Shown here: piece by piece, positions 1 to 64,000 of the stretch
How the letters are laid out: every line of letters begins with the position of its first letter
How positions within the stretch are numbered: the first letter of the stretch is position 1
Sequence record: MT944117.1
DNA length: 64,000 nucleotides
Source of the DNA: Escherichia phage PNJ1809-36
Strand: one strand, 5' to 3'
The notes under the pieces: generated by a model
The model's database searches: none
The model's input: the letters and a program-made list of their open reading frames with translations, nothing else
Told to the model about the DNA's origin: nothing
Made by a program: the position numbers and the translations under genes

Positions 1-160
1 GGAAGTCGCCGTAGGCTGAATCAATCTTACCTGTAATTGGGTTCTCTCGTGAACGAGGATCGTATTCTAATGTGATATGCGTTACACCAGGTAAAGTAAC
101 AAACTGACAACGGATGTTGACACGTGGTGCAATTGACACGCTAAACAGGCTGTTTGACAT
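1..160 (-). CDS. hypothetical protein, N-terminal part (gene runs off window start)
   Basis: ATG at 158-160 preceded by GGAGG on minus strand; open frame to position 1 (MSNSLFSVSIAPRVNIRCQF...). Confidence 0.4.
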   Translation of the reverse strand, partial: MSNSLFSVSIAPRVNIRCQFVTLPGVTHITLEYDPRSRENPITGKIDSAYGDF

Positions 161-307
161 TTAAACCTCCTCGTAGTAAGGCAAAGCTTTAATCAATTGT
201 TCTGAAGTACCATTCTCTATCCACGTAGCCCCGTTGTCAAGAGAAACATACCCTTTCTTATCGATAAATTTACGGAGACAGCCAGTGAACTTGTTTTTGT
301 AGATCAT
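161..307 (-). CDS. small hypothetical protein (48 aa)
   Basis: ATG at 307 overlaps stop of upstream gene (ATGA); stop abuts SD+ATG of next gene; MIYKNKFTGCLRKFIDKKGY... Confidence 0.4.
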   Translation of the reverse strand: MIYKNKFTGCLRKFIDKKGYVSLDNGATWIENGTSEQLIKALPYYEEV

Positions 308-747
308 TTCTTCTTTCCTTTCTTTAATTTGTTGTGACCTTTACCCTTATAAAGCTTGTGATTACGAGCAGACGGGTTATTTTGGTTCTCCAGTCGGCTA
401 ACAGGTGTATTCCAAAGGTTTCCTGCTACAAAAGATGCTGCCACAAGTTCTTCCAGGTATACAAAATCCAAAGCAGGTATCTTTGTTTCCCTCATCTCGC
501 GTTCTACATTAGACAACACGCCTTCTTCCTTACTATCTTCTTTTTCAATTACAGACCAACCCTCTTCCTGCCAAGCTTCCCCTCTGAACCAAGTTTCCAT
601 GTTATAACCTTGTTCGTCGAGAATAACACCATCTCGCATCTCAAACCATTCGCCACCACAAAAATGGCGGTGCTCAACACGTCTACCTTCCTTCATTGCT
701 TCTTTAGCTTCGAGCCAAGTCAGTTTGATGTTTTGGATGTTTTGCAT
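304..747 (-). CDS. DUF2829-like small protein (Tad2-like candidate) with Lys-rich C-terminal tail
   Basis: ORF 147 aa; SD AAGGAG upstream; N-terminal region WLEAKEAMKEGRRVEHRHF..GEWFEM...ETWF..EAWQEEGWSVIE resembles DUF2829 pattern (recalled, not searched). Confidence 0.45.
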   Translation of the reverse strand: MQNIQNIKLTWLEAKEAMKEGRRVEHRHFCGGEWFEMRDGVILDEQGYNMETWFRGEAWQEEGWSVIEKEDSKEEGVLSNVEREMRETKIPALDFVYLEELVAASFVAGNLWNTPVSRLENQNNPSARNHKLYKGKGHNKLKKGKKK

Positions 748-861
748 TTGTTTTCTCCTTTTGTTTGGTAGGAGTTGATCTTAACAAGATTAAAAAGTAT
801 GTCAATACTTGATCTGAAATTATTTTCAGGTATCATGTATGAACATTAACAAGAGAGGTAG

Positions 862-1155
862 ATGATGAACATTACTTTAGCAACTAAGAATATTTCTGAA
901 ACAATTAACGGTTTTGGTGTTATTGTAGCCTTGCACGGTAACAACGAGAAATGGTTGGCTTCTTTTGAAGAGGATCGTCAACACAATATCATTTTAGACG
1001 CTCCTATAAAAGTTATGCATATCCTTGGTGAAAACAAAGTGCTCACTTCCTCCCGTTCAAAGGAACAAATTACAAACGAATTAGTAAAACTGCTTGACAA
1101 TGTTCTTAACATGTTCGATAATGCACCTATCGACACAAAACGTGTCTTAATGTGA
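862..1155 (+). CDS. hypothetical protein (97 aa)
   Basis: ORF with SD AGAGAGG just upstream. Confidence 0.6.
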   Translation: MMNITLATKNISETINGFGVIVALHGNNEKWLASFEEDRQHNIILDAPIKVMHILGENKVLTSSRSKEQITNELVKLLDNVLNMFDNAPIDTKRVLM

Positions 1156-1167
1156 AAGGAGAATATA

Positions 1168-1659
1168 ATGGCTTACCCTGATTACATTGACGAACGTGCT
1201 ATGGGTTTCTTCCGTAACTTCTTGGTTGGTCGTTCTCACGGAGACAACGGTTCCAGTTATAAAACAAGCTGGGATAGTCAATGTGGCGCTAAGGCTACCA
1301 AAACTTTGAAAATGCCAGGTCGTCCGTTGTGCGCGTATTGTGGTAATGAAGCCTTAGCTCTTCAACCTGGTATTGAACATGGTGATTATACTATTAAAGG
1401 TTACACTTGTGTCTGCAAAGGTGCAATGGACGAGGCGGATTGGGTAAAAGAAAAAGCAGAGATGGAGGAACGCCATAAACGAGAAGTTTATGAAATGGAA
1501 AAACGTATGCCTGTTCCAGATTTGCAAGTTAAGAAAAATATTGTTGCGAAAATGATGGAAAAAGTCCAGAAAGCAGAGACGGAAGAAGACCTAAACCGTG
1601 CACTGGAAAACTTGCGTAATTTTAAAGAAGAAAAAGAGTTGCGCGAGATTATGTGGTAA
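1168..1659 (+). CDS. hypothetical protein, Cys-rich N-terminal region and charged helical C-terminus
   Basis: ORF 163 aa; SD AAAGGAG; CAYCGN...CVCKG cysteine pairs. Confidence 0.65.
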   Translation: MAYPDYIDERAMGFFRNFLVGRSHGDNGSSYKTSWDSQCGAKATKTLKMPGRPLCAYCGNEALALQPGIEHGDYTIKGYTCVCKGAMDEADWVKEKAEMEERHKREVYEMEKRMPVPDLQVKKNIVAKMMEKVQKAETEEDLNRALENLRNFKEEKELREIMW

Positions 1660-1696
1660 GGTATACTATTTCCATCAATTAAGAGAGGAGAACCAA

Positions 1697-1984
1697 ATGT
1701 ATTATTCACAAGATGAAGTAGCAAACATTAAACTGGCAGTGGGCGATCTTATTGTGTCACCTAACTACTATTGGGATAACACAGATTTGGTTGAAGTAGT
1801 AACCTATGTTGGAGTTGAAGGTATTGTGCTCTACACACTAGGTGGAGGTGTTGTTGGGGAAATGGAACGTTATACGACAACGAAGAAACTGGTAAGCTCT
1901 TATCACATGTTTTTACACCAAGGTTCGGAAGAGTATACAGCTTTCTTGTTGAAATTAGATGCAGATCGGGAGAAGGCACGATGA
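1697..1984 (+). CDS. hypothetical protein (95 aa)
   Basis: ATG 1697 after SD AGAGAGGAG; listed ORF 1598 start is an upstream alternative. Confidence 0.6.
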   Translation: MYYSQDEVANIKLAVGDLIVSPNYYWDNTDLVEVVTYVGVEGIVLYTLGGGVVGEMERYTTTKKLVSSYHMFLHQGSEEYTAFLLKLDADREKAR

Positions 1985-2337
1985 AAATTGTACACGATGA
2001 AATTCAAATAGAAGAAAGTGACCTGATGGATTTGGATGCAGCTTTGGGGAAGGTAATCTATGCAGGAATTAAAGCCTTCCGTGAGAAGGCAAACAATAGC
2101 ACGTTTGTCATGATCCCCACTAAACTGATGCGTGTTTTGTATCCAAATAGAAGTGCGCCGTATACAGATGAAGAAGAGGAGACAGGTAGAAGAGAGTGGT
2201 TAAATATTTTAGAAAAGATGGAGAATGCTTTTATTGATAGTGGTAATCCAGAAATCGTGTATGCTGAAGATCAAAGGAAGGCACGGTTAGAGGGCCGTCT
2301 TTTATTCGCTAGTTATTTTGATAATCTTTGGAGCTAA
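1981..2337 (+). CDS. hypothetical protein (118 aa)
   Basis: ORF; ATGA overlap with upstream stop. Confidence 0.6.
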   Translation: MKIVHDEIQIEESDLMDLDAALGKVIYAGIKAFREKANNSTFVMIPTKLMRVLYPNRSAPYTDEEEETGRREWLNILEKMENAFIDSGNPEIVYAEDQRKARLEGRLLFASYFDNLWS

Positions 2338-2339
2338 AT

Positions 2340-2516
2340 ATGTCTGAATTCTTCACAATGGCTTTCTTAGGGATCTATCTGATTATTAGTGCTGTTGGCT
2401 TAATCATGTCTCTAATAGAGGAAATGGGGATTAAGTGGAATTGTGCATTCGGTATAGCTCTTATGCTCACTCCAGTTTGGATTTACATTTGCAAATCGGT
2501 TGAACTAATTGGTTAA
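2340..2516 (+). CDS. small membrane protein (58 aa)
   Basis: internal ATG of listed ORF 2328; hydrophobic helix FLGIYLIISAVGLIMSLI. Confidence 0.5.
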   Translation: MSEFFTMAFLGIYLIISAVGLIMSLIEEMGIKWNCAFGIALMLTPVWIYICKSVELIG

Positions 2517-2526
2517 TGGAGGTAAT

Positions 2527-2865
2527 ATGTTTAGTAAAGAAATGAGAGAGGTAATCGCTACTCTGGTAGTTGATCATGGTGTTGAAGTTGAGCGTCACGT
2601 TTGGAAAGACGAGCCTCCTTTCTTTGATTTGGCATCACGGGCTAAAAGTCACATGTATCTCCTTGAAGATGATAAGGATTTTATTCTGCGTATGCGTTAT
2701 GATCGAGAGTTTAGAATTCCTCTTGACACAGATCCTGATGATGTAGTATTGTGGTTGGCAGAGCATTTCGCATTTAACGCTCTACATGGAAGAAGTTTTG
2801 GTAATGAACGTTGGGATACCATTTGTCGTAAACATAATATTGAACCAGAATACGGGAGTATGTAA
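2527..2865 (+). CDS. hypothetical protein (112 aa)
   Basis: ATG 2527 after SD GGAGG. Confidence 0.6.
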   Translation: MFSKEMREVIATLVVDHGVEVERHVWKDEPPFFDLASRAKSHMYLLEDDKDFILRMRYDREFRIPLDTDPDDVVLWLAEHFAFNALHGRSFGNERWDTICRKHNIEPEYGSM

Positions 2866-3116
2866 TGTTAAGTATCAAACCTAAAATGATTACTGAAGAT
2901 CAAAAAGATTACATTTATAAATGTGGTCGGGTGTGGAAAGAATACACTAAAGGTAATGAAGTTATTGTAGTTACGGAACATGCTATTTCTTTATCAGATC
3001 TTTTTGGTGATTATTTGCAAGTCATTAAAATTGGTATTGACAGAGGTTTGGTGCAGGTGTTAACATTATCCCAAGTTGAAGCAGAACACTTAGACAAAAT
3101 CATTGTCGAGTTCTAA
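2865..3116 (+). CDS. hypothetical protein (83 aa)
   Basis: ORF, start overlaps upstream stop. Confidence 0.55.
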   Translation: MLSIKPKMITEDQKDYIYKCGRVWKEYTKGNEVIVVTEHAISLSDLFGDYLQVIKIGIDRGLVQVLTLSQVEAEHLDKIIVEF

Positions 3117-3129
3117 GAGGAGAAAGAAT

Positions 3130-3294
3130 ATGATCTCTTTAGAATCAATAGCTTTTAAGAAAGGGTATACCGCAGGGTTCAAGTTTGGTATGTTTAATAA
3201 AGTAAATCCATATTGTCCAATGACACACAAAAAGGAATTCGAAGAATGGGAAGATGGATTTTCTAAAGGCTATCAGGCAAAAGGTTGGTTGTAA
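3130..3294 (+). CDS. hypothetical protein (54 aa)
   Basis: ATG 3130 after SD AAGAGGAG. Confidence 0.5.
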   Translation: MISLESIAFKKGYTAGFKFGMFNKVNPYCPMTHKKEFEEWEDGFSKGYQAKGWL

Positions 3295-3303
3295 GGAGAG
3301 AAT

Positions 3304-3468
3304 ATGATTTTAAACTTCATCATCAACTTGTGTTTGACATTGGGATTACTCTGTGCAATAGTATCCCCTCTGGTTGGTGAATATTGTTCTGAACTGGCGA
3401 TGTTTATAGTTCTTGGTGCGGCTATTGCTAATATGTTTATCGCTGCGATTTGTATGTTGTGGGAATAG
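3304..3468 (+). CDS. small membrane peptide (54 aa)
   Basis: SD AAGGAG + ATG 3304; two hydrophobic segments; below 60 aa so absent from ORF track. Confidence 0.45.
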   Translation: MILNFIINLCLTLGLLCAIVSPLVGEYCSELAMFIVLGAAIANMFIAAICMLWE

Positions 3469-3479
3469 GAGGGAAGTTT

Positions 3480-3836
3480 ATGAAAAAACTAATCTTAGCC
3501 ACATTGCTGGCTACCGTAAGCTTCACCACTTACGCTCAAAAATTTGTAGCAGTTAAAACGGATATTGGTAAAGATGTTGTGATCACAGGCAACAAATTTT
3601 ACTATACACCTGGGAATGGTGTTCTAGAAGAGTGCCAAGATGTTGAGGCATATACAGGAAAAGAAGATAACACGGAACGTCCTTTTTATTCGATTATAGC
3701 TACTTGCAAAAATGAAATAGTAGCTATTAAACAATACAAAGATGCCCCTGGAGGAGAGTACTTGTTAGTCAAGAATATTAAGAGTGAAAAAACTGCAAAG
3801 TTTACAGTAATTATTTTAAAAGGAGAAACGTTCTAA
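3480..3836 (+). CDS. secreted small protein with N-terminal signal peptide
   Basis: SD AGGAGGG + ATG 3480; MKKLILATLLATVSFTTYAQ signal-like N-terminus. Confidence 0.65.
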   Translation: MKKLILATLLATVSFTTYAQKFVAVKTDIGKDVVITGNKFYYTPGNGVLEECQDVEAYTGKEDNTERPFYSIIATCKNEIVAIKQYKDAPGGEYLLVKNIKSEKTAKFTVIILKGETF

Positions 3837-4975
3837 TGAAATACACTATTTTTGGAGATGTAGCTGTTGTAAATAAGGAATATGGCGTTGAAGCTAATAA
3901 ACTTCCTGCTGGAGTTTGGGTTGTCAACTGCGATCCGCACGGTAACTACTCTTTAGTGCGTGGCGAAAGTTTCTCTCTTCCGAACACTCTTTATGGGGAA
4001 ACTAAAGATCGCGCCGCACATGTTATTAAAACATTTGCTCGTCGTAGTAAAGAAGGTAAAAATACTGGGGTGTTACTGACAGGGACAAAAGGCAGTGGTA
4101 AGACGATGTTAGCTAAACTGATTAGCATGTCTCTAATGTCCACAGAAGGTTTAGGTATTCCAACCATTTTGGTTACACAGCCTTACACAGATGCTGGATT
4201 CTTAGAATTTATGAGTAAAATTACAGATCGTGCTGTTGTTTTATTTGACGAATTTGATAAAGTGTATGCTAAGAAAGAAGATCAGGAAGCACTGTTGACC
4301 TTGTTGGATGGAACAGGAAGTGGGAATAAACTTTACATCCTCACTAAAAATAGTGGTTATATCTCGGAATATTTTGTAAACCGTCCTAGTCGTATCTACT
4401 ACAGTTTCAATTACGATAAACTGTCTAGTGAAACTATGTTAGATTACTTGGATAAGAACTTGGTAAATAAAAAACACGTAGATAACTTCCAACGTTTATG
4501 GGATGTTAGCACAGAGTTGTCTTTCGATGTTATTCAAGGCATTGTAGAAGAATTGAATTTCTATCCAAAAATGACTTTTAAAGAATGTCTTGAAATGATG
4601 GGTATTTCTTTAGGCAATGATGCTAAATGGAATGTGGTTTCTATTGTAGCTAATGGCAAAACCTTGAAGGTGAATTGGATCAATAACTGGCACGACTTTA
4701 CCCCTACTAAGTTTTTGTCGGGTGCTTGTTCCTTGAACATCTATCTACAAAGCTTGAAAGATGATGAAGTGGAAGCAATGGAAACCAATAGTTATGTTAT
4801 CCTAGACGAAGATGGCGACCCACATATTGATCTATGTGCAACTGCTGATGGTCTAACTTGTGATCTGATTGAAGGTGGTAAGATCCTGGTGATGAGCACT
4901 ACACCAGGAAACACTCTGCGAGTGGTGCTGGAGCCTGTAACGCAGCGATCTACCACACTGGGTAGCGTATTCTGA
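3836..4975 (+). CDS. AAA+ family ATPase
   Basis: Walker A GTKGSGKT, Walker B VVLFDEFD, sensor ILTKN; 379 aa. Confidence 0.75.
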   Translation: MKYTIFGDVAVVNKEYGVEANKLPAGVWVVNCDPHGNYSLVRGESFSLPNTLYGETKDRAAHVIKTFARRSKEGKNTGVLLTGTKGSGKTMLAKLISMSLMSTEGLGIPTILVTQPYTDAGFLEFMSKITDRAVVLFDEFDKVYAKKEDQEALLTLLDGTGSGNKLYILTKNSGYISEYFVNRPSRIYYSFNYDKLSSETMLDYLDKNLVNKKHVDNFQRLWDVSTELSFDVIQGIVEELNFYPKMTFKECLEMMGISLGNDAKWNVVSIVANGKTLKVNWINNWHDFTPTKFLSGACSLNIYLQSLKDDEVEAMETNSYVILDEDGDPHIDLCATADGLTCDLIEGGKILVMSTTPGNTLRVVLEPVTQRSTTLGSVF

Positions 4976-4992
4976 TACAGCACAAATAGCTA

Positions 4993-5016
4993 AACCCGCT
5001 TCGGCGGGTTTTGTTA
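4993..5016 (+). terminator. rho-independent terminator (UUCG tetraloop)
   Basis: AACCCGC-TTCG-GCGGGTT followed by TTTGTT. Confidence 0.7.
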
Positions 5017-5044
5017 TATTGATTTCAGTTTAATAGGAAGAGAA

Positions 5045-6052
5045 TTGTTAGATATGCCAGTAAAGAAGAGTATTGAAACATATATGGAAGAATGTAAGCC
5101 GATAGCTGAGGCTAAAGGGATTACCATTCTCGGCACGTATGGAGAAGATAAAGGTGTGCATACGAAGATGATCAATCGTTGTGAGCATGGTCATGAATGG
5201 AATACTACAACGTTTCACAGTTTTAAAGATGGTCGAGGTTGTCCTAAGTGCGCCTACAGGGAACGTTCGAAAAAGAGAAGCAAAGCTATCACTATTCCAG
5301 ACCAGCAACACATACAAGATTTTATGAAGGTAGGTAAATTTAAGGAAGGCACTATTTTCACCAATACAGGAGAACGTAAAGGGTGTGATATAGTATGGAT
5401 GGTTGAATGTCCTGTTTGCTCTCATGATGAATATGTGGAAGCTGGGGTGTGTGATGGTAAATTCTATGCTACCGGAAGTCATCTTAAACGTGGGTGTCTC
5501 CCTTGCCGCTGTTCTACAAGTTACAAATACACAGAGGATCAGACCACCTATAGAACAAGAAAGGAAGTAGAAAGGAGAGGATATATATGGGTAGGATGGA
5601 TCGGTAAACCTTCAACAATGGGTAAGTTTAAATATGGATGTAAGGAGCACGGGGAACAGATAGGGCGTGCAGATGGTTTGCTACATAAGGGGAGTGGGTG
5701 TCCGCAGTGCGGGGGCCAAAACCAACAACAATGTTACATTAATCATATTTATGATGAAGATGGTATTCTTTGTGCACTGAAGTTTGGTATTGCCAATAGT
5801 AGTGATCGCCGTATCAAAGAACAGAATAGCCGCAATGTGTTTACTATGAGACAAGTTCAAGTGTGGCAGTTCCCCACTGTGAAGCAGTGCAAAAATTCAG
5901 AAAAGTATTGCAAAAAGGTGTTAGACACAGAAGCAGTGAGCAAATATGCTATGCCAGACGGCTACACAGAAACAGTGGAGCTATCTTGTCTGGCATCAAT
6001 ACAAAACATTTATAAACTTTATGGTGGAATATTACAGGAGGAAACATGTTAG
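5045..6052 (+). CDS. T5orf172/GIY-YIG-like domain protein with Cys-rich N-terminal repeats (homing-endonuclease-like)
   Basis: three GCPxC-type repeats; C-terminal KFGIANSSDRRIKEQNS resembles T5orf172 core; start may be TTG 5045 or ATG 5054. Confidence 0.55.
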   Translation: MLDMPVKKSIETYMEECKPIAEAKGITILGTYGEDKGVHTKMINRCEHGHEWNTTTFHSFKDGRGCPKCAYRERSKKRSKAITIPDQQHIQDFMKVGKFKEGTIFTNTGERKGCDIVWMVECPVCSHDEYVEAGVCDGKFYATGSHLKRGCLPCRCSTSYKYTEDQTTYRTRKEVERRGYIWVGWIGKPSTMGKFKYGCKEHGEQIGRADGLLHKGSGCPQCGGQNQQQCYINHIYDEDGILCALKFGIANSSDRRIKEQNSRNVFTMRQVQVWQFPTVKQCKNSEKYCKKVLDTEAVSKYAMPDGYTETVELSCLASIQNIYKLYGGILQEETC

Positions 6053-6411
6053 TTGACGTTCAAATTATGCGCAACGAAAGAATGGACTTCTTTGAAGCAG
6101 TAGAGAAACATCTGATCAGATGGGACTATGAATTTGTTCCTGCTGGATGTGGACCAGTAGAGCATTTAGCGGAAGACGATGATGTATACATGATCATTCG
6201 TCAAGTGTACCAGACAGACCAGTGTGAAGAAACTCCCGAACTGATTTTGTTTGAGTGTAAAGATCTTGCAAAATATTTTGACTATGGCGGAAAAGAGGGT
6301 CATAATCTCTCCAGATACAATAAACGTCTACTTATCTTAGACTACATGCGGAACAACAAACACAAACTCATCGACGCAGACGCAGTTTATGGCTACTGGT
6401 GGATGGATTAA
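6046..6411 (+). CDS. hypothetical protein (121 aa)
   Basis: SD CAGGAGG + ATG 6046. Confidence 0.6.
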   Translation: MLVDVQIMRNERMDFFEAVEKHLIRWDYEFVPAGCGPVEHLAEDDDVYMIIRQVYQTDQCEETPELILFECKDLAKYFDYGGKEGHNLSRYNKRLLILDYMRNNKHKLIDADAVYGYWWMD

Positions 6412-6424
6412 CAAAGGAGAAACT

Positions 6425-6613
6425 ATGGCACGTTTAGCAGATAACCCTGTATTCTACCCCGTTCTTGATCTTTATGATGAATTGACATATGTTGTGGAGC
6501 GGTATAATTACAATGAAGACCTCTTGGAGACAAACCTTAAAGTAGTTCTGATGAAAGCCTATCAGCAAGGGCAACGTGAAATTTTGGAGAGTATGAAAAA
6601 TGCGAATAACTGA
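6425..6613 (+). CDS. hypothetical protein (62 aa)
   Basis: ATG 6425 after SD AAAGGAG. Confidence 0.5.
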   Translation: MARLADNPVFYPVLDLYDELTYVVERYNYNEDLLETNLKVVLMKAYQQGQREILESMKNANN

Positions 6614-7142
6614 TGATTATGTATTCTTCTTTTCACATAAAGATGTTTTTAGTAATTGGTATATTGCACCCTTTACAGAAACCGAACCAAGTTACAATCA
6701 GACATTTAATTGTGTCGAACAATACATGATGTGGCGTAAAGCTTTGCTTTTTAATGATCACAACACTGCACAGGCTATTCTGACTCATAGCTTAAAACGA
6801 GAAGATGAGAAGATACAAGCTTATTACAAACGTATGGGTAGGGCAGTAGCAGGTTTCGATAACAAAATATGGGAAGAGAATCGTGAGCGTATTGTTATGC
6901 GAGGTTTATGCTTGAAGTATGTACAGAATCCAGACTTGTATGCCGATTTACGTCTATATCAATACAAAACATTTGTTGAAGCAAGTCCTTACGATAAGGT
7001 ATACGGAATTGGAATGGGGATGTATGAACCAGGGGTGCTAAACCCTGCCACCTGGAAAGGGCAGAATCTTTTAGGCAAATATCATAACAAACTGATCGAA
7101 ATACTTTTCCCAGACAAAATACCGCAAAGACGATATTTGTGA
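6600..7142 (+). CDS. NADAR-domain (YbiA/DUF1768-like) protein
   Basis: FSNWYIAPF, EQYMMWRKALLF, RMGRAV...W..NRE..VMRG...KY, YGIGMG...G.NLLGK blocks match the YbiA-family pattern. Confidence 0.75.
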   Translation: MRITDDYVFFFSHKDVFSNWYIAPFTETEPSYNQTFNCVEQYMMWRKALLFNDHNTAQAILTHSLKREDEKIQAYYKRMGRAVAGFDNKIWEENRERIVMRGLCLKYVQNPDLYADLRLYQYKTFVEASPYDKVYGIGMGMYEPGVLNPATWKGQNLLGKYHNKLIEILFPDKIPQRRYL

Positions 7143-7383
7143 TATTTTAACTTTTTTCATTTTTAGAACAAAGGTGTCACTTTGTAGCACAGAAATAAGG
7201 CTCCTACAGCACCGTAGAGAGCCTGTTATTTTGTCCTATACAAACCCTTATCTTTTTCAGTTTGCATCACTAGGATTCGATCTAAGTGGGTTCCTGAAGG
7301 TTTACCAATAAGATTAAAGGTTATCTCAAATTCCCACTACCTATTATCTCAAAAATCCCTCAAATTATTTAAACTTTTTAAGA

Positions 7384-7570
7384 ATTTACAAAAGTGAAAG
7401 TTGAAAACCAAAATTTAAAGTTTAGGAAAATTATCTTAAAATGTTAGATACAAAACAAAACTCAAAAGTCAAGGAAAATTTTAAAAATTTTGCGCGCCCA
7501 CAGTATTTAAAGTTTTTTTGCTTTTACAAAAATGAAAGTACAAAAGCAAAATTTAAAGTTTACAAAAATT
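7384..7570. repeat. two copies of a ~48-bp direct repeat (iteron-like)
   Basis: tttacaaaagtgaaagttgaaaaccaaaatttaaagtttaggaaaatt at ~7384 and a near-copy at ~7521. Confidence 0.7.
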
Positions 7571-7583
7571 TATGCAGATGGGA

Positions 7584-7698
7584 ATGAGAAGAGTTCTCAT
7601 ATGGAAATGCAAATGATAATGATTCGCATTTAGGTTTATAAATGAGATTGATTCTTATTTGATAAGGTAAATGATAATCATTCTCATTTAGAGAATGA
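7584..7698. promoter_or_regulatory. cluster of dyad-symmetric operator-like sites, Fur-box-like
   Basis: ATGAGAAgagTTCTCAT (7584-7600), AATGATAATGATTCGCATT (~7612), AATGATAATCATTCTCATT (~7669, 13-nt core identical to Fur box core AATGATAATCATT), CATTCTC-N5-GAGAATG (7679-7697). Confidence 0.4.
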
Positions 7699-7946
7699 CG
7701 CGCAGGGGCGGTGTTTGTCTCGCGCTCCCGTGTCCCCTCGCCATGTAATAAGAATAACAGATCCAGCCAGGAAAGCAAGCGATTATTTTATCTTTACATT
7801 TCTTTACAAATATATAGCGCCCAGCCTACCGGCGATCAACCTTCCAACCAGCGCCCTGGTATGTTAGCCCCGCCTTTACGCCGTGGGGTGGCGCTTCCTC
7901 TTCTGTATGTAAAACAGTATAAGCCCGATCCCTGGGCTTGTCAAGA

Positions 7947-8213
7947 TTATTTTTTGTTTTCTTGCCAGGAAAGGACACCTAACCAAAAATGCATATCGCC
8001 CCGCGCCCCTGGTGGGATCTTGCTTTCCCCGCCGCCACTGCAAGCCCATAAATAACCATCAGCAAACGGATCAAAATGGTCTATCTCTTCCACCTTATGA
8101 TCGCCCAGGTTGAGAACGGTTTCAACCTTTAAGCCCGTTGCGCTTGCTACCTGGTGCACCGTGCCGCCTTGCCAGCCCAATGAGTGCATAAGGTGTAATG
8201 TAGTATTTGTCAT
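7947..8213 (-). CDS. hypothetical protein (88 aa) inside a GC-rich island
   Basis: only clean ORF in 7700-8300; weak SD. Confidence 0.35.
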   Translation of the reverse strand: MTNTTLHLMHSLGWQGGTVHQVASATGLKVETVLNLGDHKVEEIDHFDPFADGYLWACSGGGESKIPPGARGDMHFWLGVLSWQENKK

Positions 8214-8322
8214 GGTGTCGCCCTTTCTTTGTTGTGCGCCCTGGTTGGCGCGGTAGAAAGATGATAGCCCTTTCTTTTATATATAGCAAGCAAAAAGAAA
8301 ATAAAAAAGATTGAAAAAGTGA

Positions 8323-8381
8323 TTGACGTTCGCCAGGTGGCGGCATAATATTTACCACGTAGGGCGGCAATGGTGCCGCTC
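8323..8381 (+). promoter_or_regulatory. early cassette promoter E1 with 5'-proximal stem-loop
   Basis: -35 TTGACG 8323-8328, -10 CATAAT/TAATAT ~8344-8351, stem-loop GGCGGCA-ATGG-TGCCGCT 8362-8379. Confidence 0.65.
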
Positions 8382-8400
8382 ATTATTTGGAGTTAAGATC

Positions 8401-8598
8401 ATGGCAACATTGCACATTGTGGCGAAAGCTGGACAAATCAACGTAATAGTAAACGGTTTTACTGAGTTCAGTCATCCCCAGGATGATCATGAAACGGTTT
8501 TATCTTTCATTGATTCACTGTTAGAAATGGGAGTAATTACAGAAGATCAGCATACTGCAAAATGCAAGCGCGTTAAGCAGATTGCAGGAATAGAATAA
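8401..8598 (+). CDS. hypothetical early protein (65 aa)
   Basis: ATG 8401 after SD GGAG; listed ORF 8323 start lies in promoter. Confidence 0.6.
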   Translation: MATLHIVAKAGQINVIVNGFTEFSHPQDDHETVLSFIDSLLEMGVITEDQHTAKCKRVKQIAGIE

Positions 8599-8603
8599 AA
8601 GTC

Positions 8604-8666
8604 TTGACAACAAGCCACAACCTGATAAGATGTATCACATAGGGCGGCGGAATGGTCCAGCCGCTC
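8604..8666 (+). promoter_or_regulatory. early cassette promoter E2 with 5'-proximal stem-loop
   Basis: -35 TTGACA 8604-8609, TGaTAAGAT ext -10 8623-8631, stem-loop GGCGGCGGA-ATGG-TCCAGCCGC 8642-8666. Confidence 0.65.
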
Positions 8667-8689
8667 ACAACAGAAGAGAGATTATAATC

Positions 8690-8962
8690 ATGGCATCATA
8701 TAGCGCAACAATGATCGTAGCTGGCACAACTGGTAAACCTATGAGCGGTGGCGGATCTTTCGCTAATATCAATATTGACGGGCGTTTATCCCTGGACGCA
8801 GCGATTGCCATTGCACGGGAAACATTTAAGAAAGAATGTAATTTCAACAAGCAAGATTATCTCGGTTTCGCTATTGAAAAAACCGCGCGCTTTGTTGATT
8901 ATAAAAGCCCGAAAATGGTTGATACTACACTAAAAGCGCAAGATGTAGCGTTTTTGCTTTAA
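8690..8962 (+). CDS. hypothetical early protein (90 aa)
   Basis: ATG 8690 after AGAAGAGAG SD-like leader. Confidence 0.6.
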   Translation: MASYSATMIVAGTTGKPMSGGGSFANINIDGRLSLDAAIAIARETFKKECNFNKQDYLGFAIEKTARFVDYKSPKMVDTTLKAQDVAFLL

Positions 8963-8965
8963 GGC

Positions 8966-9020
8966 TTGACATTAACGAATAATTTGTTAATATGTTACAT
9001 AAAGCGGGAATAGTTCCCGC
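8966..9020 (+). promoter_or_regulatory. early cassette promoter E3 with 5'-proximal stem-loop
   Basis: -35 TTGACA 8966-8971, TGtTAATAT 8985-8993, stem-loop GCGGGAA-TAG-TTCCCGC 9004-9020. Confidence 0.65.
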
Positions 9021-9038
9021 TATTTGTAAGGTGGTAGA

Positions 9039-9296
9039 ATGTTTTACATCAAATTAAAAGGTCACGTGATCGCGTTCAAAGATAACGCTTTTTACAGATT
9101 AGCAAAATATGCGTTAATACATCCCCACTATGTTTATATAAGGGGGCGTGATGAAATAAATATCTTTGATCAAACAACATGCGAGAACATCGAGATCCGC
9201 AAGGTTGGCGTACGTGATTATCGTACATCTTTCTACCCTTGCAAGGATTCAGCAAGTCTTTTTAAAGTATGCCAATTGTTGAAAAAAGGTGGTTAA
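9039..9296 (+). CDS. hypothetical early protein (85 aa)
   Basis: ORF; SD GGTGG. Confidence 0.6.
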   Translation: MFYIKLKGHVIAFKDNAFYRLAKYALIHPHYVYIRGRDEINIFDQTTCENIEIRKVGVRDYRTSFYPCKDSASLFKVCQLLKKGG

Positions 9297-9297
9297 T

Positions 9298-9855
9298 ATG
9301 GGCCGCGAATATGTGATCCAGTCTTGGGTAAAACATGAAGCAGATGATCCGCGCATCATTCCCGATCATCTTATCGATGAATCCACGGGATATAGCGGTG
9401 AGCAAATAGGTAACAGATTAGCACGTAGTAACGGCAACGTAAAAGCGCGTTATGTGCGCCCTGGCTGGCTGGCAAATGGTAACGCTGATTTATCCAGTGC
9501 GGAAGATGCGAGCGACGGCGCGAAAGATAATCCTTTGTACAAAGTTGATCCGGCTTTTCGTGTCCTGGATGAATACCCCAGCAAGATAGCGGCGCTTGAT
9601 GAAGCATTAGAAAGTAAGCGCATAACCTGGACCGCTTACAACATGGCAAAAAACGTACTTGATGGTAAATTGATTCAAGCCGAAAGAAAATTAGCCAAAA
9701 TTGCAGCCATAGCCCAGGAGGAAGACGAGGAGACAACGGAAGAGGAAGAGTACGAAGAGATCCCGCCGTTGTTGTGTATTGATGCTTTTCCTGATTATCA
9801 GCCGACAGAGGAAGAAAAAAGGATCGCACTAGAAAACTTTGAAAATAGTCTTTGA
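9298..9855 (+). CDS. hypothetical early protein with acidic C-terminus
   Basis: ATG 9298 after SD AAAGGTGG; listed 9289 start is GTG in same frame. Confidence 0.6.
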   Translation: MGREYVIQSWVKHEADDPRIIPDHLIDESTGYSGEQIGNRLARSNGNVKARYVRPGWLANGNADLSSAEDASDGAKDNPLYKVDPAFRVLDEYPSKIAALDEALESKRITWTAYNMAKNVLDGKLIQAERKLAKIAAIAQEEDEETTEEEEYEEIPPLLCIDAFPDYQPTEEEKRIALENFENSL

Positions 9856-9910
9856 CATATCGCCGCCACTGGTATAATATTTACCACGTAGGGCGGCAAT
9901 GGTGCCGCTC
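9852..9910 (+). promoter_or_regulatory. early cassette promoter E4 with 5'-proximal stem-loop
   Basis: -35 TTGACA 9852-9857, TGgTATAAT 9870-9878, stem-loop GGCGGCA-ATGG-TGCCGCT 9892-9909. Confidence 0.65.
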
Positions 9911-9937
9911 ATAGTGAAATTATGCAAGAGGTTTACA

Positions 9938-10033
9938 ATGATTAATAAAGAAAATAGCTTGACGGTTGGAACGATTAACGCTATCATTTTCGCCGTTCCA
10001 TTTTGGGTTGTAGTAGCGGCTATTATTTTCTAA
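9938..10033 (+). CDS. small hydrophobic peptide (31 aa)
   Basis: first ATG after E4 with SD AAGAGG; single hydrophobic helix. Confidence 0.4.
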   Translation: MINKENSLTVGTINAIIFAVPFWVVVAAIIF

Positions 10034-10041
10034 AAATATTC

Positions 10042-10102
10042 TTGACAACGTTTTTTAATCTGATAAGATGTATCACATAGGGCGGCGGAATACTTCCCCG
10101 CC
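10042..10102 (+). promoter_or_regulatory. early cassette promoter E5 with 5'-proximal stem-loop
   Basis: -35 TTGACA 10042-10047, TGaTAAGAT 10061-10069, stem-loop GGCGGCGGAA-TAC-TTCCCCGCC ~10080-10102. Confidence 0.65.
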
Positions 10103-10123
10103 AAAACAAAAAAGGGTAACACA

Positions 10124-10486
10124 ATGAGCAAGCAAATCAATACTATCATGTTTAATCTGGTATCTTTCCGCGATGATATGAAAAATTTACCACGTGAAAC
10201 GGTTGATATTCATGTTTCAGCTTATCGCGCCCTTATTGATATGTTACCGCTAAAACGTGATCAACATGCCGCTAATATGATGCTTAATGCTATGCTTAAA
10301 AAGATGATTCAAACGGATCTTACTCTGGCGTATGAGTATCAAGGGCGCTTATATGCTACTTACAACAAGGCGGTACCTGGTCTGGGAAGTACCGAAGAGT
10401 TGCACGGCTTAAACTTGGATCAGAACACTTGGGATAGTATGCGCCGCGTTATGGTATGGGCCGAAAGCGGTAAAATTTACGAATAA
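10124..10486 (+). CDS. hypothetical early protein (120 aa)
   Basis: ORF; SD AAAGGG. Confidence 0.65.
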   Translation: MSKQINTIMFNLVSFRDDMKNLPRETVDIHVSAYRALIDMLPLKRDQHAANMMLNAMLKKMIQTDLTLAYEYQGRLYATYNKAVPGLGSTEELHGLNLDQNTWDSMRRVMVWAESGKIYE

Positions 10487-10492
10487 AAACGG

Positions 10493-10552
10493 TTGACACT
10501 GTTTAAAATTCCGGTATAGTTTACCACATAGGGCGGGAAGTGGTTTCCCGCC
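10493..10552 (+). promoter_or_regulatory. early cassette promoter E6 with 5'-proximal stem-loop
   Basis: -35 TTGACA 10493-10498, -10 TATAGT 10515-10520, stem-loop GGCGGGAA-GTGGT-TTCCCGCC 10532-10552. Confidence 0.65.
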
Positions 10553-10574
10553 AACAATGAAAAAGGTTATCATC

Positions 10575-10940
10575 ATGGCTATTAATATTAATGTTTCCTC
10601 TTATGCTACCCTGGCTAACACGGCTAAAATTGAATTATCCAGCATTGAGGCGGTGCATATTAGCGCCCGTCGCTGGTTTCAACAGTCCTACGGTAACACA
10701 TATTTTTCTTTAATGGTTGACGTTGAGATCGGCGGTAAACTGATCGAGGTGGTTAACGTTCCGTTTCAATATGGCTATGGTGATCATTTTGATACCGTCG
10801 CCCTGGAAGAATTTAGCAAGGTTATCAACCTTGAGGGCAAGGAATTTTCACGCGGCGCGTATCTTTCCCGTTTTTGCCGTGACAATGGGATCACTGTATA
10901 CAGTCATGCAAGCGATGTTAAACGTAAAAAAGATCTATAA
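10575..10940 (+). CDS. hypothetical early protein (121 aa)
   Basis: ATG 10575 with SD AAAAGG; listed 10557 start abuts the hairpin with no SD. Confidence 0.6.
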   Translation: MAININVSSYATLANTAKIELSSIEAVHISARRWFQQSYGNTYFSLMVDVEIGGKLIEVVNVPFQYGYGDHFDTVALEEFSKVINLEGKEFSRGAYLSRFCRDNGITVYSHASDVKRKKDL

Positions 10941-10946
10941 AAAGCA

Positions 10947-11005
10947 TTGACAGCACGAATAAAAAGAGTAAACTGTATTACATAGAGAGCGGGAACACTT
11001 CCCGC
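10947..11005 (+). promoter_or_regulatory. early cassette promoter E7 with 5'-proximal stem-loop
   Basis: -35 TTGACA 10947-10952, -10 TAAACT 10969-10974, stem-loop GCGGGAA-CAC-TTCCCGC 10989-11005. Confidence 0.65.
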
Positions 11006-11029
11006 CTCACTGAAAAAGAGAGAAAAATC

Positions 11030-11269
11030 ATGGCTAAATCTAAAATGTACAACGGTCACAAAAACAAAACTCATTGGAATGTAAGCCTGTGGATTAATAA
11101 CGATGAGGGATTGTATCGGTTTGCATTGGGATTGATCAATGAGTGCGGTAATAAAGATCAGGCGGCTGATTTAATGTGCTACCGTTTGAAACAGGATGGA
11201 ATCACTACAACGCCAGACGGCTTTAAGTATAGTAAAACTGCAATCCGCGCCGCTATGGTTGGAATGTAA
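11030..11269 (+). CDS. hypothetical early protein (79 aa)
   Basis: ORF; SD AAGAGAG. Confidence 0.6.
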   Translation: MAKSKMYNGHKNKTHWNVSLWINNDEGLYRFALGLINECGNKDQAADLMCYRLKQDGITTTPDGFKYSKTAIRAAMVGM

Positions 11270-11282
11270 AGGAGACATAAAA

Positions 11283-11363
11283 ATGAAACATCGTTCGACC
11301 TATCTCACAAAACGTTTTAGCTTAGATCATAAATTGGGCTATTACGGAAGAAATAGAAAATAA
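11283..11363 (+). CDS. small basic peptide (26 aa)
   Basis: SD AAAGGAG + ATG 11283. Confidence 0.3.
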   Translation: MKHRSTYLTKRFSLDHKLGYYGRNRK

Positions 11364-11364
11364 T

Positions 11365-11424
11365 TTGACAACGTTTAAAATTAGTGTAAGATGTATCACA
11401 TAGGGCGGGAAGTGGTTTCCCGCC
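11365..11424 (+). promoter_or_regulatory. early cassette promoter E8 with 5'-proximal stem-loop
   Basis: -35 TTGACA 11365-11370, -10 TAAGAT 11387-11392, stem-loop GGCGGGAA-GTGGT-TTCCCGCC 11404-11424. Confidence 0.65.
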
Positions 11425-11446
11425 AACAACAGAGAGATTAAAGATT

Positions 11447-11674
11447 ATGGCTATCAATATTGTTCGTGTATCCGGCACCGTTGGCAGTTCCCAGGTTGTA
11501 GCAGTTGTAACAAACAAAAAGATTAATGATGTATGTGAGATCTTGAATAAGTGGGCTATTGCTAATTTTGGAGAATATGCGAGCGTCGAGTACATCGAAT
11601 CCTACCAGGTGCCAACCATCAGCCTAACCGATCTCAACGTTGATCGCCTGTTATGCCTGGATGAATTAATCTGA
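11447..11674 (+). CDS. hypothetical early protein (75 aa)
   Basis: ORF; leader AACAGAGAGATTAAAG. Confidence 0.6.
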   Translation: MAINIVRVSGTVGSSQVVAVVTNKKINDVCEILNKWAIANFGEYASVEYIESYQVPTISLTDLNVDRLLCLDELI

Positions 11675-11683
11675 AAAAGATTG

Positions 11684-11740
11684 TTGACACGGGAAAGAAA
11701 AAGAGTAAACTGTATTACGTAGGGCGGCAATGGTGCCGCT
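11684..11740 (+). promoter_or_regulatory. early cassette promoter E9 with 5'-proximal stem-loop
   Basis: -35 TTGACA 11684-11689, -10 TAAACT 11706-11711, stem-loop GGCGGCA-ATGG-TGCCGCT 11723-11740. Confidence 0.65.
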
Positions 11741-11764
11741 CACAACAGAAGAGAGATTATCACG

Positions 11765-11980
11765 ATGGCTAATATCCGCACACTGTTAAAAAATGCAAGT
11801 CAAGTTTTATTTTCAGATGACGAGTATTTCAATAAAGACATTACGGGCGTAAAAAGTCTTAAAGATGTAAAGGATGTAATAGGTATTCGCGGATCTTTAC
11901 GTAAGGGCGATTACTACGGTAACAAGGTGCAATATAAACTGTCAAAAGATTATGATTTTACTTTGACAATTATCAACTAA
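11765..11980 (+). CDS. hypothetical early protein (71 aa)
   Basis: ORF; leader CACAACAGAAGAGAGATTAT. Confidence 0.6.
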   Translation: MANIRTLLKNASQVLFSDDEYFNKDITGVKSLKDVKDVIGIRGSLRKGDYYGNKVQYKLSKDYDFTLTIIN

Positions 11981-11991
11981 GGGATCACAAA

Positions 11992-12150
11992 ATGAAAACT
12001 TGCCAATGTGGTAAAAAGTCTATCTCTGGTTTAAAACGTGGCGTTGCTCTTTGTCAATACCACTATAACGCTCAAACGTGGGGTAAGCAGTGGGCGGATC
12101 AGGTGGAAGAGGCAAAGAAAGAAAATATAAAAGTAGTTGCAAAGAAATAA
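11992..12150 (+). CDS. small Cys-containing protein (52 aa), possible zinc ribbon
   Basis: SD AAGGGA + ATG 11992; CQCG...LCQYHY. Confidence 0.4.
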   Translation: MKTCQCGKKSISGLKRGVALCQYHYNAQTWGKQWADQVEEAKKENIKVVAKK

Positions 12151-12198
12151 AAATAGAGTAAACTGTATTACATCAAGGCGGCGGAATGGTCCACCGCC
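12137..12198 (+). promoter_or_regulatory. early cassette promoter E10 with 5'-proximal stem-loop
   Basis: -35 TTGCAA 12137-12142, -10 TAAACT 12159-12164, two-helix stem-loop GGCGG-c-GGA-ATGG-TCC-a-CCGCC 12177-12198. Confidence 0.55.
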
Positions 12199-12222
12199 TA
12201 ACAAAGAGAAGAGGAAAATATC

Positions 12223-12390
12223 ATGATCACTTTCGCTACCCGTGAAGCCGCTCGCAACGTTGCACGTAAAGTTAACGCCGCCAACTTGGGCGCTACGCTT
12301 AAAGCCCCTGTAAAAGATGAATCAGGAAAATGGATCTTACCTGGTCTGCGTCATGCTGACAAGTTAGGTACTTTAAGCCTTAAAAAATAA
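12223..12390 (+). CDS. hypothetical early protein (55 aa)
   Basis: ATG 12223 after AGAGAAGAGG leader; N-terminus MITFA shared with next gene. Confidence 0.5.
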   Translation: MITFATREAARNVARKVNAANLGATLKAPVKDESGKWILPGLRHADKLGTLSLKK

Positions 12391-12393
12391 TCG

Positions 12394-12430
12394 TTGACTT
12401 TTCGTTATAGCGCCTTATAATGGGCGCTAT
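12394..12430 (+). promoter_or_regulatory. promoter E11 with perfect 8-bp inverted repeat flanking the -10
   Basis: -35 TTGACT 12394-12399, -10 TATAAT 12416-12421, IR ATAGCGCC (12406-12413) / GGCGCTAT (12423-12430). Confidence 0.6.
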
Positions 12431-12464
12431 AGAGAAGAGAAACCACTATTAACAAGGAAACATC

Positions 12465-12686
12465 ATGATTACTTTTGCTATTGTCGCCGTTGTTGCTGGT
12501 CAGGTTTACGTAAACGAGACATTTACTACAGAAGACAAGGCCGCAGGAGATATAACCGCCGTTTACAATGAGTGCAAGGCAGTAGAAAGGATGTTATCGC
12601 CTTGTATGCTAATGAGTGAACGTCAGGATGGGATAACAGTATTTACTAACATTGAAACAGGGTACCAAATGGTAGTAACAAAATAA
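12465..12686 (+). CDS. hypothetical early protein (73 aa)
   Basis: ORF; SD AAGGAAAC. Confidence 0.6.
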   Translation: MITFAIVAVVAGQVYVNETFTTEDKAAGDITAVYNECKAVERMLSPCMLMSERQDGITVFTNIETGYQMVVTK

Positions 12687-12689
12687 AGC

Positions 12690-12746
12690 TTGACACGTAT
12701 TTAATTTTCAGTAAACTGTTACACGTAGGGCGGGAATAGTTCCCGC
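12690..12746 (+). promoter_or_regulatory. early cassette promoter E12 with 5'-proximal stem-loop
   Basis: -35 TTGACA 12690-12695, -10 TAAACT 12712-12717, stem-loop GCGGGAA-TAG-TTCCCGC 12730-12746. Confidence 0.65.
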
Positions 12747-12764
12747 TAAAAAGAGAGAAAGACC

Positions 12765-13118
12765 ATGAAAGCACAAAATGCAATTAAAGAGTACATCCTT
12801 GCCGCTATCGATTTTAATGATTATGGTATTACAACCGAAAAAGAGAAGATCGCGGAATTGATGCGCCGTTTTAATTCCGAGTACTGGTACCCTGATAACC
12901 AATCACGTTTTAATTATAGTATTGTTAAAGCACTTGCATCATGGTTACAAGGTTTGCCATCAGATATTAATATCGCTTTCGAATATTGGGAAATTGATCG
13001 CTTGTTAACATCCTGGGGATACATTAAAGAGAATAGCAGCGATGATAAAATCCAACGAGAAAGGGAAAATTATTGGCTTTATATTGCAGGCGTGATCCTT
13101 GCTTGCTCTTATGAATGA
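12765..13118 (+). CDS. hypothetical early protein (117 aa)
   Basis: ORF; leader AAAGAGAGAAAGACC. Confidence 0.65.
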   Translation: MKAQNAIKEYILAAIDFNDYGITTEKEKIAELMRRFNSEYWYPDNQSRFNYSIVKALASWLQGLPSDINIAFEYWEIDRLLTSWGYIKENSSDDKIQRERENYWLYIAGVILACSYE

Positions 13119-13124
13119 TAAACC

Positions 13125-13178
13125 TTGACAATTTTACAAAACAGTTTAAATTAATAATATAGCGGCAATGGTGCCGCT
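13125..13178 (+). promoter_or_regulatory. early cassette promoter E13 with 5'-proximal stem-loop
   Basis: -35 TTGACA 13125-13130, -10 TAAATT ~13148-13153, stem-loop AGCGGCA-ATGG-TGCCGCT 13161-13178. Confidence 0.55.
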
Positions 13179-13197
13179 CATATAAAGAGGAAACAAA

Positions 13198-13344
13198 ATG
13201 AATACATCTAATCGCGCAGAAAAAATTCAATCTTCCAAGATCCGCAAGGCCTGGAATGAGGAAGTGATCCGCAAAGGCGACAAGCGCAATAAAACAAAGC
13301 GCGGGAAGAGTGACAAATATAATTGGATGGATTTAGAGAATTAA
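13198..13344 (+). CDS. small basic protein (48 aa), Lys/Arg-rich
   Basis: SD AAAGAGG + ATG 13198; KIRKAWNEEVIRKGDKRNKTKRGK. Confidence 0.45.
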   Translation: MNTSNRAEKIQSSKIRKAWNEEVIRKGDKRNKTKRGKSDKYNWMDLEN

Positions 13345-13352
13345 CATAACAA

Positions 13353-13378
13353 GGGCGCACCAAGCGCCCTTTCTTTTT
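13353..13378 (+). terminator. rho-independent terminator
   Basis: GGGCGC-ACCAA-GCGCCC followed by TTTCTTTTT; identical copy at 18808. Confidence 0.75.
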
Positions 13379-13399
13379 ACATGTAGAGGATAAACAAAA

Positions 13400-13585
13400 A
13401 TGACTTTAAACGAGCTTAAAACAGCCTATAACGCAACATTAAAAATAGCCGTGCGTTACCGTGACGAATACGGTTTTATTGCGCAGGGCGTGATCCTGGG
13501 CTTTTCTGACGATGGTTTGATCTATGTTGATGCACATCACAACAAGGTTAAACTTGAAAACGTCATTAGCATAAAATATCTTTAA
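13400..13585 (+). CDS. hypothetical early protein (61 aa)
   Basis: ORF; SD GAGGA. Confidence 0.55.
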   Translation: MTLNELKTAYNATLKIAVRYRDEYGFIAQGVILGFSDDGLIYVDAHHNKVKLENVISIKYL

Positions 13586-13591
13586 AAGTGG

Positions 13592-13650
13592 TTGACACCA
13601 TAACCGGACCTGTTAAACTGTATTACATCAGGCGGGGAATAGTTCCCCAC
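13592..13650 (+). promoter_or_regulatory. early cassette promoter E14 with 5'-proximal stem-loop
   Basis: -35 TTGACA 13592-13597, TGtTAAACT 13611-13619, stem-loop GGGGAA-TAG-TTCCCC 13634-13648. Confidence 0.65.
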
Positions 13651-13670
13651 CATACAAAAAGGTAAATATT

Positions 13671-13877
13671 ATGATCACCGCAAAACAAGAAAAAATCATT
13701 ATCGACGTTGCAGCCGTTGCCGCTATTGCTATTATCGGTACCTACTATGACACCGCGCGTCCTTCCTCCTTGCATGAGATCGCCGCCGTTGCATCAGTTG
13801 GCGTGCTGTTTTACGTTGGTAAACGTTATTTATCACCAATGATTAACAAGCTGACACCGTGGAAAAATAAAGGTTGA
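13671..13877 (+). CDS. small membrane protein (68 aa)
   Basis: ORF; two hydrophobic segments (VAAVAAIAIIGTYY, IAAVASVGVLFYVG). Confidence 0.6.
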   Translation: MITAKQEKIIIDVAAVAAIAIIGTYYDTARPSSLHEIAAVASVGVLFYVGKRYLSPMINKLTPWKNKG

Positions 13878-13929
13878 TCCTGTTTTATATTGTGTTATAG
13901 TTATCGTGTAGGGCGGCAATGGTGCCGCG
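13874..13929 (+). promoter_or_regulatory. early cassette promoter E15 with 5'-proximal stem-loop
   Basis: -35 TTGATC 13874-13879, TGtTATAGT 13893-13901, stem-loop GGCGGCA-ATGG-TGCCGC 13912-13929. Confidence 0.6.
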
Positions 13930-13948
13930 CCCCTTTGAGGATGCAATC

Positions 13949-14233
13949 ATGAGTAAAGCTAACACCGTGCTAATGTTTTCCCTGATTAATGATCCCGCTT
14001 ACTTGTCCAACATGACGCAGGAGGGTAACACATTAACGGCAACATTCACCAATAAGCTTGACCGAGTGATCATCATCTCACTGAAAACAGTTAGTAAAGG
14101 CTTTTACTCGTTAGCTTATCATTGGATCACTGATACCGATGAGACAAGCCAGGACTATAGCGCCCCTTTCCCTGAATCAATGGCACGGGAGATCATCGCC
14201 GCCGTTGTAAATGATGGTTTGTTTACTGCATAA
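13949..14233 (+). CDS. hypothetical early protein (94 aa)
   Basis: ATG 13949 after SD GAGGA; listed 13919 start lies within the hairpin. Confidence 0.6.
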   Translation: MSKANTVLMFSLINDPAYLSNMTQEGNTLTATFTNKLDRVIIISLKTVSKGFYSLAYHWITDTDETSQDYSAPFPESMAREIIAAVVNDGLFTA

Positions 14234-14251
14234 AATAATTTAGAAAAAGGC

Positions 14252-14308
14252 TTGCAATCATTTTGAGATAGTGTATATTTAATTCATAGGGCGGCGGGAA
14301 TAGTTCCC
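14252..14308 (+). promoter_or_regulatory. early cassette promoter E16 with short 5'-proximal stem-loop
   Basis: -35 TTGCAA 14252-14257, -10 TATATT 14274-14279, stem-loop GGGAA-TAG-TTCCC 14296-14308. Confidence 0.5.
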
Positions 14309-14331
14309 AAAGCAAACGAGAGGATTACACG

Positions 14332-14451
14332 ATGAGCAAGTACACAGTAGAATACACGGTAGAGAATCCGGTAGTATCCGAAGGTAAAAAGATGACATTT
14401 GCCATCAGTATAATCGCTTTCGTTGTCACTATCTTATCAATCATCTTATAA
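14332..14451 (+). CDS. small membrane peptide (39 aa)
   Basis: SD GAGAGGA + ATG 14332; C-terminal hydrophobic helix. Confidence 0.4.
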   Translation: MSKYTVEYTVENPVVSEGKKMTFAISIIAFVVTILSIIL

Positions 14452-14461
14452 GGTGCACACC

Positions 14462-14623
14462 ATGAAAATAACAGACATTATCAAAGAGATCGCCCTTGCC
14501 GCTGGCGTTGAAGTCGAGGAAGTGATCGCGCTCAATCTTACAGAAAACGATCTGCGCAACTATGAAGCGGAAAGCGTGAAAGCAAGCGGCGCGGTCCTGG
14601 TATATGATCCGGCTAACAAGTAA
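14462..14623 (+). CDS. hypothetical early protein (53 aa)
   Basis: ATG 14462 after SD AAGGTG; listed ORF 14423 start is upstream alternative. Confidence 0.5.
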   Translation: MKITDIIKEIALAAGVEVEEVIALNLTENDLRNYEAESVKASGAVLVYDPANK

Positions 14624-14632
14624 GGGGATAAC

Positions 14633-14743
14633 ATGAATCCGAAAGATATGCAAGCATGGAAAGGGTACGACGATCTAAGCGCCTTGCGCAATAAGTCAAG
14701 CCGTAACCTTAGACGGTTGGAAGCAAAGAAAAAGAAAAAATAG
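14633..14743 (+). CDS. small basic peptide (36 aa)
   Basis: SD AAGGGGA + ATG 14633; Lys-rich C-terminus. Confidence 0.35.
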   Translation: MNPKDMQAWKGYDDLSALRNKSSRNLRRLEAKKKKK

Positions 14744-14744
14744 T

Positions 14745-14801
14745 TTGACAAGTCCGCGTAGTCTGATAATATGTATCTTGTAGCGCGGCAATGGTGCCGC
14801 T
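14745..14801 (+). promoter_or_regulatory. early cassette promoter E17 with 5'-proximal stem-loop
   Basis: -35 TTGACA 14745-14750, TGaTAATAT 14764-14772, stem-loop GCGGCA-ATGG-TGCCGC 14785-14800. Confidence 0.65.
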
Positions 14802-14821
14802 CACAAGAAGAGAGAAAAATC

Positions 14822-15106
14822 ATGAAAATTACAAAAAGCCTAACTAATTATGCAGCACGTCGCGGATTATGCTTAACCGTTGAAAACTTAGGGAAAGAAG
14901 ACTTTTTGTGTTTTTGGGAGCTTGAGAATGATTGCGAGTGGATGTTTTCTTATTCTATCTGCGAAGATCAAAACGGTTGTTTGTTAACCTGGCGCGGTAA
15001 TATCTATTTACCGGAAGAAATTAAAGAAGAGTTACCAGGTACGATCATGACAGAGAGACAGCTTAAGGAAGTGATCAATTTTGTAGGGCAAAACATTAAA
15101 AAATAA
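14822..15106 (+). CDS. hypothetical early protein (94 aa)
   Basis: ATG 14822 after leader CACAAGAAGAGAGAAAAATC. Confidence 0.6.
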   Translation: MKITKSLTNYAARRGLCLTVENLGKEDFLCFWELENDCEWMFSYSICEDQNGCLLTWRGNIYLPEEIKEELPGTIMTERQLKEVINFVGQNIKK

Positions 15107-15107
15107 T

Positions 15108-15169
15108 TTGACAGTAGGCAAACAACGTAGTAAAGTTTATTACATAGAGCGGCGGAATGGTCCACCGCT
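15108..15169 (+). promoter_or_regulatory. early cassette promoter E18 with 5'-proximal stem-loop
   Basis: -35 TTGACA 15108-15113, -10 TAAAGT 15131-15136, two-helix stem-loop GCGG-c-GGA-ATGG-TCC-a-CCGC 15148-15169. Confidence 0.6.
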
Positions 15170-15191
15170 CACAACAGAAGAGAAACAAATC

Positions 15192-15362
15192 ATGATCCCG
15201 ACTATGTTTTATGTATCGCGCAAAGGTCACAATATTTTTTGGTCTGAAGATTTAAATGAAGCTATGACGTTTGCCCGTGATCGTGTTGCTATCGGTGGCG
15301 TTAACATCACCGTAACCGATGAAAATGGCATTGAATACTATAACGGCGACGATGAAGAATAA
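15192..15362 (+). CDS. hypothetical early protein (56 aa)
   Basis: ATG 15192 after conserved leader CACAACAGAAGAGAAACAAATC. Confidence 0.5.
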   Translation: MIPTMFYVSRKGHNIFWSEDLNEAMTFARDRVAIGGVNITVTDENGIEYYNGDDEE

Positions 15363-15369
15363 TTAATGA

Positions 15370-15390
15370 GGCGGGGGAGTATTCCCCGCC
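15370..15390 (+). ncRNA. promoter-less intercistronic GC stem-loop (same family as cassette hairpins)
   Basis: GGCGGGGGA-GTA-TTCCCCGCC, no T-run, no upstream -35/-10. Confidence 0.45.
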
Positions 15391-15409
15391 GTCAATAAAG
15401 AGGTAAATC

Positions 15410-15679
15410 ATGAAAATATCATTAGACGTTGCAATCAAGGCCATCGAATCTGGTTACATCCTGGTAAAAGATGATAAGGCTAAAATAGTGCATCATGTTA
15501 ACAAGGAAACAGGTGAAAGCATGATCACATATAAAGCCGCCTACTTTCTCCAATCAGTAGCAGATCCGCGCGTACAACGCCAGGTTACGGCGGCTATTGC
15601 TAAAAAATTATGTGCTTTACAGGGTACAAGTTTTAACGAGATCGCCCCGTGTTTTGAGTGGTCAAGCTTGAAAAAATAA
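15410..15679 (+). CDS. hypothetical early protein (89 aa)
   Basis: ORF; SD AAAGAGG. Confidence 0.6.
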   Translation: MKISLDVAIKAIESGYILVKDDKAKIVHHVNKETGESMITYKAAYFLQSVADPRVQRQVTAAIAKKLCALQGTSFNEIAPCFEWSSLKK

Positions 15680-15680
15680 T

Positions 15681-15742
15681 TTGACAACAATTATAAATCG
15701 GGTAGAATGTATTTCGTAGGGCGGGGCAATAAGGCAACGCCC
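15681..15742 (+). promoter_or_regulatory. early cassette promoter E19 with degenerate 5'-proximal stem-loop
   Basis: -35 TTGACA 15681-15686, -10 TAGAAT 15703-15708, GGGCG...CGCCC 15719-15742. Confidence 0.55.
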
Positions 15743-15760
15743 ATTAATGAGGGTAGAATC

Positions 15761-15865
15761 ATGTTAGAGAAAATTTTCACGGTCGTAGTAGTGGGCCTGG
15801 CGTTATCGGTTGGAGTGGTTGCGACTATGGCTAACATGATCCTATCTTCCCACGGTATCGGCTAA
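15761..15865 (+). CDS. small membrane peptide (34 aa)
   Basis: SD GAGGG + ATG 15761; hydrophobic helix. Confidence 0.4.
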   Translation: MLEKIFTVVVVGLALSVGVVATMANMILSSHGIG

Positions 15866-15879
15866 AAGAGAGACACAAC

Positions 15880-16266
15880 ATGAAAACAGAAATCATTATT
15901 GAAATCATCAACGGCTATAAAGAAGCCTTTATTTTTGCTGAATCAGCAAGGGATCATGAAGGTAATTTTATTGATAACTTAGACGATTATGATTTTTCTC
16001 CTAGCGCGGACGAACGGATCGCCCAGGATGTAACAGCCTTTATTAATGCTAATCTTGCCGCTATCTCTGAGGCAATGAGCGACGGCGCAACAGCCAACCA
16101 GATCGGGAATGATTTACATTTTACCCGTAACAGTCACGGCGTAGGCTTTTGGGATCGCCCTGAAATATACACCACTAACACAGCCAACCGCCTAACCAAT
16201 GCAGCTAAGTTTATGCCGAACGTGTCGGCTTACATTGGTGAAGATAATTTGATTTATATTGAATAA
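15880..16266 (+). CDS. hypothetical early protein (128 aa)
   Basis: ORF; SD AAAAGAGAG. Confidence 0.65.
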   Translation: MKTEIIIEIINGYKEAFIFAESARDHEGNFIDNLDDYDFSPSADERIAQDVTAFINANLAAISEAMSDGATANQIGNDLHFTRNSHGVGFWDRPEIYTTNTANRLTNAAKFMPNVSAYIGEDNLIYIE

Positions 16267-16272
16267 AAAGTA

Positions 16273-16329
16273 TTGACACAGATCGCCAGTGTGCTAATAT
16301 TTACCACGTAGGGCGGCAATGGTGCCGCC
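16273..16329 (+). promoter_or_regulatory. early cassette promoter E20 with 5'-proximal stem-loop
   Basis: -35 TTGACA 16273-16278, TGcTAATAT 16292-16300, perfect stem-loop GGCGGCA-ATGG-TGCCGCC 16312-16329. Confidence 0.65.
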
Positions 16330-16347
16330 GATAATGAGGAAAGTAAA

Positions 16348-16647
16348 ATGGAAACTATCGCTATTGTTACCGTAGAAAAACTGGTTGTTGGTGATGTATT
16401 CGCGTTAATGGTGCCTAACAGCAGCAAGCTGGGCGCTTATGAAGTAATGGATCATAAAAATGAATCATTTGGCGACGGTTGCACAATGGCGGTAAAATCC
16501 TTAAAGGATGGAATCATCCGTCAAGCTAATTGGCACAAAGGGAATCAAGTCGGATTAATATCAGCTAATTTCTTGCCAGAAGAGCAAACGTTAGACCAAC
16601 TATCAGGCGGTAAGACGTTAGCCGAACTACTGGAAACAGCGATCTAA
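16348..16647 (+). CDS. hypothetical early protein (99 aa)
   Basis: ORF; SD GAGGAAAG. Confidence 0.65.
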   Translation: METIAIVTVEKLVVGDVFALMVPNSSKLGAYEVMDHKNESFGDGCTMAVKSLKDGIIRQANWHKGNQVGLISANFLPEEQTLDQLSGGKTLAELLETAI

Positions 16648-16655
16648 TCAACAAA

Positions 16656-16669
16656 GGGCGGCAACGCCC
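16656..16669 (+). ncRNA. promoter-less intercistronic GNRA-tetraloop hairpin
   Basis: GGGCG-GCAA-CGCCC, no T-run. Confidence 0.4.
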
Positions 16670-16690
16670 CACATCAGAAAGGAAAAGATT

Positions 16691-16927
16691 ATGAGTATTG
16701 CAACAGTATTAACCGCCGTTAAAACCGCTGAATCATCCGGCTTGCATGTTGAGCTTATAGATCAACCAGGTGGCGATCTCCTTGTCCAGGTTTACCCGCC
16801 GAAAGTAGGAGATGATTATTATTGGTGCTATTCTGATACGTTCGAACAAGTAGACACGAAAGCGATCACGGCTTTTATTTTAAAAGCTGTTGAAGAAAAT
16901 AACTTTCATTATAACATCAATCAATAA
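16691..16927 (+). CDS. hypothetical early protein (78 aa)
   Basis: ORF; SD AAAGGAAAAG. Confidence 0.6.
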   Translation: MSIATVLTAVKTAESSGLHVELIDQPGGDLLVQVYPPKVGDDYYWCYSDTFEQVDTKAITAFILKAVEENNFHYNINQ

Positions 16928-16936
16928 ACTTTAAGC

Positions 16937-16952
16937 AGGGCGGTAACGCCCT
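16937..16952 (+). ncRNA. promoter-less intercistronic GNRA-tetraloop hairpin
   Basis: AGGGCG-GTAA-CGCCCT, no T-run. Confidence 0.4.
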
Positions 16953-16982
16953 ATTAAACGCAATAGGAAGAGGATAGAAAGC

Positions 16983-17273
16983 ATGAAAAAGATGATCGCA
17001 GTAGTTGCCCTGGTTGTTGGTATTAACGCGCCTGCAATGGCTAATGATTTGCCTGAATCCATCACGTTAACCGATATCAACGCGGTAAACCGGATCGGTG
17101 TTAATTATCGCCTATGCCTTGCCGCTAAAACTTTCCAGGACGGCACGACAGAATACCACGGATTCGAGGGTATCCGCTGCGGTGAGCTTGCACGCGACCT
17201 TAAGGAAGATCCAGACCTTGAGGCCATACCGATGACCGTAAACGGTAAAGCTTACGTAAACCGCCAACAATGA
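16983..17273 (+). CDS. secreted/periplasmic small protein with signal peptide
   Basis: MKKMIAVVALVVGINAPAMA signal-like N-terminus; SD GGAAGAGG. Confidence 0.65.
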   Translation: MKKMIAVVALVVGINAPAMANDLPESITLTDINAVNRIGVNYRLCLAAKTFQDGTTEYHGFEGIRCGELARDLKEDPDLEAIPMTVNGKAYVNRQQ

Positions 17274-17284
17274 GAAAGGTAATC

Positions 17285-17404
17285 ATGACAATGGGGATCA
17301 TAGTAGCAACGCTGGCGCTGATCCCCTTCCTGGTTGAATATGTGCTGATTAGTGTTGTCCTGGTAGTCAGTGACTTATTGGAAACGGTTGGCACCTGGTT
17401 TTAA
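17285..17404 (+). CDS. small membrane peptide (39 aa)
   Basis: SD GAGAAAGG + ATG 17285; hydrophobic throughout. Confidence 0.4.
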   Translation: MTMGIIVATLALIPFLVEYVLISVVLVVSDLLETVGTWF

Positions 17405-17416
17405 GGAGTAATAAAA

Positions 17417-17608
17417 ATGAATGCAGAACAAGTTAGAAAGGTATTAGCAGCGTTGCGGTATCACAACCATAGCAAGGTAAAGAATGATCCTGATTATGTG
17501 GATTCAAGCCTGGAAGAAGACACATTGCAAGCTATAAGCCATATGCAAGAATTGTTTAAGCGTATGACAGAGAAAAACAGATCTGATTATATAGGTGACG
17601 AGATCTAA
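17417..17608 (+). CDS. hypothetical early protein (63 aa)
   Basis: ORF; SD AAGGAG. Confidence 0.6.
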   Translation: MNAEQVRKVLAALRYHNHSKVKNDPDYVDSSLEEDTLQAISHMQELFKRMTEKNRSDYIGDEI

Positions 17609-17620
17609 TCCTTACAAAAA

Positions 17621-17646
17621 CAGGGCTTGCTTTTGTCCTGTTTTTT
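17621..17646 (+). terminator. putative rho-independent terminator
   Basis: CAGGGC-loop-GTCCTG (one G-U) followed by TTTTTT. Confidence 0.45.
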
Positions 17647-17785
17647 GTTATACTTATTGAACGGGCGGCACCTGGTAGCAGGGGAAGATAATCACCGGAC
17701 GACCCCGCTATATATTGATAGCTAACATCTATCAAACAACAAAACATCAAAGAAATAAACTATCAAATCTTTACAATGCTACCTA

Positions 17786-17846
17786 TTGACACCGGATCAC
17801 GCTTACATTATTATTTATCACGTAGGGCGAGCAATACAGCAAGCCC
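17786..17846 (+). promoter_or_regulatory. early cassette promoter E21 with degenerate 5' stem-loop
   Basis: -35 TTGACA 17786-17791, -10 TATTAT 17809-17814, conserved TTATCACGTAGGGCG initial sequence. Confidence 0.55.
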
Positions 17847-17863
17847 ACAAAGAGGAAAATAAA

Positions 17864-18232
17864 ATGAGCAAATCAGCAATTAAAGCACTTGAAAAAGCAC
17901 AAGAAGTGATCGCAACGTCAACCACTGGCGCAAAGGTTAATCTCGTTGGTTATCTGACAGATGAAACTATCCGTAAAAATTGGCGTAATGCTGATTTACT
18001 GGCTTGCTTATTGATTAATAGTGTCGCTAATGCTTTCCAGTGTGAAACAGCCGAGAGCCTGGAGGCAAACTTGTTCGACAGTATGGATCAAGCCATTGAA
18101 ACCTATATTCAATCAAATTTAGATAGCTGGAACAATAAAACATGGCCCGACAACTTACGCGATACAACTGATCAACTGATCCGCCTTGCCGTGATGGTTG
18201 AACGCGATAACGTTCACAACCGCACAAAGTAA
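17864..18232 (+). CDS. hypothetical early protein (122 aa)
   Basis: ATG 17864 after SD AAAGAGGAAAA. Confidence 0.65.
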   Translation: MSKSAIKALEKAQEVIATSTTGAKVNLVGYLTDETIRKNWRNADLLACLLINSVANAFQCETAESLEANLFDSMDQAIETYIQSNLDSWNNKTWPDNLRDTTDQLIRLAVMVERDNVHNRTK

Positions 18233-18243
18233 GATTATACAAG

Positions 18244-18263
18244 GGGCGCACTAAGCGCCCTTT
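18244..18263 (+). terminator. putative terminator hairpin (short T-tract)
   Basis: GGGCGC-ACTAA-GCGCCC followed by TTT. Confidence 0.4.
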
Positions 18264-18290
18264 AACGTAAAGAAATGTAAATAATGCGCT

Positions 18291-18327
18291 ATCCCCTATT
18301 GACAGGGGATCGGCGTTATATTATATT
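18291..18327 (+). promoter_or_regulatory. promoter E22 with 7-bp inverted repeat straddling the -35
   Basis: IR ATCCCCT (18291-18297) / AGGGGAT (18305-18311) around TTGACA 18299-18304; -10 TATATT 18322-18327. Confidence 0.55.
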
Positions 18328-18372
18328 TAACTCACTGGCAGCAAACAACGAAACGAAACAAAGGACAACACC

Positions 18373-18792
18373 ATGAACATTAAATCAAATAATCCAGCTT
18401 ACTCCTTCGATAACGCTTTTTGTCACGGTAGCGCCGCCAAAGGCTTCGAAATCGATGGTAAATTGGTTATCGTGAACGTTGACGGGGAAGAGGTTGCAGT
18501 ATATCCGGTAAACGATGTTAAAAGCCGTTTACAATGCCGCATGGATGTTACCGCATATCAGCTTGATCCGGTCCGTGTAGTTGCCCTGGTATTAGAGGAA
18601 GAGATCAAAGCAATGCATCATAGTAATAAGTTTATTGGTGACGCGCAGGATAATATGAACGTTTGCCGCCATAAAGTTAATGAAGCCTTGAAAGAATGCG
18701 GTTTTAAGGATCTGATGATTAAACGTGATGAAAAATTCCGCTTTCGTAATGACCTGGCAAACCGGATCTACTCAATCTATGAAGCGTTATAA
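18373..18792 (+). CDS. hypothetical protein (139 aa)
   Basis: ORF; SD AAAGGA. Confidence 0.65.
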   Translation: MNIKSNNPAYSFDNAFCHGSAAKGFEIDGKLVIVNVDGEEVAVYPVNDVKSRLQCRMDVTAYQLDPVRVVALVLEEEIKAMHHSNKFIGDAQDNMNVCRHKVNEALKECGFKDLMIKRDEKFRFRNDLANRIYSIYEAL

Positions 18793-18807
18793 TTGACAAC
18801 AAAACAA

Positions 18808-18833
18808 GGGCGCACCAAGCGCCCTTTCTTTTT
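18808..18833 (+). terminator. rho-independent terminator closing the early array
   Basis: GGGCGC-ACCAA-GCGCCC followed by TTTCTTTTT. Confidence 0.75.
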
Positions 18834-20366
18834 GCCCGAATAATGTTGATAGATTCCGCCTATGAAAAACCGACACAGAACAAAACTGAATAGATCGCGG
18901 TATCGAGCTAATCAACCATTAAACGAATAACCATACCTCCCAGGGTAACAGGTTGTTAGAGAGCCATTTAGAGCGGTTAAAATCGATCAACAACCAACAA
19001 CAAACCATCAAAAACACCCTTTTACCTCCTTTCTAGTGCAATGATAACCATTATCATCTATCCATGTTTATCTATGCAATATAAGTGCATAACTATAATG
19101 TTGATAATAGTTCGCAACAACTAACTAACCAACAACCTAAAACAATAAGCAAACTAATCATAATCAAAGGAATAATAGCAAGATGATTGATAACGACAAA
19201 CAATCAAACCATGATGAATACTAAGCAAGATAACGATAACACGACAAAACAACCAACTAACGAACAATAACAAACGAAACCATTAAAATAACAACTATTA
19301 GCAAAATAGTGCCTGAATGAAATCATTACAAAACGAATCATTCACAGGATCATCATTAGCACGCTATGCCGGACACATAGCGAGCTAATAATAAGCCAAC
19401 TACACCCCAACAATCATAACCATCGGTGATGGTTATTTCTTGTTACTGCGTAGCTTGCAATAATTGCAAGCGTAATGACGCTTACACTTATTGCGCTGGC
19501 TTATTATTAGCATTATATGTAATTACCAAGATCATAACATTAGCGCAATAACAATAATCATTGTGGTAATTACAAGATGAAATAATCGCTATCGCTCAAA
19601 GATTATTAGCAAGATGAATAATTGCACGTAGCAACATGAGCGAATAGCGACAGGTTGCATAGTGTGCACATAGATGTACACGCAGTGTATAAACATACAG
19701 GAAAATAAAGGCTAATCTTTTGGGGGCGAATACTATCGCGTAGCGATATGTTGAGCATCTTCTCTTAAACGTAAATAAAATCAGAAAATTCTTGATTTAT
19801 TTTAATTTTTATGTTAATAAACGTTTAAATAATAATCATTCTCATATGAATAATAGTCTGCTTGTCATGAGCGGGATTAGTTGACAATGTTCCGTCATAT
19901 GATGAGGTTGCCAAACCATTGATAAATAAGTGTTTGTGTGATTTATAATCAAGCGGCCCACCTTGTCGCTATGTTGGCATGAGCCTTGCATAAGTCATTG
20001 AATACGAATGATAATTATTCTCATTCGCATGATATTTGGGAATTGTCGCTGCGTGGACCTGACGGCCCGAAAATTCGCGTTAAGCACTTCTTACGTATGT
20101 GCCATGATTTTTGCCATATGATATTGATTCTACTAGATATTCTTGCCATGATTGCCATGAAACAGGGTGTCCCGAAATAATCTCTCCCTGTAGATATTTT
20201 GGGTTACTTTTTATACAAGAGTGGGGTGTCAAAAATAATTGGTATATATGGGATAATTGATAGGAATCCCCTATGATAATTCGATTGTAATTCCCTAAGA
20301 TTGATCGTATGATGTTGGTGATTGATGATTGCCATGAAAGATGGCTAACGATGAGAGGAGATTATC
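18834..20366. other. gene-free 1.5-kb region, strand-skewed A+C-rich (CAA/AAC-rich, G/T-poor on plus strand)
   Basis: no credible ORF; long tracts such as aaccaacaacaaaccatcaaaaacaccc and acaaaacaaccaactaacgaacaataacaaacg. Confidence 0.7.
20100..20337. repeat. five copies of TTGCCATGA-type motif including a perfect tandem pair
   Basis: TGCCATGA at ~20100, TTGCCATATGA ~20111, TTGCCATGATTGCCATGA 20143-20160, TTGCCATGA 20329-20337. Confidence 0.6.
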
Positions 20367-20741
20367 ATGCAAGAGAGTAAAAATGTTCCGTTGAGTAGTG
20401 CAACATTGCTTCGCTTCTATAAAGCATGGATTGCCAACTATCCTGCAATGAATCGCACAACGAGTGGCTTATGTGGTTGTCTGGTAGATTATGTAGATGA
20501 TTTTGTTGGTGAGACAACTAGAGAAGAAGATAGAAGATGGCGTGATCATTTGTTGGACCGTTTGAAATATGAAATGAGGAAACAATTTACATGTGCAGGG
20601 CTGGACTACAATCTTCCGTTCAATGCAGATTGCATGGATTACCTTTCAGAGTGTATAAACTTGGCGTGTCATACCAACACGTTACGTCTTCAATGGGTGA
20701 AAGACAGAATCGAAGATGCAAATAATGCTTGCATTGAATAA
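20367..20741 (+). CDS. paralog family member 1 (GLC...PF...WVKDR family)
   Basis: SD GAGAGGAG; FYKAWIANYP..SGLCGCL...LPFN...LRLQWVKDRIED. Confidence 0.65.
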   Translation: MQESKNVPLSSATLLRFYKAWIANYPAMNRTTSGLCGCLVDYVDDFVGETTREEDRRWRDHLLDRLKYEMRKQFTCAGLDYNLPFNADCMDYLSECINLACHTNTLRLQWVKDRIEDANNACIE

Positions 20742-20812
20742 AAATGTCTGTATGATGGTTTGCATGAGAGGTGCGATATCGCGCATAACAAACAGCTAAT
20801 GAGGAGATTGGA

Positions 20813-21025
20813 ATGCATAGCATGAAACGCATGAAAATTCGTATTGAGAATGATGGTGGTTATAAAGGATTGGCACATGCAAAATTTCCACTTGTGCTGG
20901 AAGCTACGGTGGAATACAGTGGGCTTGCTCATGTGCGATTCTCGAAGATGATGGAAGTGCAGGAGTGGTTTTGGGACGAGATAGATGCACGAGAAGGGGG
21001 AAGATTATGTTTTCTTTCCTCATGA
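20813..21025 (+). CDS. hypothetical protein (70 aa)
   Basis: SD GAGGAG + ATG. Confidence 0.6.
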   Translation: MHSMKRMKIRIENDGGYKGLAHAKFPLVLEATVEYSGLAHVRFSKMMEVQEWFWDEIDAREGGRLCFLSS

Positions 21026-21056
21026 ATATGAAATCGTTTATTAAAGGTTGTGTGCA

Positions 21057-21296
21057 ATGATCACACCACAACAGAATGAAGCAGCAATGGATCTTCTTGA
21101 TAGTTTGTATTTCGATAATTGGTACTCTGAATGTGAATGGATGAATATGCAAACTCTGAAAGAGAAGACAGAAGCGTTGATTACCGTAGATCAATTTCTT
21201 GCAGAGACGGAAAGAATGAATTATGATATGGCATCTCGCGCACGACGCGTTTCCATTTTCAATAAAATGTTAGCATTATGGGGAGGTAGAAAATGA
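21057..21296 (+). CDS. hypothetical protein (79 aa)
   Basis: first ATG in listed ORF 21048 (TTG start). Confidence 0.55.
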   Translation: MITPQQNEAAMDLLDSLYFDNWYSECEWMNMQTLKEKTEALITVDQFLAETERMNYDMASRARRVSIFNKMLALWGGRK

Positions 21297-21754
21297 GACA
21301 ATTCACTATACTGGCAGCTTATGTGCAATGTGTTCACGATTATGTTAGTGCTCATACAGGTTTGCTGGAAGTTAATAGTAAAATTGAAGGCAATATGGGT
21401 ACTGTCTATGTGCAACATACTTTATCTAACGTGCCGTATAAAGTGTTCACTGTTGTAGCTGCCGATTACAATCGTGTAGATGTGCGTTTCTTGGATCATA
21501 ATTTTCGTAACGCACTAGATAATATCGAAGATTATCTTCCCGTGAAACCTTTGTCATTTCCACCGAGTCGTGCAAATAATGTAGTGACAAACCTTAATGA
21601 AAGGAATGTGGCTATGCACAAAAAAGTCCGTCAACTGAAAACGCTGATGGAAATGCAAGAAGAGATTGAAAAAGAACTGAAAGAAGATTTTGGTATGCTT
21701 CCAAAAGACGCTTTGAAATGGTATGATGAACTAGGAGGAGAAAGTTATGAATAA
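21293..21754 (+). CDS. hypothetical protein (153 aa)
   Basis: SD GGGGAGG; ATGA overlap. Confidence 0.65.
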   Translation: MRQFTILAAYVQCVHDYVSAHTGLLEVNSKIEGNMGTVYVQHTLSNVPYKVFTVVAADYNRVDVRFLDHNFRNALDNIEDYLPVKPLSFPPSRANNVVTNLNERNVAMHKKVRQLKTLMEMQEEIEKELKEDFGMLPKDALKWYDELGGESYE

Positions 21755-21777
21755 AGAGACTACTGTATATTTAGTGA

Positions 21778-21921
21778 CTAAGAACACCCCAGGTTGGAAT
21801 CAGTGCTCAACACCTCGAAAAAATTCTCTCCAATGATAGCAGCAATACTGTTATCAAAGGTAGAATATAGTCGCATATAATCTTCATCCTGGAAACGGTA
21901 GACATGACCTTCTTTAAACAT
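21778..21921 (-). CDS. small antisense-oriented hypothetical protein (47 aa)
   Basis: internal ATG of listed ORF with strong SD AAGGAG 6 nt upstream. Confidence 0.45.
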   Translation of the reverse strand: MFKEGHVYRFQDEDYMRLYSTFDNSIAAIIGENFFEVLSTDSNLGCS

Positions 21922-22035
21922 TGTATGCTCCTTCTTGTTCAAGAGTGAAAGGAATGATTTCACCATAGCTGTATCGCATAGCATCAACTTCTGCTTCTGC
22001 ACGTTGTGCTAGTTCTAGTGTTGCACAGATTTTAT

Positions 22036-22389
22036 ATGGGGTTGTTGAGCACTGATGCAAATGGTAATATCTTGTCAATTGTTGTGATAGGGAGAGACGG
22101 TATTATCACTGCTAGTGATGGGGATCGTTACATAATCAATTCTGCTCATATAGATTATTTTGTTGACGGTGGTATTCGTGGTGGTCGTGGAAAACCCCAA
22201 GAAGAACCTGTTGATACAACAAAAGAAGAGTGGTATGTTGTAATGACTGATGACACCTGTATTTCTGGATTTGAAAGTTATGAAGAAGCTTTGAAAGAAG
22301 CAGCAGAGCATAAAATGGCTAATCCTACAGAAGAGGTTGAAGTTTATAAACGTTTGGTTGTTGCTACCATCGGCGTATCTTTTGTTTAA
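22036..22389 (+). CDS. hypothetical protein (117 aa)
   Basis: first ATG in listed ORF 22006; no clear SD, start uncertain. Confidence 0.45.
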   Translation: MGLLSTDANGNILSIVVIGRDGIITASDGDRYIINSAHIDYFVDGGIRGGRGKPQEEPVDTTKEEWYVVMTDDTCISGFESYEEALKEAAEHKMANPTEEVEVYKRLVVATIGVSFV

Positions 22390-22401
22390 AAGGGGAATGT
22401 T

Positions 22402-22839
22402 ATGTTTAAAGTTAATGCTGTTTACTGTTTCAAAACTAAAGCTGCCCGTGAAGCTTTCTCTATGATCTCTGATGAAAATTTCAAAATGGCAGCTTTGATT
22501 GAAGGGTCTTGTTTCCGCGTCGAAGATGTTAGTGAATCAGGCTCTGTTTGCTCATTGACTTTATTGGACAGCGGGGATATTATTGAAGCTGGACAGTATC
22601 CGTTCAGAAGTTGGGGGATATTGTTAGCTCGCGGAGAGCGTAACTTTTTTATGTGCGTGTCTGCGGGGGAAGTTGTGAAAGAAACTAAGGATGTTTCTGT
22701 TTACAATTCTGAATTTATAAGTTATAGTGAGTATCAACATCTGGAAGGCATTGTTGGTCACTTGTTATCTCTGATTAATATTGAATGTGACTTGCCTGAA
22801 TCATTGAAAGAAGAGTTGAAAGCATTAGATCTGCTATAA
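22402..22839 (+). CDS. hypothetical protein (145 aa)
   Basis: SD AAAGGGGA. Confidence 0.65.
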   Translation: MFKVNAVYCFKTKAAREAFSMISDENFKMAALIEGSCFRVEDVSESGSVCSLTLLDSGDIIEAGQYPFRSWGILLARGERNFFMCVSAGEVVKETKDVSVYNSEFISYSEYQHLEGIVGHLLSLINIECDLPESLKEELKALDLL

Positions 22840-22866
22840 TGTTTCACACAACGAAAGGAGAATAAG

Positions 22867-23166
22867 ATGAATCTGACTGAACAGTTACGCCGTATTGCAA
22901 AAGAAGCTTCCTTCAACTTCCCTGTTGAAGAAGTGATCGAGACATGTTTTGCTGAAGCACGAGCGGGAAACTCTTCAAGAAATTTCACGCCATCTGATTT
23001 TGGTTTGGATAATTCTCCTACTCACCCAGGGGAAATCTACAATCAGGTGAAATGGATGGATGAAGCAGTAGCAATTCTTCGTGAGCGTGGGCTTATTGTT
23101 TATAAAGAAATGGATCTGAACGGGGCATACGAGTGGATCACTATTGATTGGTCGGAGGTGAAATAA
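22867..23166 (+). CDS. hypothetical protein (99 aa)
   Basis: SD AAAGGAGA. Confidence 0.65.
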   Translation: MNLTEQLRRIAKEASFNFPVEEVIETCFAEARAGNSSRNFTPSDFGLDNSPTHPGEIYNQVKWMDEAVAILRERGLIVYKEMDLNGAYEWITIDWSEVK

Positions 23167-23375
23167 TGGTTACTATCACGTTGACAGTTACACAAGAGCA
23201 AGCAGAAGAATTACGTGATGCACTGGCATATATGGGACGCGCTTATTATATGCCTCACAAATCTCAAGATGTTTTTGCTACAGCCGTTGAGAAAGCTTTA
23301 AACAAATACCGAGAAACTCATGCCGTTCCTAAAGTATCAGCGGAAGAGTTTGGCACTTGGCACGAAGTTCACTGA
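23166..23375 (+). CDS. hypothetical protein (69 aa)
   Basis: ATG 23166 after GGAGGTG. Confidence 0.55.
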   Translation: MVTITLTVTQEQAEELRDALAYMGRAYYMPHKSQDVFATAVEKALNKYRETHAVPKVSAEEFGTWHEVH

Positions 23376-23385
23376 GGAGGTTTCG

Positions 23386-23619
23386 ATGAAAGGTAACAAG
23401 ATGAAAGTTAATCAAGTGCCGAGCGCATACACTTTGTGGCTTGCGCGAGCGTTACACCAGACGATCAAAAACCCTAAGAAGCCAATGAAGAGCGGGAAGA
23501 AGTTTATGTCTAAGGGCAAAACAACCTTTGGCTTCACTCGTATGTCTGTTAAGATGAAAAGACTGGGGTACAAGCCAAACTACGCTCGTTACCCTTCTGA
23601 ATACAACTGGTTTGACTAA
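23386..23619 (+). CDS. small basic protein (77 aa)
   Basis: ATG 23386 after GAGGAGG; Lys-rich. Confidence 0.55.
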   Translation: MKGNKMKVNQVPSAYTLWLARALHQTIKNPKKPMKSGKKFMSKGKTTFGFTRMSVKMKRLGYKPNYARYPSEYNWFD

Positions 23620-23631
23620 AAGGAGAAAGCA

Positions 23632-24105
23632 ATGGCAGGTTTGAAACTGGAGATGTTGACAAAGCAAGAATTTGTTCCCGAACACGGTGAAACTTACATT
23701 GCTTTCTTGATTAGTGATTTTTATGGGGATTTAGAGTATGTTGAACTGGAGTGTGAGTTTCACTACCAAATGATTGACGCAGAAACTGGTTATTGTTTGG
23801 GTACGTCTGCGGTGTATAATGGTGATAATGGCATTCCTTTTCATACCCCAATGAGGTACGAAGCGAAAAGCCGATTCAAACTTCTCACAGAAGAAGAAAA
23901 AGAGACATATAAATATCACGAAGAGGAGGATCAACGCTTCTGGTGGGAGAAAACTTGGTTCCTGTCTGATCGCCGTAATCTTCAGATTCACCCAGAAGAA
24001 CTGGATGAAATGTCCATCGGGATTATGAAGAAGAAAGACTTCATGTACCAGGTGAGAGAAGCTAATAAGTTCCGTGTTGCAACTAAAGAGGAGAACAAAA
24101 CATGA
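23632..24105 (+). CDS. hypothetical protein (157 aa)
   Basis: SD AAAGGAGAAAG. Confidence 0.65.
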   Translation: MAGLKLEMLTKQEFVPEHGETYIAFLISDFYGDLEYVELECEFHYQMIDAETGYCLGTSAVYNGDNGIPFHTPMRYEAKSRFKLLTEEEKETYKYHEEEDQRFWWEKTWFLSDRRNLQIHPEELDEMSIGIMKKKDFMYQVREANKFRVATKEENKT

Positions 24106-24320
24106 AAACATTTATTCGCGTAAAACATGATCCAAACAGCAGTTACCCATACGCGTATGTTGAACGTCATGAAGGAGCCTATTACACCATAAAACGTAAA
24201 GTCCCAACTGATACAGGGTTTAACTTTGATGTTATTGCGCTGGATGATCAAGGTGTTGATAATCTGGTGAATGCATTACTCGCATTGAAGGAAGTACGAT
24301 ATGAAAATCAGACTAATTGA
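24102..24320 (+). CDS. hypothetical protein (72 aa)
   Basis: SD AGAGGAG; ATGA overlap. Confidence 0.6.
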   Translation: MKTFIRVKHDPNSSYPYAYVERHEGAYYTIKRKVPTDTGFNFDVIALDDQGVDNLVNALLALKEVRYENQTN

Positions 24321-24492
24321 AAAGGGTGATACCATCTTCGAAACCCGTAAAGGTGAAATCACAGAGATTCCAGAAGAAAGATCAACAATCCTTGTCGATG
24401 GTGTTTTGAAATATTGCTGTAGTGTCTATAAATCTTACGAGAAGGATCAGTATGGCGATCCAGAAATCTGGTTTGTAGGAGATGTGTATTAA
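24301..24492 (+). CDS. hypothetical protein (63 aa)
   Basis: ORF overlapping upstream gene end. Confidence 0.5.
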   Translation: MKIRLIEKGDTIFETRKGEITEIPEERSTILVDGVLKYCCSVYKSYEKDQYGDPEIWFVGDVY

Positions 24493-24501
24493 GGGGGTAA
24501 A

Positions 24502-24861
24502 ATGAGCGGAGAATTTCGTAAAGTAAAAGATATCTCCTTGTTTGAAGGAGATGTTGTTAGGATGAACGGAAGATTGTTAAAATTTCACCAGTTGATGCAT
24601 CCAAGCACAACACGTAACGTGATGGTCATCTTCCAGGATGCTTTTGCTGCCAGCGATTACACTCCATATTCAGCAGAAACTGAAGTATATTTTGAAGGAT
24701 ATGTTGATCGACCACTTGCAAAAGAGATGTGGGACAAGTATCATATAAACATTACAGATTCACGGGGTGTCTTCTGGAACTACCCTAGTGAAGGTAAAGT
24801 GGCTTTCGATTCTTGTGATCGTTTAGCCGAAGAGATTGCCGAATGGCGCGATACTCACTAA
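24502..24861 (+). CDS. hypothetical protein (119 aa)
   Basis: SD AAGGGGG. Confidence 0.65.
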   Translation: MSGEFRKVKDISLFEGDVVRMNGRLLKFHQLMHPSTTRNVMVIFQDAFAASDYTPYSAETEVYFEGYVDRPLAKEMWDKYHINITDSRGVFWNYPSEGKVAFDSCDRLAEEIAEWRDTH

Positions 24862-24876
24862 AACAGGAGAAAGATT

Positions 24877-25053
24877 ATGGCTACTTTTCAACAACTGAAA
24901 GATGTTTCACGTTTAGTAAGAAAAATCCGAGAAGCAGACGCTGCTGTGCGGAATGCATTAACGCCAGCAGAGCGTGAAGATCTTGAAGAGGAGGTGAAAA
25001 CAGCCGAGAATGCTTTTGCTGCGTATCTTTCAACACTGTACACAGGAGGTTAA
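24877..25053 (+). CDS. hypothetical protein (58 aa)
   Basis: SD ACAGGAGAAAG + ATG; stop abuts next ATG. Confidence 0.5.
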   Translation: MATFQQLKDVSRLVRKIREADAAVRNALTPAEREDLEEEVKTAENAFAAYLSTLYTGG

Positions 25054-25368
25054 ATGTCAGAAGAACTAAAAGAATTTTATCAGGCATATCATAACTGGCT
25101 GTTAGCTGGCGCTCCAGATAATAATCCTTTCTGGCACGATAAAGGATTATGTAGTTGCCTCTACCTTTGGACTGGTGGTTACGATGATCTAAATTATGAA
25201 ATGCAAATGCAATTTCGAGAAGCAGGGTTGTCTGAAGAATACCCGTTTGATGACGGAGACTGGTTTAAATATGATTTTGCACAAAGAAACGGGCTATTGC
25301 ATTTGAATGCTGCCCGTATAAAATGGGTAAAAGATCATGCTACACAGGAGGATGTGCAATGCCAATAG
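25054..25368 (+). CDS. paralog family member 2 (GLC...PF...WVKDR family)
   Basis: SD CAGGAGG; FYQAYHNWLLAGAP..KGLCSCL...YPFD...ARIKWVKDH. Confidence 0.7.
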   Translation: MSEELKEFYQAYHNWLLAGAPDNNPFWHDKGLCSCLYLWTGGYDDLNYEMQMQFREAGLSEEYPFDDGDWFKYDFAQRNGLLHLNAARIKWVKDHATQEDVQCQ

Positions 25369-25559
25369 TGTTTAGTTTCTTGGTAATTGTTATGGTTGTT
25401 CTTTTCGCGGCATGGCTTTGGGATTTTGACCCAGGAGCAGCGCAGCAAAGAGCTACAGACTGGAAAGAACAGTGTATTGTGCTCAAACATGAACGAAATG
25501 CGGAGAAATTTCTTGACCTGGAGTGTGATCGCCTTGTAAGATACAAGCAAGATAAATAA
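25359..25559 (+). CDS. small membrane protein (66 aa)
   Basis: ATG 25359 after CAGGAGG; N-terminal hydrophobic helix. Confidence 0.55.
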   Translation: MPIVFSFLVIVMVVLFAAWLWDFDPGAAQQRATDWKEQCIVLKHERNAEKFLDLECDRLVRYKQDK

Positions 25560-25573
25560 CCTTGAGGTGCAAA

Positions 25574-25762
25574 ATGGTAATTGAGATTAAACTTGAATAT
25601 GCTGGGGCTGTTGCCCTGATCGCACAAATGTTGGGAGCAAAGATTGAAGAAGTGTATATCAATGCCTGGAGTGTAGAGATTGATGTTCCTATGGATAACA
25701 TTGCTAATCGCTTGCTGGTGGCAGAGTGTGAACGCACCAACATAATCTACAAAGGAGCATAA
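25574..25762 (+). CDS. hypothetical protein (62 aa)
   Basis: ATG 25574 after GAGGTG. Confidence 0.5.
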   Translation: MVIEIKLEYAGAVALIAQMLGAKIEEVYINAWSVEIDVPMDNIANRLLVAECERTNIIYKGA

Positions 25763-25763
25763 T

Positions 25764-25985
25764 ATGAAAATCAGAGTTTGTGATGTATTGGGTTATGTTG
25801 GTTTTAAGAATGTTCAGATTCCTTTTGTTGTTGAAGCACATCTTGTTAGCGATGATATGACAACATTCTTTGTTACGATAGAAGAAATGTCCAAAGTTGA
25901 GGGATGGGAGTGGTTTGAAGAAGATGTTTGGGAAGGTTGTGATTACGTATTTTTCTCTGATGAAGTGAATGTTCTTTCGGAGTAG
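25764..25985 (+). CDS. hypothetical protein (73 aa)
   Basis: SD AAAGGAG. Confidence 0.6.
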   Translation: MKIRVCDVLGYVGFKNVQIPFVVEAHLVSDDMTTFFVTIEEMSKVEGWEWFEEDVWEGCDYVFFSDEVNVLSE

Positions 25986-25987
25986 GT

Positions 25988-26194
25988 ATGTCTTGTTTTA
26001 CAAAAGCAGTATCCATATGTAAGAAACAGTATGAAAGTGATTACGGGATATTTAATATTCCAGCGGATCATACGGAGTATTGTTCATGTGGTGGCAGAAT
26101 GAAGAAAACAGTGATTTATGCGGATAATGAAGATGAACTTGTTCCGGTTATGGTTTGCAAAGCTTGTCATTCTGTTAAAACATTAAAAGCGTAA
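25988..26194 (+). CDS. small zinc-ribbon-like protein (68 aa)
   Basis: CSCGG...CKAC cysteine pairs; SD GGAG. Confidence 0.55.
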   Translation: MSCFTKAVSICKKQYESDYGIFNIPADHTEYCSCGGRMKKTVIYADNEDELVPVMVCKACHSVKTLKA

Positions 26195-26289
26195 GGAGTC
26201 GGGACACCCGACGATTGGAGCTAAAAATTTTGCGTACAACCCTTTCCGCCCAACAGGGGCGCGTCGGGTAAATAAAGAGGAGAGTTTAT
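26195..26289 (+). ncRNA. GC-rich structured intergenic element with alternative helices
   Basis: GTCGGG-ACA-CCCGAC (26198-26212); CCCGACG (26207-26213) can instead pair CGTCGGG (26262-26268); CCGCCC/GGGCG hairpin ~26246-26261. Confidence 0.35.
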
Positions 26290-26688
26290 ATGAAAAAGAT
26301 CATCGTAGGTTTATTGTTACTCATTGCATCACTCGGAACAGCAAATGCGTCTCAAGTTTATGAGTGTGTGTCAGATGTGGTTGTTAAAAATCTGAAAGGT
26401 GAAGTGATTTCTGGTCCTAAGAAAATGGCTTCTGTTGTCATTAATAAAGATAACTCCTTTATCCTTAAAAATTCAGGTGGTGCTTTGATGAGTGGCATTC
26501 TGCAATACACAGGAGAAAAAAGTAAAGATGGTAGTGCTATGTATGGTTCACAACAGTTTATTGGCACTACTGAAGTTGTGATGATGCGCACAGAGTATCG
26601 AGACACTTTAGCTTGGTTTGCATTTCTAAAAAATGATAAAACAATAACGAATGTTCTTACTCTAGAAGCTGATTGTACGCAACGATAA
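26290..26688 (+). CDS. secreted protein with signal peptide (132 aa)
   Basis: MKKIIVGLLLLIASLGTANA signal-like N-terminus; SD AAGAGGAG. Confidence 0.7.
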   Translation: MKKIIVGLLLLIASLGTANASQVYECVSDVVVKNLKGEVISGPKKMASVVINKDNSFILKNSGGALMSGILQYTGEKSKDGSAMYGSQQFIGTTEVVMMRTEYRDTLAWFAFLKNDKTITNVLTLEADCTQR

Positions 26689-26697
26689 GGGGGATTT

Positions 26698-27153
26698 ATG
26701 ACTAAAATGAGACATTACGCTGTAAACTGCAACGATGCTTGGCGTTTGTGTCCTGATGATCCGACAGAAGGTACATTTGTAAGATATGAGGATTATAAAG
26801 AGTTATCGGATGCTGTAATCGCATTGTTAACTGATATCCGTTCACGTTATCCAGGACAAGATTTCACTTGCCCTCACATCAAACTTCTTGCTTGCCTGGT
26901 AGAAGGTGAGAAAGAAGTGGAAGATGGCTTCAAGCGTGTAGAGTATCAAGGTGAAACTTTAGATGTTCCTGAATTTGTTAATTATATTGCAACAGATTCA
27001 AGTGGCGAGCGTTATGGTTACACTCATAAACCGGAGATTCCAGATTTCGCTTATGCGTGGCGTATTCCTTATGAAGTTTTTAATGTTGCAGATTGCTGGT
27101 ATTTAGGAGAAGGAAACAACCTTAATTGGCGTGATTCCTTGGTTCAGGTTTAA
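26698..27153 (+). CDS. hypothetical protein (151 aa)
   Basis: SD AAGGGGG. Confidence 0.65.
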   Translation: MTKMRHYAVNCNDAWRLCPDDPTEGTFVRYEDYKELSDAVIALLTDIRSRYPGQDFTCPHIKLLACLVEGEKEVEDGFKRVEYQGETLDVPEFVNYIATDSSGERYGYTHKPEIPDFAYAWRIPYEVFNVADCWYLGEGNNLNWRDSLVQV

Positions 27154-27157
27154 CAAT

Positions 27158-27421
27158 ATGAAAGAGACATTGCCAGCAGCATACCGTTTGAATGATGAAC
27201 GTATTTGGGAGTGGACCGACGTTTCTTGTTTTTACCCTGAAATAGTTCAATATTGGCGAGCAAAAGGGTGTGTTGTAGTTATCAACCCATGTGGACCAGT
27301 GGATGAAGATTGCTTGTATCTCGATGGAAAGTGGCACAGTTATTGTCGCTGGCCTTTTGAGTGGATGTGTAAAGAAGATCTCCCAGAGGGTTGGGAGTAT
27401 CCAAAAGCAAATAGGAGATAA
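27158..27421 (+). CDS. hypothetical protein (87 aa)
   Basis: first ATG within listed ORF 27131. Confidence 0.5.
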   Translation: MKETLPAAYRLNDERIWEWTDVSCFYPEIVQYWRAKGCVVVINPCGPVDEDCLYLDGKWHSYCRWPFEWMCKEDLPEGWEYPKANRR

Positions 27422-27422
27422 T

Positions 27423-27785
27423 ATGTCTGAAGATTTTGTTGAAGTGTTTGTCAAAGACGAAGAAACTGGTTTAGGCACAGGTTTCATTTGTGAAGAAACC
27501 TTTAAACGTGAACAAGAAAAAGCTATTCTTATGCGAAACTATGATCACGCATTAGAACAATGGAAAAATGCAGAACAAAAATGCAAAAACCTTTATGCAG
27601 AAAATAGAAAACTACAAGATCAAATGGAGTTGTTAGCTATCAGTTTACGATCTCTCATTTTGGCTGTAGAAGATGGTTTTAAAAATCCAGATGGTTTTCC
27701 TGTGAGCGATATTGAACATGATTTGTATCTTGCTCGTGGTGCTTACTTCTATGTTAAACAGAAGTCTGTAGAAGGAGAGAAGTGA
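27423..27785 (+). CDS. hypothetical protein (120 aa), coiled-coil-like
   Basis: ATG 27423 after SD AATAGGAGA; listed 27291 start overlaps upstream gene. Confidence 0.6.
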   Translation: MSEDFVEVFVKDEETGLGTGFICEETFKREQEKAILMRNYDHALEQWKNAEQKCKNLYAENRKLQDQMELLAISLRSLILAVEDGFKNPDGFPVSDIEHDLYLARGAYFYVKQKSVEGEK

Positions 27786-27982
27786 TGGAAGAAAAACTGG
27801 AACGTATTATCGAGTTAGCCATGTCTATTGGCTACGACGATTGTTTTCTCCAAACTATTGGAGAAACAGAGAACGATTACGACTCTTGGGTGAAAGAGTT
27901 GGAAGAACTTAAAACTTCCTTGATTGCTGACTTTGCTGAAGCAGAGGATAAAGCAGATCGTTACAACTATCTGTGTCGATAA
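27782..27982 (+). CDS. hypothetical acidic protein (66 aa)
   Basis: SD GAAGGAGAG; ATGA overlap. Confidence 0.6.
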   Translation: MMEEKLERIIELAMSIGYDDCFLQTIGETENDYDSWVKELEELKTSLIADFAEAEDKADRYNYLCR

Positions 27983-27985
27983 GCC

Positions 27986-28013
27986 TTGACATTTATTTTA
28001 TGTATGGTATACA
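27986..28013 (+). promoter_or_regulatory. sigma70-type promoter
   Basis: TTGACA 27986-27991, 16-nt spacer, TGgTATACA 28005-28013. Confidence 0.6.
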
Positions 28014-28044
28014 TACATTATCAACGTGAGCAAGGTGGTGTAAT

Positions 28045-28317
28045 ATGAATAAAGATCGGTTTCTTTCTTTAGTCGCGGAAGCTCCTTTTGATGTTCTTGG
28101 GGTGAGATTATGGAAAGACAGAAACTATGGGTTAGATGTTCAAACATACTCTCTTTGGTTGGTTGGGGAGCACAGTTTAGATGAAAGCTTGTGCATGGGT
28201 AGGGATTCTCGTTCCCTCTGTTTAAAGTTCAGAAGCTTAGAACGCGCAAACAAAGAGCAAGAAAAACTAACGAGGTGGCTAAATGAAAACAAGCGCAAGG
28301 TTGATGGAGTTTTATAA
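28045..28317 (+). CDS. hypothetical protein (90 aa)
   Basis: SD AAGGTGG. Confidence 0.6.
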   Translation: MNKDRFLSLVAEAPFDVLGVRLWKDRNYGLDVQTYSLWLVGEHSLDESLCMGRDSRSLCLKFRSLERANKEQEKLTRWLNENKRKVDGVL

Positions 28318-28609
28318 AATTTATTTAGCATGGATTGATGTTGGTGCTCCTGATGGTAAACCTTTTCGGCGGGATTGCGGTTTGTGTGCCAACTTATTCG
28401 ACTATGTGCACGCGGATGGCTACAATCCCCTTATAACAACCTTGTCAGATGAAATGCACGCACAGTTTTACCACAAAGGGTTGAGTCAAGAATTACCCTT
28501 CAATGAGAACTACGATGCATATGTCTTAGAATCAGATGCAGAGGTATGTCACCTGAATGTGGACAGGATTAATTGGGTAAGAGATCGTATTGCAGAGGAG
28601 GATGAATAA
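28283..28609 (+). CDS. paralog family member 3 (GLC...PF...WVKDR family)
   Basis: FYKIYLAWIDVGAP..CGLCANL...LPFN...DRINWVRDR; start 28283 or 28304. Confidence 0.65.
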   Translation: MKTSARLMEFYKIYLAWIDVGAPDGKPFRRDCGLCANLFDYVHADGYNPLITTLSDEMHAQFYHKGLSQELPFNENYDAYVLESDAEVCHLNVDRINWVRDRIAEEDE

Positions 28610-28836
28610 TGTCGGATTATAACTGGTATGAACTTGAGGCTGTTTGTCAGTTTTATGACTCAATAGTTCTGCGTGATCCAATCTGTCAAGAATTGAGTCG
28701 CCGTGCAAGTGCATTGGCAATCCGTGTTAAAATAAACGGTTGGAACGCAGATTTGGAAAAAGAGTTGGAATTTCTCTTAGAAAACACGCGGGTCTTCCGC
28801 AAAGTGTTCCCTGAATGGTTTGAGATGGAAGAATGA
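28609..28836 (+). CDS. hypothetical protein (75 aa)
   Basis: SD GAGGAGG; ATGA overlap. Confidence 0.6.
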   Translation: MSDYNWYELEAVCQFYDSIVLRDPICQELSRRASALAIRVKINGWNADLEKELEFLLENTRVFRKVFPEWFEMEE

Positions 28837-29051
28837 TCATGTGGATTGTGCGTCTTAAGTATGATGGCAAGTTTCCGTGGGAGAAAGATGTTTGTGCTTG
28901 TGATTCGGCAGCACATGCCAAAGCAGCGGGTCAGGCAGTAGTTGACATGTATAACAACACTTCCGTTGATCCAGAAATGGCAGGTGTTACAATGAGCATG
29001 TTCACTTACTATTCTTTTGAGGTTTACTATCATGAAGGAGAGTGGAAATGA
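28833..29051 (+). CDS. hypothetical protein (72 aa)
   Basis: ORF; ATGA overlap both ends. Confidence 0.55.
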   Translation: MIMWIVRLKYDGKFPWEKDVCACDSAAHAKAAGQAVVDMYNNTSVDPEMAGVTMSMFTYYSFEVYYHEGEWK

Positions 29052-29368
29052 GCGAAGAACTATTAACATTTTACCGCACGTATTTGGCATGGTTGGAAGC
29101 TGGTGCTCCTGAAGGCGAACCGTTCACCCGTTGCACAGGTTTGTGCTCGAACCTCTATCATTTTTACGATATGGGTGAAAGCGAACGATACGAACCCGTA
29201 CTGGATGAAATGCATGAGCAGTTCTACCGCAAAGGTTTGGTTATGGTGTTGCCTTTCAACAGTAATTTTGGAAAGTACACCTTAGAAGCGGAAAAAAGCC
29301 GCTGTCACTTGAATGTGGATCGTGTGAACTGGGTAAAAGAACGTGTAGCAGAAGAAATAATTGGTTGA
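29048..29368 (+). CDS. paralog family member 4 (GLC...PF...WVKDR family)
   Basis: ATG 29048 after AAGGAGAG; FYRTYLAWLEAGAP..TGLCSNL...LPFN...DRVNWVKER. Confidence 0.7.
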   Translation: MSEELLTFYRTYLAWLEAGAPEGEPFTRCTGLCSNLYHFYDMGESERYEPVLDEMHEQFYRKGLVMVLPFNSNFGKYTLEAEKSRCHLNVDRVNWVKERVAEEIIG

Positions 29369-29422
29369 CAGAGGGATCTGTCTTTGTCATAATCATCTCA
29401 TCGAAACAGAGAGGAGAGAATC

Positions 29423-29836
29423 ATGAAAAAGTTTATTTGCACCCGTTCCACTAACAGTGATATCCTTGTAGGTAAGGTTATCAAAGGAGAACTCTTCCAT
29501 GCAAACGGTAAGAAATATATTCTGCTGAAAGATTCTTTCAACGGGGAATATCCGCGCTGCACTTTCTTCAATTACAACACTCCATTTGCTTTAGAAGGAG
29601 ATGCTTGGGACTGGGCTGAACTCAATCCTTGTTGTGAGGAAGAAGAATCTATGTTCTTAGGTTTAAACGTTTACCGTGTAGATTACACCATGTGCGGAGC
29701 GGAACATTCTGTTCGCGTAGAAGCCGAATCCAAGCTACAAGCACCTTTCAAGGCGGGATTGCCTTTGGGTCATTGTTTGGCAAACATTGAAGATGTTGTG
29801 ATCCAAAGAGTTGTTTTAGAGAAAGGGGCTATTTGA
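29423..29836 (+). CDS. hypothetical protein (137 aa)
   Basis: SD AGAGGAGAG. Confidence 0.65.
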   Translation: MKKFICTRSTNSDILVGKVIKGELFHANGKKYILLKDSFNGEYPRCTFFNYNTPFALEGDAWDWAELNPCCEEEESMFLGLNVYRVDYTMCGAEHSVRVEAESKLQAPFKAGLPLGHCLANIEDVVIQRVVLEKGAI

Positions 29837-29889
29837 CAGAAAACGGTACAATATTTAAAATATAAAGATTAACCACAAAAGGAGAGAAA

Positions 29890-30189
29890 ATGCAAGTTGA
29901 AGACCTGATCCAGATTCTGAATAGAGCCAAAGAGAAGGGTGCTATCAAAGACTGGAAACGTGAAACGAGTGAAGACCTATCTCACTGTTGCCGAGAATTT
30001 TACATCGAAGGTATTGCTGACGATCATTATACTATCGAATGGTATATCAACTTAATGACCCTTAAGCACGGTTCATTTGAGATTTGGTTTGATGACATTG
30101 ATGTAAATGGTTTTCATCCTGGCTATAAAATCGCTATGCAGTTATCTTATCGTAGAGAAGTTGTAGCACATTTGGGTTTACATAACTAA
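29890..30189 (+). CDS. hypothetical protein (99 aa)
   Basis: SD AAAAGGAGAG. Confidence 0.65.
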   Translation: MQVEDLIQILNRAKEKGAIKDWKRETSEDLSHCCREFYIEGIADDHYTIEWYINLMTLKHGSFEIWFDDIDVNGFHPGYKIAMQLSYRREVVAHLGLHN

Positions 30190-30199
30190 GGAGAAAAGA

Positions 30200-30523
30200 A
30201 TGCAAGCAGTTGTTAACGAAGCTATTATGAACTTATCCTTCTTGTTAGCTGGTTTAGGAGGTGTTCTCATAGGTTTGGGTCTTATCTGGTGTATTCGTCG
30301 ATTAATCGGGTACCGACAAAAAGGTGTTTCATGTTTTGTATCTTACAATTTTACAACTGCTTACAGCAATGAAGTTGGATCTGGTAATGCTCAAGCATTT
30401 TTACCAACATATCCTCCTACGGTGGAAGATATTCGAAACTTGGAAGTACAACTTATGGGACTAGGTGATAACTATACATCTCTAGTTATTCAAAATATTT
30501 TTCGACTAAAACAGGGGGCGTGA
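30200..30523 (+). CDS. membrane protein (107 aa)
   Basis: SD AAGGAG; N-terminal hydrophobic helix LAGLGGVLIGLGLIWCI. Confidence 0.6.
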   Translation: MQAVVNEAIMNLSFLLAGLGGVLIGLGLIWCIRRLIGYRQKGVSCFVSYNFTTAYSNEVGSGNAQAFLPTYPPTVEDIRNLEVQLMGLGDNYTSLVIQNIFRLKQGA

Positions 30524-30736
30524 ATGAAGGTACATTACCCTCATCCCTTTGATCCTAAAAACAAAGCCGTAATTCTTCGTCAGTGGCAACGGGTTTGTCG
30601 TACTAAATGTCCAATCAATAGCCCACACAATGTAGACAAGGACTATCTTGGTACATTTGTTGAATACACTTACATAGACAAAAACAAGCGTAAACAACAT
30701 GTCGAGGAATACTGCTTAAGAGTAGAATGGCTGTAA
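30524..30736 (+). CDS. hypothetical protein (70 aa)
   Basis: SD AGGGGG; ATGA overlap. Confidence 0.55.
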   Translation: MKVHYPHPFDPKNKAVILRQWQRVCRTKCPINSPHNVDKDYLGTFVEYTYIDKNKRKQHVEEYCLRVEWL

Positions 30737-30748
30737 ATAATAAATACC

Positions 30749-30777
30749 TTGACAAGTGTTTATTCGTTTTGTAAAGT
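30749..30777 (+). promoter_or_regulatory. sigma70-type promoter upstream of recombinase gene
   Basis: TTGACA 30749-30754, 17-nt spacer, TAAAGT 30772-30777. Confidence 0.55.
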
Positions 30778-30806
30778 GGGAATACAGCAATGGTTTAGGA
30801 GTGGTT

Positions 30807-31478
30807 ATGAAAAAGTTTGTTGTTTACAGTCGTCTTTCTAAACAGAAAAAAGGTGAGGCACAATATGGTATGGAGAGCCAAGAGAATGATATCCGTTACT
30901 TCTTAGACTCTGTGCCTGATGCGGAAGTTATTGGTCAATTTTCTGAATACTATTCGGGTAAGGGCGATTGGAAGCAACGTAAGGAACTGGTTAAAGCGGT
31001 TGAAATGTGTAAAGCTACCGGAGCAACTTTATTGGTAGCTAAAGTTGACCGCTTGGGTCGTAACAACGCCTCTGTAGCAACTCTTCTAGAGATGATCGAT
31101 GTTAAGATAGCCATCATGCCAGACGCAGATAAAATGGTTATACAGCTTCTGTCTGTTCTGGCTGAACAAGAAGTTAGAGGTATTGCTGATCGTATTAAAA
31201 AGGGTCTTGCTGTAGCAAAAAGCAAAGGTGTTTTATTAGGCAGTGCTAATCCTAAAACTGCCGCTGCACGTAGAAAAGGGAAAATGGAATACAACTCTGT
31301 TAAAGCAGACGCTTTTGCAGAGACATTCCGTGAACGCTTGGAGATCCTTAGAGATTTAAATACACCTTACAAAACTATTGCTGAAAAATTCAATAGTAAG
31401 AAAATAGCAACAGCACGTGGTGGTAAATGGGATGCTAAAACTGTTTCTCGTTTGTGTGCCAGACTGAACATTAAATAG
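30807..31478 (+). CDS. serine recombinase (resolvase/invertase family)
   Basis: VVYSRLSKQ (catalytic Ser region), LLVAKVDRLGRN, QLLSVLAEQEVRGIADRIKKGL match resolvase catalytic domain; C-terminal HTH-like tail; ATG 30807 after GGAGTGG. Confidence 0.8.
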   Translation: MKKFVVYSRLSKQKKGEAQYGMESQENDIRYFLDSVPDAEVIGQFSEYYSGKGDWKQRKELVKAVEMCKATGATLLVAKVDRLGRNNASVATLLEMIDVKIAIMPDADKMVIQLLSVLAEQEVRGIADRIKKGLAVAKSKGVLLGSANPKTAAARRKGKMEYNSVKADAFAETFRERLEILRDLNTPYKTIAEKFNSKKIATARGGKWDAKTVSRLCARLNIK

Positions 31479-31486
31479 GAGAGGAT

Positions 31487-31909
31487 ATGAAACAAGAAAA
31501 TGAATCTGTAGATCACTTAATCATGCTGTCAGCCCTTTTTGCCGGATGGGACGTATTTTTTGAAAATTTGTTCAATTCTTCTACAGATGGTTCCGATTTT
31601 ATGCGCCAGTTTAAACGACGAACTGTTGAGGACTATGCTTTCTATTCAGGTCGGATTGAAAAAGGTTACGAAGATACAAATACAACACTCACCATTAAAG
31701 TTTTAGATGTGATGTTTAGTGTTATAGATGCTATCGACGAAAGTCTTCCGATCCTAGACAATTGTAATACGAAAGCCTATGTTTACAAAATAGCTCGTGC
31801 TTATGTGTCTGCAAACAGTTGTCTTCTTTCCACCCAGATTGCCGTGAACAATCTTGCCAACTTGTTTGATGAAGGAGAAACTTTTTATGACAATCGATTT
31901 GAAGTGTAA
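31487..31909 (+). CDS. hypothetical protein (140 aa)
   Basis: SD AATAGGAGAGG. Confidence 0.65.
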   Translation: MKQENESVDHLIMLSALFAGWDVFFENLFNSSTDGSDFMRQFKRRTVEDYAFYSGRIEKGYEDTNTTLTIKVLDVMFSVIDAIDESLPILDNCNTKAYVYKIARAYVSANSCLLSTQIAVNNLANLFDEGETFYDNRFEV

Positions 31910-32252
31910 GAGGATTCTTTTAGATTTCTATAATAATTGGTTAGAACACCTCCGTCTCTTTCCAAGAGAAAGTGGTTACGCTGATGTTGGCTTATGCCGA
32001 GGTCTGCGTATGTATATAAGTGATGAATTTCGGGCAGAGCATTCTTTAGCATATTCTGTTTATGGTATGCAATTAGCCAGTTTTGAAAACGCTGGCTTAG
32101 ATACAACTTTCCCATTTAACACAGCAAAATCTTTTGATCAAGAGTGTAAGGAAAAACGTTGCATGTTTAATGAAAAACGTGTACAGTGGGTTAAGGATCG
32201 AGTTAAACAACTGGAACAAGAGTTGGATTTCTTCTATGATGAGGCAGAATAA
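31887..32252 (+). CDS. paralog family member 5 (GLC...PF...WVKDR family)
   Basis: ATG 31887 after GAAGGAGAAA; FYNNWLEHL..VGLCRGL...FPFN...KRVQWVKDR. Confidence 0.6.
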   Translation: MTIDLKCKRILLDFYNNWLEHLRLFPRESGYADVGLCRGLRMYISDEFRAEHSLAYSVYGMQLASFENAGLDTTFPFNTAKSFDQECKEKRCMFNEKRVQWVKDRVKQLEQELDFFYDEAE

Positions 32253-32524
32253 TGGATAGACAAACCTTAAAAACAATGGCAGATGCCACTAATTCCCCGT
32301 ACTTTGAAAAAGTAAGTAAATTGGTAGCTCAAGCCGCAGAGGAAGGATATTATAACATAAACATCCATAACCCAAGTCTTATACTAGAAATGCCAAGTGA
32401 TAAGAAGATACAAGAGAGTATCTGTGAAGGTATTGTTAGTTACTGGCGCGAGCGTGGGTGTGGTGCAAACATGGCTTTAGACAGTGCAAACATTGTAAGA
32501 TATATAAATATTTCTTGGGGGTGA
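32252..32524 (+). CDS. hypothetical protein (90 aa)
   Basis: SD GAGGCAG. Confidence 0.6.
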   Translation: MDRQTLKTMADATNSPYFEKVSKLVAQAAEEGYYNINIHNPSLILEMPSDKKIQESICEGIVSYWRERGCGANMALDSANIVRYINISWG

Positions 32525-32528
32525 TTTT

Positions 32529-33140
32529 ATGATTCAATGCACTCATATCCAAATTACTTGGAGAGATGAACTTTACCATTTGGGACAATTTACTGTAGGG
32601 GAAACATACCCTGTCATTAAACATAATCCTAACATCGCAAACTTTGATAGGATGGTTCTTGTTGAGGACGATCTGGGTCAAACTTATTCTTTAGATCTAA
32701 AATATCCGTTTTCTTACGGCTACGATTGGATCGTTACTTTTGAAGACGTGGAGGAAAATAAAACAATGAACGAAAAAAATTCTTGGTATTATCGTTGTGA
32801 ACTGCCGCCAGTAGGTGAAAAGGTTATCTTTGTTCCTGATTTGGAAAGATATTCTTGGGACAGTTCTTATTCTATTCCTAAAGAAGGCACCGAAGTTGAA
32901 GTTATTGCACATCGCACAACTTCGCATGGTAACGATGTAGCAGTTGTTTTCTGGGATGATGAAGGCGCTGCTTGTGCAGGTGGCTTTGTTGCAGGTAATT
33001 TTGAACCCCTGCCAGATCCTTTGAAGGAGGCAATTTTAGGCGTAGCTTCTTTTGGACTCTCTTACACATCTGCACAAGAGATCGTAGAAGGTATTTTAAA
33101 CGGTACCGTTCCAAACGAAATTTTTAAACAGATTAAATAA
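32529..33140 (+). CDS. hypothetical protein (203 aa)
   Basis: SD GGGGGTG. Confidence 0.65.
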   Translation: MIQCTHIQITWRDELYHLGQFTVGETYPVIKHNPNIANFDRMVLVEDDLGQTYSLDLKYPFSYGYDWIVTFEDVEENKTMNEKNSWYYRCELPPVGEKVIFVPDLERYSWDSSYSIPKEGTEVEVIAHRTTSHGNDVAVVFWDDEGAACAGGFVAGNFEPLPDPLKEAILGVASFGLSYTSAQEIVEGILNGTVPNEIFKQIK

Positions 33141-33147
33141 TAGTTGC

Positions 33148-33175
33148 ACCCCGTTCTGCGGGGTGTTATTGTATA
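33148..33175 (+). terminator. putative rho-independent terminator
   Basis: CACCCCG-TTCTG-CGGGGTG followed by TTATTGTAT. Confidence 0.55.
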
Positions 33176-33191
33176 TGTAAAGGAGGCGCTA

Positions 33192-33530
33192 ATGTATTAC
33201 ACTGAAGACTACATATTGTATAACTTTTTTAAAGGTTGGTTGAAATGGGCGGAACAAGCTCCTGTCGGAGATTGTGTTTTTCCTTGGGATTCTCGTCAAG
33301 GCTTGTGTCGTTGTTTGGAAGATTGGCTTATAACCACAAACTACAATTCAGAAACTAAGAAATCTACATCAAACAGATTAAAAATGTTGTTTGAAGAAGA
33401 TGGTTTAGATCCAATTTATCCTTTCGGTGAGGAAAGTTTCCACAATGGTCTTTTCCTTGGCACTCAACATTATGATAAAGATCGTGTAGATTGGGTAAAA
33501 GAAAAGGTAGCACAGTATGAATGGGGTTAA
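33192..33530 (+). CDS. paralog family member 6 (GLC...PF...WVKDR family)
   Basis: ATG 33192 after AGGAGG; FFKGWLKWAEQAP..QGLCRCL...YPFG...DRVDWVKEK. Confidence 0.65.
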   Translation: MYYTEDYILYNFFKGWLKWAEQAPVGDCVFPWDSRQGLCRCLEDWLITTNYNSETKKSTSNRLKMLFEEDGLDPIYPFGEESFHNGLFLGTQHYDKDRVDWVKEKVAQYEWG

Positions 33531-33720
33531 GAATTATCACCGCTGGTTAGAAAGCTATCTTAAGAAATGTGAACTTGGTGTTCCAGGTTATACTTACGAC
33601 ACGGACGAGATCCTTGATGAAATGGAAGTTTGGTTTAAAGAGCCTCGTGAACTATTGGAAAACATTCTAATGGCTTGGGATGGTACGGCACAAAGCATTG
33701 AAGGAGGTAGAAATGAGTAA
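33517..33720 (+). CDS. hypothetical protein (67 aa)
   Basis: ORF overlapping upstream gene end. Confidence 0.5.
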   Translation: MNGVKNYHRWLESYLKKCELGVPGYTYDTDEILDEMEVWFKEPRELLENILMAWDGTAQSIEGGRNE

Positions 33721-33847
33721 GAAATTGTTTAATATTCGTGAGAATCGTGATGGATCGTTCTCTGTAGTCAATGAGTTTAATGTTTCGGTTGGGACTTTTA
33801 TTACTAAACGTCAAGCAGAACAAGTAAGAGATACTTTAAACAAGTAA
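33713..33847 (+). CDS. small hypothetical protein (44 aa)
   Basis: strong SD GAAGGAGG + ATG 33713. Confidence 0.45.
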   Translation: MSKKLFNIRENRDGSFSVVNEFNVSVGTFITKRQAEQVRDTLNK

Positions 33848-33864
33848 ATTTTTAAGGGGGACTT

Positions 33865-34284
33865 ATGTTAGGTAAGATCAAAGCTTTTTTCAAACGTATT
33901 GTTGAAGGAAGTCCAACAGAAGGTGCATTAGGAAGATCTCTAACAGGAGAACCGCTTGCCATAATTTCTATCAGTCGGTATGGTGGATATTCAATTAAAC
34001 AAACACCTTTAGGTATAGAAGGTAGTATGCTTTCTTGGACAATATCTCAAGTTGGTGATAACAGGCTTGCAGCTATAGCATTGCTTCGTGGGGAGTATGA
34101 CTATTGTTTATCAGCGCCTTGTAAAAAGCATCTCATAGAGCACATTAGAGACAGAGTAGAAAGAGAAGGCGGATACTTCTTCGAAACTAAGAGAAACGAA
34201 CAAGGAACTCTTGACTTCACTAAGGTTTACTGGGACAATCATACTCGTCAAACTGTTGAACAACTTCTGGAGGAAAGATGTTAA
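33865..34284 (+). CDS. hypothetical protein (139 aa)
   Basis: SD AAGGGGG. Confidence 0.65.
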   Translation: MLGKIKAFFKRIVEGSPTEGALGRSLTGEPLAIISISRYGGYSIKQTPLGIEGSMLSWTISQVGDNRLAAIALLRGEYDYCLSAPCKKHLIEHIRDRVEREGGYFFETKRNEQGTLDFTKVYWDNHTRQTVEQLLEERC

Positions 34285-34487
34285 AAGCTTTTGCTGTATA
34301 CTCTACTGTAGGATTCTTTTATTGGATTATAGTTGTTGTTGGATGTTGGTTGGGTTCTTCTGTTGTGATGGGAGAATGGTTAACATACAATGTATTTGAA
34401 TGGGATGTAGTTTGTAGATCATTACTTGTTATATGGACTGCTATTGTTTGTTGGATAACTGTTAGTCTAACATTAGATCTATATTGA
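34278..34487 (+). CDS. small membrane protein (69 aa)
   Basis: two hydrophobic helices; start overlaps upstream stop. Confidence 0.5.
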   Translation: MLKAFAVYSTVGFFYWIIVVVGCWLGSSVVMGEWLTYNVFEWDVVCRSLLVIWTAIVCWITVSLTLDLY

Positions 34488-34496
34488 TTAATAGAT

Positions 34497-34573
34497 GGTA
34501 GATAGATGATCATAGTTTATCTACCTTCACTTACGTTTCATACCTCACTATCGTGAGTAACATGAAACATTAT
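34497..34573. repeat. nested inverted repeats in 360-bp intergenic gap
   Basis: GGTAGATA-N13-TATCTACC (34497-34525) and GTTTCAT-N15-ATGAAAC (~34545-34573). Confidence 0.5.
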
Positions 34574-34847
34574 TATATAGAAATCTACTACTCGCTATCG
34601 CTCGTAAACATATGTTTAGGGTACCATATTTTTTTGAAAAAGTCAATGCTGATTCACCTATCAATTATCTGTTTAAGATAAATCTTACCTATCAATCTAA
34701 CTCTTAACTAGTATTGCACCTATAGTAAGACTATTCCTATAGTTATTAACCCTCTTCTTCTGTAGAATGTAATTAGATCCTTGACAAACTCACAAAGCTT
34801 GTGTTACATTGTGTCTCACAAGTGAATAATACTGAACAGGAGGAAGA

Positions 34848-35063
34848 ATGAGTTCCAATTTTCTATACAAAGCAAAAGATTCACGAGATGGAGAGAACCA
34901 TTGGTGGTTGATCACAGAAGATGGTGTTATCATCCTACCGTGGGACGGAGAGACGAAAGTTCAAATACTAGAGAAAGTAAAAGGTGTTAGTTTTAATATT
35001 AGTCATGATATAACAACTTTCAAAGCTTTTGCTATGAATCCTAGTCTTGTTGCTGAATGGTAA
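34848..35063 (+). CDS. hypothetical protein (71 aa)
   Basis: SD ACAGGAGGAAG; possible TTGACA promoter ~34781. Confidence 0.6.
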   Translation: MSSNFLYKAKDSRDGENHWWLITEDGVIILPWDGETKVQILEKVKGVSFNISHDITTFKAFAMNPSLVAEW

Positions 35064-35076
35064 TCCAGGAGAAGAT

Positions 35077-35295
35077 ATGACTAAAATGTATGCAGCCGTT
35101 GATAAGCTGGATGGGTCTGATTCTGTTTTTATTTTGAATAAAATGGGTGTCTTAGTTTATGCCCGAACTTCTCAAAACATAGAGCACCAAGTGGAAGCAG
35201 CGCAAATTTTAGAGCAAATAACCCCTCCATACCTATATTCAAATGTTGAGCGTTTTAACGATGCACTTGGTCTGACATTAATAGCGGAGTGGTAA
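35077..35295 (+). CDS. hypothetical protein (72 aa)
   Basis: ATG 35077 after CAGGAGAAG. Confidence 0.55.
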   Translation: MTKMYAAVDKLDGSDSVFILNKMGVLVYARTSQNIEHQVEAAQILEQITPPYLYSNVERFNDALGLTLIAEW

Positions 35296-35297
35296 TA

Positions 35298-35495
35298 ATG
35301 GCGAAAATGTTAGCAATTGATGATGTTGTAACAATTACTACGTCCATACCTTGTCCTCCTATGCCTTGCCCCTATTGTGGTGGTTCAGGGTATGTTATGG
35401 CGGATGTAGGTCAAATCTACGAGTGTAATCCGTGCAAAACCACGGGTTATATCCAAATAGAATCAGAGGAGAAACACTATGAGCCAAAACGCTAA
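35298..35495 (+). CDS. small Cys-rich protein (65 aa)
   Basis: CPPMPCPYCGG...CNPC; ATG 35298. Confidence 0.55.
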   Translation: MAKMLAIDDVVTITTSIPCPPMPCPYCGGSGYVMADVGQIYECNPCKTTGYIQIESEEKHYEPKR

Positions 35496-35928
35496 AGAAA
35501 AAGAAGTAATCACGGTAATCCGTCAGATGGAAGGTGCCGAAAACAATGCTTTTGTTACTAAGATTCTTCTTAATATCTTTGAAGATGTTATTTTAAACAA
35601 TCCTGGTCATAAAGATTATCAGTATGATGTTATGATGGGTGCTTTGCTTGAGATTAACAAAAACACTTTTGCTGAATATGAGCAACACATGCTTTTACCA
35701 GAGGAAGATCAGGATTATTTGTTATCTGGTGCTTTAAGTGCACAAGAAAATTTCTACCACGTTCTTAATATGGCTTATGCAGATGAACTTGCTGTCTCCC
35801 TTGAAGAGCGGATTCAAATGGTTCGTGACGTAATGAATGAACAAATCCAAGAAGTTGAAGATCTGGTAGCAGAGCCTTTAGCAGAAATTCGTGCAGCTAT
35901 TGAAAAACAAAAAGGAACTCAATCATGA
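35479..35928 (+). CDS. hypothetical protein (149 aa)
   Basis: SD CAGAGGAGAAA. Confidence 0.65.
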   Translation: MSQNAKEKEVITVIRQMEGAENNAFVTKILLNIFEDVILNNPGHKDYQYDVMMGALLEINKNTFAEYEQHMLLPEEDQDYLLSGALSAQENFYHVLNMAYADELAVSLEERIQMVRDVMNEQIQEVEDLVAEPLAEIRAAIEKQKGTQS

Positions 35929-36092
35929 TGCAAGTAGGTGATGTGGTTTGTCTTAAAGGTGCAAACAAACAAATGACAGTAATAGAAAGTTATGGTGAAT
36001 CTTGTAAAGTAACTTGGTTTGATGAAAACGGCGAGTTGCAACACGCTATATTCGATCAAAAAGCTTTGAGGAAGGTTGAAGAAAAAGAATGA
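35925..36092 (+). CDS. small protein (55 aa), DUF2158-like
   Basis: VGDVVCLKGANKQMTV motif; ATGA overlaps on both sides. Confidence 0.45.
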   Translation: MMQVGDVVCLKGANKQMTVIESYGESCKVTWFDENGELQHAIFDQKALRKVEEKE

Positions 36093-36352
36093 GCCATCCG
36101 TCAATATTTTTCTGTTTTGTAGATCTTGAAAACGAGTCTTTAATCGTTGATAGTGAGGGTTACTTCACTTATTGGGAATCCGAGCACGAAACTATAAGTG
36201 TAGTGAAAGAAATTATGCAAACCAATCCAAACCTACCAGCACATAAGTACGGTATTGCAAAAGTGTTTGTTACTAAAACAGAGTACACAAAAGAGCGAAG
36301 CACTTTGTACCATAATATTGAAGTGATTCACTATTTCAAAGATGTTATTTAG
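36089..36352 (+). CDS. hypothetical protein (87 aa)
   Basis: ORF; ATGA overlap. Confidence 0.6.
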   Translation: MSHPSIFFCFVDLENESLIVDSEGYFTYWESEHETISVVKEIMQTNPNLPAHKYGIAKVFVTKTEYTKERSTLYHNIEVIHYFKDVI

Positions 36353-36360
36353 GAGGTTAT

Positions 36361-36969
36361 ATGGAAGAGAAGATTTGGGATGGTAAAGATCCTTTAGAAG
36401 TTGGACACGTAGCACGTGTCAAAAAATCTACTACAGGTCCTGGTTTTTCTGGTTTGTATCATATACCAGAAGAAGGTCAGCACGTTACAATTTTGGCTCG
36501 TGACAAACAAAACGGAGCAACGCCTGTGTGGATTGTTCGCTGGTATGACAAAGATCTTAACATTTGCTTGTCACCTATTATGGCTCATTTGCTGGAAGCC
36601 CCTTGCTCTGAAGAAGCTCTAATTTTTGTTTCGGCTTTTCAGAAAGCCACAGGTTTAACATTAGATGCAAAAGATGTGCAAAAAGCATTTGACATTATTC
36701 AGGAAGACAACGATACTACATCTAACGACGAACTGGTTGAAGTTACAATCTTATCTTCAGCAGATATCCGAGAGATTGATAATTGTGATTTTCCAATCAC
36801 ATTTAAAATGTCGCAGAAAGACATGCAGTCATCTGGAAGTTGTTTTGGTATACCTCGTTGGTTTTTTGATTCTATCAAAAATTCTACTACAGAGGGATCA
36901 GACTATGATCAAGATGACATGCTTTGGTTCTTAAAAAACCGAGAGATTGTTCTCTCACCACTTAAATAA
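36361..36969 (+). CDS. hypothetical protein (202 aa)
   Basis: SD AGGAGG. Confidence 0.7.
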   Translation: MEEKIWDGKDPLEVGHVARVKKSTTGPGFSGLYHIPEEGQHVTILARDKQNGATPVWIVRWYDKDLNICLSPIMAHLLEAPCSEEALIFVSAFQKATGLTLDAKDVQKAFDIIQEDNDTTSNDELVEVTILSSADIREIDNCDFPITFKMSQKDMQSSGSCFGIPRWFFDSIKNSTTEGSDYDQDDMLWFLKNREIVLSPLK

Positions 36970-36978
36970 GGAGAAATA

Positions 36979-37080
36979 ATGGTTTCATTTATCGTAGGTG
37001 TAGTTGTAGGCTATCTGATTAACAAATATCAAGACGTTATCACGGCAAAAGTAAAAGACATTTTAGACTCATCTAAATAA
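36979..37080 (+). CDS. small membrane peptide (33 aa)
   Basis: SD AAGGAGAAA + ATG 36979. Confidence 0.4.
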   Translation: MVSFIVGVVVGYLINKYQDVITAKVKDILDSSK

Positions 37081-37132
37081 TCTATCAAAGCTGCATCTTC
37101 AATAGGTGCAGCCTTTTAAAAGGAGATATGGC

Positions 37133-37306
37133 ATGACTAAACGCACTGATTTTAAATGTATGCATTGTGGGAAATCTTTTGGGGATCATCAAGCTCGCAC
37201 ATTCAACTGTCCACGTAAAGGTCGCGGAAATTTTAAAGGTTTTAATCCCGCACATGTTTATTCTCCAGATTACGATAAGCCAGAAGAAGAAAAATTTGTT
37301 ATTTAA
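37133..37306 (+). CDS. small zinc-ribbon-like protein (57 aa)
   Basis: CMHCG...CPRKG; SD AAAGGAG. Confidence 0.5.
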   Translation: MTKRTDFKCMHCGKSFGDHQARTFNCPRKGRGNFKGFNPAHVYSPDYDKPEEEKFVI

Positions 37307-37318
37307 TAAGGAGGTCAT

Positions 37319-37600
37319 ATGGAACTCGTTCAAGAATTGTATAATGCTTTAGGAGCAAAAGGAAAAGATTGGCCCGAACATGCGCTTATTGCTATAAGAG
37401 ACTCCGATGGTGAGATTAAGTTTTCAAGCGTAAGTAAAGAGCACATCGTAGAAACAAAACTGGGTATTTACATGCGTGGAACTTATTGCTTATTCAACAC
37501 CAGAATGGTAGAAGCTCCTGTTATTGAAAATGGGACAAAAGATTGCCCCACAATCGTAACAAAAGCTGAATATGAGAAGTTTTTCTACGCTAAGGCTTGA
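37319..37600 (+). CDS. hypothetical protein (93 aa)
   Basis: SD AAGGAGG. Confidence 0.65.
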   Translation: MELVQELYNALGAKGKDWPEHALIAIRDSDGEIKFSSVSKEHIVETKLGIYMRGTYCLFNTRMVEAPVIENGTKDCPTIVTKAEYEKFFYAKA

Positions 37601-37644
37601 CACAGGAACAATACTATAGGATAGTGATCCTATCGTAGCAATAG

Positions 37645-37667
37645 AACCCGCTTCGGCGGGTTTTTTC
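37645..37667 (+). terminator. rho-independent terminator (UUCG tetraloop)
   Basis: AACCCGC-TTCG-GCGGGTT followed by TTTTTT; same stem as 4993. Confidence 0.75.
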
Positions 37668-37691
37668 ATATCTGTAGCAATAGGAGGTCGT

Positions 37692-37922
37692 GTGTTAAAT
37701 AAAATCGAAGAAGGTTGTATGGCATTTTTGGTAGATAACCCGTTTCCCTTTATGGTTAAGGTCCATGTAGGAGAGTATTTAGGTTATGACGAATGGGATT
37801 GTAGTATCAATAGTGAAATGCACCACTACCAACCAACAATACTTAAGACGGATCAAATGGCGCGTATTACAGTAGAGGATGAATTGATCATCGAGTTATA
37901 CGAGAGAGCACTGCACAAGTAA
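37692..37922 (+). CDS. hypothetical protein (76 aa), GTG start
   Basis: AGGAGG 4 nt upstream of GTG 37692. Confidence 0.55.
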   Translation: MLNKIEEGCMAFLVDNPFPFMVKVHVGEYLGYDEWDCSINSEMHHYQPTILKTDQMARITVEDELIIELYERALHK

Positions 37923-37965
37923 GCTAGAACCCACCTAAATCGAACAGAGACGCTCTAAAATAGAA

Positions 37966-37995
37966 AAGGCACCCACTTGGGTGCCTTTGTTTTAT
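37966..37995. terminator. bidirectional terminator at convergence of plus and minus blocks
   Basis: GGCACCCA-CTT-TGGGTGCC flanked by A-run upstream and T-run downstream. Confidence 0.7.
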
Positions 37996-38264
37996 TCTTC
38001 GTTAGATTGCGTCTCAGACGCGTTAAATTCGGTTTCAGTACAACTTGCTAGGTAACTTATATTTTGCATCACTACAACTACAGGTGTTTGAAGTTTATCT
38101 TCTAGCCCCGCAGCCACTTGAGCCAAGGCATTATCAATATTTGATTTCCTAACGCCTGTTCCATGTCCTGTTGCCAAGTAAAGATTACCTTCCCCTTTTT
38201 GTGTAGCATTAGCAAAGTAGTAAACGTAATGTGCAAGGTAGTAATCACGGATTTCTTCAGTCAT
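37992..38264 (-). CDS. hypothetical protein (90 aa)
   Basis: ORF; last gene of minus-strand block. Confidence 0.6.
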   Translation of the reverse strand: MTEEIRDYYLAHYVYYFANATQKGEGNLYLATGHGTGVRKSNIDNALAQVAAGLEDKLQTPVVVVMQNISYLASCTETEFNASETQSNEE

Positions 38265-38281
38265 TTTATTCTCCTAATAAG

Positions 38282-38300
38282 AAAGGGGCCGAAGCCCCTT
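38282..38300 (-). terminator. UUCG-tetraloop hairpin (partial terminator or mRNA stabiliser)
   Basis: minus strand GGGGC-TTCG-GCCCC followed by TTTCTTATT. Confidence 0.5.
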
Positions 38301-38307
38301 GAGTGGT

Positions 38308-39108
38308 TTATTTGTTTAAGTGGTCTTCGACCATTTTAATGAAACCTTCATTGCTGAAGGCTGTTGCAGCTTTTTCTCGGTAAACAAAAACTCCACGATC
38401 TTCATAGAGAAGTGTTTCTTCGTAATTAACTCCAGGGTTAACTACAACCATTTTTGTCCCGATATTAAGAGCAGGAAAAAGCTCCCAGTTAAAATTGATA
38501 ACTTGATTAGAGCAACCCACTACAATCACCATATCTTGAGCCGTCAAGCCGTCTAAGATGTGGTACATATCGTTATACAATGGGGCAGTCTCCCCAAAGA
38601 ACACTACATTGGGCTTCACATACTTGTAATCATCCACATCGATAGCAGCATAGCCAACATCTTTGATGATTCTATTGTCTACGATCACTTCAGGCAGGAA
38701 GCCGTGAACATGTAGAACATCTTCATGAACAACACCCGCTTGTTCCAGAAGATCATCTACGTTTGTCGTGATGTTGATAACACGATCACAGCCGTACTCT
38801 TGAAACCATTCCGCGATCTGGTAATGCGCAGCGTTAGGAGACACACTATCCATCTCTACGCGACGTTTATTGTAGAAGTCATGAGTTTTACGGTAGAGGT
38901 TGTATCCCTCTGCATCTAATCCACCAACAGCGCCAGGAACACACTGTTCTTGCTGGTAGCCAGCACGGAAATTGAAAATGTCACACACTTCAGAAAGGTC
39001 GTATTCATCCCACAAAGCTTTACCACTTTCTGTGTCAGTGCGGAAAGTACGAATACCGCTATCGGCGCTTAAGCCAGCGCCGCTAATCACTATTAATCGT
39101 CTTGGCAT
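38308..39108 (-). CDS. Sir2-family (sirtuin-like) NAD-dependent protein
   Basis: GAGLSADSGIRTFR, TTNVDDL, HVHG, VVFFGE, GCS motifs; no CxxC zinc-ribbon pairs; SD GAGGAGG. Confidence 0.8.
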   Translation of the reverse strand: MPRRLIVISGAGLSADSGIRTFRTDTESGKALWDEYDLSEVCDIFNFRAGYQQEQCVPGAVGGLDAEGYNLYRKTHDFYNKRRVEMDSVSPNAAHYQIAEWFQEYGCDRVINITTNVDDLLEQAGVVHEDVLHVHGFLPEVIVDNRIIKDVGYAAIDVDDYKYVKPNVVFFGETAPLYNDMYHILDGLTAQDMVIVVGCSNQVINFNWELFPALNIGTKMVVVNPGVNYEETLLYEDRGVFVYREKAATAFSNEGFIKMVEDHLNK

Positions 39109-39578
39109 TCTTCCTCCTCAAATGGATCATAAGAATCGTACTCGTAAGTATCATCTTCTGAAAATTCTACTTCGAAATAAATATCAAACTCTGCAAACAG
39201 ACGTAGGATGTTAGACATGCTGTAATAATTATCGCAGGCAGATTCAGCTTCATAGTAAACATAAAGCAAATGGTTAGCCTTATCATCTTCCAAATATTTC
39301 CCGTCTGCATACGCATAGTCTGCATATGCTTTACCTGCATCTTCCACAAGAGAACGATCAAGCAGAGTAGGAAATGGTTTCTCTTTTTCTTTTAGTTTGC
39401 TCACCAACCAATGTGCAATATCATTCCATTCTGCATCCATACCACTAAAGCAACTTGCTTCTTCTCCAAAAGAAGCTTCTCCTAAATCGCCACTAATACG
39501 AACAACATTAGATGAACTATAGCCACACGTTTCACAATCAGAGTAACTATTATGCACATTGACATTTACTTGAAACAT
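39093..39578 (-). CDS. hypothetical acidic protein (161 aa)
   Basis: SD AGGAGGG; Asp/Glu/Tyr-rich; overlaps Sir2-like start by 16 nt. Confidence 0.65.
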   Translation of the reverse strand: MFQVNVNVHNSYSDCETCGYSSSNVVRISGDLGEASFGEEASCFSGMDAEWNDIAHWLVSKLKEKEKPFPTLLDRSLVEDAGKAYADYAYADGKYLEDDKANHLLYVYYEAESACDNYYSMSNILRLFAEFDIYFEVEFSEDDTYEYDSYDPFEEEECQDD

Positions 39579-39596
39579 ATTCCCTCCTATAAAAGA

Positions 39597-39627
39597 AAAG
39601 CCCCCTGAAACAGGAGGCTTTGTTCAG
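39597..39627 (-). terminator. putative terminator hairpin
   Basis: minus strand GCCTCCTG-TTTC-CAGGGGGC followed by TTTTCTTTT. Confidence 0.45.
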
Positions 39628-39636
39628 ATATCTGCA

Positions 39637-40290
39637 CTATACCAGACTTTGAAGGTATTTGTCAAGTGCTTCTTGATCACCTTGACAAACATAGCAACGG
39701 AAGTCTTGAGCAGAAGGTTCTTTGTCCTCGTCCCAATCCCAATAGACAGTACCTTTATAGCGTGAGCCTGGGAACTCGAAGTATGCCACATGAGTAATAT
39801 GGTGTGGGCCACCCCAAAACTCTGTAAAAGTAAATTGAGGATACGCTGCTTTAACTGTATTTTCAAACCAAGTTTTACGATCTAATGCTTCGTTTATAAA
39901 ATAAGCATGGCGTTCCATTTCATCCCACGTTTTCCAGACACTTCTCTCATCAGGAGAAAAGACAAGCCATTCTGGAAGGTAGAGAGTGTCATAGTAATCA
40001 TCATATTCGATCTCGGAGACGCACGAAGCTGACTCCTCCAGTTTTGAGTAATCAAAAGCAGAATATACCCACCAACCATCTTCCAGTAACGCTTTGATAG
40101 GGACGAAGCCTTTATCAGCATATTGATCGAATTGTTTGACACGGTGGCTTGTGCAGTCTTCAAACTCACATTCTAAACGATATGCACCTTTTCGACGAGC
40201 CTCAAGACCGTGTGCACTGAAAATAACAACACTTCCTTCACCATCATTACGATCTACTTGATAAGCAACTACTTGTTTTGAATTTGACAT
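39637..40290 (-). CDS. hypothetical protein (217 aa)
   Basis: SD AAGGAG; TAATG overlap with upstream gene. Confidence 0.7.
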   Translation of the reverse strand: MSNSKQVVAYQVDRNDGEGSVVIFSAHGLEARRKGAYRLECEFEDCTSHRVKQFDQYADKGFVPIKALLEDGWWVYSAFDYSKLEESASCVSEIEYDDYYDTLYLPEWLVFSPDERSVWKTWDEMERHAYFINEALDRKTWFENTVKAAYPQFTFTEFWGGPHHITHVAYFEFPGSRYKGTVYWDWDEDKEPSAQDFRCYVCQGDQEALDKYLQSLV

Positions 40291-40973
40291 TATTTCTCCT
40301 TATCTAGAAGATTGTTAGACAAAAACACTGCACGAGCAAAACCACGTGCGGTTAAGGATCTAAGTTGTTTTGTTTTTGCACTAGCTCCACCTAAGCTTTT
40401 CCAACCCCAGAAGCAGCCTATATGATCTACTGGTTTCTTCACTGGTTGAACAAAACCATTGCCGTGCCAAATACAAGTTTTCTTTGTATACCCATCACGG
40501 GTAGGCATTTTAGGATGAAAGCTTCCTTCCTCTTCAAACAAATACCCACCATACTCATAAGGATCAAAGTAAAAATCGGGTTTACGCCATAAGGTTGAAA
40601 GTTTACCTACTGGGTTCTCAATCATCCAAGGAACATTATATTTGTTACCCAAAGATTCCACTACACGAATATTAGCTAAAGCTTCATCTAGTTCCTCTGT
40701 GCTACGTTCGTGTTTGCTACCACTACCTGCTAACATAGTGCAAGGTGGAAATCCAAAAATAATATCGGGTTTAGGTATCCCATGATCTTCAGGGTTGAAT
40801 GTAGAATCTATCCAGGCATTCACATAGGTTATGTTTGGGTGCTCCATCCTAACCTCGTATTTACCGTGATCCCCTTCATCAGCGTTTACACAAAAACACT
40901 TGTGACCTGCTTCGGCATAACGTAACACCATAATCCCAGATCCGTCAAACATAGACAAAACTGTTTTACTCAT
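40290..40973 (-). CDS. minimal C5-cytosine methyltransferase-like protein
   Basis: motif I SMFDGSG, motif IV GFPPC, motif VI ENPVG in canonical order and spacing; only 227 aa; ATG 40973 after GGAGGGG. Confidence 0.55.
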   Translation of the reverse strand: MSKTVLSMFDGSGIMVLRYAEAGHKCFCVNADEGDHGKYEVRMEHPNITYVNAWIDSTFNPEDHGIPKPDIIFGFPPCTMLAGSGSKHERSTEELDEALANIRVVESLGNKYNVPWMIENPVGKLSTLWRKPDFYFDPYEYGGYLFEEEGSFHPKMPTRDGYTKKTCIWHGNGFVQPVKKPVDHIGCFWGWKSLGGASAKTKQLRSLTARGFARAVFLSNNLLDKEK

Positions 40974-41361
40974 TACCCCTCCATTCAAGACAAGCCATAA
41001 CTTTACGCCAATCACTTTCTGTAAGAAAAATCTCGTTTGCTTTCTTCCACAAATCTAAATCGTGAAGGGTTGGAATACGATATGTTAGTTCACAGAATCT
41101 ATGCTCTTCTTCTGTAATATAACCAAAATGCAGAGCCACATCGTGAAACCAACACCAACCATGCATCTCTCGAACAACATGGTCATGCTGAGACATTGTT
41201 TTATGCCGTAAACCTAACCAACAAGGAACAGATACTTTAGTAGTCTTTAATCTGTGATCAACAGTATTAGAGTATTCAATAATAGCTGTCAGTTTCAATC
41301 GTGCTTTTTCTAAATCCTCATGGGTCACTTTGAAATAACTTTCTGAAAGATATCCACACAT
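40966..41361 (-). CDS. hypothetical protein (131 aa)
   Basis: ATG 41361 after AAGGAGG; listed 41379 start is TTG. Confidence 0.6.
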   Translation of the reverse strand: MCGYLSESYFKVTHEDLEKARLKLTAIIEYSNTVDHRLKTTKVSVPCWLGLRHKTMSQHDHVVREMHGWCWFHDVALHFGYITEEEHRFCELTYRIPTLHDLDLWKKANEIFLTESDWRKVMACLEWRGNE

Positions 41362-41362
41362 A

Positions 41363-42304
41363 TTAATAACCTCCTTCAAAACGCTTAACTACATGTTGAT
41401 TAGCTTTAAAACGTTCAACATAGTCGTTTTCGCCCATGTTTTCATATAGCTTAGTAACAACATAAAAGTTTTCCCAAGCATATTCCCTAAACCAACCACT
41501 AGTGATGGATGTGCAGACTTTAGATAAAGCCATTATAAAACTTTGCTTAGGGGTTGGACCTCCGATCTCTTCACCGAAAGGAATTTGTGAACGTTCCAAA
41601 GCCAAAACACACGCTTCTTCATAAACACCTAACAGGCGCACATGTTTTGGTTGAGCAAAAAACTTTTCTTTGCTGGTCATAACTTCACTTCCATCTTTCA
41701 TATAAGATTTATATGCTGGAGCATCCATTAACGCGATTGCTTCATGGATAGAATCATGATCATAAACATACGGAACCTCGTCACCTTTAAAGAAGTCTTT
41801 ACTTTTTACGTTTAAGTTCGGATGAGAGTAAGTGTATGTTTCTTTCTCACGTAACTCATAAATACTCTTAAGATTTTCTGGGATCTTTGCGCCCAGTGAC
41901 CGCATGAAATGAATATCTTTCATAGTTTTAAAGAAGTGAGGACTATCCTTTTTAAAACGATGACTCATTTTAAGAAGGTAGAGCACATCTAAAGGAGCAA
42001 CAACATGTCCAGCGTAAGTTCGACGAACATCATCAGAATCTTCACAATAACTAATCAAAGCTTCTGTGCTATCTCCTTGAGAAGCAATATCATATTCCAA
42101 ATGTGCACCAGCTATCATTTTGACGTGGCCTTTGTTCCCTTTACGTTCTACAAGTTCAACAAACTCGTCTTGAGAGAACATTTTTGATAATTCTTCCCAC
42201 TCTTGTTCTGTACACAGGTAATCTAAATCTACACAAGGGCGATACAAGTCTTTTCCCATGTCCATAGCATGAATTTGTAATGCACGGCTACCAATTAACA
42301 CCAT
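41363..42304 (-). CDS. hypothetical protein (313 aa), possible nucleotidyltransferase-like N-terminus
   Basis: SD AGAGGAG; IGSRAL...VDLDY resembles a GS...DxD NTase motif with atypical spacing. Confidence 0.7.
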   Translation of the reverse strand: MVLIGSRALQIHAMDMGKDLYRPCVDLDYLCTEQEWEELSKMFSQDEFVELVERKGNKGHVKMIAGAHLEYDIASQGDSTEALISYCEDSDDVRRTYAGHVVAPLDVLYLLKMSHRFKKDSPHFFKTMKDIHFMRSLGAKIPENLKSIYELREKETYTYSHPNLNVKSKDFFKGDEVPYVYDHDSIHEAIALMDAPAYKSYMKDGSEVMTSKEKFFAQPKHVRLLGVYEEACVLALERSQIPFGEEIGGPTPKQSFIMALSKVCTSITSGWFREYAWENFYVVTKLYENMGENDYVERFKANQHVVKRFEGGY

Positions 42305-42334
42305 AATATTTCTCCTCTATTGGTTGATAGGTTA

Positions 42335-42363
42335 AGTTTATCAAGCTTCCAGATTCCTGTCAA
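42335..42363 (-). promoter_or_regulatory. sigma70-type promoter on minus strand
   Basis: minus strand TTGACA (42358-42363), 17-nt spacer, TAAACT (42335-42340). Confidence 0.6.
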
Positions 42364-42388
42364 TAAAAAACCCGCCGAAGCGGGTTAT
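42364..42388 (-). terminator. rho-independent terminator (UUCG tetraloop)
   Basis: minus strand AACCCGC-TTCG-GCGGGTT followed by TTTTTTATT. Confidence 0.7.
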
Positions 42389-42394
42389 TATTTA

Positions 42395-42667
42395 CTAACA
42401 CATTGAGGAAGAAGAGATCCAAACACCTCTTGTGGTTAAACCATTTTCATCCAACTCTACACCATAATCTTCACAAATGAAATCAATATAGTGATCTGCG
42501 GCTGGCGTTCCTGTAGGGTAATAAGTTTCTCCGTTACCGTAGTCACCTATCCAAGCTTGTTCCTGAAACTGTTCACAGAGTTCTTCAATTTCCTTACGAA
42601 ACTTTCTTTGTGCTTGTTCCATCTCTTTAACTTTCTTTTTTATCAGCAGTTCGCCTTCAGACTCCAC
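42395..42667 (-). CDS. hypothetical protein (90 aa), GTG start
   Basis: AAGGAG 5 nt upstream of GTG. Confidence 0.6.
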   Translation of the reverse strand: MESEGELLIKKKVKEMEQAQRKFRKEIEELCEQFQEQAWIGDYGNGETYYPTGTPAADHYIDFICEDYGVELDENGLTTRGVWISSSSMC

Positions 42668-42676
42668 AATCTCTCC

Positions 42677-42895
42677 TTAACAGCTACTACTGTGCCAAAC
42701 GCCTTGAGAATTAACGACGAAACCATCATCACCTTCACCATAACAAGAAGAGGATTGCCAATCTTCAAAACAGATTGCGTCATCTTCTAAGCTAAGACCA
42801 AAACCAGCATCTTCGGCTTCTTTTGTAAGTTCGTCCACTAAAGCCATAATAGCTTGGGCTTTTTCAGTTAATTCTTCAATGTTACGATAACTCAT
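42677..42895 (-). CDS. hypothetical acidic protein (72 aa)
   Basis: ATG 42895 after GAGGAG; TAATG overlap. Confidence 0.55.
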   Translation of the reverse strand: MSYRNIEELTEKAQAIMALVDELTKEAEDAGFGLSLEDDAICFEDWQSSSCYGEGDDGFVVNSQGVWHSSSC

Positions 42896-43164
42896 TAGTA
42901 TTTCTCCTCTGGTTGGAAAACGGAACGACAGGCCCACATAGAAGCTTCTTTCAACTTAGTCTTTGCTATTGAAATTTGGTCAAGGCGGGTGGATATATTG
43001 GTAGACTCTTCCAAATCTTCACAATCATCCAGTTCAGCCCACAATTCAGACATTAGAGCATCAAAGATTAATCCTAATCGAACTTCAGCATCTTTAATAG
43101 CATTCACTTTACCAATTTTGTCATCGGTATGCGGTTTATAACCTTTGATATCTTCGATTCCCAC
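42895..43164 (-). CDS. hypothetical protein (89 aa), GTG start
   Basis: AGGAGG 4 nt upstream of GTG 43164; listed 43203 TTG start lacks SD. Confidence 0.5.
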   Translation of the reverse strand: MGIEDIKGYKPHTDDKIGKVNAIKDAEVRLGLIFDALMSELWAELDDCEDLEESTNISTRLDQISIAKTKLKEASMWACRSVFQPEEKY

Positions 43165-43175
43165 TTTACCTCCTA

Positions 43176-43373
43176 TTAACAACTTAAAGAAGATGGATGC
43201 CAATTTGTTCCAGTATTCTCATTTTCATCTTCTGGATCATAATAACCACCCATCCCATATTCAGGAGAGAAACTGAAACCTTCACCAGTCTCGTCTGCTA
43301 ACTGTTCTGCTTCCGCTAAAGCCTCATAAGCTGCTTTTACGGCTTCTTCTACTGTTTTAAACTTGGTCGTCAT
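43176..43373 (-). CDS. hypothetical acidic protein (65 aa)
   Basis: SD GGAGAGGAG. Confidence 0.6.
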   Translation of the reverse strand: MTTKFKTVEEAVKAAYEALAEAEQLADETGEGFSFSPEYGMGGYYDPEDENENTGTNWHPSSLSC

Positions 43374-43647
43374 AAAATTTCTCCTCTCCTAAAGACATGT
43401 TGACATGAAATGCGCGGTATGTAAATTCGTTGTCCGTTGTGTTAGAATAAAACTCAAATTGAACAACACCGTCTTGAGAAGACAAATACATGCCAATTTG
43501 AACTGTTCCTTCTGGTACCAGGTAAGCATACTCTGGACGTAGTGTTACATTGTAAAAATAAAGTTCCCCAACACCCATTTCATCCCAAGCTTCCCAAGCG
43601 GTAACGAAGTTACTTTCAAAACTTGTTACTGATCCGAACTCTGCCAT
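43357..43647 (-). CDS. hypothetical protein (96 aa)
   Basis: SD GAGGAGG. Confidence 0.65.
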   Translation of the reverse strand: MAEFGSVTSFESNFVTAWEAWDEMGVGELYFYNVTLRPEYAYLVPEGTVQIGMYLSSQDGVVQFEFYSNTTDNEFTYRAFHVNMSLGEEKFYDDQV

Positions 43648-44138
43648 AAAACCTCCTCAATCTTGTAGTTTGACTCCATCTCCAACACATTTCCACGAAC
43701 ATCTCTCCGAAGAAAGGCATAAGCTTTATTAGGTATTGTAGACTCATATTTAACCATATCTGGCACAGCAAAAGATACTACTACTCCTGCTGGGCTTCTG
43801 TCAAGAGCCTTATTAATATTTCTAAGGATATCGTTAGCCAAGATTTCTGCCAATTCTCCAAGAACAGTTTCGGTTATATCTTTATATCCCATTAAATATT
43901 TGTTGATATCTTTCATCTCTGTATTGTTCAGAGTATAGTCTAAAGGATAAAAATTCAAAGAGGAGTCACTTTTATGTGTCCACATGAAATGCACCCGATC
44001 CGAGCAGAATCGTAACCCTCTACGAAGAATATCTTCTACAACAGGGAGAATTTCTTTTGTCACATCATTAACCATGTTGTAATCTAAGATTTCTGCCAAG
44101 TTTGTTCTTTGTTCACCACGTTTACGTCTAGGAATCAC
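43626..44138 (-). CDS. hypothetical protein (170 aa)
   Basis: ORF; start codon uncertain (GTG 44138 or ATG 44075). Confidence 0.55.
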   Translation of the reverse strand: MIPRRKRGEQRTNLAEILDYNMVNDVTKEILPVVEDILRRGLRFCSDRVHFMWTHKSDSSLNFYPLDYTLNNTEMKDINKYLMGYKDITETVLGELAEILANDILRNINKALDRSPAGVVVSFAVPDMVKYESTIPNKAYAFLRRDVRGNVLEMESNYKIEEVLWQSSDQ

Positions 44139-44709
44139 TTGTTATTGCCCTCATTACCAAAGGTCGTAGAAAATCGTAAATCTCTTGTTTTGTTTTCCCA
44201 CGAATGTTTAAACAAGGAACATTATTGGCTTTAGCTATCTTCCAAGCCGTAGCTGTTCCACCTTTTGCATCTCCATGTTTATCAGTATTAGCACAAGCCA
44301 ACAAGAAACATGATGGAGCAGGATTCTCCAAATCTCTGCCTAACACTTGATGCACATTACGTTGGTGCAATTTTCTAGCACCCTGCTTAAGCTTTTCATA
44401 AGCTGGGTGAACATCTTTGATCCATTGCACAGAGATAGCATAGTTCATTGTATCTGGTTTTGCAAGAACAATAACATCACCTGGAATCTGATTACCTTTG
44501 AAATTTTCCCAAGGAACATAAATTTCCTTGTTAGTAGGATTTTCAGACTCTTGGACACCTGTTTCAAAAGCAGAATCACTACCCTCTGCCTTACCAGACC
44601 GTAATTTAAACCCAAGGTTTGAAAGCCATTTCCCTATGCCTACCATCAAAGCCCACTCTTCTTCAGATATGTCCCTACTTCCAACTCCCGTATAGAACAG
44701 TTCTGCCAT
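44128..44709 (-). CDS. Rossmann-fold protein, SLOG/DprA-like (tentative)
   Basis: YTGVGSR and SGKAEGSDSAFETG motifs; ATG 44709 after GAGGTGA. Confidence 0.4.
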   Translation of the reverse strand: MAELFYTGVGSRDISEEEWALMVGIGKWLSNLGFKLRSGKAEGSDSAFETGVQESENPTNKEIYVPWENFKGNQIPGDVIVLAKPDTMNYAISVQWIKDVHPAYEKLKQGARKLHQRNVHQVLGRDLENPAPSCFLLACANTDKHGDAKGGTATAWKIAKANNVPCLNIRGKTKQEIYDFLRPLVMRAITSDS

Positions 44710-44716
44710 AATCACC

Positions 44717-45025
44717 TCAACAAGTAATTTCAAAAGGTGTATAGGGTTCCGTATTTCTCATAATCCAAGGACTGCTAGGATTGCTCGGATCATAAGGACC
44801 AAAAGGTTTTATGGTAGGTTGTGTTTCTTTCTTCTGAATCTCTTCAAAAATACGACGAAGTTCAGAATATTCTTGATCCACCATAAGATTCGGTGCATCT
44901 GATTCTACAGTTTGCAGGTTATCTTCCTTAAGAACAATCTCACGAACAAGATTAACATCTTCTGTTTCTAAGATAACTTCTTTACGGATATTACCTACAC
45001 TTTGAATAATTGTAATTTTATACAT
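44717..45025 (-). CDS. hypothetical protein (102 aa)
   Basis: SD GAGGAGG. Confidence 0.65.
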   Translation of the reverse strand: MYKITIIQSVGNIRKEVILETEDVNLVREIVLKEDNLQTVESDAPNLMVDQEYSELRRIFEEIQKKETQPTIKPFGPYDPSNPSSPWIMRNTEPYTPFEITC

Positions 45026-45768
45026 TAATCCTCCTCAAGAGTTGAATAAAATTGAAGACCACCATCCATATCGAAATAAGCAAATGTTAAGTTATTATTG
45101 AACACAGATCCAGTATCCATATAAACACGATTCGCATTGATAATAGGTGTTTTTACATAAGAGTGTCCATGAAACACATAATCCACACCCATCACAACAG
45201 GAAGTTTCATTCCCTCTTTAGCACAGTCTACCATATCTCTGTCCCACATAAGTGCTTCAGCAAAACGGTTTTCCTGTGTTTTTGTCATCTTCGAAATGTA
45301 TTCTGGAAGATCTGTTACAGGGAGATATTCCAAAGAAGATGGATACCCACCATGAATAAACGCAAGTTTCATGCCTCTGTAGTTAACAATGAGAACAACA
45401 GGTAAATCTTCTGTCATCATTGCTAAGGCTGTAGCTCCTTCTTCACCACATTCTTCAAATACCGTATATCCTCCATTTTGATACCAACACTCGTAGTAGC
45501 TACGATCTCCTTCCAGCATACCTTTAATCATCATGTCTTCATGATTGCCACGAATAGCGTAGCGATTGTGTTTACGAGTAAATTCTAAAACACAACGAAA
45601 GTTTTGCTTTCCACGATCAGTAAGATCTCCTAAAGATACAACCACATCTGTATCTCGGATACCTAACTTTGCCTTTCCTTTTTCATACAGATTATAACAA
45701 CCATGTAGATCTCCAATTATAAAAAGATCTTGATCGCTTTTAACAGTAATTTCTCTATGTATGATCAC
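45025..45768 (-). CDS. PPP-family metallophosphatase (Ser/Thr protein phosphatase-like)
   Basis: GDLHGCY, GDLTDRG, RGNHE motifs; GTG start after GAGGAGG. Confidence 0.8.
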   Translation of the reverse strand: MIIHREITVKSDQDLFIIGDLHGCYNLYEKGKAKLGIRDTDVVVSLGDLTDRGKQNFRCVLEFTRKHNRYAIRGNHEDMMIKGMLEGDRSYYECWYQNGGYTVFEECGEEGATALAMMTEDLPVVLIVNYRGMKLAFIHGGYPSSLEYLPVTDLPEYISKMTKTQENRFAEALMWDRDMVDCAKEGMKLPVVMGVDYVFHGHSYVKTPIINANRVYMDTGSVFNNNLTFAYFDMDGGLQFYSTLEED

Positions 45769-46094
45769 TTATCCTCCTCAAAATCTAAGAAAATAAAAAT
45801 ATTCACCTTTCCTTCAATCTCTTGTTCTAAAACAAGATCGGCAAATTCTGCATAAGCTTTCTCTTCAACTTTTTCAATATGCTCTGCGGCATCTTTAAAA
45901 GGCGTATCCCCATCCACCTTTACTAATAAGAAAAGAGATCGCATTTCTACGCTTTTACTGTTACGAGGAAGGAAATCTACAGCTTCAACAATTCTCCAAC
46001 CCAAATAGCCAGGGGTTTTATGAATCTCTCCTAAATACTTTTCTAATATTTTACGACCCTCGTCGATAAGGGCTTGTTCTGTAGTAATTTCCAT
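45765..46094 (-). CDS. hypothetical protein (109 aa)
   Basis: SD GAGGAGGAAGG. Confidence 0.65.
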   Translation of the reverse strand: MEITTEQALIDEGRKILEKYLGEIHKTPGYLGWRIVEAVDFLPRNSKSVEMRSLFLLVKVDGDTPFKDAAEHIEKVEEKAYAEFADLVLEQEIEGKVNIFIFLDFEEDK

Positions 46095-46104
46095 TCCTTC
46101 CTCC

Positions 46105-46677
46105 TCAAATTATTAACGAAACCGCATGACTAAATCTTGGTTCAGATATAACCTCTGCTACAGTAACATATGTATCGTGCAGCCAAAAAGATTCTACTCT
46201 ACAAACACAAATACCGTTGATAATGAAATCTACACAGGCTTTATTATTTTCGCACACTTGTTGACTATAAACAACCCCTAAAGAGTCATAAAGTGATCTC
46301 ACTGTTGCTACCATTTCATCTGTTTCGTCTTCCTGTGAAACAAAGAAAACGAATACAGACAAGTTATTAGCGAAAGTATTGCTATTCTCTACCTCAACCG
46401 ACTTACAAGGTAAAAAGGAGTAATATTTACCATTAGGTATCAATTTCGCCTCAACCTGGTTAAGTATGCTTTGAGATGGTTTTGTTACATAAAAAAGATT
46501 TTCTGTTGGGTTTTCAACATTACTCCTTACTATGCAACGAGTGGGGTTCGAAGAATCAAAAACATGATCGAAATCGACACACACAGGTAAGTTAACAACT
46601 TTAAACTTTTTGCTAAGAATGCTTACTGCTGTAAAAATCAAACCAGCATTTATTTTGCCAGTGAAAGTTGAACGCAT
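46105..46677 (-). CDS. hypothetical protein (190 aa)
   Basis: ATG 46677 after GAGGAG; listed 46695 start has no SD. Confidence 0.6.
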   Translation of the reverse strand: MRSTFTGKINAGLIFTAVSILSKKFKVVNLPVCVDFDHVFDSSNPTRCIVRSNVENPTENLFYVTKPSQSILNQVEAKLIPNGKYYSFLPCKSVEVENSNTFANNLSVFVFFVSQEDETDEMVATVRSLYDSLGVVYSQQVCENNKACVDFIINGICVCRVESFWLHDTYVTVAEVISEPRFSHAVSLII

Positions 46678-46691
46678 AACTACTCCTCGGA

Positions 46692-46886
46692 TCATTCTAC
46701 CAAAGAGAATTCCGCCTCTTCCAGGTAGATTACAGACCTTGTTGCATGATATTTAACGCTCCAGAAATTACCTTCGCGCCGTAAAAGTATCTCATTCACA
46801 TCAAGATTGCTTAGAAAAACCATATAACTTAAAGCTTGTTGACGCGTTGAGAATTGTTTCTCTAAAAGTTCTTCTCCGCTCTGCAT
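46692..46886 (-). CDS. hypothetical protein (64 aa)
   Basis: SD AAGGAGGG. Confidence 0.6.
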   Translation of the reverse strand: MQSGEELLEKQFSTRQQALSYMVFLSNLDVNEILLRREGNFWSVKYHATRSVIYLEEAEFSLVE

Positions 46887-46931
46887 AATCCCTCCTTAAA
46901 ATACTCCCTCCGAAAAGGGAGTATAAGTATA

Positions 46932-47135
46932 TCACGTAGTTGTTATGTTGTCTTCTTGGATTCTAGAATCCACTTCTGCAAACATATCTTCTGCACTGTA
47001 ATTATTTCCAGTCCAGCGTGATAAAAGGATAGCACCAATCTCTTTTGCATGAGATTCGGACTCCGCATAAACGTTAGTCCCAGTGTCACCTTTTTTCTTT
47101 TCATGTGCATAAATGCAGTAATAATTGTAAGCCAT
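46932..47135 (-). CDS. hypothetical protein (67 aa)
   Basis: TAATG overlap with upstream gene. Confidence 0.55.
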   Translation of the reverse strand: MAYNYYCIYAHEKKKGDTGTNVYAESESHAKEIGAILLSRWTGNNYSAEDMFAEVDSRIQEDNITTT

Positions 47136-47371
47136 TAGTCTTCCCAGTCATTGCCCTCGGTAGAGTGAACCAAAGCTCGCACGATACCGCCGTAATCTAC
47201 TGCCTGATTTGCAGCATGTTCGGCATAAACTTCAATGGCTTTTTTGAAGAAAAGAGCAGTAGCTGCTTCAATATTATCCATTTCGCCATCTACGTCAGTA
47301 GAAAGTGAAAGGTTGAGGCTTTCATCTACTTCATCAAAATCAATAGCCACTGTCATAATTAGTTTACCCAT
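47135..47371 (-). CDS. hypothetical acidic protein (78 aa)
   Basis: SD AAGGAG. Confidence 0.65.
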   Translation of the reverse strand: MGKLIMTVAIDFDEVDESLNLSLSTDVDGEMDNIEAATALFFKKAIEVYAEHAANQAVDYGGIVRALVHSTEGNDWED

Positions 47372-47383
47372 AGTTCACACTCC

Positions 47384-47893
47384 TTAAACAAAATAAAATG
47401 GTTGAGAGAGGCCCAAACGATTCTTTGGGTCGTATACATACCAAGCGTATGCTGTCTTATCTGTTCCACCTGCAACAAACGAAGGCCGTTCTGAAAGGAC
47501 TATAAGGTTTGTTGGTGGATTCTTTTGATGGAACTCTCGTCGTTTCTTTGACTCCAAGAAGCCCAACCGAAGAAGATAAATACAAACATCCGCCTCTTTT
47601 AAGCTCTTTTCCAAGAACTCCATTGCTAACTTAAATGGAGGATTTGTGATTATAATATCGGGACGATTTTCCCATTTATGACTAAAATAATCTTTACCTT
47701 CTTCAAGTTCGCAATATTCTGAACCTTCAGGAAAATGGCGATAAATCGCTTCAGCTTCACCTCTACAAGGTTCTGCAAAAACCCAACCTTCTTCCTTTAG
47801 ATTTTTGAAATCTATAACACTAAACAAACTATTGATTGCTTTTTGCGGTGTCGGATAATAATCGCTCGTTGGGCGATCATAATCTAATGCCAT
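47384..47893 (-). CDS. small amino-methyltransferase-like protein (NPPF motif), candidate phage Dam-type N6-adenine MTase
   Basis: DYYPTP near N-terminus and IIITNPPF catalytic-like motif; SD AGAGGAG. Confidence 0.5.
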   Translation of the reverse strand: MALDYDRPTSDYYPTPQKAINSLFSVIDFKNLKEEGWVFAEPCRGEAEAIYRHFPEGSEYCELEEGKDYFSHKWENRPDIIITNPPFKLAMEFLEKSLKEADVCIYLLRLGFLESKKRREFHQKNPPTNLIVLSERPSFVAGGTDKTAYAWYVYDPKNRLGLSQPFYFV

Positions 47894-48311
47894 CTAAAAT
47901 CTCCTCTTTTGTAATATTATCCAACTCTTTAAAGGATGAAATCTCGTTTAATAATCCTATTTGATCAGCCTCTAGAGGATAAGTGTTTTTATCTGTTTTT
48001 CTAGACAGAATATCTTCAACAAACTTATCAATAGCCAAAGAAGAATCATAAAATTTTAAAAGTTGGTAATCCATAGGAGATATTTTGTCATCTCTTAGAA
48101 ATATTTCTAACATGTTTTCAGTAGTATCGTGGTTTAGTGTATGTTCACCAAAAATATTAACTTCGTAAACATCTTTGCCAAACCAACGTTTCTTCTTTTC
48201 AACAGTATAGGTTTTTGCCACCAGACCATCTAAACAGTTTCTTGCCCTCTTACATGTTTGACGGTAAGAGTGGATAGCGCCTTCAACAAACTTAGCAGGA
48301 ACTTGTAACAT
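47877..48311 (-). CDS. hypothetical protein (144 aa)
   Basis: SD ATAGGAG. Confidence 0.65.
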   Translation of the reverse strand: MLQVPAKFVEGAIHSYRQTCKRARNCLDGLVAKTYTVEKKKRWFGKDVYEVNIFGEHTLNHDTTENMLEIFLRDDKISPMDYQLLKFYDSSLAIDKFVEDILSRKTDKNTYPLEADQIGLLNEISSFKELDNITKEEILDGIRL

Positions 48312-48329
48312 TATTAATCTCCTATGTTT

Positions 48330-48352
48330 AAGAAATGCCCCCGAAGGGGCAG
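48330..48352 (-). terminator. UUCG-tetraloop hairpin (partial terminator)
   Basis: minus strand GCCCC-TTCG-GGGGC followed by ATTTCTT. Confidence 0.5.
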
Positions 48353-48356
48353 TTTG

Positions 48357-49049
48357 TTAAATAGCGGTTCCTTCGAAATCCGCCACATTTACGAGATTAA
48401 TATTTTCAGATTTAGAAGTCAAGTTGTTTTCTGCAACAGATTTTTCTTCAGTATCCGCCTCGTTACCTGCCACGTTACGAGGTTCTTCTTCACCGTAGGG
48501 ATTACCGAATTTCAAAAGATTGATCAATTCTTCTTTGGAGAAGTTTTCTAAATCATCGTCTGTTAATTCAATAATCTCGTCTTGTTCTTCAATAAATGTT
48601 TCACCACCAGAAAAAGCATCTCGCTTTTTAGCTACTTCCATAGCTTGTTCTGGTGTTGCCCCTGCGTCAAGAGCAGCTAAAGCAAAGTCTGACCCACTTC
48701 CTACTGCATAATATTCTTCATCAATCGGATATGCACGTGTTGGGTTGTTACCTTCGTGCAAGAAAATACGTCCGTCTGGATGAACAACAAGTGCAATAAA
48801 CTCTTCATCTTCTTTATCTGGATCAGAGTGAATCATCAAACCAGGGACAGCATCACGTGCTGCTTCGCACTGTAGATTTTGTTCAAACCATTGAAAGAAA
48901 GAAAGCACGGAGGTCAGACGACCAGCACCACCTACAAGGTAATCTCCAATTTTTCGGACCTTTTTGAAATTAATAGAATCTACACGTCCACCAAAAGTTA
49001 CCTTACCGTCACTCAAAATCTTATTTTTGGTTGCAATAATTGTCGTCAC
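48357..49049 (-). CDS. HslV-like Ntn-hydrolase peptidase with acidic C-terminal extension
   Basis: MTTII N-terminus (Thr after Met), GGRVDS...KKVRKIGDYLVGGAG, AVGSGS; C-terminal 90 aa Glu/Asp-rich; GTG start after GAGGAGG. Confidence 0.7.
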   Translation of the reverse strand: MTTIIATKNKILSDGKVTFGGRVDSINFKKVRKIGDYLVGGAGRLTSVLSFFQWFEQNLQCEAARDAVPGLMIHSDPDKEDEEFIALVVHPDGRIFLHEGNNPTRAYPIDEEYYAVGSGSDFALAALDAGATPEQAMEVAKKRDAFSGGETFIEEQDEIIELTDDDLENFSKEELINLLKFGNPYGEEEPRNVAGNEADTEEKSVAENNLTSKSENINLVNVADFEGTAI

Positions 49050-49549
49050 TATTCTTCCTCCTCTGTTAATGTTTTAAGAACCGCTTTCCCGCCATTCACA
49101 TATTTGCAGATGTATTCTATCGCACGTAGTGTCTCTTTGTCAACAAAAATTTGATCAGACGTTGCGAGCGGGTTATTAAGAAGATCACTGCAATCACGAA
49201 CAAGCAGTGCTTTCTTATTAAACAAATTACTTAAGAACAGTAACTTCGCCTCTTCTTCTGTTATGTGCAGAAGGCTAGGATCGGAGCCAGCTATTCCTAT
49301 TATACAATCAAACAAGCTTTCTTTACTATCAGAAAGTTCTTGAAAATGGTTTAAAAGCCAATCTTCTCCTAGACACCAACATTTAAACATTTCCAGTTTA
49401 TCTCGGAGGGTCATATTCTCTAAAGTAAGAGCAATCTCTTTTTCAATATGGTTTACACAAATTTGACGAAATTCGTTAGGTTTTACGAGTCCCGTTTGAT
49501 AGCACTCATCTATACCGCTTCTTCCGATAGCTATTGTTGCTACACCCAT
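49049..49549 (-). CDS. hypothetical protein (166 aa)
   Basis: ATG 49549 after AAGGAGG. Confidence 0.65.
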   Translation of the reverse strand: MGVATIAIGRSGIDECYQTGLVKPNEFRQICVNHIEKEIALTLENMTLRDKLEMFKCWCLGEDWLLNHFQELSDSKESLFDCIIGIAGSDPSLLHITEEEAKLLFLSNLFNKKALLVRDCSDLLNNPLATSDQIFVDKETLRAIEYICKYVNGGKAVLKTLTEEEE

Positions 49550-49584
49550 CAATCCTCCTTATAAATGGCTTCCCTGCCATGTCA

Positions 49585-50343
49585 TTAAATAAACACTTCA
49601 GTAATCAGTTTAGACAAACGTCCACGTTTATTATCGTCCGTTGTCAGTTCAACGTATCCAATAAAATCTACAATTGGCTCACGAACACCTTCTTCATTTT
49701 CTGGATATAAAAGTTCCAAAATTTGATGCAGACCATTGCTACGTTTTTTAATTGCATATGTCTGGCGAACATCGCCTAATACAATAACATGCGTATTAAT
49801 ACCTGCACGTTCAATAAGAAGTTTAAGTGTTTCTGTTGACATAAGTTGTGCTTCGTCAATAATGACGATTGTATTATCCAGGGTGGCCCCCAACAAATAG
49901 TTAGGAATATTCAATTCGATCTTACCTGATCCAATATCGTTTTCCAATTTGTTGGCTGTCATGAATTGCTGGAAAATACGTTTTGTAGATTCATAGTGTG
50001 CTGCTAGTTTATCTGTTTTATCTCCAGACAAGAAACCAATCTGGTCATCTCCGACTTCAGTAGGGTTCTTGATAAAAAGTAGTTTACGGAAGTCTCCTGA
50101 ACGAAGCATCTGCAAAGCTTTCCATAAAGCAACAGAGGTTTTACCAGTCCCTGCCGGAGCATTTACAACAGTCAGATCATTCCAAATCATGCTTTGAACA
50201 ATCTTATTTTGGTCCCCTTCAGGCATAAATTCATCTAAACGGTAATCGTCATTACCTACCGCTTTTGCTGCATAACGGCTTTCAATCTTTGCTGAATTAG
50301 CCAGTTTCTGCCGTTGTGTTTTAGCTGCGGTTTTATTTCCCAT
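49585..50343 (-). CDS. phoH: PhoH-like ATPase
   Basis: Walker A APAGTGKT; PhoH-like body; ATG 50343 after AAGGAG. Confidence 0.85.
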   Translation of the reverse strand: MGNKTAAKTQRQKLANSAKIESRYAAKAVGNDDYRLDEFMPEGDQNKIVQSMIWNDLTVVNAPAGTGKTSVALWKALQMLRSGDFRKLLFIKNPTEVGDDQIGFLSGDKTDKLAAHYESTKRIFQQFMTANKLENDIGSGKIELNIPNYLLGATLDNTIVIIDEAQLMSTETLKLLIERAGINTHVIVLGDVRQTYAIKKRSNGLHQILELLYPENEEGVREPIVDFIGYVELTTDDNKRGRLSKLITEVFI

Positions 50344-50360
50344 AGTAGCACTCCTTTTAG

Positions 50361-50378
50361 AAGGGGCCGAAGCCCCTT
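50361..50378 (-). other. intercistronic UUCG-tetraloop hairpin without T-run
   Basis: minus strand GGGGC-TTCG-GCCCC between lysozyme stop and phoH SD. Confidence 0.5.
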
Positions 50379-50380
50379 TA

Positions 50381-50881
50381 TTAGTTGTAAGCATCTAAAG
50401 TTCCAGAAGTCAGAACTTTAATTACTCGTTCAGCACGGTTTGGCGTCTGGCTATACCATCGGCTTTTACGCATGTTTTTACCTGCTTGAGTATAATATGC
50501 ATTGCTGATTAAAGTCAAGCTATTTTGAAACCCTTCAGCACCTTTTAACCCCAACTGGAAAACCATGTTGATTATTCCCAATTTACGAGTATCACTAACC
50601 TTATCATAGATTGGTGATAAGATAGCACTGTTTTTTATGTCTCTCTTCACTTTTGCAACATCGTCAGCAAAGATTTGACGGGCTTCTTTTTCTGTGATAA
50701 CTCCATTAGTCTTACGACCAAGAAGATTATCTAAGATTTGAATAGCCTTTGCTTTATCTTTTATTTTAGTCAGAAGGTGTCCTATGCCGACTGTCCAATA
50801 ACCAAGATGGTCTTGATAAACAGTAAGCTTCAGTCCTTCATCGACTCGTAGCATATCAAACTCATCTACTACTTTAGCCAT
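50381..50881 (-). CDS. T4-type lysozyme (endolysin, muramidase)
   Basis: MLRVDEGLKLTVYQDHLGYWTVGIGHLL closely parallels T4 lysozyme N-terminus incl. catalytic Glu/Asp/Thr region. Confidence 0.9.
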   Translation of the reverse strand: MAKVVDEFDMLRVDEGLKLTVYQDHLGYWTVGIGHLLTKIKDKAKAIQILDNLLGRKTNGVITEKEARQIFADDVAKVKRDIKNSAILSPIYDKVSDTRKLGIINMVFQLGLKGAEGFQNSLTLISNAYYTQAGKNMRKSRWYSQTPNRAERVIKVLTSGTLDAYN

Positions 50882-50888
50882 TTACTTC

Positions 50889-51038
50889 CTATTCGTCGTC
50901 TCCTACTCCGTGATCCAACTCGTTAAACAACAGATGTTCTGGAGAAGTTTCACGTTTTGGTTTCGTTTTCTTTATGTTGGACTTCAGCTCATTTGCCAAA
51001 GCACGAGAAAAGATCTTACGTTTCTGTTTACTTTTCAT
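50889..51038 (-). CDS. small hypothetical protein (49 aa), basic N-term and acidic C-term
   Basis: ORF between glutaredoxin and lysozyme genes, stop 4 nt before lysozyme SD. Confidence 0.4.
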   Translation of the reverse strand: MKSKQKRKIFSRALANELKSNIKKTKPKRETSPEHLLFNELDHGVGDDE

Positions 51039-51043
51039 AATTG

Positions 51044-51304
51044 TTACTCCGCAATTTGAGCCATGAGATCACGCAGTTCGGTAAAACCGCCTACGTATGT
51101 TACCTCCCCGTTCACTTCGGACAGAATTTGTGGAAATGTGCGTGGAGGAACTCCGGTAAGATCAACAACTGTTTTAGTCATTGATTCTAAATCATAGTCT
51201 TGATCAAGACTTAAATATTCAAACTGTTTATTGCGCATGGTTAATAGTTGTTTTGACATTTCACAAAATTGACAGTTAGGTTTACCAAAAATTACAAATT
51301 CCAT
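51044..51304 (-). CDS. glutaredoxin/NrdH-like redoxin
   Basis: 86 aa with CQFC (CxxC) active site near N-terminus; adjacent to nrd genes. Confidence 0.7.
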   Translation of the reverse strand: MEFVIFGKPNCQFCEMSKQLLTMRNKQFEYLSLDQDYDLESMTKTVVDLTGVPPRTFPQILSEVNGEVTYVGGFTELRDLMAQIAE

Positions 51305-52146
51305 TACCTCTCCTTATTAAGTAATACTGCTAAAGACTGTTCAATACCTTTATTTAAATCTGATTTTGTAAGATAGTGACTGGTTACTAGTTGTGACTTC
51401 ACCGGACGTGCTGCTGGAGCATTATAGGTTGAAGCTGATACCGCCGATATCTTAACAGGTTCTGGCATCTGTGTCAAGATCTTTTCCGCAAACTCCGCCC
51501 AAGAAATAAGATGGCTTCCTGCAAAATGGTAAGTCTTAACAGACCTTGACCAACCTGTTTTTAATACTTCAAAAATAGCTTCTGCTAAATCTGGAGCATA
51601 TGTTGGACAAGAGAACTGATCAGCAACAATAATAAAATCACGTTGTCCATCATTATAGCGAGACAACATGGTTTTTAGAAAGTTATTTCCAAATTCGCTA
51701 TATACCGAGGCTGTTCGAATAATATATGCATTTGGGTTAACTCCTCGCACCATTTTTTCACCAAGTTCTTTCGTATACCCATAATTGTTTATTGGGTTAG
51801 GTGTAGTATCTTCAAAAATAGGATGAGAATAATTAAAAATATAGTCTGTAGAAATATGCACAAAATCAATTTTAAGTTTGCTGCACACTGCCGCAATATT
51901 TGCAGGTCCATACGCATTAACAGCCAAAGCAGTAGCAAAATCATGTTCTGCTTTATCTACAGCCGTATAAGCGGCGCAATTAATAACACCATCTACATAA
52001 TCTTCAATAATAGCGTTTCGCACAGCTTCAAAATTTGTAATATCTACACGTTCTTTAGGATAAATTAAAGATACATTTGAAGGAGCCACTTTACGTAAAG
52101 CTTGTCCCAGTTGTCCATTACCGCCCAATACCAGATATGTTAGCAT
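51304..52146 (-). CDS. rmlD: dTDP-4-dehydrorhamnose reductase
   Basis: N-terminal GGNGQLG Rossmann motif; 280 aa; operon with rmlC/A/B. Confidence 0.85.
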   Translation of the reverse strand: MLTYLVLGGNGQLGQALRKVAPSNVSLIYPKERVDITNFEAVRNAIIEDYVDGVINCAAYTAVDKAEHDFATALAVNAYGPANIAAVCSKLKIDFVHISTDYIFNYSHPIFEDTTPNPINNYGYTKELGEKMVRGVNPNAYIIRTASVYSEFGNNFLKTMLSRYNDGQRDFIIVADQFSCPTYAPDLAEAIFEVLKTGWSRSVKTYHFAGSHLISWAEFAEKILTQMPEPVKISAVSASTYNAPAARPVKSQLVTSHYLTKSDLNKGIEQSLAVLLNKER

Positions 52147-52706
52147 ACACCCTCGCTACGTAACTGTTGAAAAGATTTAGCCATTGCATCTTTTGTTGAT
52201 AGAATAGGTTTAAAACCTTCGTCAAAAATCATATCGAAGCCCCAATCGATCCCTATATCAGGATCATCCCAACGTAAACTTTGTTCACTAGAAGGGTCGT
52301 ATGGAGTTGTGCATTTGTATTCAAAGATAGCATCCATACTCAAAACTATAAAACCATGAGCCAAACCAGGCGGAAGCCAAAACTGCGTATGGTGTCGTGC
52401 ACGAAGAACAACACCGTCCCAAGCACCGTAAGTTGGACTATCTTTACGTAAATCTACAGCGAAATCCAATACTTCCCCACTTACACAACGAACTAGCTTA
52501 CCTTGCGGGTTATTTGTTTGAAAGTGCATTCCTCGCAAAACACCGAAGTTTGATTTAGACATGTTATCTTGAACGAAAGTTTGTCTACCAATAATATCTT
52601 CGTATTTTTGTTCATTATATGTTTCTAGAAAGAAACCACGATCATCTTTATAAACGTCTGGTTTGATAATTACCGCACCTTCAATTTTTGTTTTTTCTAC
52701 TTTCAT
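52140..52706 (-). CDS. rmlC: dTDP-4-dehydrorhamnose 3,5-epimerase
   Basis: RGMHFQ motif region; ATG 52706 forms ATGA overlap with rmlA stop. Confidence 0.85.
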
Positions 52707-53581
52707 TTTCTCTCCGCTAATTTGAGTAGGTATTGCCCGTACTCTGTTTTCTTCAGTGAGTTTCCATGATACACCAAAGTCTCTAAAGAAATCCACCCTT
52801 TTTTGAAAGCAATTTCTTCCAGGCACGCAATCTTCAATCCTTGACAGTTCTCAATAGTCTGCACGAATTGACCGGCTTCCATCAGACTGGCGTGTGTTCC
52901 TGTGTCAAGCCAAGTAAATCCTCGTCCGAGAACTTCCACTTGTAACTTCCTGTCTTCTAGGTAGCTGCGATTGATATCAGTGATCTCCAGTTCTCCACGC
53001 GCGGAAGGGGTTACTTCTAATGCACGTTGAATAACAGAGTTATCATAGAAATACAAACCTGTGACAGCATAATCTGATTTAGGATTTTCAGGTTTCTCTT
53101 CAATAGAAATAGCTTGACGATTACTCCCAAATTCAACCACACCGAATCGTTCAGGATCTTTCACCAAATACCCGAAAATACAAGCTCCGCCCCAAACATC
53201 TACCATCTCACTGGCGTTAATCAGTAGTTTACCAAAGCTTTGTCCGAAGAATAGGTTGTCACCTAAAATAAGAGCAACAGAGTCTTCTCCGATAAAATCT
53301 TTACCTATGATGAAAGCTTCCGCAAGACCTCGTGGCTCGGATTGGATTGCGTAAGTGAGTTTTATCCCAAACATAGACCCATCTCCGAGAAGATACTCAA
53401 AGTCTTCCTGATCACCTGGTGTGGTGATGATTAAAATATCCTTAATGTCAGCCAACATCAATACCGATAAAGGGTAGTAGATCATGGGTTTGTCATACAC
53501 AGGGAGCAATTGCTTGCTCACACTGCGTGTTACCGGATGAAGGCGGGTTCCACTTCCTCCCGCCAAAATAATACCTTTCAT
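52703..53581 (-). CDS. rmlA: glucose-1-phosphate thymidylyltransferase
   Basis: [19 protein letters not shown]-terminus; SD AAGGAGGG. Confidence 0.9.
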
Positions 53582-53589
53582 AACCCTCC

Positions 53590-54582
53590 TTAAATTTTCT
53601 CACTCCACCATTGAGGGTTGTTTAAGTACCATTCAATCGTTGAGTAGAGATCTTGTTCAAATGTAGAGTTTGCACTCCAGCCCAGTTCAGACTCTATCTT
53701 AGAAGGATTGATTTCATAACGCAAGTCATGTCCTTTACGATCTTCAACAAAAGTTATCAAGTTGGAAGAAGGGTAGGTTACTGCTTCTGGATGTACAGTA
53801 TCCATATAGTCACAAACCATATAGATGATCTCCATATTGGTTTTGGGATTACGTGTTCCAACATTATACGTTTGACCTGGTTCTCCACCTGTTGCCACTT
53901 GAAGAATAGCTCGCGCATGATCCTCAACAAAAAGCCAGTCTCGCACCTGGTCGCCTTTACCATACACCGGAATCTCTTTATTCGTCAAGATACTTGTGAT
54001 GATTTTTGGGATCAGCTTTTCTGGATGTTGATAAGGCCCAAAGTTATTGGAGCAGTTGGTTATCACAACAGGCAAATCGTAGGTGCGGTGCCAAGCTTTC
54101 ACAAGATGGTCAGATGCCGCCTTAGACGCACTGTATGGGCTTGAAGGGGCATAAGCTGTCTCTTCGGTAAAAGGAACGCCAGAGTCTGCCATATCGCCGT
54201 ACACTTCGTCTGTGGAGACGTGTACGAACATCTTCAGTTTATTTTTTGGGAGGAGCCTTGCAGCTTCCAATAAATTGTATGTACCAATAATATTGGAGTC
54301 AATGAAAACTCGTGGATTCTTGATAGAATTATCCACATGACTCTCTGCCGCTAAGTGAATGATGAAATCGGGATTGCACTCTACTACTAAACTTTTGACC
54401 TGGGTTTCGTTTGCCAAATCTGTCATGCTTAGTTTAATGTGAGTGATATCGCCTACATTCTCAATATCTGCTGCATAGCCCATCTTATCAACGACAAAAA
54501 CTTCGTTATTAGGATCTTGACAAAGAGAGCGCACCACGGCACTCCCAATAAAACCAAGACCACCTGTTACCAGATAGCGCAT
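53590..54582 (-). CDS. rmlB: dTDP-glucose 4,6-dehydratase
   Basis: [17 protein letters not shown] Rossmann N-terminus; SDR dehydratase length; SD AAGGAG. Confidence 0.9.
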
Positions 54583-54591
54583 CAGTTCTCC

Positions 54592-54918
54592 TTACCAGAC
54601 ATGTTGAGAAATAATAGTTTCCGTTTTAATGTTATATTTTTCAAGTAGTTTTGCATAGGCTTCTTTTGCATTCTCATTCAATTGCTCAAGATCTACAGCT
54701 ATGCTTCCTTCTCCGCCTTCTAAATCAAGGCCATATATGCAATAAGACTCATCCGCATCGTAGAAAGGAGAGATGCGGCTTAAGTCAAGACCTTCTTGTA
54801 AGAACCAGTTAAAATCTCCGTCAAATTCTTCTTCAATTCTAGGGTCTTCTCCTACAGCCTCTTCCCACTTATTAAAAGGTGCACCCTGTAACATACGCCA
54901 TTCGATATCAATACCCAT
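54592..54918 (-). CDS. hypothetical acidic protein (108 aa)
   Basis: ORF; overlaps upstream small gene. Confidence 0.6.
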   Translation of the reverse strand: MGIDIEWRMLQGAPFNKWEEAVGEDPRIEEEFDGDFNWFLQEGLDLSRISPFYDADESYCIYGLDLEGGEGSIAVDLEQLNENAKEAYAKLLEKYNIKTETIISQHVW

Positions 54919-55072
54919 TTTTCATCTCCTCCTCTTCTTGAGCAGCTTTAATAATTGCTTCATAAATATCGTAAGCAATGCCTCCACAACATCTAGCTTC
55001 GAAAGCTATTGCTTCTGCAATGTGATCTGTTAATTCTCGTGGAATGCGGACATATTCTTTTTCACTCTCCAT
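54908..55072 (-). CDS. small hypothetical protein (54 aa)
   Basis: SD GGAGG + ATG 55072. Confidence 0.4.
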   Translation of the reverse strand: MESEKEYVRIPRELTDHIAEAIAFEARCCGGIAYDIYEAIIKAAQEEEEMKNGY

Positions 55073-55214
55073 CTTCTACCTCCAACCCTTCTTTTTCAAA
55101 GATTACTACTCGTCCCTCACCATGACAATTCAGGCAAGGAAATGTTACCATAATTTCCACTTCCATCTGTCCAGTCCCACCGCACACAGGACAAAAAATA
55201 AGTTTTTCAGCCAT
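55062..55214 (-). CDS. small zinc-ribbon protein (50 aa)
   Basis: CPVCGG...CLNCHG; TAATG overlap with upstream stop. Confidence 0.45.
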   Translation of the reverse strand: MAEKLIFCPVCGGTGQMEVEIMVTFPCLNCHGEGRVVIFEKEGLEVEDGE

Positions 55215-55423
55215 TATTCCTCCTTAATTATTTCAAACTTGGCAACACCATTTACAATAATATGACCACAAGACATAACTCCTAGCCAAGGATCGCCGTT
55301 TTTCTTCAGGCGTTTACCGAATACATCACAAAAACCATTCTTCATTTCGGAGGCTTCATAAGAAGCCCCTTTGTCAAAAACGTCTTTGAATGTGTCGATT
55401 ATACCAACACATCTCAAAATCAT
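55214..55423 (-). CDS. hypothetical protein (69 aa)
   Basis: TAATG overlap with nrdB stop. Confidence 0.55.
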   Translation of the reverse strand: MILRCVGIIDTFKDVFDKGASYEASEMKNGFCDVFGKRLKKNGDPWLGVMSCGHIIVNGVAKFEIIKEE

Positions 55424-56508
55424 TAGAAGTCAAGCTCCTCATCATCAGAGAGATCTTTGTTAGCTGAATTCAATTTGTAATTAGTTAACTGAATCTCTTG
55501 GGCTGCTGACTGAATCAAATCAGGATTCAACCATTTTTCCATCCAAGCTAAAGGACTATGTTTAGGTGCTTTAAACTTGGCTTTCATTTTCAATCGACGA
55601 TAAATAGGAGCAGCATTGAAATAAACCCACTGTTTAGACAATTCAGCGTTAAGACCTACAATAAAACGACCTTCACTAAACAGGTAGTCACACCACTGTT
55701 CCTCTTGTTCAACAACAGTGTCGAGGATCAAAGTCAACTCTTCAATATTGTCTTCGTAAATTTTACGCCAAATTGGGTCATGCATCAATGCATCAATTAC
55801 AGCATAATCCATCTTAACATGCAAGATTTCATCTAGCATAATTTTCTGGATCAGTTTACAAGCCCCAACAAACAGTTGTTGTTCTGCCATAGCAAAAGTA
55901 GCAGAGAAGGAAGATATAAACTGAATACCTTCTAATCCAATCAGGGCTACCATCCCTTTAAGAATCAGCAGTCGAAGTTCATCGTTAGCTTCAATCAATC
56001 CTAGAGCATACTTATGACCAGCTTCTTCCAACTGACCCATGATATCAGCAATGATACCCATACGATTGAAAATTTTATCATTAATCATAATCTGATTGAT
56101 GACTTCAATTGGATCTGGAGTACATTGACGGATTATTTCAGAATACGTTAACGCATGGAGAACTTCCATTTCACTCTGCTTCATCATCATAGCACAGGCT
56201 TCATTGTTACTCAAGAATGGAGAGAACAAAGTGATGATTGATTTTGCAAGAGAATCATTTTCCCATTGGAACGATAAGTTTTTAATCATAACATCATAGT
56301 TGTTTTTAGAACAAGCTACGAAATCTTTACGTGTCTGATCCAGATTAACTTCGTTTTCATCCCAATCTTGTGCTTTTTGAAGTTTGTAGAGTTTGTGCAT
56401 TTCAGGGTAAGTCACGTTGATAGAATCAAAAATCCCCAACTGTTCCCCCATGAAAACTGGATATTTACCTGTTTTGTAAGTCTCGTTATGTAAATTAATT
56501 GCTGCCAT
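55423..56508 (-). CDS. nrdB: ribonucleotide reductase class Ia beta subunit
   Basis: 361 aa; NrdB-like ferritin-fold protein next to nrdA; SD GGAGG. Confidence 0.9.
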   Translation of the reverse strand: MAAINLHNETYKTGKYPVFMGEQLGIFDSINVTYPEMHKLYKLQKAQDWDENEVNLDQTRKDFVACSKNNYDVMIKNLSFQWENDSLAKSIITLFSPFLSNNEACAMMMKQSEMEVLHALTYSEIIRQCTPDPIEVINQIMINDKIFNRMGIIADIMGQLEEAGHKYALGLIEANDELRLLILKGMVALIGLEGIQFISSFSATFAMAEQQLFVGACKLIQKIMLDEILHVKMDYAVIDALMHDPIWRKIYEDNIEELTLILDTVVEQEEQWCDYLFSEGRFIVGLNAELSKQWVYFNAAPIYRRLKMKAKFKAPKHSPLAWMEKWLNPDLIQSAAQEIQLTNYKLNSANKDLSDDEELDF

Positions 56509-56833
56509 TTAAATCCTCCACTATTTCACAAAAACCTCTTAAGCTTAAAATATCTTCTTCCTCAAAATCATTGCTCCGGTAGAAAGCTTCCAGTGCTTCC
56601 CATACGCTTCTACCAAGTATAACAGTCACTGTTTCTTCACTTCTTGCCCTTGTTATTGCGTAAGCCGTGGCTTCTGGATAAAAAGATTCCCAAATCTGCA
56701 TGTTAGCTATTTCAAGACCGCCAAGATAATGGTGACACCAAGTAGGGGTAAAATCTTCAGGGCGAATCAACAGAGGCTTAAACCCAGGTCGGTAGATTGG
56801 GGTTACTCCAGGTAAAACTATAAGTGTGCTCAT
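56495..56833 (-). CDS. hypothetical protein (112 aa) between nrdA and nrdB
   Basis: internal ATG of listed ORF (avoids overlap with nrdA and terminator hairpin). Confidence 0.5.
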   Translation of the reverse strand: MSTLIVLPGVTPIYRPGFKPLLIRPEDFTPTWCHHYLGGLEIANMQIWESFYPEATAYAITRARSEETVTVILGRSVWEALEAFYRSNDFEEEDILSLRGFCEIVEDLNGSN

Positions 56834-56846
56834 AATCCTCCTCAAT

Positions 56847-56872
56847 AAAAAGGGGCTGAAGCCCCTAGTTTC
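56847..56872 (-). terminator. hairpin terminator/attenuator after nrdA
   Basis: minus strand GGGGC-TTCA-GCCCC followed by TTTTTATT. Confidence 0.55.
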
Positions 56873-56873
56873 A

Positions 56874-59114
56874 TCACATTTTGCAAGCTTCACAACCACC
56901 ATCAGAATCTTCTTGTGCTAAAGAGTCTGCTGATTTTGTTCTACTGTTAAGGTAATACAATGACTTGCCACCCAGTCTAGCAAAATTCAGAATAAACTGC
57001 ATCTCAGCTTTCACTGATAAACGTCCACCTACCAATTTAGAATAATCTAGCCAAGAATCACAAGAAATTCCTTGGTCCGTAAACTTGGTAAAGATACCAT
57101 ACATTTCTGCAAGATCTTTAGCCGGAGTGTCCCAGGCAGACTGGTAGAACATTTTCAGTTTTTCATAGTCTGGAACAATAAATAATACACTACCTTTCTG
57201 ACTTTGTTTATACATAATAGTATCACGAACAGGATACAGAGAGTTAGTAGTATTGCTTACCAAACTGCTGGACTCATTAGGTGCAATAGCAGCCAAGACA
57301 CTGTTACGGATACCACCTTGTTCAATGATTTCAGCACGTAAGCCTTCCCAGTCCATTTTAAGATCAAAATTACCGATACTATCTACTGTTTTAGCATAAG
57401 TGTCAATTGGTAGCCAACCTTGAGGCCATTTGGTCTTATCGATCCATTCTGCATTACCTTTTTCCTTAGCCAGACGCAGAGAGGCTTTTGCCAACCAAAA
57501 GTAATGACGTTCTGCAAGTTCATGCATTAATTTTTTAGCATAAGCGTCTGAATAATTTACAAAATTACTTGCCAAATAATGCGCTAAGTTTGTAATGCCT
57601 ACACCAATAGATCTACGTGCTTTAGCAGTTATTTCGTTATGTTTAAATGGATAATCCATTGTTTCAATAACGTTGTCAATTGTCAATACAGTGTAGTATG
57701 CAACATCCTCATATTCTTCAGGTAAGACACGACCAGCAACAATAGAAGATAAGAAGCATAAAGCCAATTCTTGATTTTCTGTATTCTCACCAGTAAAGAG
57801 ATCCGGCATACTGTGGAAAGCTTTAGTTGGTAAGAAGATCTCTTGACACAGGTTTGATTGATACACCGTATCCAGGAAAGGTGTATGGTTGTTAACGTTG
57901 TCAGCAAAGAACATGTAAATACGTCCTGTTTCTGCACGTTGAACAATAATCTCTGTCAGAAGATCACGAGCCTTAACAAATTTTTTCTTAATGCGACGAC
58001 GGCTTACTTTGTCATAAACTGCATCAAACTCTTCTTCACTTTTATACAAAGCTTCATAAAGTTCAGGAGCATCATCACAACTAACTAACATCCAATCTTC
58101 GTTTTTTGCTGCTCGACGCAAGAACGAACGGTTAACAACAATAGAATAATCCAGTTTGTCTACTCGTTTATCTATAGGTGTTGTTGGATTCTTCAGTCGA
58201 ATCAGATCGTCGAAGTCTGGTTCAAGTATGGTAAAGGTAACTGTAGCACTACCTCCACGGCTTGCTTGCTTCGAAGCTCCAACACTATCTTCCATCCATT
58301 TCAGATACGGAAGAAGACCACCATGAATAATACGATTATTCTTAACACCTTGACCTGTGGCACGAGTTTGAAGATTAACACCAATACCTGCGTTATTCAA
58401 CGTATACTCATGAGCTAAGTAATTAGCAATGGCTAAAGACTCTGCCGTATCGTCTGCACGGAACAAACAACAAGACGCACTTCCTTTGATTGGAGTTCGT
58501 AGAGTTGTCAGATACGGCGATGGCAGATTAATCTTAAGATCGCTAACATAAGTATAAAGTTTTTTAATATCTTCTATACGGCGTTCTTTTGGTTGGATCT
58601 CCATAACCTTCATTGCGATACCAATGAAAAGAAACTGTGGAGACTCATGCACCACATCGTTTACTGCATCTCGAATAAGATATTTATCTACCATCTGACG
58701 TAAAACAGAATAACCATAAGTTAGATTTTTATTATGCTTTACAATCTTACCGATTTCTTTGATCTCTTCATCAGTATAATCCATTTTAGCCCAATGTCCA
58801 CGTTCTACCATATCATGATAAAAGGTATTCAGTGAAGGGATACTGTGGTATCCCCCATGAGCCTGTTTGTAAATCATACCCAGAAGAAGTCTTCCTGCCA
58901 TATCACTGTAAGCTTGTGTTTTCTTGTCAATACACGCTGCAATCATTGCTTTATGCAGATCACGTGTAGACACACCGTCATAACACCGCTTCACAGCTTC
59001 TAATTCAATTTCAGACCAGTTTAGTTTACCTGCTGCAAATTCAGACCACTTGCGAAGTTTTTCTGGATTAAACTCCTCTGTCTTACCGTTAGATTTAGTT
59101 ACAAAACGAATCAA
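56874..59114 (-). CDS. nrdA: ribonucleotide reductase class Ia alpha subunit
   Basis: 746 aa; ATP-cone N-terminus similar to T4 NrdA; C-terminal Cys pair CEACKM; TTG start after GGAGGAG. Confidence 0.95.
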   Translation of the reverse strand: MIRFVTKSNGKTEEFNPEKLRKWSEFAAGKLNWSEIELEAVKRCYDGVSTRDLHKAMIAACIDKKTQAYSDMAGRLLLGMIYKQAHGGYHSIPSLNTFYHDMVERGHWAKMDYTDEEIKEIGKIVKHNKNLTYGYSVLRQMVDKYLIRDAVNDVVHESPQFLFIGIAMKVMEIQPKERRIEDIKKLYTYVSDLKINLPSPYLTTLRTPIKGSASCCLFRADDTAESLAIANYLAHEYTLNNAGIGVNLQTRATGQGVKNNRIIHGGLLPYLKWMEDSVGASKQASRGGSATVTFTILEPDFDDLIRLKNPTTPIDKRVDKLDYSIVVNRSFLRRAAKNEDWMLVSCDDAPELYEALYKSEEEFDAVYDKVSRRRIKKKFVKARDLLTEIIVQRAETGRIYMFFADNVNNHTPFLDTVYQSNLCQEIFLPTKAFHSMPDLFTGENTENQELALCFLSSIVAGRVLPEEYEDVAYYTVLTIDNVIETMDYPFKHNEITAKARRSIGVGITNLAHYLASNFVNYSDAYAKKLMHELAERHYFWLAKASLRLAKEKGNAEWIDKTKWPQGWLPIDTYAKTVDSIGNFDLKMDWEGLRAEIIEQGGIRNSVLAAIAPNESSSLVSNTTNSLYPVRDTIMYKQSQKGSVLFIVPDYEKLKMFYQSAWDTPAKDLAEMYGIFTKFTDQGISCDSWLDYSKLVGGRLSVKAEMQFILNFARLGGKSLYYLNSRTKSADSLAQEDSDGGCEACKM

Positions 59115-59130
59115 CTTCTCCTCCCTATTA

Positions 59131-59373
59131 TTAATGCATATTCAAAACATCTACATCATAACCGAACTTCATTTCATTAAAAAGTCCATTAGCATATAGA
59201 AAACCTTCAAAATGAGTTATGTCATCAAACCCTTTTGCTTTTGCTCGACGGTCTGCTTCTTGTCTTTTAGGAGATAAACGTTTTGAAGTGTCTAGAATTA
59301 CAGTTACATTACAACCAACAGTTTCATCAAAATAGACTTCGATTTCACAGCCTTCATATTTATTATCAGTCAT
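59131..59373 (-). CDS. hypothetical protein (80 aa)
   Basis: ORF; ATG 59373 preferred over 59385. Confidence 0.55.
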   Translation of the reverse strand: MTDNKYEGCEIEVYFDETVGCNVTVILDTSKRLSPKRQEADRRAKAKGFDDITHFEGFLYANGLFNEMKFGYDVDVLNMH

Positions 59374-59381
59374 TGTCCCTC

Positions 59382-59792
59382 TCATTGATTAGTATCATCT
59401 GCTTTCGCAGGATCATAAGAGTTACCGAAATCATCCATCTTAATATGTGACGCACCCCAACCTGTAAATTCTTCATCACCAAAATGAAAAATATCATTTT
59501 CTTGATAGATTCGTTTAAAACCACAATTAGGTGAAACAGGGAAAGTGAAAAGCGTTGTATTTGAAAACACTACTCGCTTATCGTTATTGCTTCGGATATT
59601 CACATTACGCTCAACAGAATAGTGTGAATCTTCAGCCATACCCAGCATTACAAGCGACGCTCTAATAACAGCATTTTGTTTCTCGTGTGGGATATTGCCA
59701 TTGTGTTTATTTGATTCTAGTTTCCAGATAGGGGTAGACATTACAGTAGACATGCTTACGGTAGCCCAAGTTGTAGTATTTACTAATGACAT
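59382..59792 (-). CDS. hypothetical protein (136 aa)
   Basis: ATG 59792 after AAGGAG; listed 59825 start falls in upstream hairpin. Confidence 0.6.
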   Translation of the reverse strand: MSLVNTTTWATVSMSTVMSTPIWKLESNKHNGNIPHEKQNAVIRASLVMLGMAEDSHYSVERNVNIRSNNDKRVVFSNTTLFTFPVSPNCGFKRIYQENDIFHFGDEEFTGWGASHIKMDDFGNSYDPAKADDTNQ

Positions 59793-59813
59793 ATTTTCTC
59801 CTTCATTTTGAAT

Positions 59814-59874
59814 GGGAGGACTCACCTCCTCCCAGTATTGTGCTATATTATACTAAAACTAATACTAAAGTCAA
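59814..59874 (-). promoter_or_regulatory. sigma70-type promoter with 5'-UTR hairpin (minus strand)
   Basis: minus strand TTGACT (59869-59874), 16-nt spacer, TATAAT (59847-59852), then GGGAGGA-loop-TCCTCCC hairpin 59814-59833. Confidence 0.6.
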
Positions 59875-59890
59875 TAACTATTTAAACAGA

Positions 59891-60889
59891 TCACCATTTA
59901 GTATGATTTGTTAAAAGTTGACGATGTTGAATCCAGCCTTTGAAATTGCCAGACCAAAACTTACCATTACGATCTACATGGGTAATACCTGGTTCCCAAG
60001 AGTTAAAATCCCAAGGAGCATTGATAAACAAATCTTCAAAACAGTTCTCTCCATATTGTTCGCATGTTTCTTGAATTGGAGTGGCTTGATGTTCAAACGG
60101 AGAAGCATGAACCTTGCGCCCAGTCAGCAAACGACCATAGATATCTAAAGCTTTATCTTTAGTTGCATTTAAACGACGATAGCTAACCTGTGCACAACAT
60201 GAAGCTGAAATAGCTTTAGCTTCTTCCAAAGTAAGCACAACAACTTCTCCAGATTCATCTTGAACGTAGTATCCACCAAAAACAAAATGATCGTCACCTT
60301 CTGTGCCAATATTATCGTAGAAATGGTCTACATAAGGTGTGTGCCATTGCCCTGGTTTCAGCACTTCTGGTGTAGATCCTTCATACTCTTTGTGCATCTC
60401 TTTAGCCAAAGCTTCGATAGTAGGATCGGCTTCTTTGTCATCACGTAGCCACCAGAAATTTTCATATTCTGTTGCTGTCAGAACTGTTTTAATTCGTTGG
60501 AAAGGTTCCAGAAGACGGTTTGCAACTTGTTTGTGGTACCCTGCCAAAGAGAATTCTTCTGCAAAACGTGCTGCACTAAGCGCGGCAAGATCCCACCACT
60601 CTTGAGCAGTATAACCTGCATCAATAAGAGCGTCATGATCAACACCTTTATCCTGCATACCAGGTTGGTTAGCCCCAAAACGATAAGGACGAGCAGGTTG
60701 ATTTCGCACCATTTCAATCAGTGTTTTAACAGGTATAGCACGGCTAGAAGCAGCATTACGACTGAACAGGCGGTGAGTCATCAATTCTGAATGAATAATA
60801 CGTGGATATTCTAGTTCAAAAGTTACAATCTCTTTTCCGTCTTCAGTGATGGAATGCGCAATAATACTAGCCGAAATCTGTTTTGTCAT
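59891..60889 (-). CDS. thyX: flavin-dependent thymidylate synthase-like protein (ThyX family, divergent)
   Basis: THRLFSRNAASSRAIP resembles the ThyX RHR-x7-S signature with Thr for first Arg; 332 aa, longer than typical ThyX. Confidence 0.7.
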   Translation of the reverse strand: MTKQISASIIAHSITEDGKEIVTFELEYPRIIHSELMTHRLFSRNAASSRAIPVKTLIEMVRNQPARPYRFGANQPGMQDKGVDHDALIDAGYTAQEWWDLAALSAARFAEEFSLAGYHKQVANRLLEPFQRIKTVLTATEYENFWWLRDDKEADPTIEALAKEMHKEYEGSTPEVLKPGQWHTPYVDHFYDNIGTEGDDHFVFGGYYVQDESGEVVVLTLEEAKAISASCCAQVSYRRLNATKDKALDIYGRLLTGRKVHASPFEHQATPIQETCEQYGENCFEDLFINAPWDFNSWEPGITHVDRNGKFWSGNFKGWIQHRQLLTNHTKW

Positions 60890-60898
60890 TTTTTCTCC

Positions 60899-61507
60899 TT
60901 AGTTTTTAAAATTGTTCAAAGTGTTAAAAACATCCAAACATGTTAGCCACTGATCTTCTAAACCTGTGATCACAACATTTGGTTTTTTCTTTAGTTCTTC
61001 TAGATGGTTATCTTTATAAGGCGTATTAAAATATATTTTAACCACTTCATCTGGAAAATATAGTAGGTTATCAGCCCTGTCATCTATTGCTATATCACAA
61101 GGCAATAAGTATTTTTCTTTCGTAGCAAAAAAGCCGTTACCAGATCCTTTGCTAAAATCAATCGTATCTAACGTTCTTAAAACATGCTTATGTTTAGAAC
61201 TTAAGTGACCACCTTTTGTCACACTTGCGATCAAAAGATTGCTACCTTTCCTTGAAACATACTTTAAGAAATCTGGCATACCTGGAACAAAACCCATTGT
61301 ATCATAGAGATGAGGATTATCCAGAAATCCGTAAGGATCTATATTGAACTCCTCCCTGAAACCAGGAAAGTAGTTGGTAAGATCATAGTCTGCATTTTTT
61401 GTGAATGTGTCTATCTTAACACCAAGTCCACTAATCTTATTCAACCATTCTAACCAAGCAACATCTAATGGAGCCACAACTAAATCCCAATCACATACTA
61501 TCTGCAT
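60899..61507 (-). CDS. HAD-family 5'-deoxyribonucleotidase (T5 Dmp-like)
   Basis: N-terminal IVCDWDLV (DxD), later SVTKGG and AIDDRADN. Confidence 0.65.
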   Translation of the reverse strand: MQIVCDWDLVVAPLDVAWLEWLNKISGLGVKIDTFTKNADYDLTNYFPGFREEFNIDPYGFLDNPHLYDTMGFVPGMPDFLKYVSRKGSNLLIASVTKGGHLSSKHKHVLRTLDTIDFSKGSGNGFFATKEKYLLPCDIAIDDRADNLLYFPDEVVKIYFNTPYKDNHLEELKKKPNVVITGLEDQWLTCLDVFNTLNNFKN

Positions 61508-61526
61508 AAAACCTCCTCTCTCTTTT

Positions 61527-61554
61527 AGTATAGTTATCTTATACTAACTTTCAA
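61527..61554 (-). promoter_or_regulatory. putative sigma70-type promoter for nucleotidase-thyX unit
   Basis: minus strand TTGAAA-N16-TATACT; overlaps 3' end of HNH ORF. Confidence 0.45.
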
Positions 61555-62119
61555 TTTCCTGCAATAGGATTTTGACTATTTGTTTGCGGCGTTTCGCTAC
61601 TGTGCTTTCAGGTTCTATTTTACGCTTCTTCAACCAAGCTTTATCTTTCTTAGCTCTACACAAAGCTATTGCTTCTTTTTCAGCTTTCGCTTCTTCAAAA
61701 GATATACCTTGTTTATCTGCATAAGCAAGAATAGAGTTGCACAATTTACAAACCATTCGCAAATCTTCTTCTTTCACATAGATCAAACGGAAAACAAAAA
61801 GGGGAATATCCTCAAAACATTGAAGTTGTTTTGCTGCGTGAATATGATCCACTTGGAAGTCTTTCATTCCTCCTCTGTGTCCACATATTTCGCACTCACA
61901 ATTCCAAACTTGTTTTGGTTTTCCAGTTTTCTTGTCTATCATCACATTGCCGTCTTTATCTACACGATCAACTTTAAAACGCCTTGCATTGATAACCTTA
62001 ATTTTATTAGGGTGTCTCATCCATGCTTTTCTAAAACATCCCCTAAGATAAGTATAAAATTCAGCTTGTGTTTTCCAGGGTGTTCCTTCACCCCACATTA
62101 TTTTTGGTTCACCTGCCAA
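61544..62119 (-). CDS. HNH homing endonuclease
   Basis: CECEICGH...FQVDHIHA...CKLCN (HNH-type His/Cys/Asn motif); basic C-terminus. Confidence 0.7.
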   Translation of the reverse strand: MAGEPKIMWGEGTPWKTQAEFYTYLRGCFRKAWMRHPNKIKVINARRFKVDRVDKDGNVMIDKKTGKPKQVWNCECEICGHRGGMKDFQVDHIHAAKQLQCFEDIPLFVFRLIYVKEEDLRMVCKLCNSILAYADKQGISFEEAKAEKEAIALCRAKKDKAWLKKRKIEPESTVAKRRKQIVKILLQEIES

Positions 62120-62164
62120 TATTGCTCACCTTTTTAGCTGTATATTCCCCTGGTGGGATATTGT

Positions 62165-62198
62165 GTTTAAAAAACAAAAGGCGGTCTAACCCCGCCTT
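62165..62198 (-). terminator. rho-independent terminator upstream of HNH gene
   Basis: minus strand AAGGCGG-loop-CCGCCTT followed by TTTTGTTTTTT. Confidence 0.6.
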
Positions 62199-62286
62199 GC
62201 ACATTGTTTCTGGAATAGTCAAAGTTAGTAAAAGTTTATCACCTTTTCGGTTGAATATTTTATAAACTTCTCCTGCTCCATATTGT

Positions 62287-62688
62287 TTAGTATTGCTCGC
62301 CACTAATACGTTCCTTAAGTTGTTTAATAGCTTCGATTGCATCTACATAAGAAGAGTTATACATGTGTTTCAGTGCTACTCGTACTAAAGGATCTTTTGT
62401 GAAGAAATCAATAAGAAGCATAGCTTGATCATGTTTAGCTGCATTTGTCATAGATGGATAATTTTCACGAACCATATACGTGCTATTTTGCATAAGGGTT
62501 CTTTCTAGTTCAATACAATGAATAGCTTTATCTAGGTTAATCTGACGTTCACCTTTAATACGTGTTGCGTATTTTGCCAATTTGCAAAAACAAGGTGTGC
62601 CACCAACCAAATAAGCTAGTTCAATAGGTTGCATTGCCATTTTTGTGTAGTGATCACCGTCAACCTGATTATCAAAAGCATTAGACAT
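62287..62688 (-). CDS. hypothetical protein, DUF3310-like (tentative)
   Basis: 133 aa; N-terminal VDGDHY motif; next to nucleotide-metabolism genes. Confidence 0.35.
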   Translation of the reverse strand: MSNAFDNQVDGDHYTKMAMQPIELAYLVGGTPCFCKLAKYATRIKGERQINLDKAIHCIELERTLMQNSTYMVRENYPSMTNAAKHDQAMLLIDFFTKDPLVRVALKHMYNSSYVDAIEAIKQLKERISGEQY

Positions 62689-62908
62689 AATTTTCCTCCT
62701 GAATTCCTACTGCACCTTCTTCTGGGTAGTCTGCATAATAAGCTACCCTACCTTGATAGATAACATCACCATCATTATTGTAGATTGCTGTATCTTCTTG
62801 AATTGTTATTTCAACATCAAGTAAATCTGGGTCTTTCTCGATGGTATAGTTCAAACCTAACATTTCAAACAGTTCGAAAATTTCGTTACCTGTTAATGTA
62901 ATGCTCAT
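62681..62908 (-). CDS. hypothetical protein (75 aa)
   Basis: ATG 62908 after AAAAGGAGG; listed 62944 GTG start lies in promoter. Confidence 0.6.
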   Translation of the reverse strand: MSITLTGNEIFELFEMLGLNYTIEKDPDLLDVEITIQEDTAIYNNDGDVIYQGRVAYYADYPEEGAVGIQEENYV

Positions 62909-62935
62909 ATTTCCTCCTTTTATTGTGGTTAGCAG

Positions 62936-62964
62936 AGTATACACTAATATAAAATTTTTGTCAA
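62936..62964 (-). promoter_or_regulatory. sigma70-type promoter (minus strand)
   Basis: minus strand TTGACA (62959-62964), 17-nt spacer, TATACT (62936-62941). Confidence 0.7.
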
Positions 62965-62990
62965 TAAAAAAGGGAGCAATAAGCTCCCTG
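62963..62990 (-). terminator. rho-independent terminator after exonuclease gene
   Basis: minus strand AGGGAGC-TTATT-GCTCCCT followed by TTTTTTATT. Confidence 0.7.
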
Positions 62991-62994
62991 ATTA

Positions 62995-63954
62995 TTAGAT
63001 TCCAATAATAGTTGCTGCTCGTTTATCCTTGGATCTGGTGTTTGCTCTACTACGTGACAAACCGCCGCAAGATTCACAACGAATGATATCGAAAGAACTT
63101 ACCGCAGTGTGGTATTGTTTACCAGTAACAACGTGAACGTGATCACTGCCACAACGAGAACAACGGACCTTCTCATCTGGGTAATAAGCGGATAAGTTAG
63201 GATGCTGTGGAATCCACGGAAGGATTTTCATATACAAATCACGGAGTGAAACAACATCACCATCATTGTAAATCTGCATACGTTCAAAAGCATCACGATC
63301 ACCTTCACAACATGCTTTCCATAAAGGGAATCCCTCGTTATCCAGTTTTTCACTTTCTGTTTCGAAATATGCTCCCATTTCTTTAAGGGAGTTGGAAGGA
63401 AGTGCAAATTGTTTCTTAGCTGCCTTCAATGTATCAACAACTACATAATTAGAAGGAGGAGCCATATCGTGATATGCAAATCGTTGGTTAATGTATGCAC
63501 GGTCAAACTTATACCCGTTGTGTGCCACAACTACATCTGCCTCATTCAGAAGGTTCCAAAGATCTTGGCAAAGCTCCCAATCATCTGTATGATCAATATC
63601 AAAAAGAGGATAAGAAGACAAGTTCTTACCTTCCACTTCACCAGTATACAGGTCAGCAGAAGAGTAAGATAACAAATAACCCCTACGAATTACTTGATCT
63701 GGAGAAATGAAGGCTTTGAATCGACGGAAAGTATATGCAATCTCTGGTGCAGTTTCAACATCAATAATTTTAATAACGGGTTGTTTCTTTTTAACTGGCT
63801 CTTGTTTACTTGCTCCAAATCGTGCAAGGAAATCGTTCACTGTGCTTTTTCTTGTTGGACTACCTAAAACAATTGCTGCAATATTACGAGAAGACATACC
63901 CTCTGCACTCATACTAAGGATATCTGCTTTCTGCTCTTCTGTTAATCTGCTCAC
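62995..63954 (-). CDS. DnaQ-like 3'-5' exonuclease (DEDD family) with N-terminal HTH and C-terminal Cys pairs
   Basis: IDVETAPE (Exo I), VVAHNGYKFD (Exo II), YNDGD (Exo III-like); N-terminal HTH-like segment; CSRCG...CESCGG. Confidence 0.65.
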   Translation of the reverse strand: MSRLTEEQKADILSMSAEGMSSRNIAAIVLGSPTRKSTVNDFLARFGASKQEPVKKKQPVIKIIDVETAPEIAYTFRRFKAFISPDQVIRRGYLLSYSSADLYTGEVEGKNLSSYPLFDIDHTDDWELCQDLWNLLNEADVVVAHNGYKFDRAYINQRFAYHDMAPPSNYVVVDTLKAAKKQFALPSNSLKEMGAYFETESEKLDNEGFPLWKACCEGDRDAFERMQIYNDGDVVSLRDLYMKILPWIPQHPNLSAYYPDEKVRCSRCGSDHVHVVTGKQYHTAVSSFDIIRCESCGGLSRSRANTRSKDKRAATIIGI

Positions 63955-64000
63955 TCTGCCTCCTGTTGTGAGATGTATGACTGAAGCATACTCTCAAATG

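What the first reader, a model, noticed from the sequence alone, without database searches (positions are those of the whole stretch)
15370..16952. Same GC hairpin family also occurs between genes without a promoter
Three hairpins (15370-15390, 16656-16669 with GCAA loop, 16937-16952 with GUAA loop) sit just upstream of SD sequences with no -35/-10 and no T-run. They are therefore neither promoter parts nor terminators, pointing to an RNA-level role such as processing-site protection or translational coupling control within polycistronic early transcripts.
Basis: seen in the sequence. Interest (0 to 1): 0.5.

Follow-up and report, generated by a model that had tools for sequence, protein, structure and literature searches.

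The report
Promoter-less hairpins mark phage gene-cassette junctions
Three small GC hairpins between early genes of a phAPEC8-like coliphage are real, and they are the promoter-less halves of a repeated promoter-hairpin spacer at which small genes have been inserted, deleted and swapped between related phages; this resembles what is already known for T4-like phages.

Summary
Hairpins lie at 15370-15390, 16656-16669 (GCAA loop) and 16937-16952 (GTAA loop), 7-9 nt after a stop codon and 19-30 nt before the next ATG. None has a convincing sigma-70 promoter or a T-run.

The window is a Phapecoctavirus (phAPEC8-like myophage). Region 8300-18800 is an array of about 34 small + strand ORFs. Nearly every longer gap holds TTGACA-N16/17-TAnAnT, then a GC hairpin 8-12 nt later, then an SD and ATG. 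The three hairpins share sequence with these.

Comparison with 29 related loci shows they are module junctions:
- Gene 16691-16927 is bounded by two near-identical hairpins.
- Some relatives lack the gene and carry one hybrid hairpin.
- In phi92 and a 136-kb rV5-type phage (MiataMamis), the same gene is 96% identical while its flanks are 77-88%. There it sits inside the hairpin of a full promoter cassette.

The closest known system is the PeSL cassette of T4-like phages, including its "half" forms. An RNA-level role is plausible: stems are kept by compensatory changes. It is unproven and not essential, because hairpin B is deleted or degraded in several relatives. These are not canonical terminators, and they are too short for RNase III. 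Interest is moderate: a new member of a known kind.

The parts
15370..15390 (+). Hairpin C. GGCGGGGGA-GTA-TTCCCCGCC, 7 perfect bp, 9 with G.U and A-U. No promoter and no T-run.
   Evidence: z -4.6. Conserved with coordinated indels in ukendt, ASO2A, PD06, muut and KKE7M. Homology breaks at 15375 and 15397, and at the right edge in ZCKP1 and EcoM_01.
16656..16669 (+). Hairpin A. GGGCG-GCAA-CGCCC. Left boundary of the g16691 cassette.
   Evidence: z -2.9. Relatives have 6 bp, GGGGCG..CGCCCC. Homology with phi92, L005 and MiataMamis starts at 16660, and ukendt ends at 16670.
16937..16952 (+). Hairpin B. AGGGCG-GTAA-CGCCCT. Right boundary of the g16691 cassette and a near direct repeat of hairpin A.
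   Evidence: z -2.0; D1. Outer pair changes A-T to G-C in ESCO13 and PD06. Lost in Schickermooser, L006 and phiWec186. Homology ends or starts at 16938, 16940, 16944 and 16951.
16691..16927 (+). 78-aa ORF: a promoter-less gene cassette flanked by hairpins A and B.
   Evidence: Present in 63 phage records, against about 184-199 records that match the region. 96% nucleotide identity in phi92 and MiataMamis, with boundaries in the hairpins. Absent in ukendt and EcoM_01, which have a single hybrid hairpin.
15410..15679 (+). 89-aa ORF downstream of hairpin C, present or absent among relatives.
   Evidence: phAPEC8 lacks it together with the following promoter, so hairpin C abuts hairpin 15719.
16983..17273 (+). 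96-aa ORF downstream of hairpin B, shared with rV5-type phages at about 80% identity from the hairpin onwards.
15719..15742 (+). Promoter-linked family member GGGCG-GGGCAATAAGGCAA-CGCCC, behind promoter 15681-15708. This is the alternative insertion site of the g16691 cassette in phi92, MiataMamis and L005.
16273..16329 (+). Full cassette: TTGACA-16-TAATAT, then hairpin GGCGGCA-ATGG-TGCCGCC 11 nt later. This promoter drives the operon that contains hairpins A and B.
15108..15170 (+). Full cassette (TTGACA-17-TAAAGT plus hairpin 15147-15170) driving g15192, hairpin C and g15410.
17616..17645 (+). Canonical intrinsic terminator (11-bp stem plus T-run) that ends the operon holding hairpins A and B.

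Best explanation
The three hairpins are promoter-less copies of the stem-loop module of a repeated intergenic cassette (sigma-70 promoter, GC hairpin, SD, ATG). This cassette punctuates the early ORFan array of phAPEC8-like and rV5-like phages.

They sit where they do because the hairpin is the linker at which gene modules are joined. Recombination within or at the edge of these short GC inverted repeats inserts, deletes or replaces single small genes. When a promoter-less gene is inserted into an existing hairpin, the hairpin is duplicated. One copy stays with whatever lay upstream. The other ends up between two genes with no promoter.

Shown: the mosaic structure and the junction positions.

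Inferred: the recombination runs through ordinary phage homologous or microhomology recombination, possibly via excised mini-circles as in T4-like PeSLs.

Also inferred: once transcribed, the hairpins act as neutral-to-helpful RNA punctuation. In the promoter-linked copies the stem starts at about +2 to +5 of the transcript, the geometry of a 5'-terminal stabiliser. Internal copies could block 3' exonucleases or cap a processed 5' end. That RNA role is not essential.
For: (1) Family and context. 19 of 26 longer gaps hold a GC hairpin against 0.56 expected. The stereotyped order is TTGACA-16/17-TAnAnT, 8-12 nt, hairpin, 17-23 nt, ATG. The three hairpins share GGCAACGCCC and AGGGCGG with the promoter-linked copies.

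(2) The g16691 cassette.
- Hairpins A and B are near direct repeats flanking the gene.
- ukendt and EcoM_01 lack the gene and have one hairpin, GGGGCGGCAACGCCCC, with A's left flank and B's right flank.
- phi92, MiataMamis and L005 carry the gene at 96% (L005 92%) identity, with homology starting at 16660 and ending at 16940/16951. Their flanks are only 77-88% identical. There the gene lies inside the hairpin of the g15761 promoter cassette.
- phiWec190 has a 48%-identical allele between the same two hairpins and SD linkers.

(3) Hairpin C. ESCO13, Schickermooser and WPEC2 switch to another hairpin and another downstream gene at the same site. phAPEC8 lacks g15410 and its promoter. ZCKP1 and EcoM_01 have a deletion that starts at the hairpin's right edge.

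(4) Homology breaks are concentrated here. 52 of 98 unique ends are intergenic (22% expected). 24 of 98 lie within 5 nt of a hairpin (8.4% expected).

(5) Hairpin-plus-SD without a promoter is a recurrent class: 27 non-redundant cases against 96 with a promoter, in 22 related loci (both subfamilies) plus the window.

(6) Structure is maintained. 38 of 40 variant orthologous hairpins still fold at -6.9 kcal/mol or better, often by swapping to another family member.

(7) Precedent. PeSLs of T4-like phages have the same components, crossovers inside the stem-loop, and 'half' elements near indels.
Against: - Among intergenic homology ends, hairpins are not significantly preferred over the rest of the spacer: 24 of 52 against 37% expected.
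- For hairpin C no hybrid hairpin was found. In phAPEC8 the junction lies 6 nt after the hairpin, with only 2 nt of microhomology.
- The direction of the events (insertion versus deletion) cannot be polarised.
- Compensatory changes and cross-subfamily retention of a hairpin at the B site point to selection on structure that recombination alone does not explain.
- Conversely, repeated recombination could homogenise the linkers and mimic conservation.
- There are no RNA data and no direct evidence of circles.
Confidence: 0.7

Rival explanations
1. Primary RNA-level element. The hairpins are kept because they stabilise or insulate cistrons within polycistronic early mRNA. They would block 3'-5' exonucleases for the upstream cistron, and/or become a protective 5'-terminal stem-loop after endonucleolytic cleavage in the A/U-rich linker just upstream.
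For: - Stems are maintained by a compensatory A-T to G-C change (B), by coordinated indels (C), and by a register-shifted but intact hairpin in rV5-type phages.
- GNRA loops occur only in the sense orientation. There are 9 GNRA tetraloops (GCAA, GTAA, GAAA) among the non-redundant hairpins, and no loop listed has the reverse-complement form TNYC. These are related by descent.
- G.T outnumbers A.C at loop-closing positions, 15 to 4.
- In promoter-linked copies the stem starts 8-12 nt after the -10 hexamer, i.e. at the transcript's 5' end. This is the geometry of known 5' stabilisers (my knowledge of the ompA-type stem-loop literature; not checked here).
Against: - Hairpin B is deleted, degraded or absent in at least six relatives.
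- Fold energies are nearly equal on both strands.
- At outer positions A.C (22) exceeds G.T (15).
- Three promoter-linked hairpins are more stable on the minus strand.
- No RNA-end data exist.
- The gaps are too long for translational coupling.
Confidence: 0.3
2. Leaky, non-canonical transcription attenuators that set expression levels along the operon. This is the role proposed, and reporter-tested, for the stem-loops of T4-like PeSLs.
For: - The ASO2A GenBank record annotates these hairpins, including the hairpin C equivalent, as 'rho-independent terminator predicted by WebGeSTer'.
- An RB49 PeSL stem-loop reduced lacZ expression about as much as rrnB T1.
- The hairpins lie directly after stop codons.
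Against: - No U-run follows any of the three: CGUCAAUAA, CACAUCAG, AUUAAACG.
- Canonical terminators in the same array do have T-runs: 13351, 17616, 18806.
- Most family members lie downstream of their own promoter and would attenuate their own gene.
Confidence: 0.15
3. Dedicated, structure-specific recombination sites, analogous to integron attC. They would be recognised as DNA hairpins by a phage-encoded protein that moves ORFan cassettes as circles.
For: - The same cassette is found inserted at two different hairpins with junctions inside the hairpin.
- The hairpins and linkers are nearly identical around a 48%-identical allele.
- There is no strand bias, which fits a DNA-level element.
- The PeSL authors raised the same idea, and T4 deletion endpoints at GGGC/GCCC inverted repeats are on record.
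Against: - No recombinase was identified or looked for.
- The crossovers are consistent with plain homologous recombination over 8-15 nt of identity.
- Junctions are not at one fixed position: they fall in the loop, in the right arm, or 6 nt beyond.
- The hairpins are much shorter than attC sites.
Confidence: 0.1
4. Neutral scars: leftover halves of promoter cassettes with no present function at the DNA or RNA level.
For: Hairpin B can be lost. In the window, hairpin A is weakened to 5 bp by a 1-nt deletion compared with 6 bp in relatives.
Against: 38 of 40 orthologous variants keep a stable hairpin. There are compensatory changes. A hairpin is retained at the B site across two phage subfamilies at about 80% identity.
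Confidence: 0.1

Closest known systems
PeSL (promoter-early stem-loop) cassettes of T4-like phages RB49/phi1, PST/T4 and nt-1/KVP40 (Arbiol et al. 2010, PMC2839356; Comeau et al. 2014, PMC4122927)
   Same: - Repeated intergenic units in ORFan-rich regions, made of a near-consensus sigma-70 promoter, a GC-rich stem-loop, an SD and a start codon.
- Indels and replacements between close relatives have crossovers inside the unit, including in the stem-loop.
- 'Half' or degraded units sit next to indels.
- Sub-classes have the stem-loop over the -35 (here 18291-18310), over the -10 (12406-12431) or after the -10 (most copies).
   Different: - A different phage lineage (Stephanstirmvirinae and Vequintavirinae, not Tevenvirinae), with no sequence homology claimed.
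- The dominant arrangement here puts the hairpin after the -10, so it is transcribed as the 5' end of the mRNA. In phi1/RB49 the commonest positions are between -35 and -10, or over the -10.
- The three elements of this finding have no promoter at all.
- Terminator activity and mini-circles have not been tested here.
Intrinsic (Rho-independent) terminators
   Same: A short GC-rich hairpin just after a stop codon. One GenBank record (ASO2A) annotates them this way.
   Different: No U-run follows them, and downstream genes have no promoter of their own. True terminators in the same array (13351, 17616, 18806) do have T-runs.
Intercistronic and 5'-terminal mRNA stabiliser hairpins (REP-type 3' barriers; ompA-type 5' stem-loops). 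From my own knowledge; not checked in papers here.
   Same: Stable small hairpins in untranslated spacers of polycistronic mRNA. The promoter-linked copies start within a few nt of the predicted 5' end.
   Different: No functional data. The three promoter-less copies are internal unless the RNA is processed. One is dispensable in nature.
Integron attC sites and gene cassettes
   Same: Promoter-less single-gene cassettes bounded by hairpin-forming repeats. The same cassette is found at different hairpin sites. The implied topology is a circular intermediate.
   Different: The hairpins are 14-21 nt rather than about 55-140 nt. No integrase is known. Junction positions vary. This is an analogy only.

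Membership tests
PeSL-type promoter/stem-loop shuffling cassette | Repeated motif concentrated in the intergenic spacers of an ORFan-rich (hyperplastic) region | tested here: met
   20 of 21 GC hairpins are intergenic. 19 of 26 gaps carry one against 0.56 expected. Density is 2.0 per kb against 0.58 per kb in the rest of the window.
PeSL-type promoter/stem-loop shuffling cassette | Near-consensus sigma-70 early promoter inside the unit | tested here: not met
   Met for the family: 10-11 of 12 matches, usually with TTGACA. Not met for the three hairpins of this finding: only chance-level 8/12 matches or none. They correspond to the 'half' or degraded PeSLs of Comeau 2014.
PeSL-type promoter/stem-loop shuffling cassette | Stable GC-rich stem-loop (G-run ... 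C-run) | tested here: met
   Stems of 5-9 bp, -9 to -18 kcal/mol.
PeSL-type promoter/stem-loop shuffling cassette | Shine-Dalgarno sequence and start codon of the next gene at the 3' end of the unit | tested here: met
   The ATG lies 19, 21 and 30 nt after the hairpins.
PeSL-type promoter/stem-loop shuffling cassette | Indels and replacements between close relatives with crossovers inside the unit | tested here: met
   Hybrid hairpin in ukendt and EcoM_01. Cassette boundaries at 16660 and 16940/16951 in phi92 and MiataMamis. Swaps at hairpin C. Preference for the hairpin over the rest of the spacer is not significant.
PeSL-type promoter/stem-loop shuffling cassette | Stem-loop acts as a transcription terminator or attenuator | not testable with these tools
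   No U-run is present. A reporter or in vitro transcription assay is needed.
PeSL-type promoter/stem-loop shuffling cassette | Formation of cassette mini-circles during infection | not testable with these tools
   Needs inverse PCR or read-level data.
PeSL-type promoter/stem-loop shuffling cassette | Occurs in T4-like (Tevenvirinae) genomes, as originally described | tested here: not met
   The window is a Phapecoctavirus, Stephanstirmvirinae. This is a functional analogue in another lineage.
Intrinsic terminator | GC hairpin followed directly by a U-run | tested here: not met
   One search lists no + strand terminator at these sites. The tails are GTCAATAA, CACATCAG and ATTAAACG.
RNase III processing site (T7 early-region type) | About 20 bp of double-stranded RNA, often with an internal loop | tested here: not met
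   Stems are only 5-9 bp and do not extend further.
5'-terminal mRNA stabiliser stem-loop | Hairpin within a few unpaired nt of the RNA 5' end | tested here: inconclusive
   The geometry is met for promoter-linked copies: the stem starts 8-12 nt after the -10 hexamer. For the three promoter-less copies it would be met only if the RNA is cleaved just upstream, which is untested.
Integron attC / gene cassette | Long imperfect inverted repeat recombined by an IntI integrase | not tested
   The hairpins are 14-21 nt. No search for an integrase was made. Treated as an analogy only.
Rfam RNA families | Match to a curated covariance model | tested here: not met
   Nothing relevant at E <= 1 in 8000-19500. 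The only hit is a chance STnc320 match at 13527.

The most novel reading that the evidence does not exclude
The GC hairpins are attachment sites of an integron-like system in strictly lytic phages. Promoter-less ORFan cassettes would be excised as mini-circles carrying one hairpin. They would re-integrate, by a structure- or sequence-specific mechanism, into any other hairpin of the family, including in phages of another subfamily. That would explain a 96%-identical cassette in Phapecoctavirus, Justusliebigvirus and an rV5-type phage (MiataMamis) amid 77-88% flanks.
Probability: 0.12. Interest if true: 0.75.

Novelty: new member of a known kind. Interest (0 to 1): 0.4.

Why it matters
It explains how the large, fast-changing set of small early genes in two common groups of therapeutic coliphages (phAPEC8/phi92-like and rV5-like) is reshuffled without breaking neighbouring genes. 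These genes are the ones most likely to encode host-takeover and anti-defence functions.

It corrects inconsistent database annotation. The same motif is labelled 'phage promoter (PHIRE)' in phAPEC8 and 'rho-independent terminator' in ASO2A.

It extends the PeSL concept beyond T4-like phages.

In practice, the hairpins are natural, tolerated insertion points for engineering, and markers for delimiting accessory gene cassettes.

Tried and rejected
- **Rfam scan** of 8000-19500 at E <= 1: nothing relevant.
- **Strand-asymmetry tests for an RNA-level signal: inconclusive.**
  - Minus-strand folds are as good as plus-strand folds.
  - Of 26 hairpins, the + strand is more stable in 14, the - strand in 5, and they are equal in 7.
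  - G.T versus A.C next to the stems is 30 versus 26 overall.
- **Hidden promoters.** Only 8/12 matches, at chance level. The one before hairpin C has the right spacing (9 nt), but its -10 hexamer is not conserved.
- **Minus-strand terminator reading of hairpin A** (T-rich tail on the - strand). Rejected, because the gene calls made for the array (8300-18800) are all on the + strand, with regular SD sequences and sigma-70-type promoters; only short overlapping ORFs lie on the - strand.
- **RNase III site.** Rejected: the stems are too short.
- **Translational coupling.** Rejected on gap length and the presence of separate SDs.
- **Alternative hairpin CCTATT/AATAGG next to hairpin B** that could mask the SD. 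Not conserved in ESCO13-type sequences.
- **10-nt repeat ATTAATGAGG** shared by the left flank of hairpin C and the SD linker after hairpin 15719 (D13). Too short to tell from chance.
- **IMG/VR scans** with the g16691 and g16983 proteins gave only 3 loci each, so comparative work relied on GenBank phage records.
- **Paper searches** for transcriptome or TSS data on Phapecoctavirus or Vequintavirus found nothing usable.
- **Preference of breakpoints for the hairpin** over the rest of the spacer: not significant, 24 of 52 against 37% expected.
Full report
**1. What the window is.**
- The 14.7-17.4 kb stretch matches 199 phage records. The best is Escherichia phage AV125 at 97.5% over the full length. 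Most matches are Phapecoctavirus, with Justusliebigvirus also present (Stephanstirmvirinae; phAPEC8, ESCO13, phi92).
- Genes run on the + strand to about 38 kb, then on the - strand.
- Region 8300-18800 is an array of about 34 small + strand ORFs, almost all annotated 'hypothetical' in relatives.

**2.
  - C: 15370-15390, GGCGGGG/CCCCGCC, extendable to 9 bp with a GUA loop.
  - A: 16656-16669, GGGCG-GCAA-CGCCC.
  - B: 16937-16952, AGGGCG-GTAA-CGCCCT.
- They begin 7, 8 and 9 nt after the upstream stop codon. They end 19, 21 and 30 nt before the next ATG, each of which has its own SD.
- z-scores against shuffles of the same short gaps are -4.6, -2.9 and -2.0.
- No promoter match of 9/12 or better lies upstream, and no T-run follows. 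The 8/12 matches found with a looser rule are at chance level. The one before C (TTGAAT-18-AAGAAT, 9 nt before the stem) loses its -10 hexamer in relatives.

**3. The family they belong to.**
- Nearly every gap of 70-90 nt in the array has the same layout: stop codon, TTGACA, 16-17 nt, TAnAnT, 8-12 nt (usually ACRTA), a GC hairpin whose left arm starts (A)GGGCGG or GGCGG, 17-23 nt with a purine-rich SD, then ATG.
- The hairpins are overwhelmingly intergenic: 20 of 21, in 22% of the bases. They occur in 19 of 26 longer gaps, against 0.56 +/- 0.74 in shuffles.
- Genes separated by 1-14 nt have no hairpin.
- Hairpins A and B share GGCAACGCCC with the promoter-linked hairpin at 15719-15742. All three share the AGGGCGG / AGGCGG left arm. 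'Same family' is therefore justified.
- With a -10-to-stem distance of 8-12 nt, the promoter-linked stems start at about +2 to +5 of the transcript. This is inferred from the usual 7-nt distance from the -10 hexamer to the start site.
- Database annotations of the motif disagree. In phAPEC8 it is a 'putative promoter determined with PHIRE'. In ASO2A it is a 'rho-independent terminator predicted by WebGeSTer', and this includes the hairpin C equivalent.

**4. What the comparative data show.** I compared the window with 29 loci from relatives.

*(a) Gene 16691-16927 is a cassette bounded by hairpins A and B.*
- ukendt and EcoM_01 lack it. They have one hairpin, GGGGCGGCAACGCCCC, carrying A's left flank and B's right flank (alignment in 63).
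- phi92 (Justusliebigvirus), MiataMamis and IMG/VR contig L005 (136-137-kb genomes of rV5 type) carry the gene at 96%, 96% and 92% nucleotide identity.
  - Homology starts at 16660, the loop of A. It ends at 16940/16951, inside or at the end of B.
  - The surrounding DNA is only 77-88% identical.
  - In those phages the gene sits behind a full promoter plus GGGCGGGGCAATAAGGCAACGCC(CC), and in front of the g15761 homologue. It is therefore inside the hairpin of another cassette.
  - In MiataMamis the right-hand junction is a hybrid: B's left arm plus the flank of hairpin 15719.
- phiWec190 has an allele only 48% identical in protein, between two GGG(G)CGGCAACGCCCC hairpins with the same SD linkers.
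- The gene is present in 63 records, while the region as a whole matches about 184-199.

*(b) Hairpin B varies among relatives.*
- ESCO13 and PD06 have GGGGCG..CGCCCC. Relative to the window this is a two-sided A-T to G-C change. phAPEC8 has the A.C intermediate.
- rV5-type phages share the downstream gene at about 80% identity from position 16913/16939/16954 onwards. At the same spot they carry a different but intact hairpin: GGCGG-TTA-CCGCC, or GGCGG-TAA-CCGCC in EPFV3. I29 has a disruptive change.
- The left arm and loop are deleted in Schickermooser, phiWec186 and L006 (caatcaaTAAcgcccc, a slip between two TAA). The hairpin is degraded in L005 and phita32, and absent in phi92.

*(c) Hairpin C.*
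- It is retained, with coordinated indels that keep pairing, in ukendt (GGCGGGG-AGTA-CCCCGCC), KKE7M, ASO2A, PD06 and muut.
- ESCO13, Schickermooser and WPEC2 have another hairpin (GGCGGGA-TTAA-TCCCGCC, with the same TCAACAA left flank as hairpin A) and another downstream gene.
- phAPEC8 lacks g15410 and the next promoter, so hairpin C abuts hairpin 15719.
- ZCKP1 and EcoM_01 have a deletion starting at the right edge of the hairpin that leaves a gene fragment.

*(d) Array-wide patterns.*
- 38 of 40 variant orthologous hairpins still fold, often because one family member has replaced another.
- Homology breaks are enriched in spacers (52 of 98 against 22% expected) and within 5 nt of hairpins (24 of 98 against 8.4% expected). 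Within spacers the hairpin is not significantly preferred: 24 of 52 against 37% expected.
- Hairpin-plus-SD gaps without a promoter or T-run are a recurrent class: 27 non-redundant cases against 96 with a promoter, in 22 related loci (both subfamilies) plus the window.

**5. Most likely explanation.**
- The hairpins are the linker at which gene modules are joined. A promoter-less gene that recombines into an existing hairpin leaves two hairpin copies. The downstream copy then has no promoter. This accounts directly for A and B, and at least for the junction role of C.
- Shown: the mosaic boundaries, the hybrid hairpins, the same cassette at two different hairpin sites, and the cross-subfamily transfer.
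- Inferred: the mechanism, which would be general phage recombination over 8-15 nt of GC-rich identity, possibly through excised circles.
- An RNA role is plausible but unproven.
  - For: stem-preserving changes, sense-strand GNRA loops, and G.T favoured over A.C at loop-closing positions (15 to 4).
  - Against or neutral: equal fold energies on both strands, A.C exceeding G.T at outer positions (22 to 15), three hairpins more stable on the minus strand, and natural loss of hairpin B.
- Canonical termination is excluded by the missing U-run. RNase III is excluded by stem length. Translational coupling is excluded by gap length and separate SDs.

**6. Comparison with known systems.**
- The closest match is the PeSL of T4-like phages. 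These are repeated promoter/stem-loop/SD units in ORFan regions, with recombination between units, crossovers in the stem-loop, mini-circles, and 'half' PeSLs next to indels.
- The window also shows the PeSL sub-classes with the stem-loop over the -10 (12406-12431, TATAAT in the loop) and over the -35 (18291-18310, TTGACA in the loop).
- Differences:
  - The lineage is different.
  - The usual position is after the -10, so the hairpin is transcribed at the mRNA 5' end.
  - The three elements here have no promoter.
  - Terminator activity and circles are untested.
- In the searchable library, 'PeSL' appears only in papers on T4-like phages, a cyanophage and haloarchaeal viruses. The rV5 genome paper lists promoters and terminators only. 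I found no description of this organisation for phAPEC8-like or rV5-like phages. That is absence of evidence within this library only.

**7. Verdict.**
- The elements are best filed as a new member of a known kind: PeSL-like shuffling cassettes, here in their promoter-less half form.
- Interest is moderate (0.4). This is a clean, testable example of hairpin-bounded gene-cassette exchange across phage subfamilies, but not a new principle.
- The most novel reading not excluded is a dedicated attC-like, structure-specific cassette system. I put its probability at about 0.12.

Noticed in passing
window 17609-17863: A 255-nt non-coding gap follows the intrinsic terminator at 17616-17645. The segment from about 17660 to 17720 (GGGCGGCACCTGG...CCGGACGACCCCGCTATATATTGATAGC, followed by repeated TATCAAA motifs) is conserved in relatives, including the Vequintavirinae phage A73 and an IMG/VR contig. 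There is no Rfam hit and the fold z-score is only -1.3. It could be a protein-binding or iteron region rather than an RNA.
   Followed up: partly
window 12406-12431 and 18291-18310: Two hairpins enclose promoter hexamers in their loops. TATAGCGCC-TTATAATG-GGCGCTATA holds the -10 hexamer, and ATCCCCT-ATTGAC-AGGGGAT holds the -35 hexamer. These are the same sub-classes described for T4-like PeSLs.
   Followed up: partly
window 13351-13371 and 18806-18826: An identical 21-nt hairpin, AAGGGCGCACCAAGCGCCCTT, with T-rich tails on both strands (bidirectional terminator-like), occurs twice, 5.4 kb apart. A weaker relative lies at 18244-18260.
   Followed up: no
window 4992, 37645 (+ strand); 38283, 42369, 48336, 50361 (- strand genes): Outside the early array, terminator-type hairpins carry UUCG tetraloops in the sense orientation of the local genes (TTCG on the + strand, CGAA on + which is UUCG on -). 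This is a clear RNA-level strand signal that the early-array hairpins lack.
   Followed up: no
window 15865/15875: The window lacks the roughly 216-nt gene that lies between the g15761 and g15880 homologues in most relatives (homology breaks at 15865 and 15875 in 5-9 loci). phi92 shares the gene-less arrangement.
   Followed up: partly
L002 (phAPEC8, JX561091) and L008 (ASO2A, MZ726793): The same conserved hairpin motif is annotated as 'putative promoter determined with PHIRE' in one record and 'rho-independent terminator predicted by WebGeSTer' in another. Neither label fits its position downstream of a sigma-70 promoter and its lack of a T-run.
   Followed up: yes
hits: Several near-identical records are labelled Campylobacter, Acinetobacter, Pseudomonas or Klebsiella phages although they are 90-97% identical to coliphages of this genus. 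Host labels in these records should be treated with caution.
   Followed up: no

What the first reader, a model, noticed from the sequence alone, without database searches (positions are those of the whole stretch)
18291..18327. Promoter with a 7-bp inverted repeat straddling the -35 hexamer
ATCCCCT-ATTGAC-AGGGGAT places a dyad exactly over the -35 of the promoter for gene 18373..18792, which lies between two terminators and lacks the 5' hairpin. It looks like an individually regulated transcription unit at the end of the early array.
Basis: seen in the sequence. Interest (0 to 1): 0.45.

Follow-up and report, generated by a model that had tools for sequence, protein, structure and literature searches.

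The report
Promoter with built-in terminator hairpin
The 7-bp inverted repeat over the -35 box is real and conserved, but it behaves like the stem of an RNA hairpin that stops transcripts coming from upstream (a composite promoter/terminator cassette already known from T4-like phages) rather than like a repressor binding site, so it is a tidy but fairly ordinary piece of phage gene organisation.

Summary
The window is a phAPEC8-like coliphage (Phapecoctavirus). The dyad ATCCCCT-ATTGAC-AGGGGAT (18291-18310) and the promoter TTGACA-17-TATATT (18299-18327) are exactly as described. The dyad occurs once in the window.

It is the core of a longer + strand hairpin (18287-18315, 11 pairs, one bulged C, RNA dG about -15.5 kcal/mol). 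An A-rich tract precedes it and a U-rich tail follows; that tail is the promoter's spacer and -10.

Across 42 related loci (15 haplotypes, two phage subfamilies), pairing is kept rather than sequence:
- 95% of cells are paired, and 4 of 11 pairs changed on both sides.
- A paired C/G deletion occurs, so the dyad spans 18-20 bp.
- Every G.U pair has its U in the 5' arm, so the + strand is the structured one.

A metagenomic relative has its module junction inside the dyad and keeps the promoter without the left arm. The same gene elsewhere uses a promoter with the hairpin downstream of the -10.

Best reading (confidence about 0.5): a PeSL-like composite promoter/terminator that attenuates read-through from the upstream cassette, so this conserved ORFan runs from its own promoter. 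An operator is not excluded but is disfavoured. Interest is low to moderate.

The parts
17786..17814 (+). Promoter of the upstream cassette (TTGACA-17-TATTAT). It looks paralogous to the promoter under study (shared CCTATTGACAnnGGATC and a 17-nt spacer) and is the source of transcripts that could read into the hairpin.
   Evidence: comparison of the two promoters by eye.
18241..18263 (+). Upstream terminator-like hairpin T1 (AAGGGGCGC-ACTAA-GCGCCCTTT). It has the same hairpin family as the canonical terminators at 13351 and 18806, but its U tract is only UUU followed by AACG, so it is probably leaky.
   Evidence: I3; dG -14.7; tail score 0.12 when the UUU is counted as stem; not flagged by the scan.
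18264..18286 (+). A/T-rich tract upstream of the hairpin (AACGTAAAGAAATGTAAATAATG, 78% A+T). It is partly complementary to the U-rich tail.
   Evidence: extended pairing predicted (137-nt fold).
18287..18315 (+). Extended + strand hairpin: 11 pairs, 6-nt loop ATTGAC, bulged C at 18311, U.G pair 18290-18312. Its core is the reported dyad, 18291-18297 with 18304-18310.
   Evidence: RNA dG -15.5 to -17.7 kcal/mol, z about -4; covariation.
18299..18304 (+). -35 hexamer TTGACA, lying in the hairpin loop and the first base of the 3' arm.
18316..18328 (+). U-rich tail of the hairpin (TTATATTATATTT). It is also the distal spacer and the -10 hexamer TATATT (18322-18327).
   Evidence: tail score 2.88, against 2.90 and 2.99 for the canonical terminators at 18806 and 13351.
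18334..18372 (+). Inferred 5' UTR (+1 near 18334 by distance from the -10, not mapped). Predicted unstructured, with Shine-Dalgarno AGGA at 18362-18365.
   Evidence: sequence; 137-nt fold shows no pairing here.
18373..18792 (+). Gene for a 139-aa ORFan (homologue of phAPEC8_0017 and rV5 ORF164; PHROG 12277, unknown function).
18806..18826 (+). Canonical bidirectional intrinsic terminator T3 that closes the unit (tail TCTTTTTGCC).

Best explanation
The dyad is the stem of an RNA hairpin embedded in a sigma-70 promoter. Together they form a composite promoter/terminator of the PeSL type (promoter-early stem-loop).

Inferred mechanism: transcripts started at the upstream cassette promoter (17786) pass the weak hairpin T1, which has only three U. 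They then fold the 11-pair hairpin at 18287-18315, whose loop is the -35 hexamer. The U-rich stretch that follows (UUAUAUUAUAUUU) is the promoter's spacer and -10. These transcripts are terminated or attenuated there, or at least acquire a protective 3' hairpin. Gene 18373-18792 is therefore expressed essentially from its own promoter, whose transcripts start downstream of the hairpin and do not contain it.

Shown here: the sequence, the promoter match, conservation and covariation of the pairing, the strand asymmetry, the A-tract/hairpin/U-tail layout, and modular recombination at this element.

Inferred, not shown: that read-through RNA exists, that termination occurs at this site, and that the promoter fires as predicted.
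For: 1. Pairing, not sequence, is conserved. With 42 loci and 15 distinct haplotypes aligned by covariance model R1, 95.2% of cells form standard pairs, against 88.7 +/- 1.2 in shuffles (0 of 500 reach it). Four of 11 pairs changed on both sides. The covariation score is 0.306 against 0.180 (0 of 500). Partner columns slid by 1-3 give at most 51% paired.

2. Concrete series within Vequintavirus: ATCCCTG/CAGGGAT, then ATCCTTG/CAGGGAT (U.G intermediate), then ATCCTTG/CAAGGAT. Between subfamilies there is a paired C and G deletion (CCCC/GGGG versus CCC/GGG), and the outermost pair is C-G versus U-A.

3. Strand asymmetry: all G.U cells have U in the 5' arm. One U.G pair is present in 12 of 15 haplotypes. 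The + strand fold is more stable than the - strand fold in 13 of the 15 haplotypes folded, by up to 6.6 kcal/mol; the exceptions are L002 and the degenerate A7_1, each by 0.2.

4. Terminator-like layout: hairpin dG is -15.5, similar to the -14.1 of the window's canonical terminators. The tail score is 2.88, against 2.90 and 2.99. An A-rich tract lies upstream. The preceding hairpin T1 has only UUU.

5. Conserved island: hairpin plus spacer plus -10 are 77% identical between the window and rV5_ev156. The flanks are about 54% identical, and synonymous third positions of the gene 68%.

6. The same gene carries other promoter/hairpin arrangements in other lineages. In L003/L019 it is TTGAAT-17-TAAAAT followed by hairpin GGGCC-GAAA-GGCCC downstream of the -10 (dG -11.5, z -4). 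In L009/L010 a small CCCG-AAAA-CGGG hairpin sits in the spacer; this one is weak.

7. In L014, homology to the window (99% over 618 bp) starts at 18295, inside the dyad at CCTATTGACA. This is a module junction at the element.

8. Published precedent: PeSLs of T4-like phages RB49/phi1 combine a strong sigma-70-like promoter, an AT-rich upstream region and a polyG/polyC stem-loop. [quoted passage not shown] Recombination between PeSLs shuffles ORFans (PMC2839356; PMC4122927).
Against: - No transcript data exist for these phages, so read-through and termination here are unproven.
- The U tail is interrupted (UUAUAUUA), and any promoter has an AT-rich -10 region, so the tail could be a by-product.
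- The consensus terminator scan did not call the site, because the stem has a bulge.
- My d'Aubenton-Carafa-type score, using a formula recalled from memory, is below that of the canonical terminators (-13 versus about +1 to +2).
- Several natural haplotypes carry a broken pair: phiWec179 G.G, Pr121LW U.U, L035 C.A.
- A7_1 has no significant hairpin (z -0.6).
- L014 lacks the left arm altogether, so the hairpin is dispensable in some contexts.
- Single-sided changes are consistent with pairing in only about half the cases, close to the neutral expectation.
- Both-sided changes in inverted repeats can also arise mutationally, by template switching (quasi-palindrome correction), without selection.
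- The alignment used for counting was fitted to the structure, and the sequences are closely related.
Confidence: 0.5

Rival explanations
1. Operator: a dimeric phage or host DNA-binding protein recognises the dyad on double-stranded DNA. By covering the -35 hexamer it represses or times the promoter of gene 18373-18792.
For: - A perfect 7-bp dyad centred near -33.5 sits where a repressor would occlude sigma region 4.
- The outer ATCC...GGAT is almost invariant in both subfamilies.
- The promoter core is a conserved island.
- The gene is insulated as its own unit and is highly conserved: about 90% amino-acid identity across two subfamilies.
Against: - The dyad spans 18, 19 or 20 bp among close relatives, so half-site spacing and helical phase are not fixed.
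- Inner positions change on both arms together within phages more than 95% identical. That fits pairing, not a fixed protein specificity.
- The conserved pairing extends asymmetrically (bulged C, U.G), which is meaningless for a duplex operator.
- There is no second copy in 64 kb.
- The downstream gene product shows no DNA-binding family or fold.
- L014 keeps the promoter without the left arm.
- Other lineages drive the same gene from promoters with unrelated hairpins.
Confidence: 0.12
2. No function of its own: a quasi-palindrome next to a conserved promoter, kept symmetric by mutational template switching and shared ancestry. Selection acts only on the -35, spacer and -10.
For: - A single such repeat over one of about 30 promoters is only modestly unlikely.
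- Within Vequintavirus, all 5 variable columns of the 47-nt region lie in the stem, as expected if the stem is the least constrained part.
- Broken-pair haplotypes and a variant lacking the left arm exist.
- Single-sided changes respect pairing only about half the time.
Against: - Four pairs changed on both sides, plus a paired indel.
- 95% of cells are paired, against at most 51% for slid partners.
- The commonest haplotypes are the fully paired ones.
- The hairpin persists across two subfamilies whose flanking intergenic DNA is unalignable.
- G.U pairs are consistently asymmetric, favouring one strand. A purely DNA-level symmetric process would not produce that.
Confidence: 0.2
3. An RNA element other than a terminator: a 3' protective hairpin or processing site for the upstream cassette's mRNA. 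The wider A/U-rich pairing, about 23 pairs, could be an RNase III-type substrate.
For: - There is + strand-specific pairing.
- The 137-nt fold predicts a long imperfect helix from 18273 to 18328, dG -38.9, z -4.9.
- T7-type early mRNAs are processed at intergenic hairpins (established knowledge).
Against: - The outer A/U pairing is not obviously conserved in the Vequintavirus sequences (checked by eye only).
- There is no Rfam match.
- A terminator reading already explains the hairpin-plus-U-tail layout.
Confidence: 0.1
4. A DNA-level structure: a + strand hairpin or cruciform that presents or hides the -35 hexamer according to supercoiling, or that serves as a preferred recombination site for cassette shuffling.
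For: - The module junction in L014 lies at the loop/arm boundary.
- In RB49 a crossover was mapped to the loop of a PeSL stem-loop (PMC2839356).
- Phage N4 shows that short hairpins can extrude from supercoiled DNA (own knowledge).
Against: - DNA hairpin energies are small: -5.1 kcal/mol for the core and -8 to -9 for the extended form.
- A cruciform needs both strands, yet the - strand carries an A.C mismatch in most haplotypes.
- These phages are not known to encode a hairpin-reading polymerase.
Confidence: 0.08

Closest known systems
PeSL (promoter-early stem-loop) composite promoter/terminator cassettes of T4-like phages RB49/phi1, PST, nt-1 (Arbiol et al. 2010, PMC2839356; Comeau et al. 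2014, PMC4122927)
   Same: [quoted passage not shown]
- Stable stem-loop with C and G runs. One of the five published PeSL subclasses has the stem-loop overlapping the -35 box.
- Intergenic position, directly before the SD and start codon of a small ORFan in an early, hyperplastic region.
- Neighbouring cassettes carry related promoter-plus-hairpin units.
- A natural recombinant has its junction at the element (L014).
   Different: - Found in Stephanstirmvirinae and Vequintavirinae, not T4-like phages, with no sequence similarity to published PeSLs.
- Here C4...G4, rather than polyG followed by polyC.
- In this array the usual hairpin position is downstream of the -10, in the 5' UTR. This promoter is the only one in the window with the hairpin over the -35.
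- Terminator activity and mini-circle formation were not tested.
Rho-independent (intrinsic) terminators, including bidirectional ones with an A tract and a U tract
   Same: GC-rich hairpin of about -15 kcal/mol, a U-rich 3' tail, an A-rich 5' flank, and a position directly after an upstream gene.
   Different: - The stem carries a bulge and the U tract is interrupted by A.
- The element doubles as a promoter, with the -35 in the loop and the -10 in the tail.
- A consensus scan does not call it.
Dyad operators overlapping the -35 hexamer (lambda cI/Cro operators and P22 Mnt/Arc operators as classic examples; own knowledge)
   Same: A 20-bp element with twofold symmetry covering the -35 of a strong promoter.
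   Different: Variable half-site spacing, covarying arms, asymmetric extension, a single copy, and no identified binding protein.
Phage N4 early promoters (DNA hairpins extruded from supercoiled DNA and read by the virion RNA polymerase; own knowledge)
   Same: A short GC-rich inverted repeat within a promoter, where pairing rather than sequence matters.
   Different: N4 hairpins have 3-nt loops centred near -12 and need the N4 virion RNA polymerase. This is a standard sigma-70 promoter with the repeat at -35, and no such polymerase is known in these phages.

Membership tests
PeSL-type composite promoter/terminator | Strong sigma-70 consensus promoter | tested here: met
   TTGACA-17-TATATT, 11 of 12 matches. 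The homologous site is annotated as promoter P164 in rV5. Activity was not measured.
PeSL-type composite promoter/terminator | [quoted passage not shown] | tested here: met
   18264-18286 is 78% A+T.
PeSL-type composite promoter/terminator | Stable G/C-tract stem-loop within or next to the promoter (five published positions, including overlap with the -35) | tested here: met
   Perfect 7-bp core. The 11-pair extended hairpin has dG -15.7 with z -4.0, and 0 of 200 shuffles fold as well. Pairing is conserved with covariation. Published positions are quoted.
PeSL-type composite promoter/terminator | Intergenic, between an upstream stop codon and the SD/start of an ORFan in a hyperplastic early region with many similar cassettes | tested here: met
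   ORFs and annotation. The array of promoter-plus-hairpin cassettes from 8604 to 17786. The gene product has no known family and only 8 hits among 1.84 billion representatives.
PeSL-type composite promoter/terminator | Recombination between elements creates cassette insertions, deletions or replacements | tested here: met
   In L014, 99% identity to the window starts at 18295 (CCTATTGACA). Upstream lies a different cassette carrying the 17786-type promoter half. This is a single example from a metagenomic contig.
PeSL-type composite promoter/terminator | The stem-loop terminates or attenuates transcription from upstream | not testable with these tools
   Indirect support only: the U-rich tail score of 2.88 is comparable to canonical terminators, and the preceding hairpin is weak.
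Intrinsic terminator | GC-rich hairpin immediately followed by a U tract | tested here: inconclusive
   Hairpin dG is -15.5. Five U fall in the first 8 nt after the extended stem, but they are interrupted. The scan did not flag the site because it does not allow a bulge.
Intrinsic terminator | RNA 3' ends at the U tract | not testable with these tools
   A library search (Vequintavirus + RNA-seq) listed 3 papers; none was opened, and by title none is a transcriptome study of these phages.
Dyad operator for a dimeric repressor | Twofold symmetric sequence on duplex DNA overlapping a promoter element | tested here: met
   7+7 bp perfect dyad with a 6-bp spacer over the -35.
Dyad operator for a dimeric repressor | Fixed half-site spacing and conserved contacted bases among orthologous sites | tested here: not met
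   Total length is 20 bp (window), 19 bp (rV5_ev156, rV5) and 18 bp (typing phage 4, bov10K2, phita32). Four of the 7 core positions vary.
Dyad operator for a dimeric repressor | Further sites or a cognate regulator in the same genome | tested here: inconclusive
   No other copy with 2 or fewer mismatches in the 64-kb window. The adjacent gene product has no DNA-binding family or fold match (model pLDDT only 69.5). The remaining ~86 kb of the genome and the host were not searched.
Dyad operator for a dimeric repressor | Specific protein binding | not testable with these tools
   Needs EMSA, footprinting or DNA pull-down.

The most novel reading that the evidence does not exclude
The hairpin-over-(-35) design is a genuine switch rather than a passive terminator. 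One possibility is an unknown phage or host factor that reads the dyad or the extruded hairpin. Another is that upstream transcription or supercoiling toggles -35 availability. Either would give separate timing control of an ORFan that is about 90% identical in amino-acid sequence across two phage subfamilies and always sits last in the early array, next to a large non-coding region.
Probability: 0.12. Interest if true: 0.55.

Novelty: new member of a known kind. Interest (0 to 1): 0.3.

Why it matters
If correct, composite promoter/terminator cassettes (PeSL-like units) are not confined to T4-like phages. They would also organise the early ORFan arrays of rV5-like and phAPEC8-like coliphages, including their role as recombination joints for gene shuffling.

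This promoter is also a useful natural control. Its hairpin lies upstream of its own transcription start, so whatever selects for the pairing cannot be 5'-end protection of the gene's own mRNA. That narrows what the hairpins in these arrays can be doing.

Practically, it flags the 139-aa ORFan as an insulated, separately driven early gene worth testing. It also warns annotators that the 30-codon ORF called over this promoter in some records is probably spurious.

Tried and rejected
It was uninformative.
- Protein-based locus searches found few extra relatives: 3 in IMG/VR and 8 in metagenomes. Most comparative data came from GenBank phage records and exact-protein look-ups.
- Function of the gene product: Pfam gave only sub-threshold noise, and PHROG 12277 is 'unknown'. 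A full HMMER scan of 1.84 billion representatives gave 8 hits, none informative. The AlphaFold model had pLDDT 69.5, and Foldseek against the PDB gave no hit with E<=0.001. Autoregulation by this protein therefore has no support.
- Rfam on 17500-20500 gave one sub-threshold snoRNA-like chance hit.
- Host transcription-factor motifs recalled from memory (CRP, TyrR, IscR type 2, DnaA box, LTTR box) do not fit the dyad. This was not tested formally.
- Dam regulation through the invariant GATC in the 3' arm was rejected as special. GATC is over-represented in the window (338 observed, 227 expected), and the neighbouring promoters at 16273 and 17786 carry it too.
- An upstream promoter that would put the hairpin at a 5' end: none was found by the scan or by eye.
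- A coding role for ORF 18284-18376: the reading frame and length are not conserved in Vequintavirus, the ORF has no SD, and it lies upstream of the predicted start site.
- MAFFT alignment A2 put the two arms out of register between subfamilies, so covariation was counted on the covariance-model alignment A4 instead.

Full report
**Identity of the window.** The region is 96-98% identical to phAPEC8-like coliphages (Phapecoctavirus, Stephanstirmvirinae), with phage tuntematon the best hit. In phAPEC8 the gene downstream of the finding is phAPEC8_0017, a hypothetical protein. It is followed by an annotated terminator and then about 1.5 kb without genes.

- The arms ATCCCCT (18291-18297) and AGGGGAT (18304-18310) are perfectly complementary, with 6 nt between them.
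- The promoter scan reports TTGACA at 18299, a 17-nt spacer and TATATT ending at 18327, 11 of 12 consensus matches.
- The -35 hexamer therefore sits in the loop and the first base of the 3' arm.
- The full dyad is unique in the window.
- Listing every TTGACA with its context shows how the array is built. Most promoters between 8604 and 17786 share an A-rich upstream element, TTGACA, a 16-nt spacer and a TAAnnT -10. A conserved GC-rich hairpin (TAGGGCGG...CCGCC, dG about -12 to -16) follows a few bases after the -10.
- The upstream 'terminator' (18241-18263) has only UUU followed by AACG and was not flagged by the scan. The downstream one (18806-18826) is canonical.

**Chance.** Perfect 7-bp inverted repeats with 3-8 nt loops are enriched in this window: 81 against 29 +/- 6 in shuffles. 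For GC-rich ones the figures are 38 against 3.9 +/- 2.1. This reflects the many cassette hairpins. One repeat landing on one of about 30 promoters is not in itself compelling, so I relied on comparative data.

**Relatives.**
- The 139-aa protein has homologues only in Phapecoctavirus (at least 95% identity) and in rV5-like Vequintavirinae (about 90%), plus a few fragments and one homologue at 78%.
- rV5 itself annotates the homologous site as 'Sigma70-type promoter; P164' in front of ORF164.
- The rV5 paper places gene 164 at the end of the transcription unit 10-1-238-164; its genome map also marks a 'non-coding' box (PMC3606486). The rV5-like loci fetched here have about 1.1-2.5 kb without annotated genes after this gene.
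- I collected the upstream region from 47 loci.

**What varies and what does not**.
- Phapecoctavirus mostly has ATCCCCT-ATTGAC-AGGGGAT. Of 45 GenBank records, 29 are identical over 82 nt. Variants are ATTCCCT (phAPEC8, U.G), ATCGCCT (phiWec179, broken pair) and ATCCCT (DIJ07P2, one C lost).
- Vequintavirus shows a graded series:
  - ATCCCTG-GTTGA-CAGGGAT
  - ATCCTTG...CAGGGAT (a U.G intermediate)
  - ATCCTTG...CAAGGAT (rV5 itself; both sides changed)
  - ATCCTT-ATTGAC-AAGGAT
  - ATCTCTG...CAGGGAT (U.G)
  - ATCCTTG...CATGGAT (broken pair)
  - ATCCCTT...CAGGGAT (loop-closing pair lost)
- Between the subfamilies, one C in the 5' arm and one G in the 3' arm are missing together.
- The dyad thus spans 18, 19 or 20 bp in closely related phages.

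**The structure is larger than the reported dyad.**
- Folding shows 11 pairs with a bulged C and a U.G pair: 18287-18315, CGCUAUCCCCU-AUUGAC-AGGGGAU-C-GGCG. The dG is -15.5 to -17.7 kcal/mol with z about -4. The same architecture appears in rV5-type sequences.
- The outermost pair is C-G in Phapecoctavirus and U-A in Vequintavirus.
- I built a covariance model from seven Vequintavirus haplotypes (A3, R1) and used it to align 42 loci (15 distinct rows). Counting on that alignment gave these results:
  - 95.2% of cells paired, against 88.7 +/- 1.2 in shuffles (0 of 500 reach it).
  - 4 of 11 pairs with changes on both sides.
  - Covariation score 0.306 against 0.180 +/- 0.020 (0 of 500).
  - Partners slid by 1-3 columns give at most 51% paired and at most one such pair.
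- Caveats: the alignment is fitted to the structure, the sequences are close relatives, and inverted repeats can be 'corrected' mutationally by template switching.

**Strand asymmetry.** Every G.U cell has U in the 5' arm. One U.G pair is present in 12 of 15 haplotypes, and the other three have C-G there. On the - strand these would be A.C mismatches. Accordingly the + strand fold is more stable than the - strand fold in 13 of the 15 haplotypes folded. The gap is largest in variant haplotypes, for example -14.8 against -9.1 in phAPEC8 and -13.5 against -6.9 in L021; the two exceptions, L002 and the degenerate A7_1, differ by only 0.2 kcal/mol. This points to a single-stranded + strand molecule, most simply RNA transcribed from upstream. 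The promoter's own transcripts start downstream of the hairpin.

**Terminator-like context.**
- The extended hairpin is preceded by an A-rich tract (78% A+T).
- It is followed directly by UUAUAUUAUAUUU, which is the distal spacer and -10 of the promoter.
- Its tail score (2.88) equals those of the window's canonical terminators (2.90 and 2.99), and its hairpin energy is similar (-15.5 against -14.1).
- The composite d score is lower because the hairpin is long. I recalled that formula from memory, so only the relative values are useful.
- In rV5-type phages the tail is GUUUUGCUAUAUUCUUUUUU, and the preceding hairpin there also has a poor U tract.
- Hairpin plus spacer plus -10 form a conserved island: 77% identity between subfamilies, against about 54% for both flanks and 68% at synonymous third positions of the gene.

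**Modularity.**
- In the metagenomic contig L014, 99% identity to the window begins at 18295 (CCTATTGACA...) and runs 618 bp through the gene and its terminator. Upstream lies a different cassette ending with the upstream half of a 17786-type promoter.
- The junction is thus inside the dyad, and the left arm is replaced while the promoter stays intact.
- The promoters at 17786 and 18299 look paralogous: both carry CCTATTGACAnnGGATC and a 17-nt spacer.
- In L003/L019 (93% protein identity) the same gene is preceded by TTGAAT-17-TAAAAT and a GGGCC-GAAA-GGCCC hairpin downstream of the -10 (dG -11.5, z -4.05).
- In L009/L010 (78% identity) a possible TTGCAC-16-TATAAT promoter has a small CCCG-AAAA-CGGG hairpin in the spacer. 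This is weak (z -1.8), and the promoter was not called by the scan.
- A7_1 has a degenerate version with no significant hairpin.

**Comparison with known systems.**
- This combination matches the PeSL elements described in the T4-like phages RB49 and phi1. Those are strong sigma-70-like promoters with an AT-rich upstream region and a stable G/C-tract stem-loop.
- The stem-loop's position defines five subclasses: between the -35 and -10, overlapping the -35, overlapping the -10, upstream of the -35, or just downstream of the -10.
- The stem-loop is proposed to terminate or attenuate transcription from upstream, and in one case it reduced reporter expression about as much as rrnB T1.
- Recombination between PeSLs inserts, deletes and replaces ORFans, with one crossover mapped to the loop (PMC2839356; PMC4122927).
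- The array in this window fits the 'downstream of the -10' subclass, and the promoter under study fits the 'overlapping the -35' subclass.
- The taxonomic setting differs (Stephanstirmvirinae and Vequintavirinae rather than T4-like phages), there is no sequence similarity to published PeSLs, and the terminator function here is untested.

**Why not an operator.**
- A rigid dimer would need fixed half-site spacing and conserved contact bases. Neither is seen.
- The conserved pairing continues asymmetrically through a bulge.
- There is no second site in 64 kb.
- The adjacent gene product shows no DNA-binding family or fold.
- Natural genomes tolerate loss of one arm.
- The operator remains possible (I give it about 0.12), because the outer ATCC...GGAT is nearly invariant and the position is ideal for repression.

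**Verdict.** The 'operator' part is not. The best-supported explanation is a PeSL-like composite promoter/terminator (confidence about 0.5). In this model an RNA hairpin attenuates read-through from the upstream cassette, and gene 18373-18792 runs from its own promoter. This is a new member of a known kind, of low to moderate interest (0.3).

Noticed in passing
window 8604-17814: An early array of roughly 17 cassettes, each with an A-rich upstream element, TTGACA, a 16-nt spacer and a TAAnnT -10. A conserved GC-rich hairpin (TAGGGCGG-loop-CCGCC, dG about -12 to -16) lies a few bases after the -10 and has no U tract. rV5-like and A7_1 loci have the same design with other hairpin sequences (L005, L007, L013). 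The whole array looks PeSL-like.
   Followed up: partly
L014 1382-2039 (metagenome contig ERZ1090862 NODE_37) versus window 18295-18911: A mosaic relative. The gene module (from the -35 hexamer to just past the terminator) is 99% identical to the window, but it is joined at CCTATTGACA to a different upstream cassette. Similarity also ends at 18911. This is an example of promoter-mediated module exchange.
   Followed up: partly
window 18830-20360: About 1.5 kb of AT-rich DNA without convincing ORFs after the last early gene. The rV5 genome map also marks a 'non-coding' box. It holds only scattered short repeats and gave no Rfam match. Its function is unknown; a replication origin is one guess.
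   Followed up: partly
window 13351-13371, 18241-18263, 18806-18826: Three copies of nearly the same terminator hairpin (AAGGGCGCACYAAGCGCCCTT). The copies at 13351 and 18806 have strong T tracts and score on both strands. The copy at 18241 has lost the T tract.
   Followed up: partly
window 18373-18792 and homologues: The 139-aa ORFan is about 90% identical in amino-acid sequence between two phage subfamilies, while the DNA on both sides is unalignable. First and second codon positions are 93% identical and third positions 66%, which indicates strong purifying selection. The family is tiny: 8 hits among 1.84 billion representative proteins.
   Followed up: yes
window 18284-18376: A 30-codon ORF lying over the promoter and hairpin; several GenBank records list a 'hypothetical protein' under this stretch and MiataMamis has a CDS at the homologous site. 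It is not conserved in frame or length in Vequintavirus, has no SD, and is probably spurious.
   Followed up: partly
GenBank records: Records labelled Campylobacter, Acinetobacter and Pseudomonas phages are near-identical to these coliphages. This suggests mislabelled hosts or coliphage contaminants in those isolations.
   Followed up: no
window, whole: GATC is over-represented: 338 observed against 227 expected from base composition. It also occurs in the spacers of the last three array promoters (16273, 17786, 18299).
   Followed up: no
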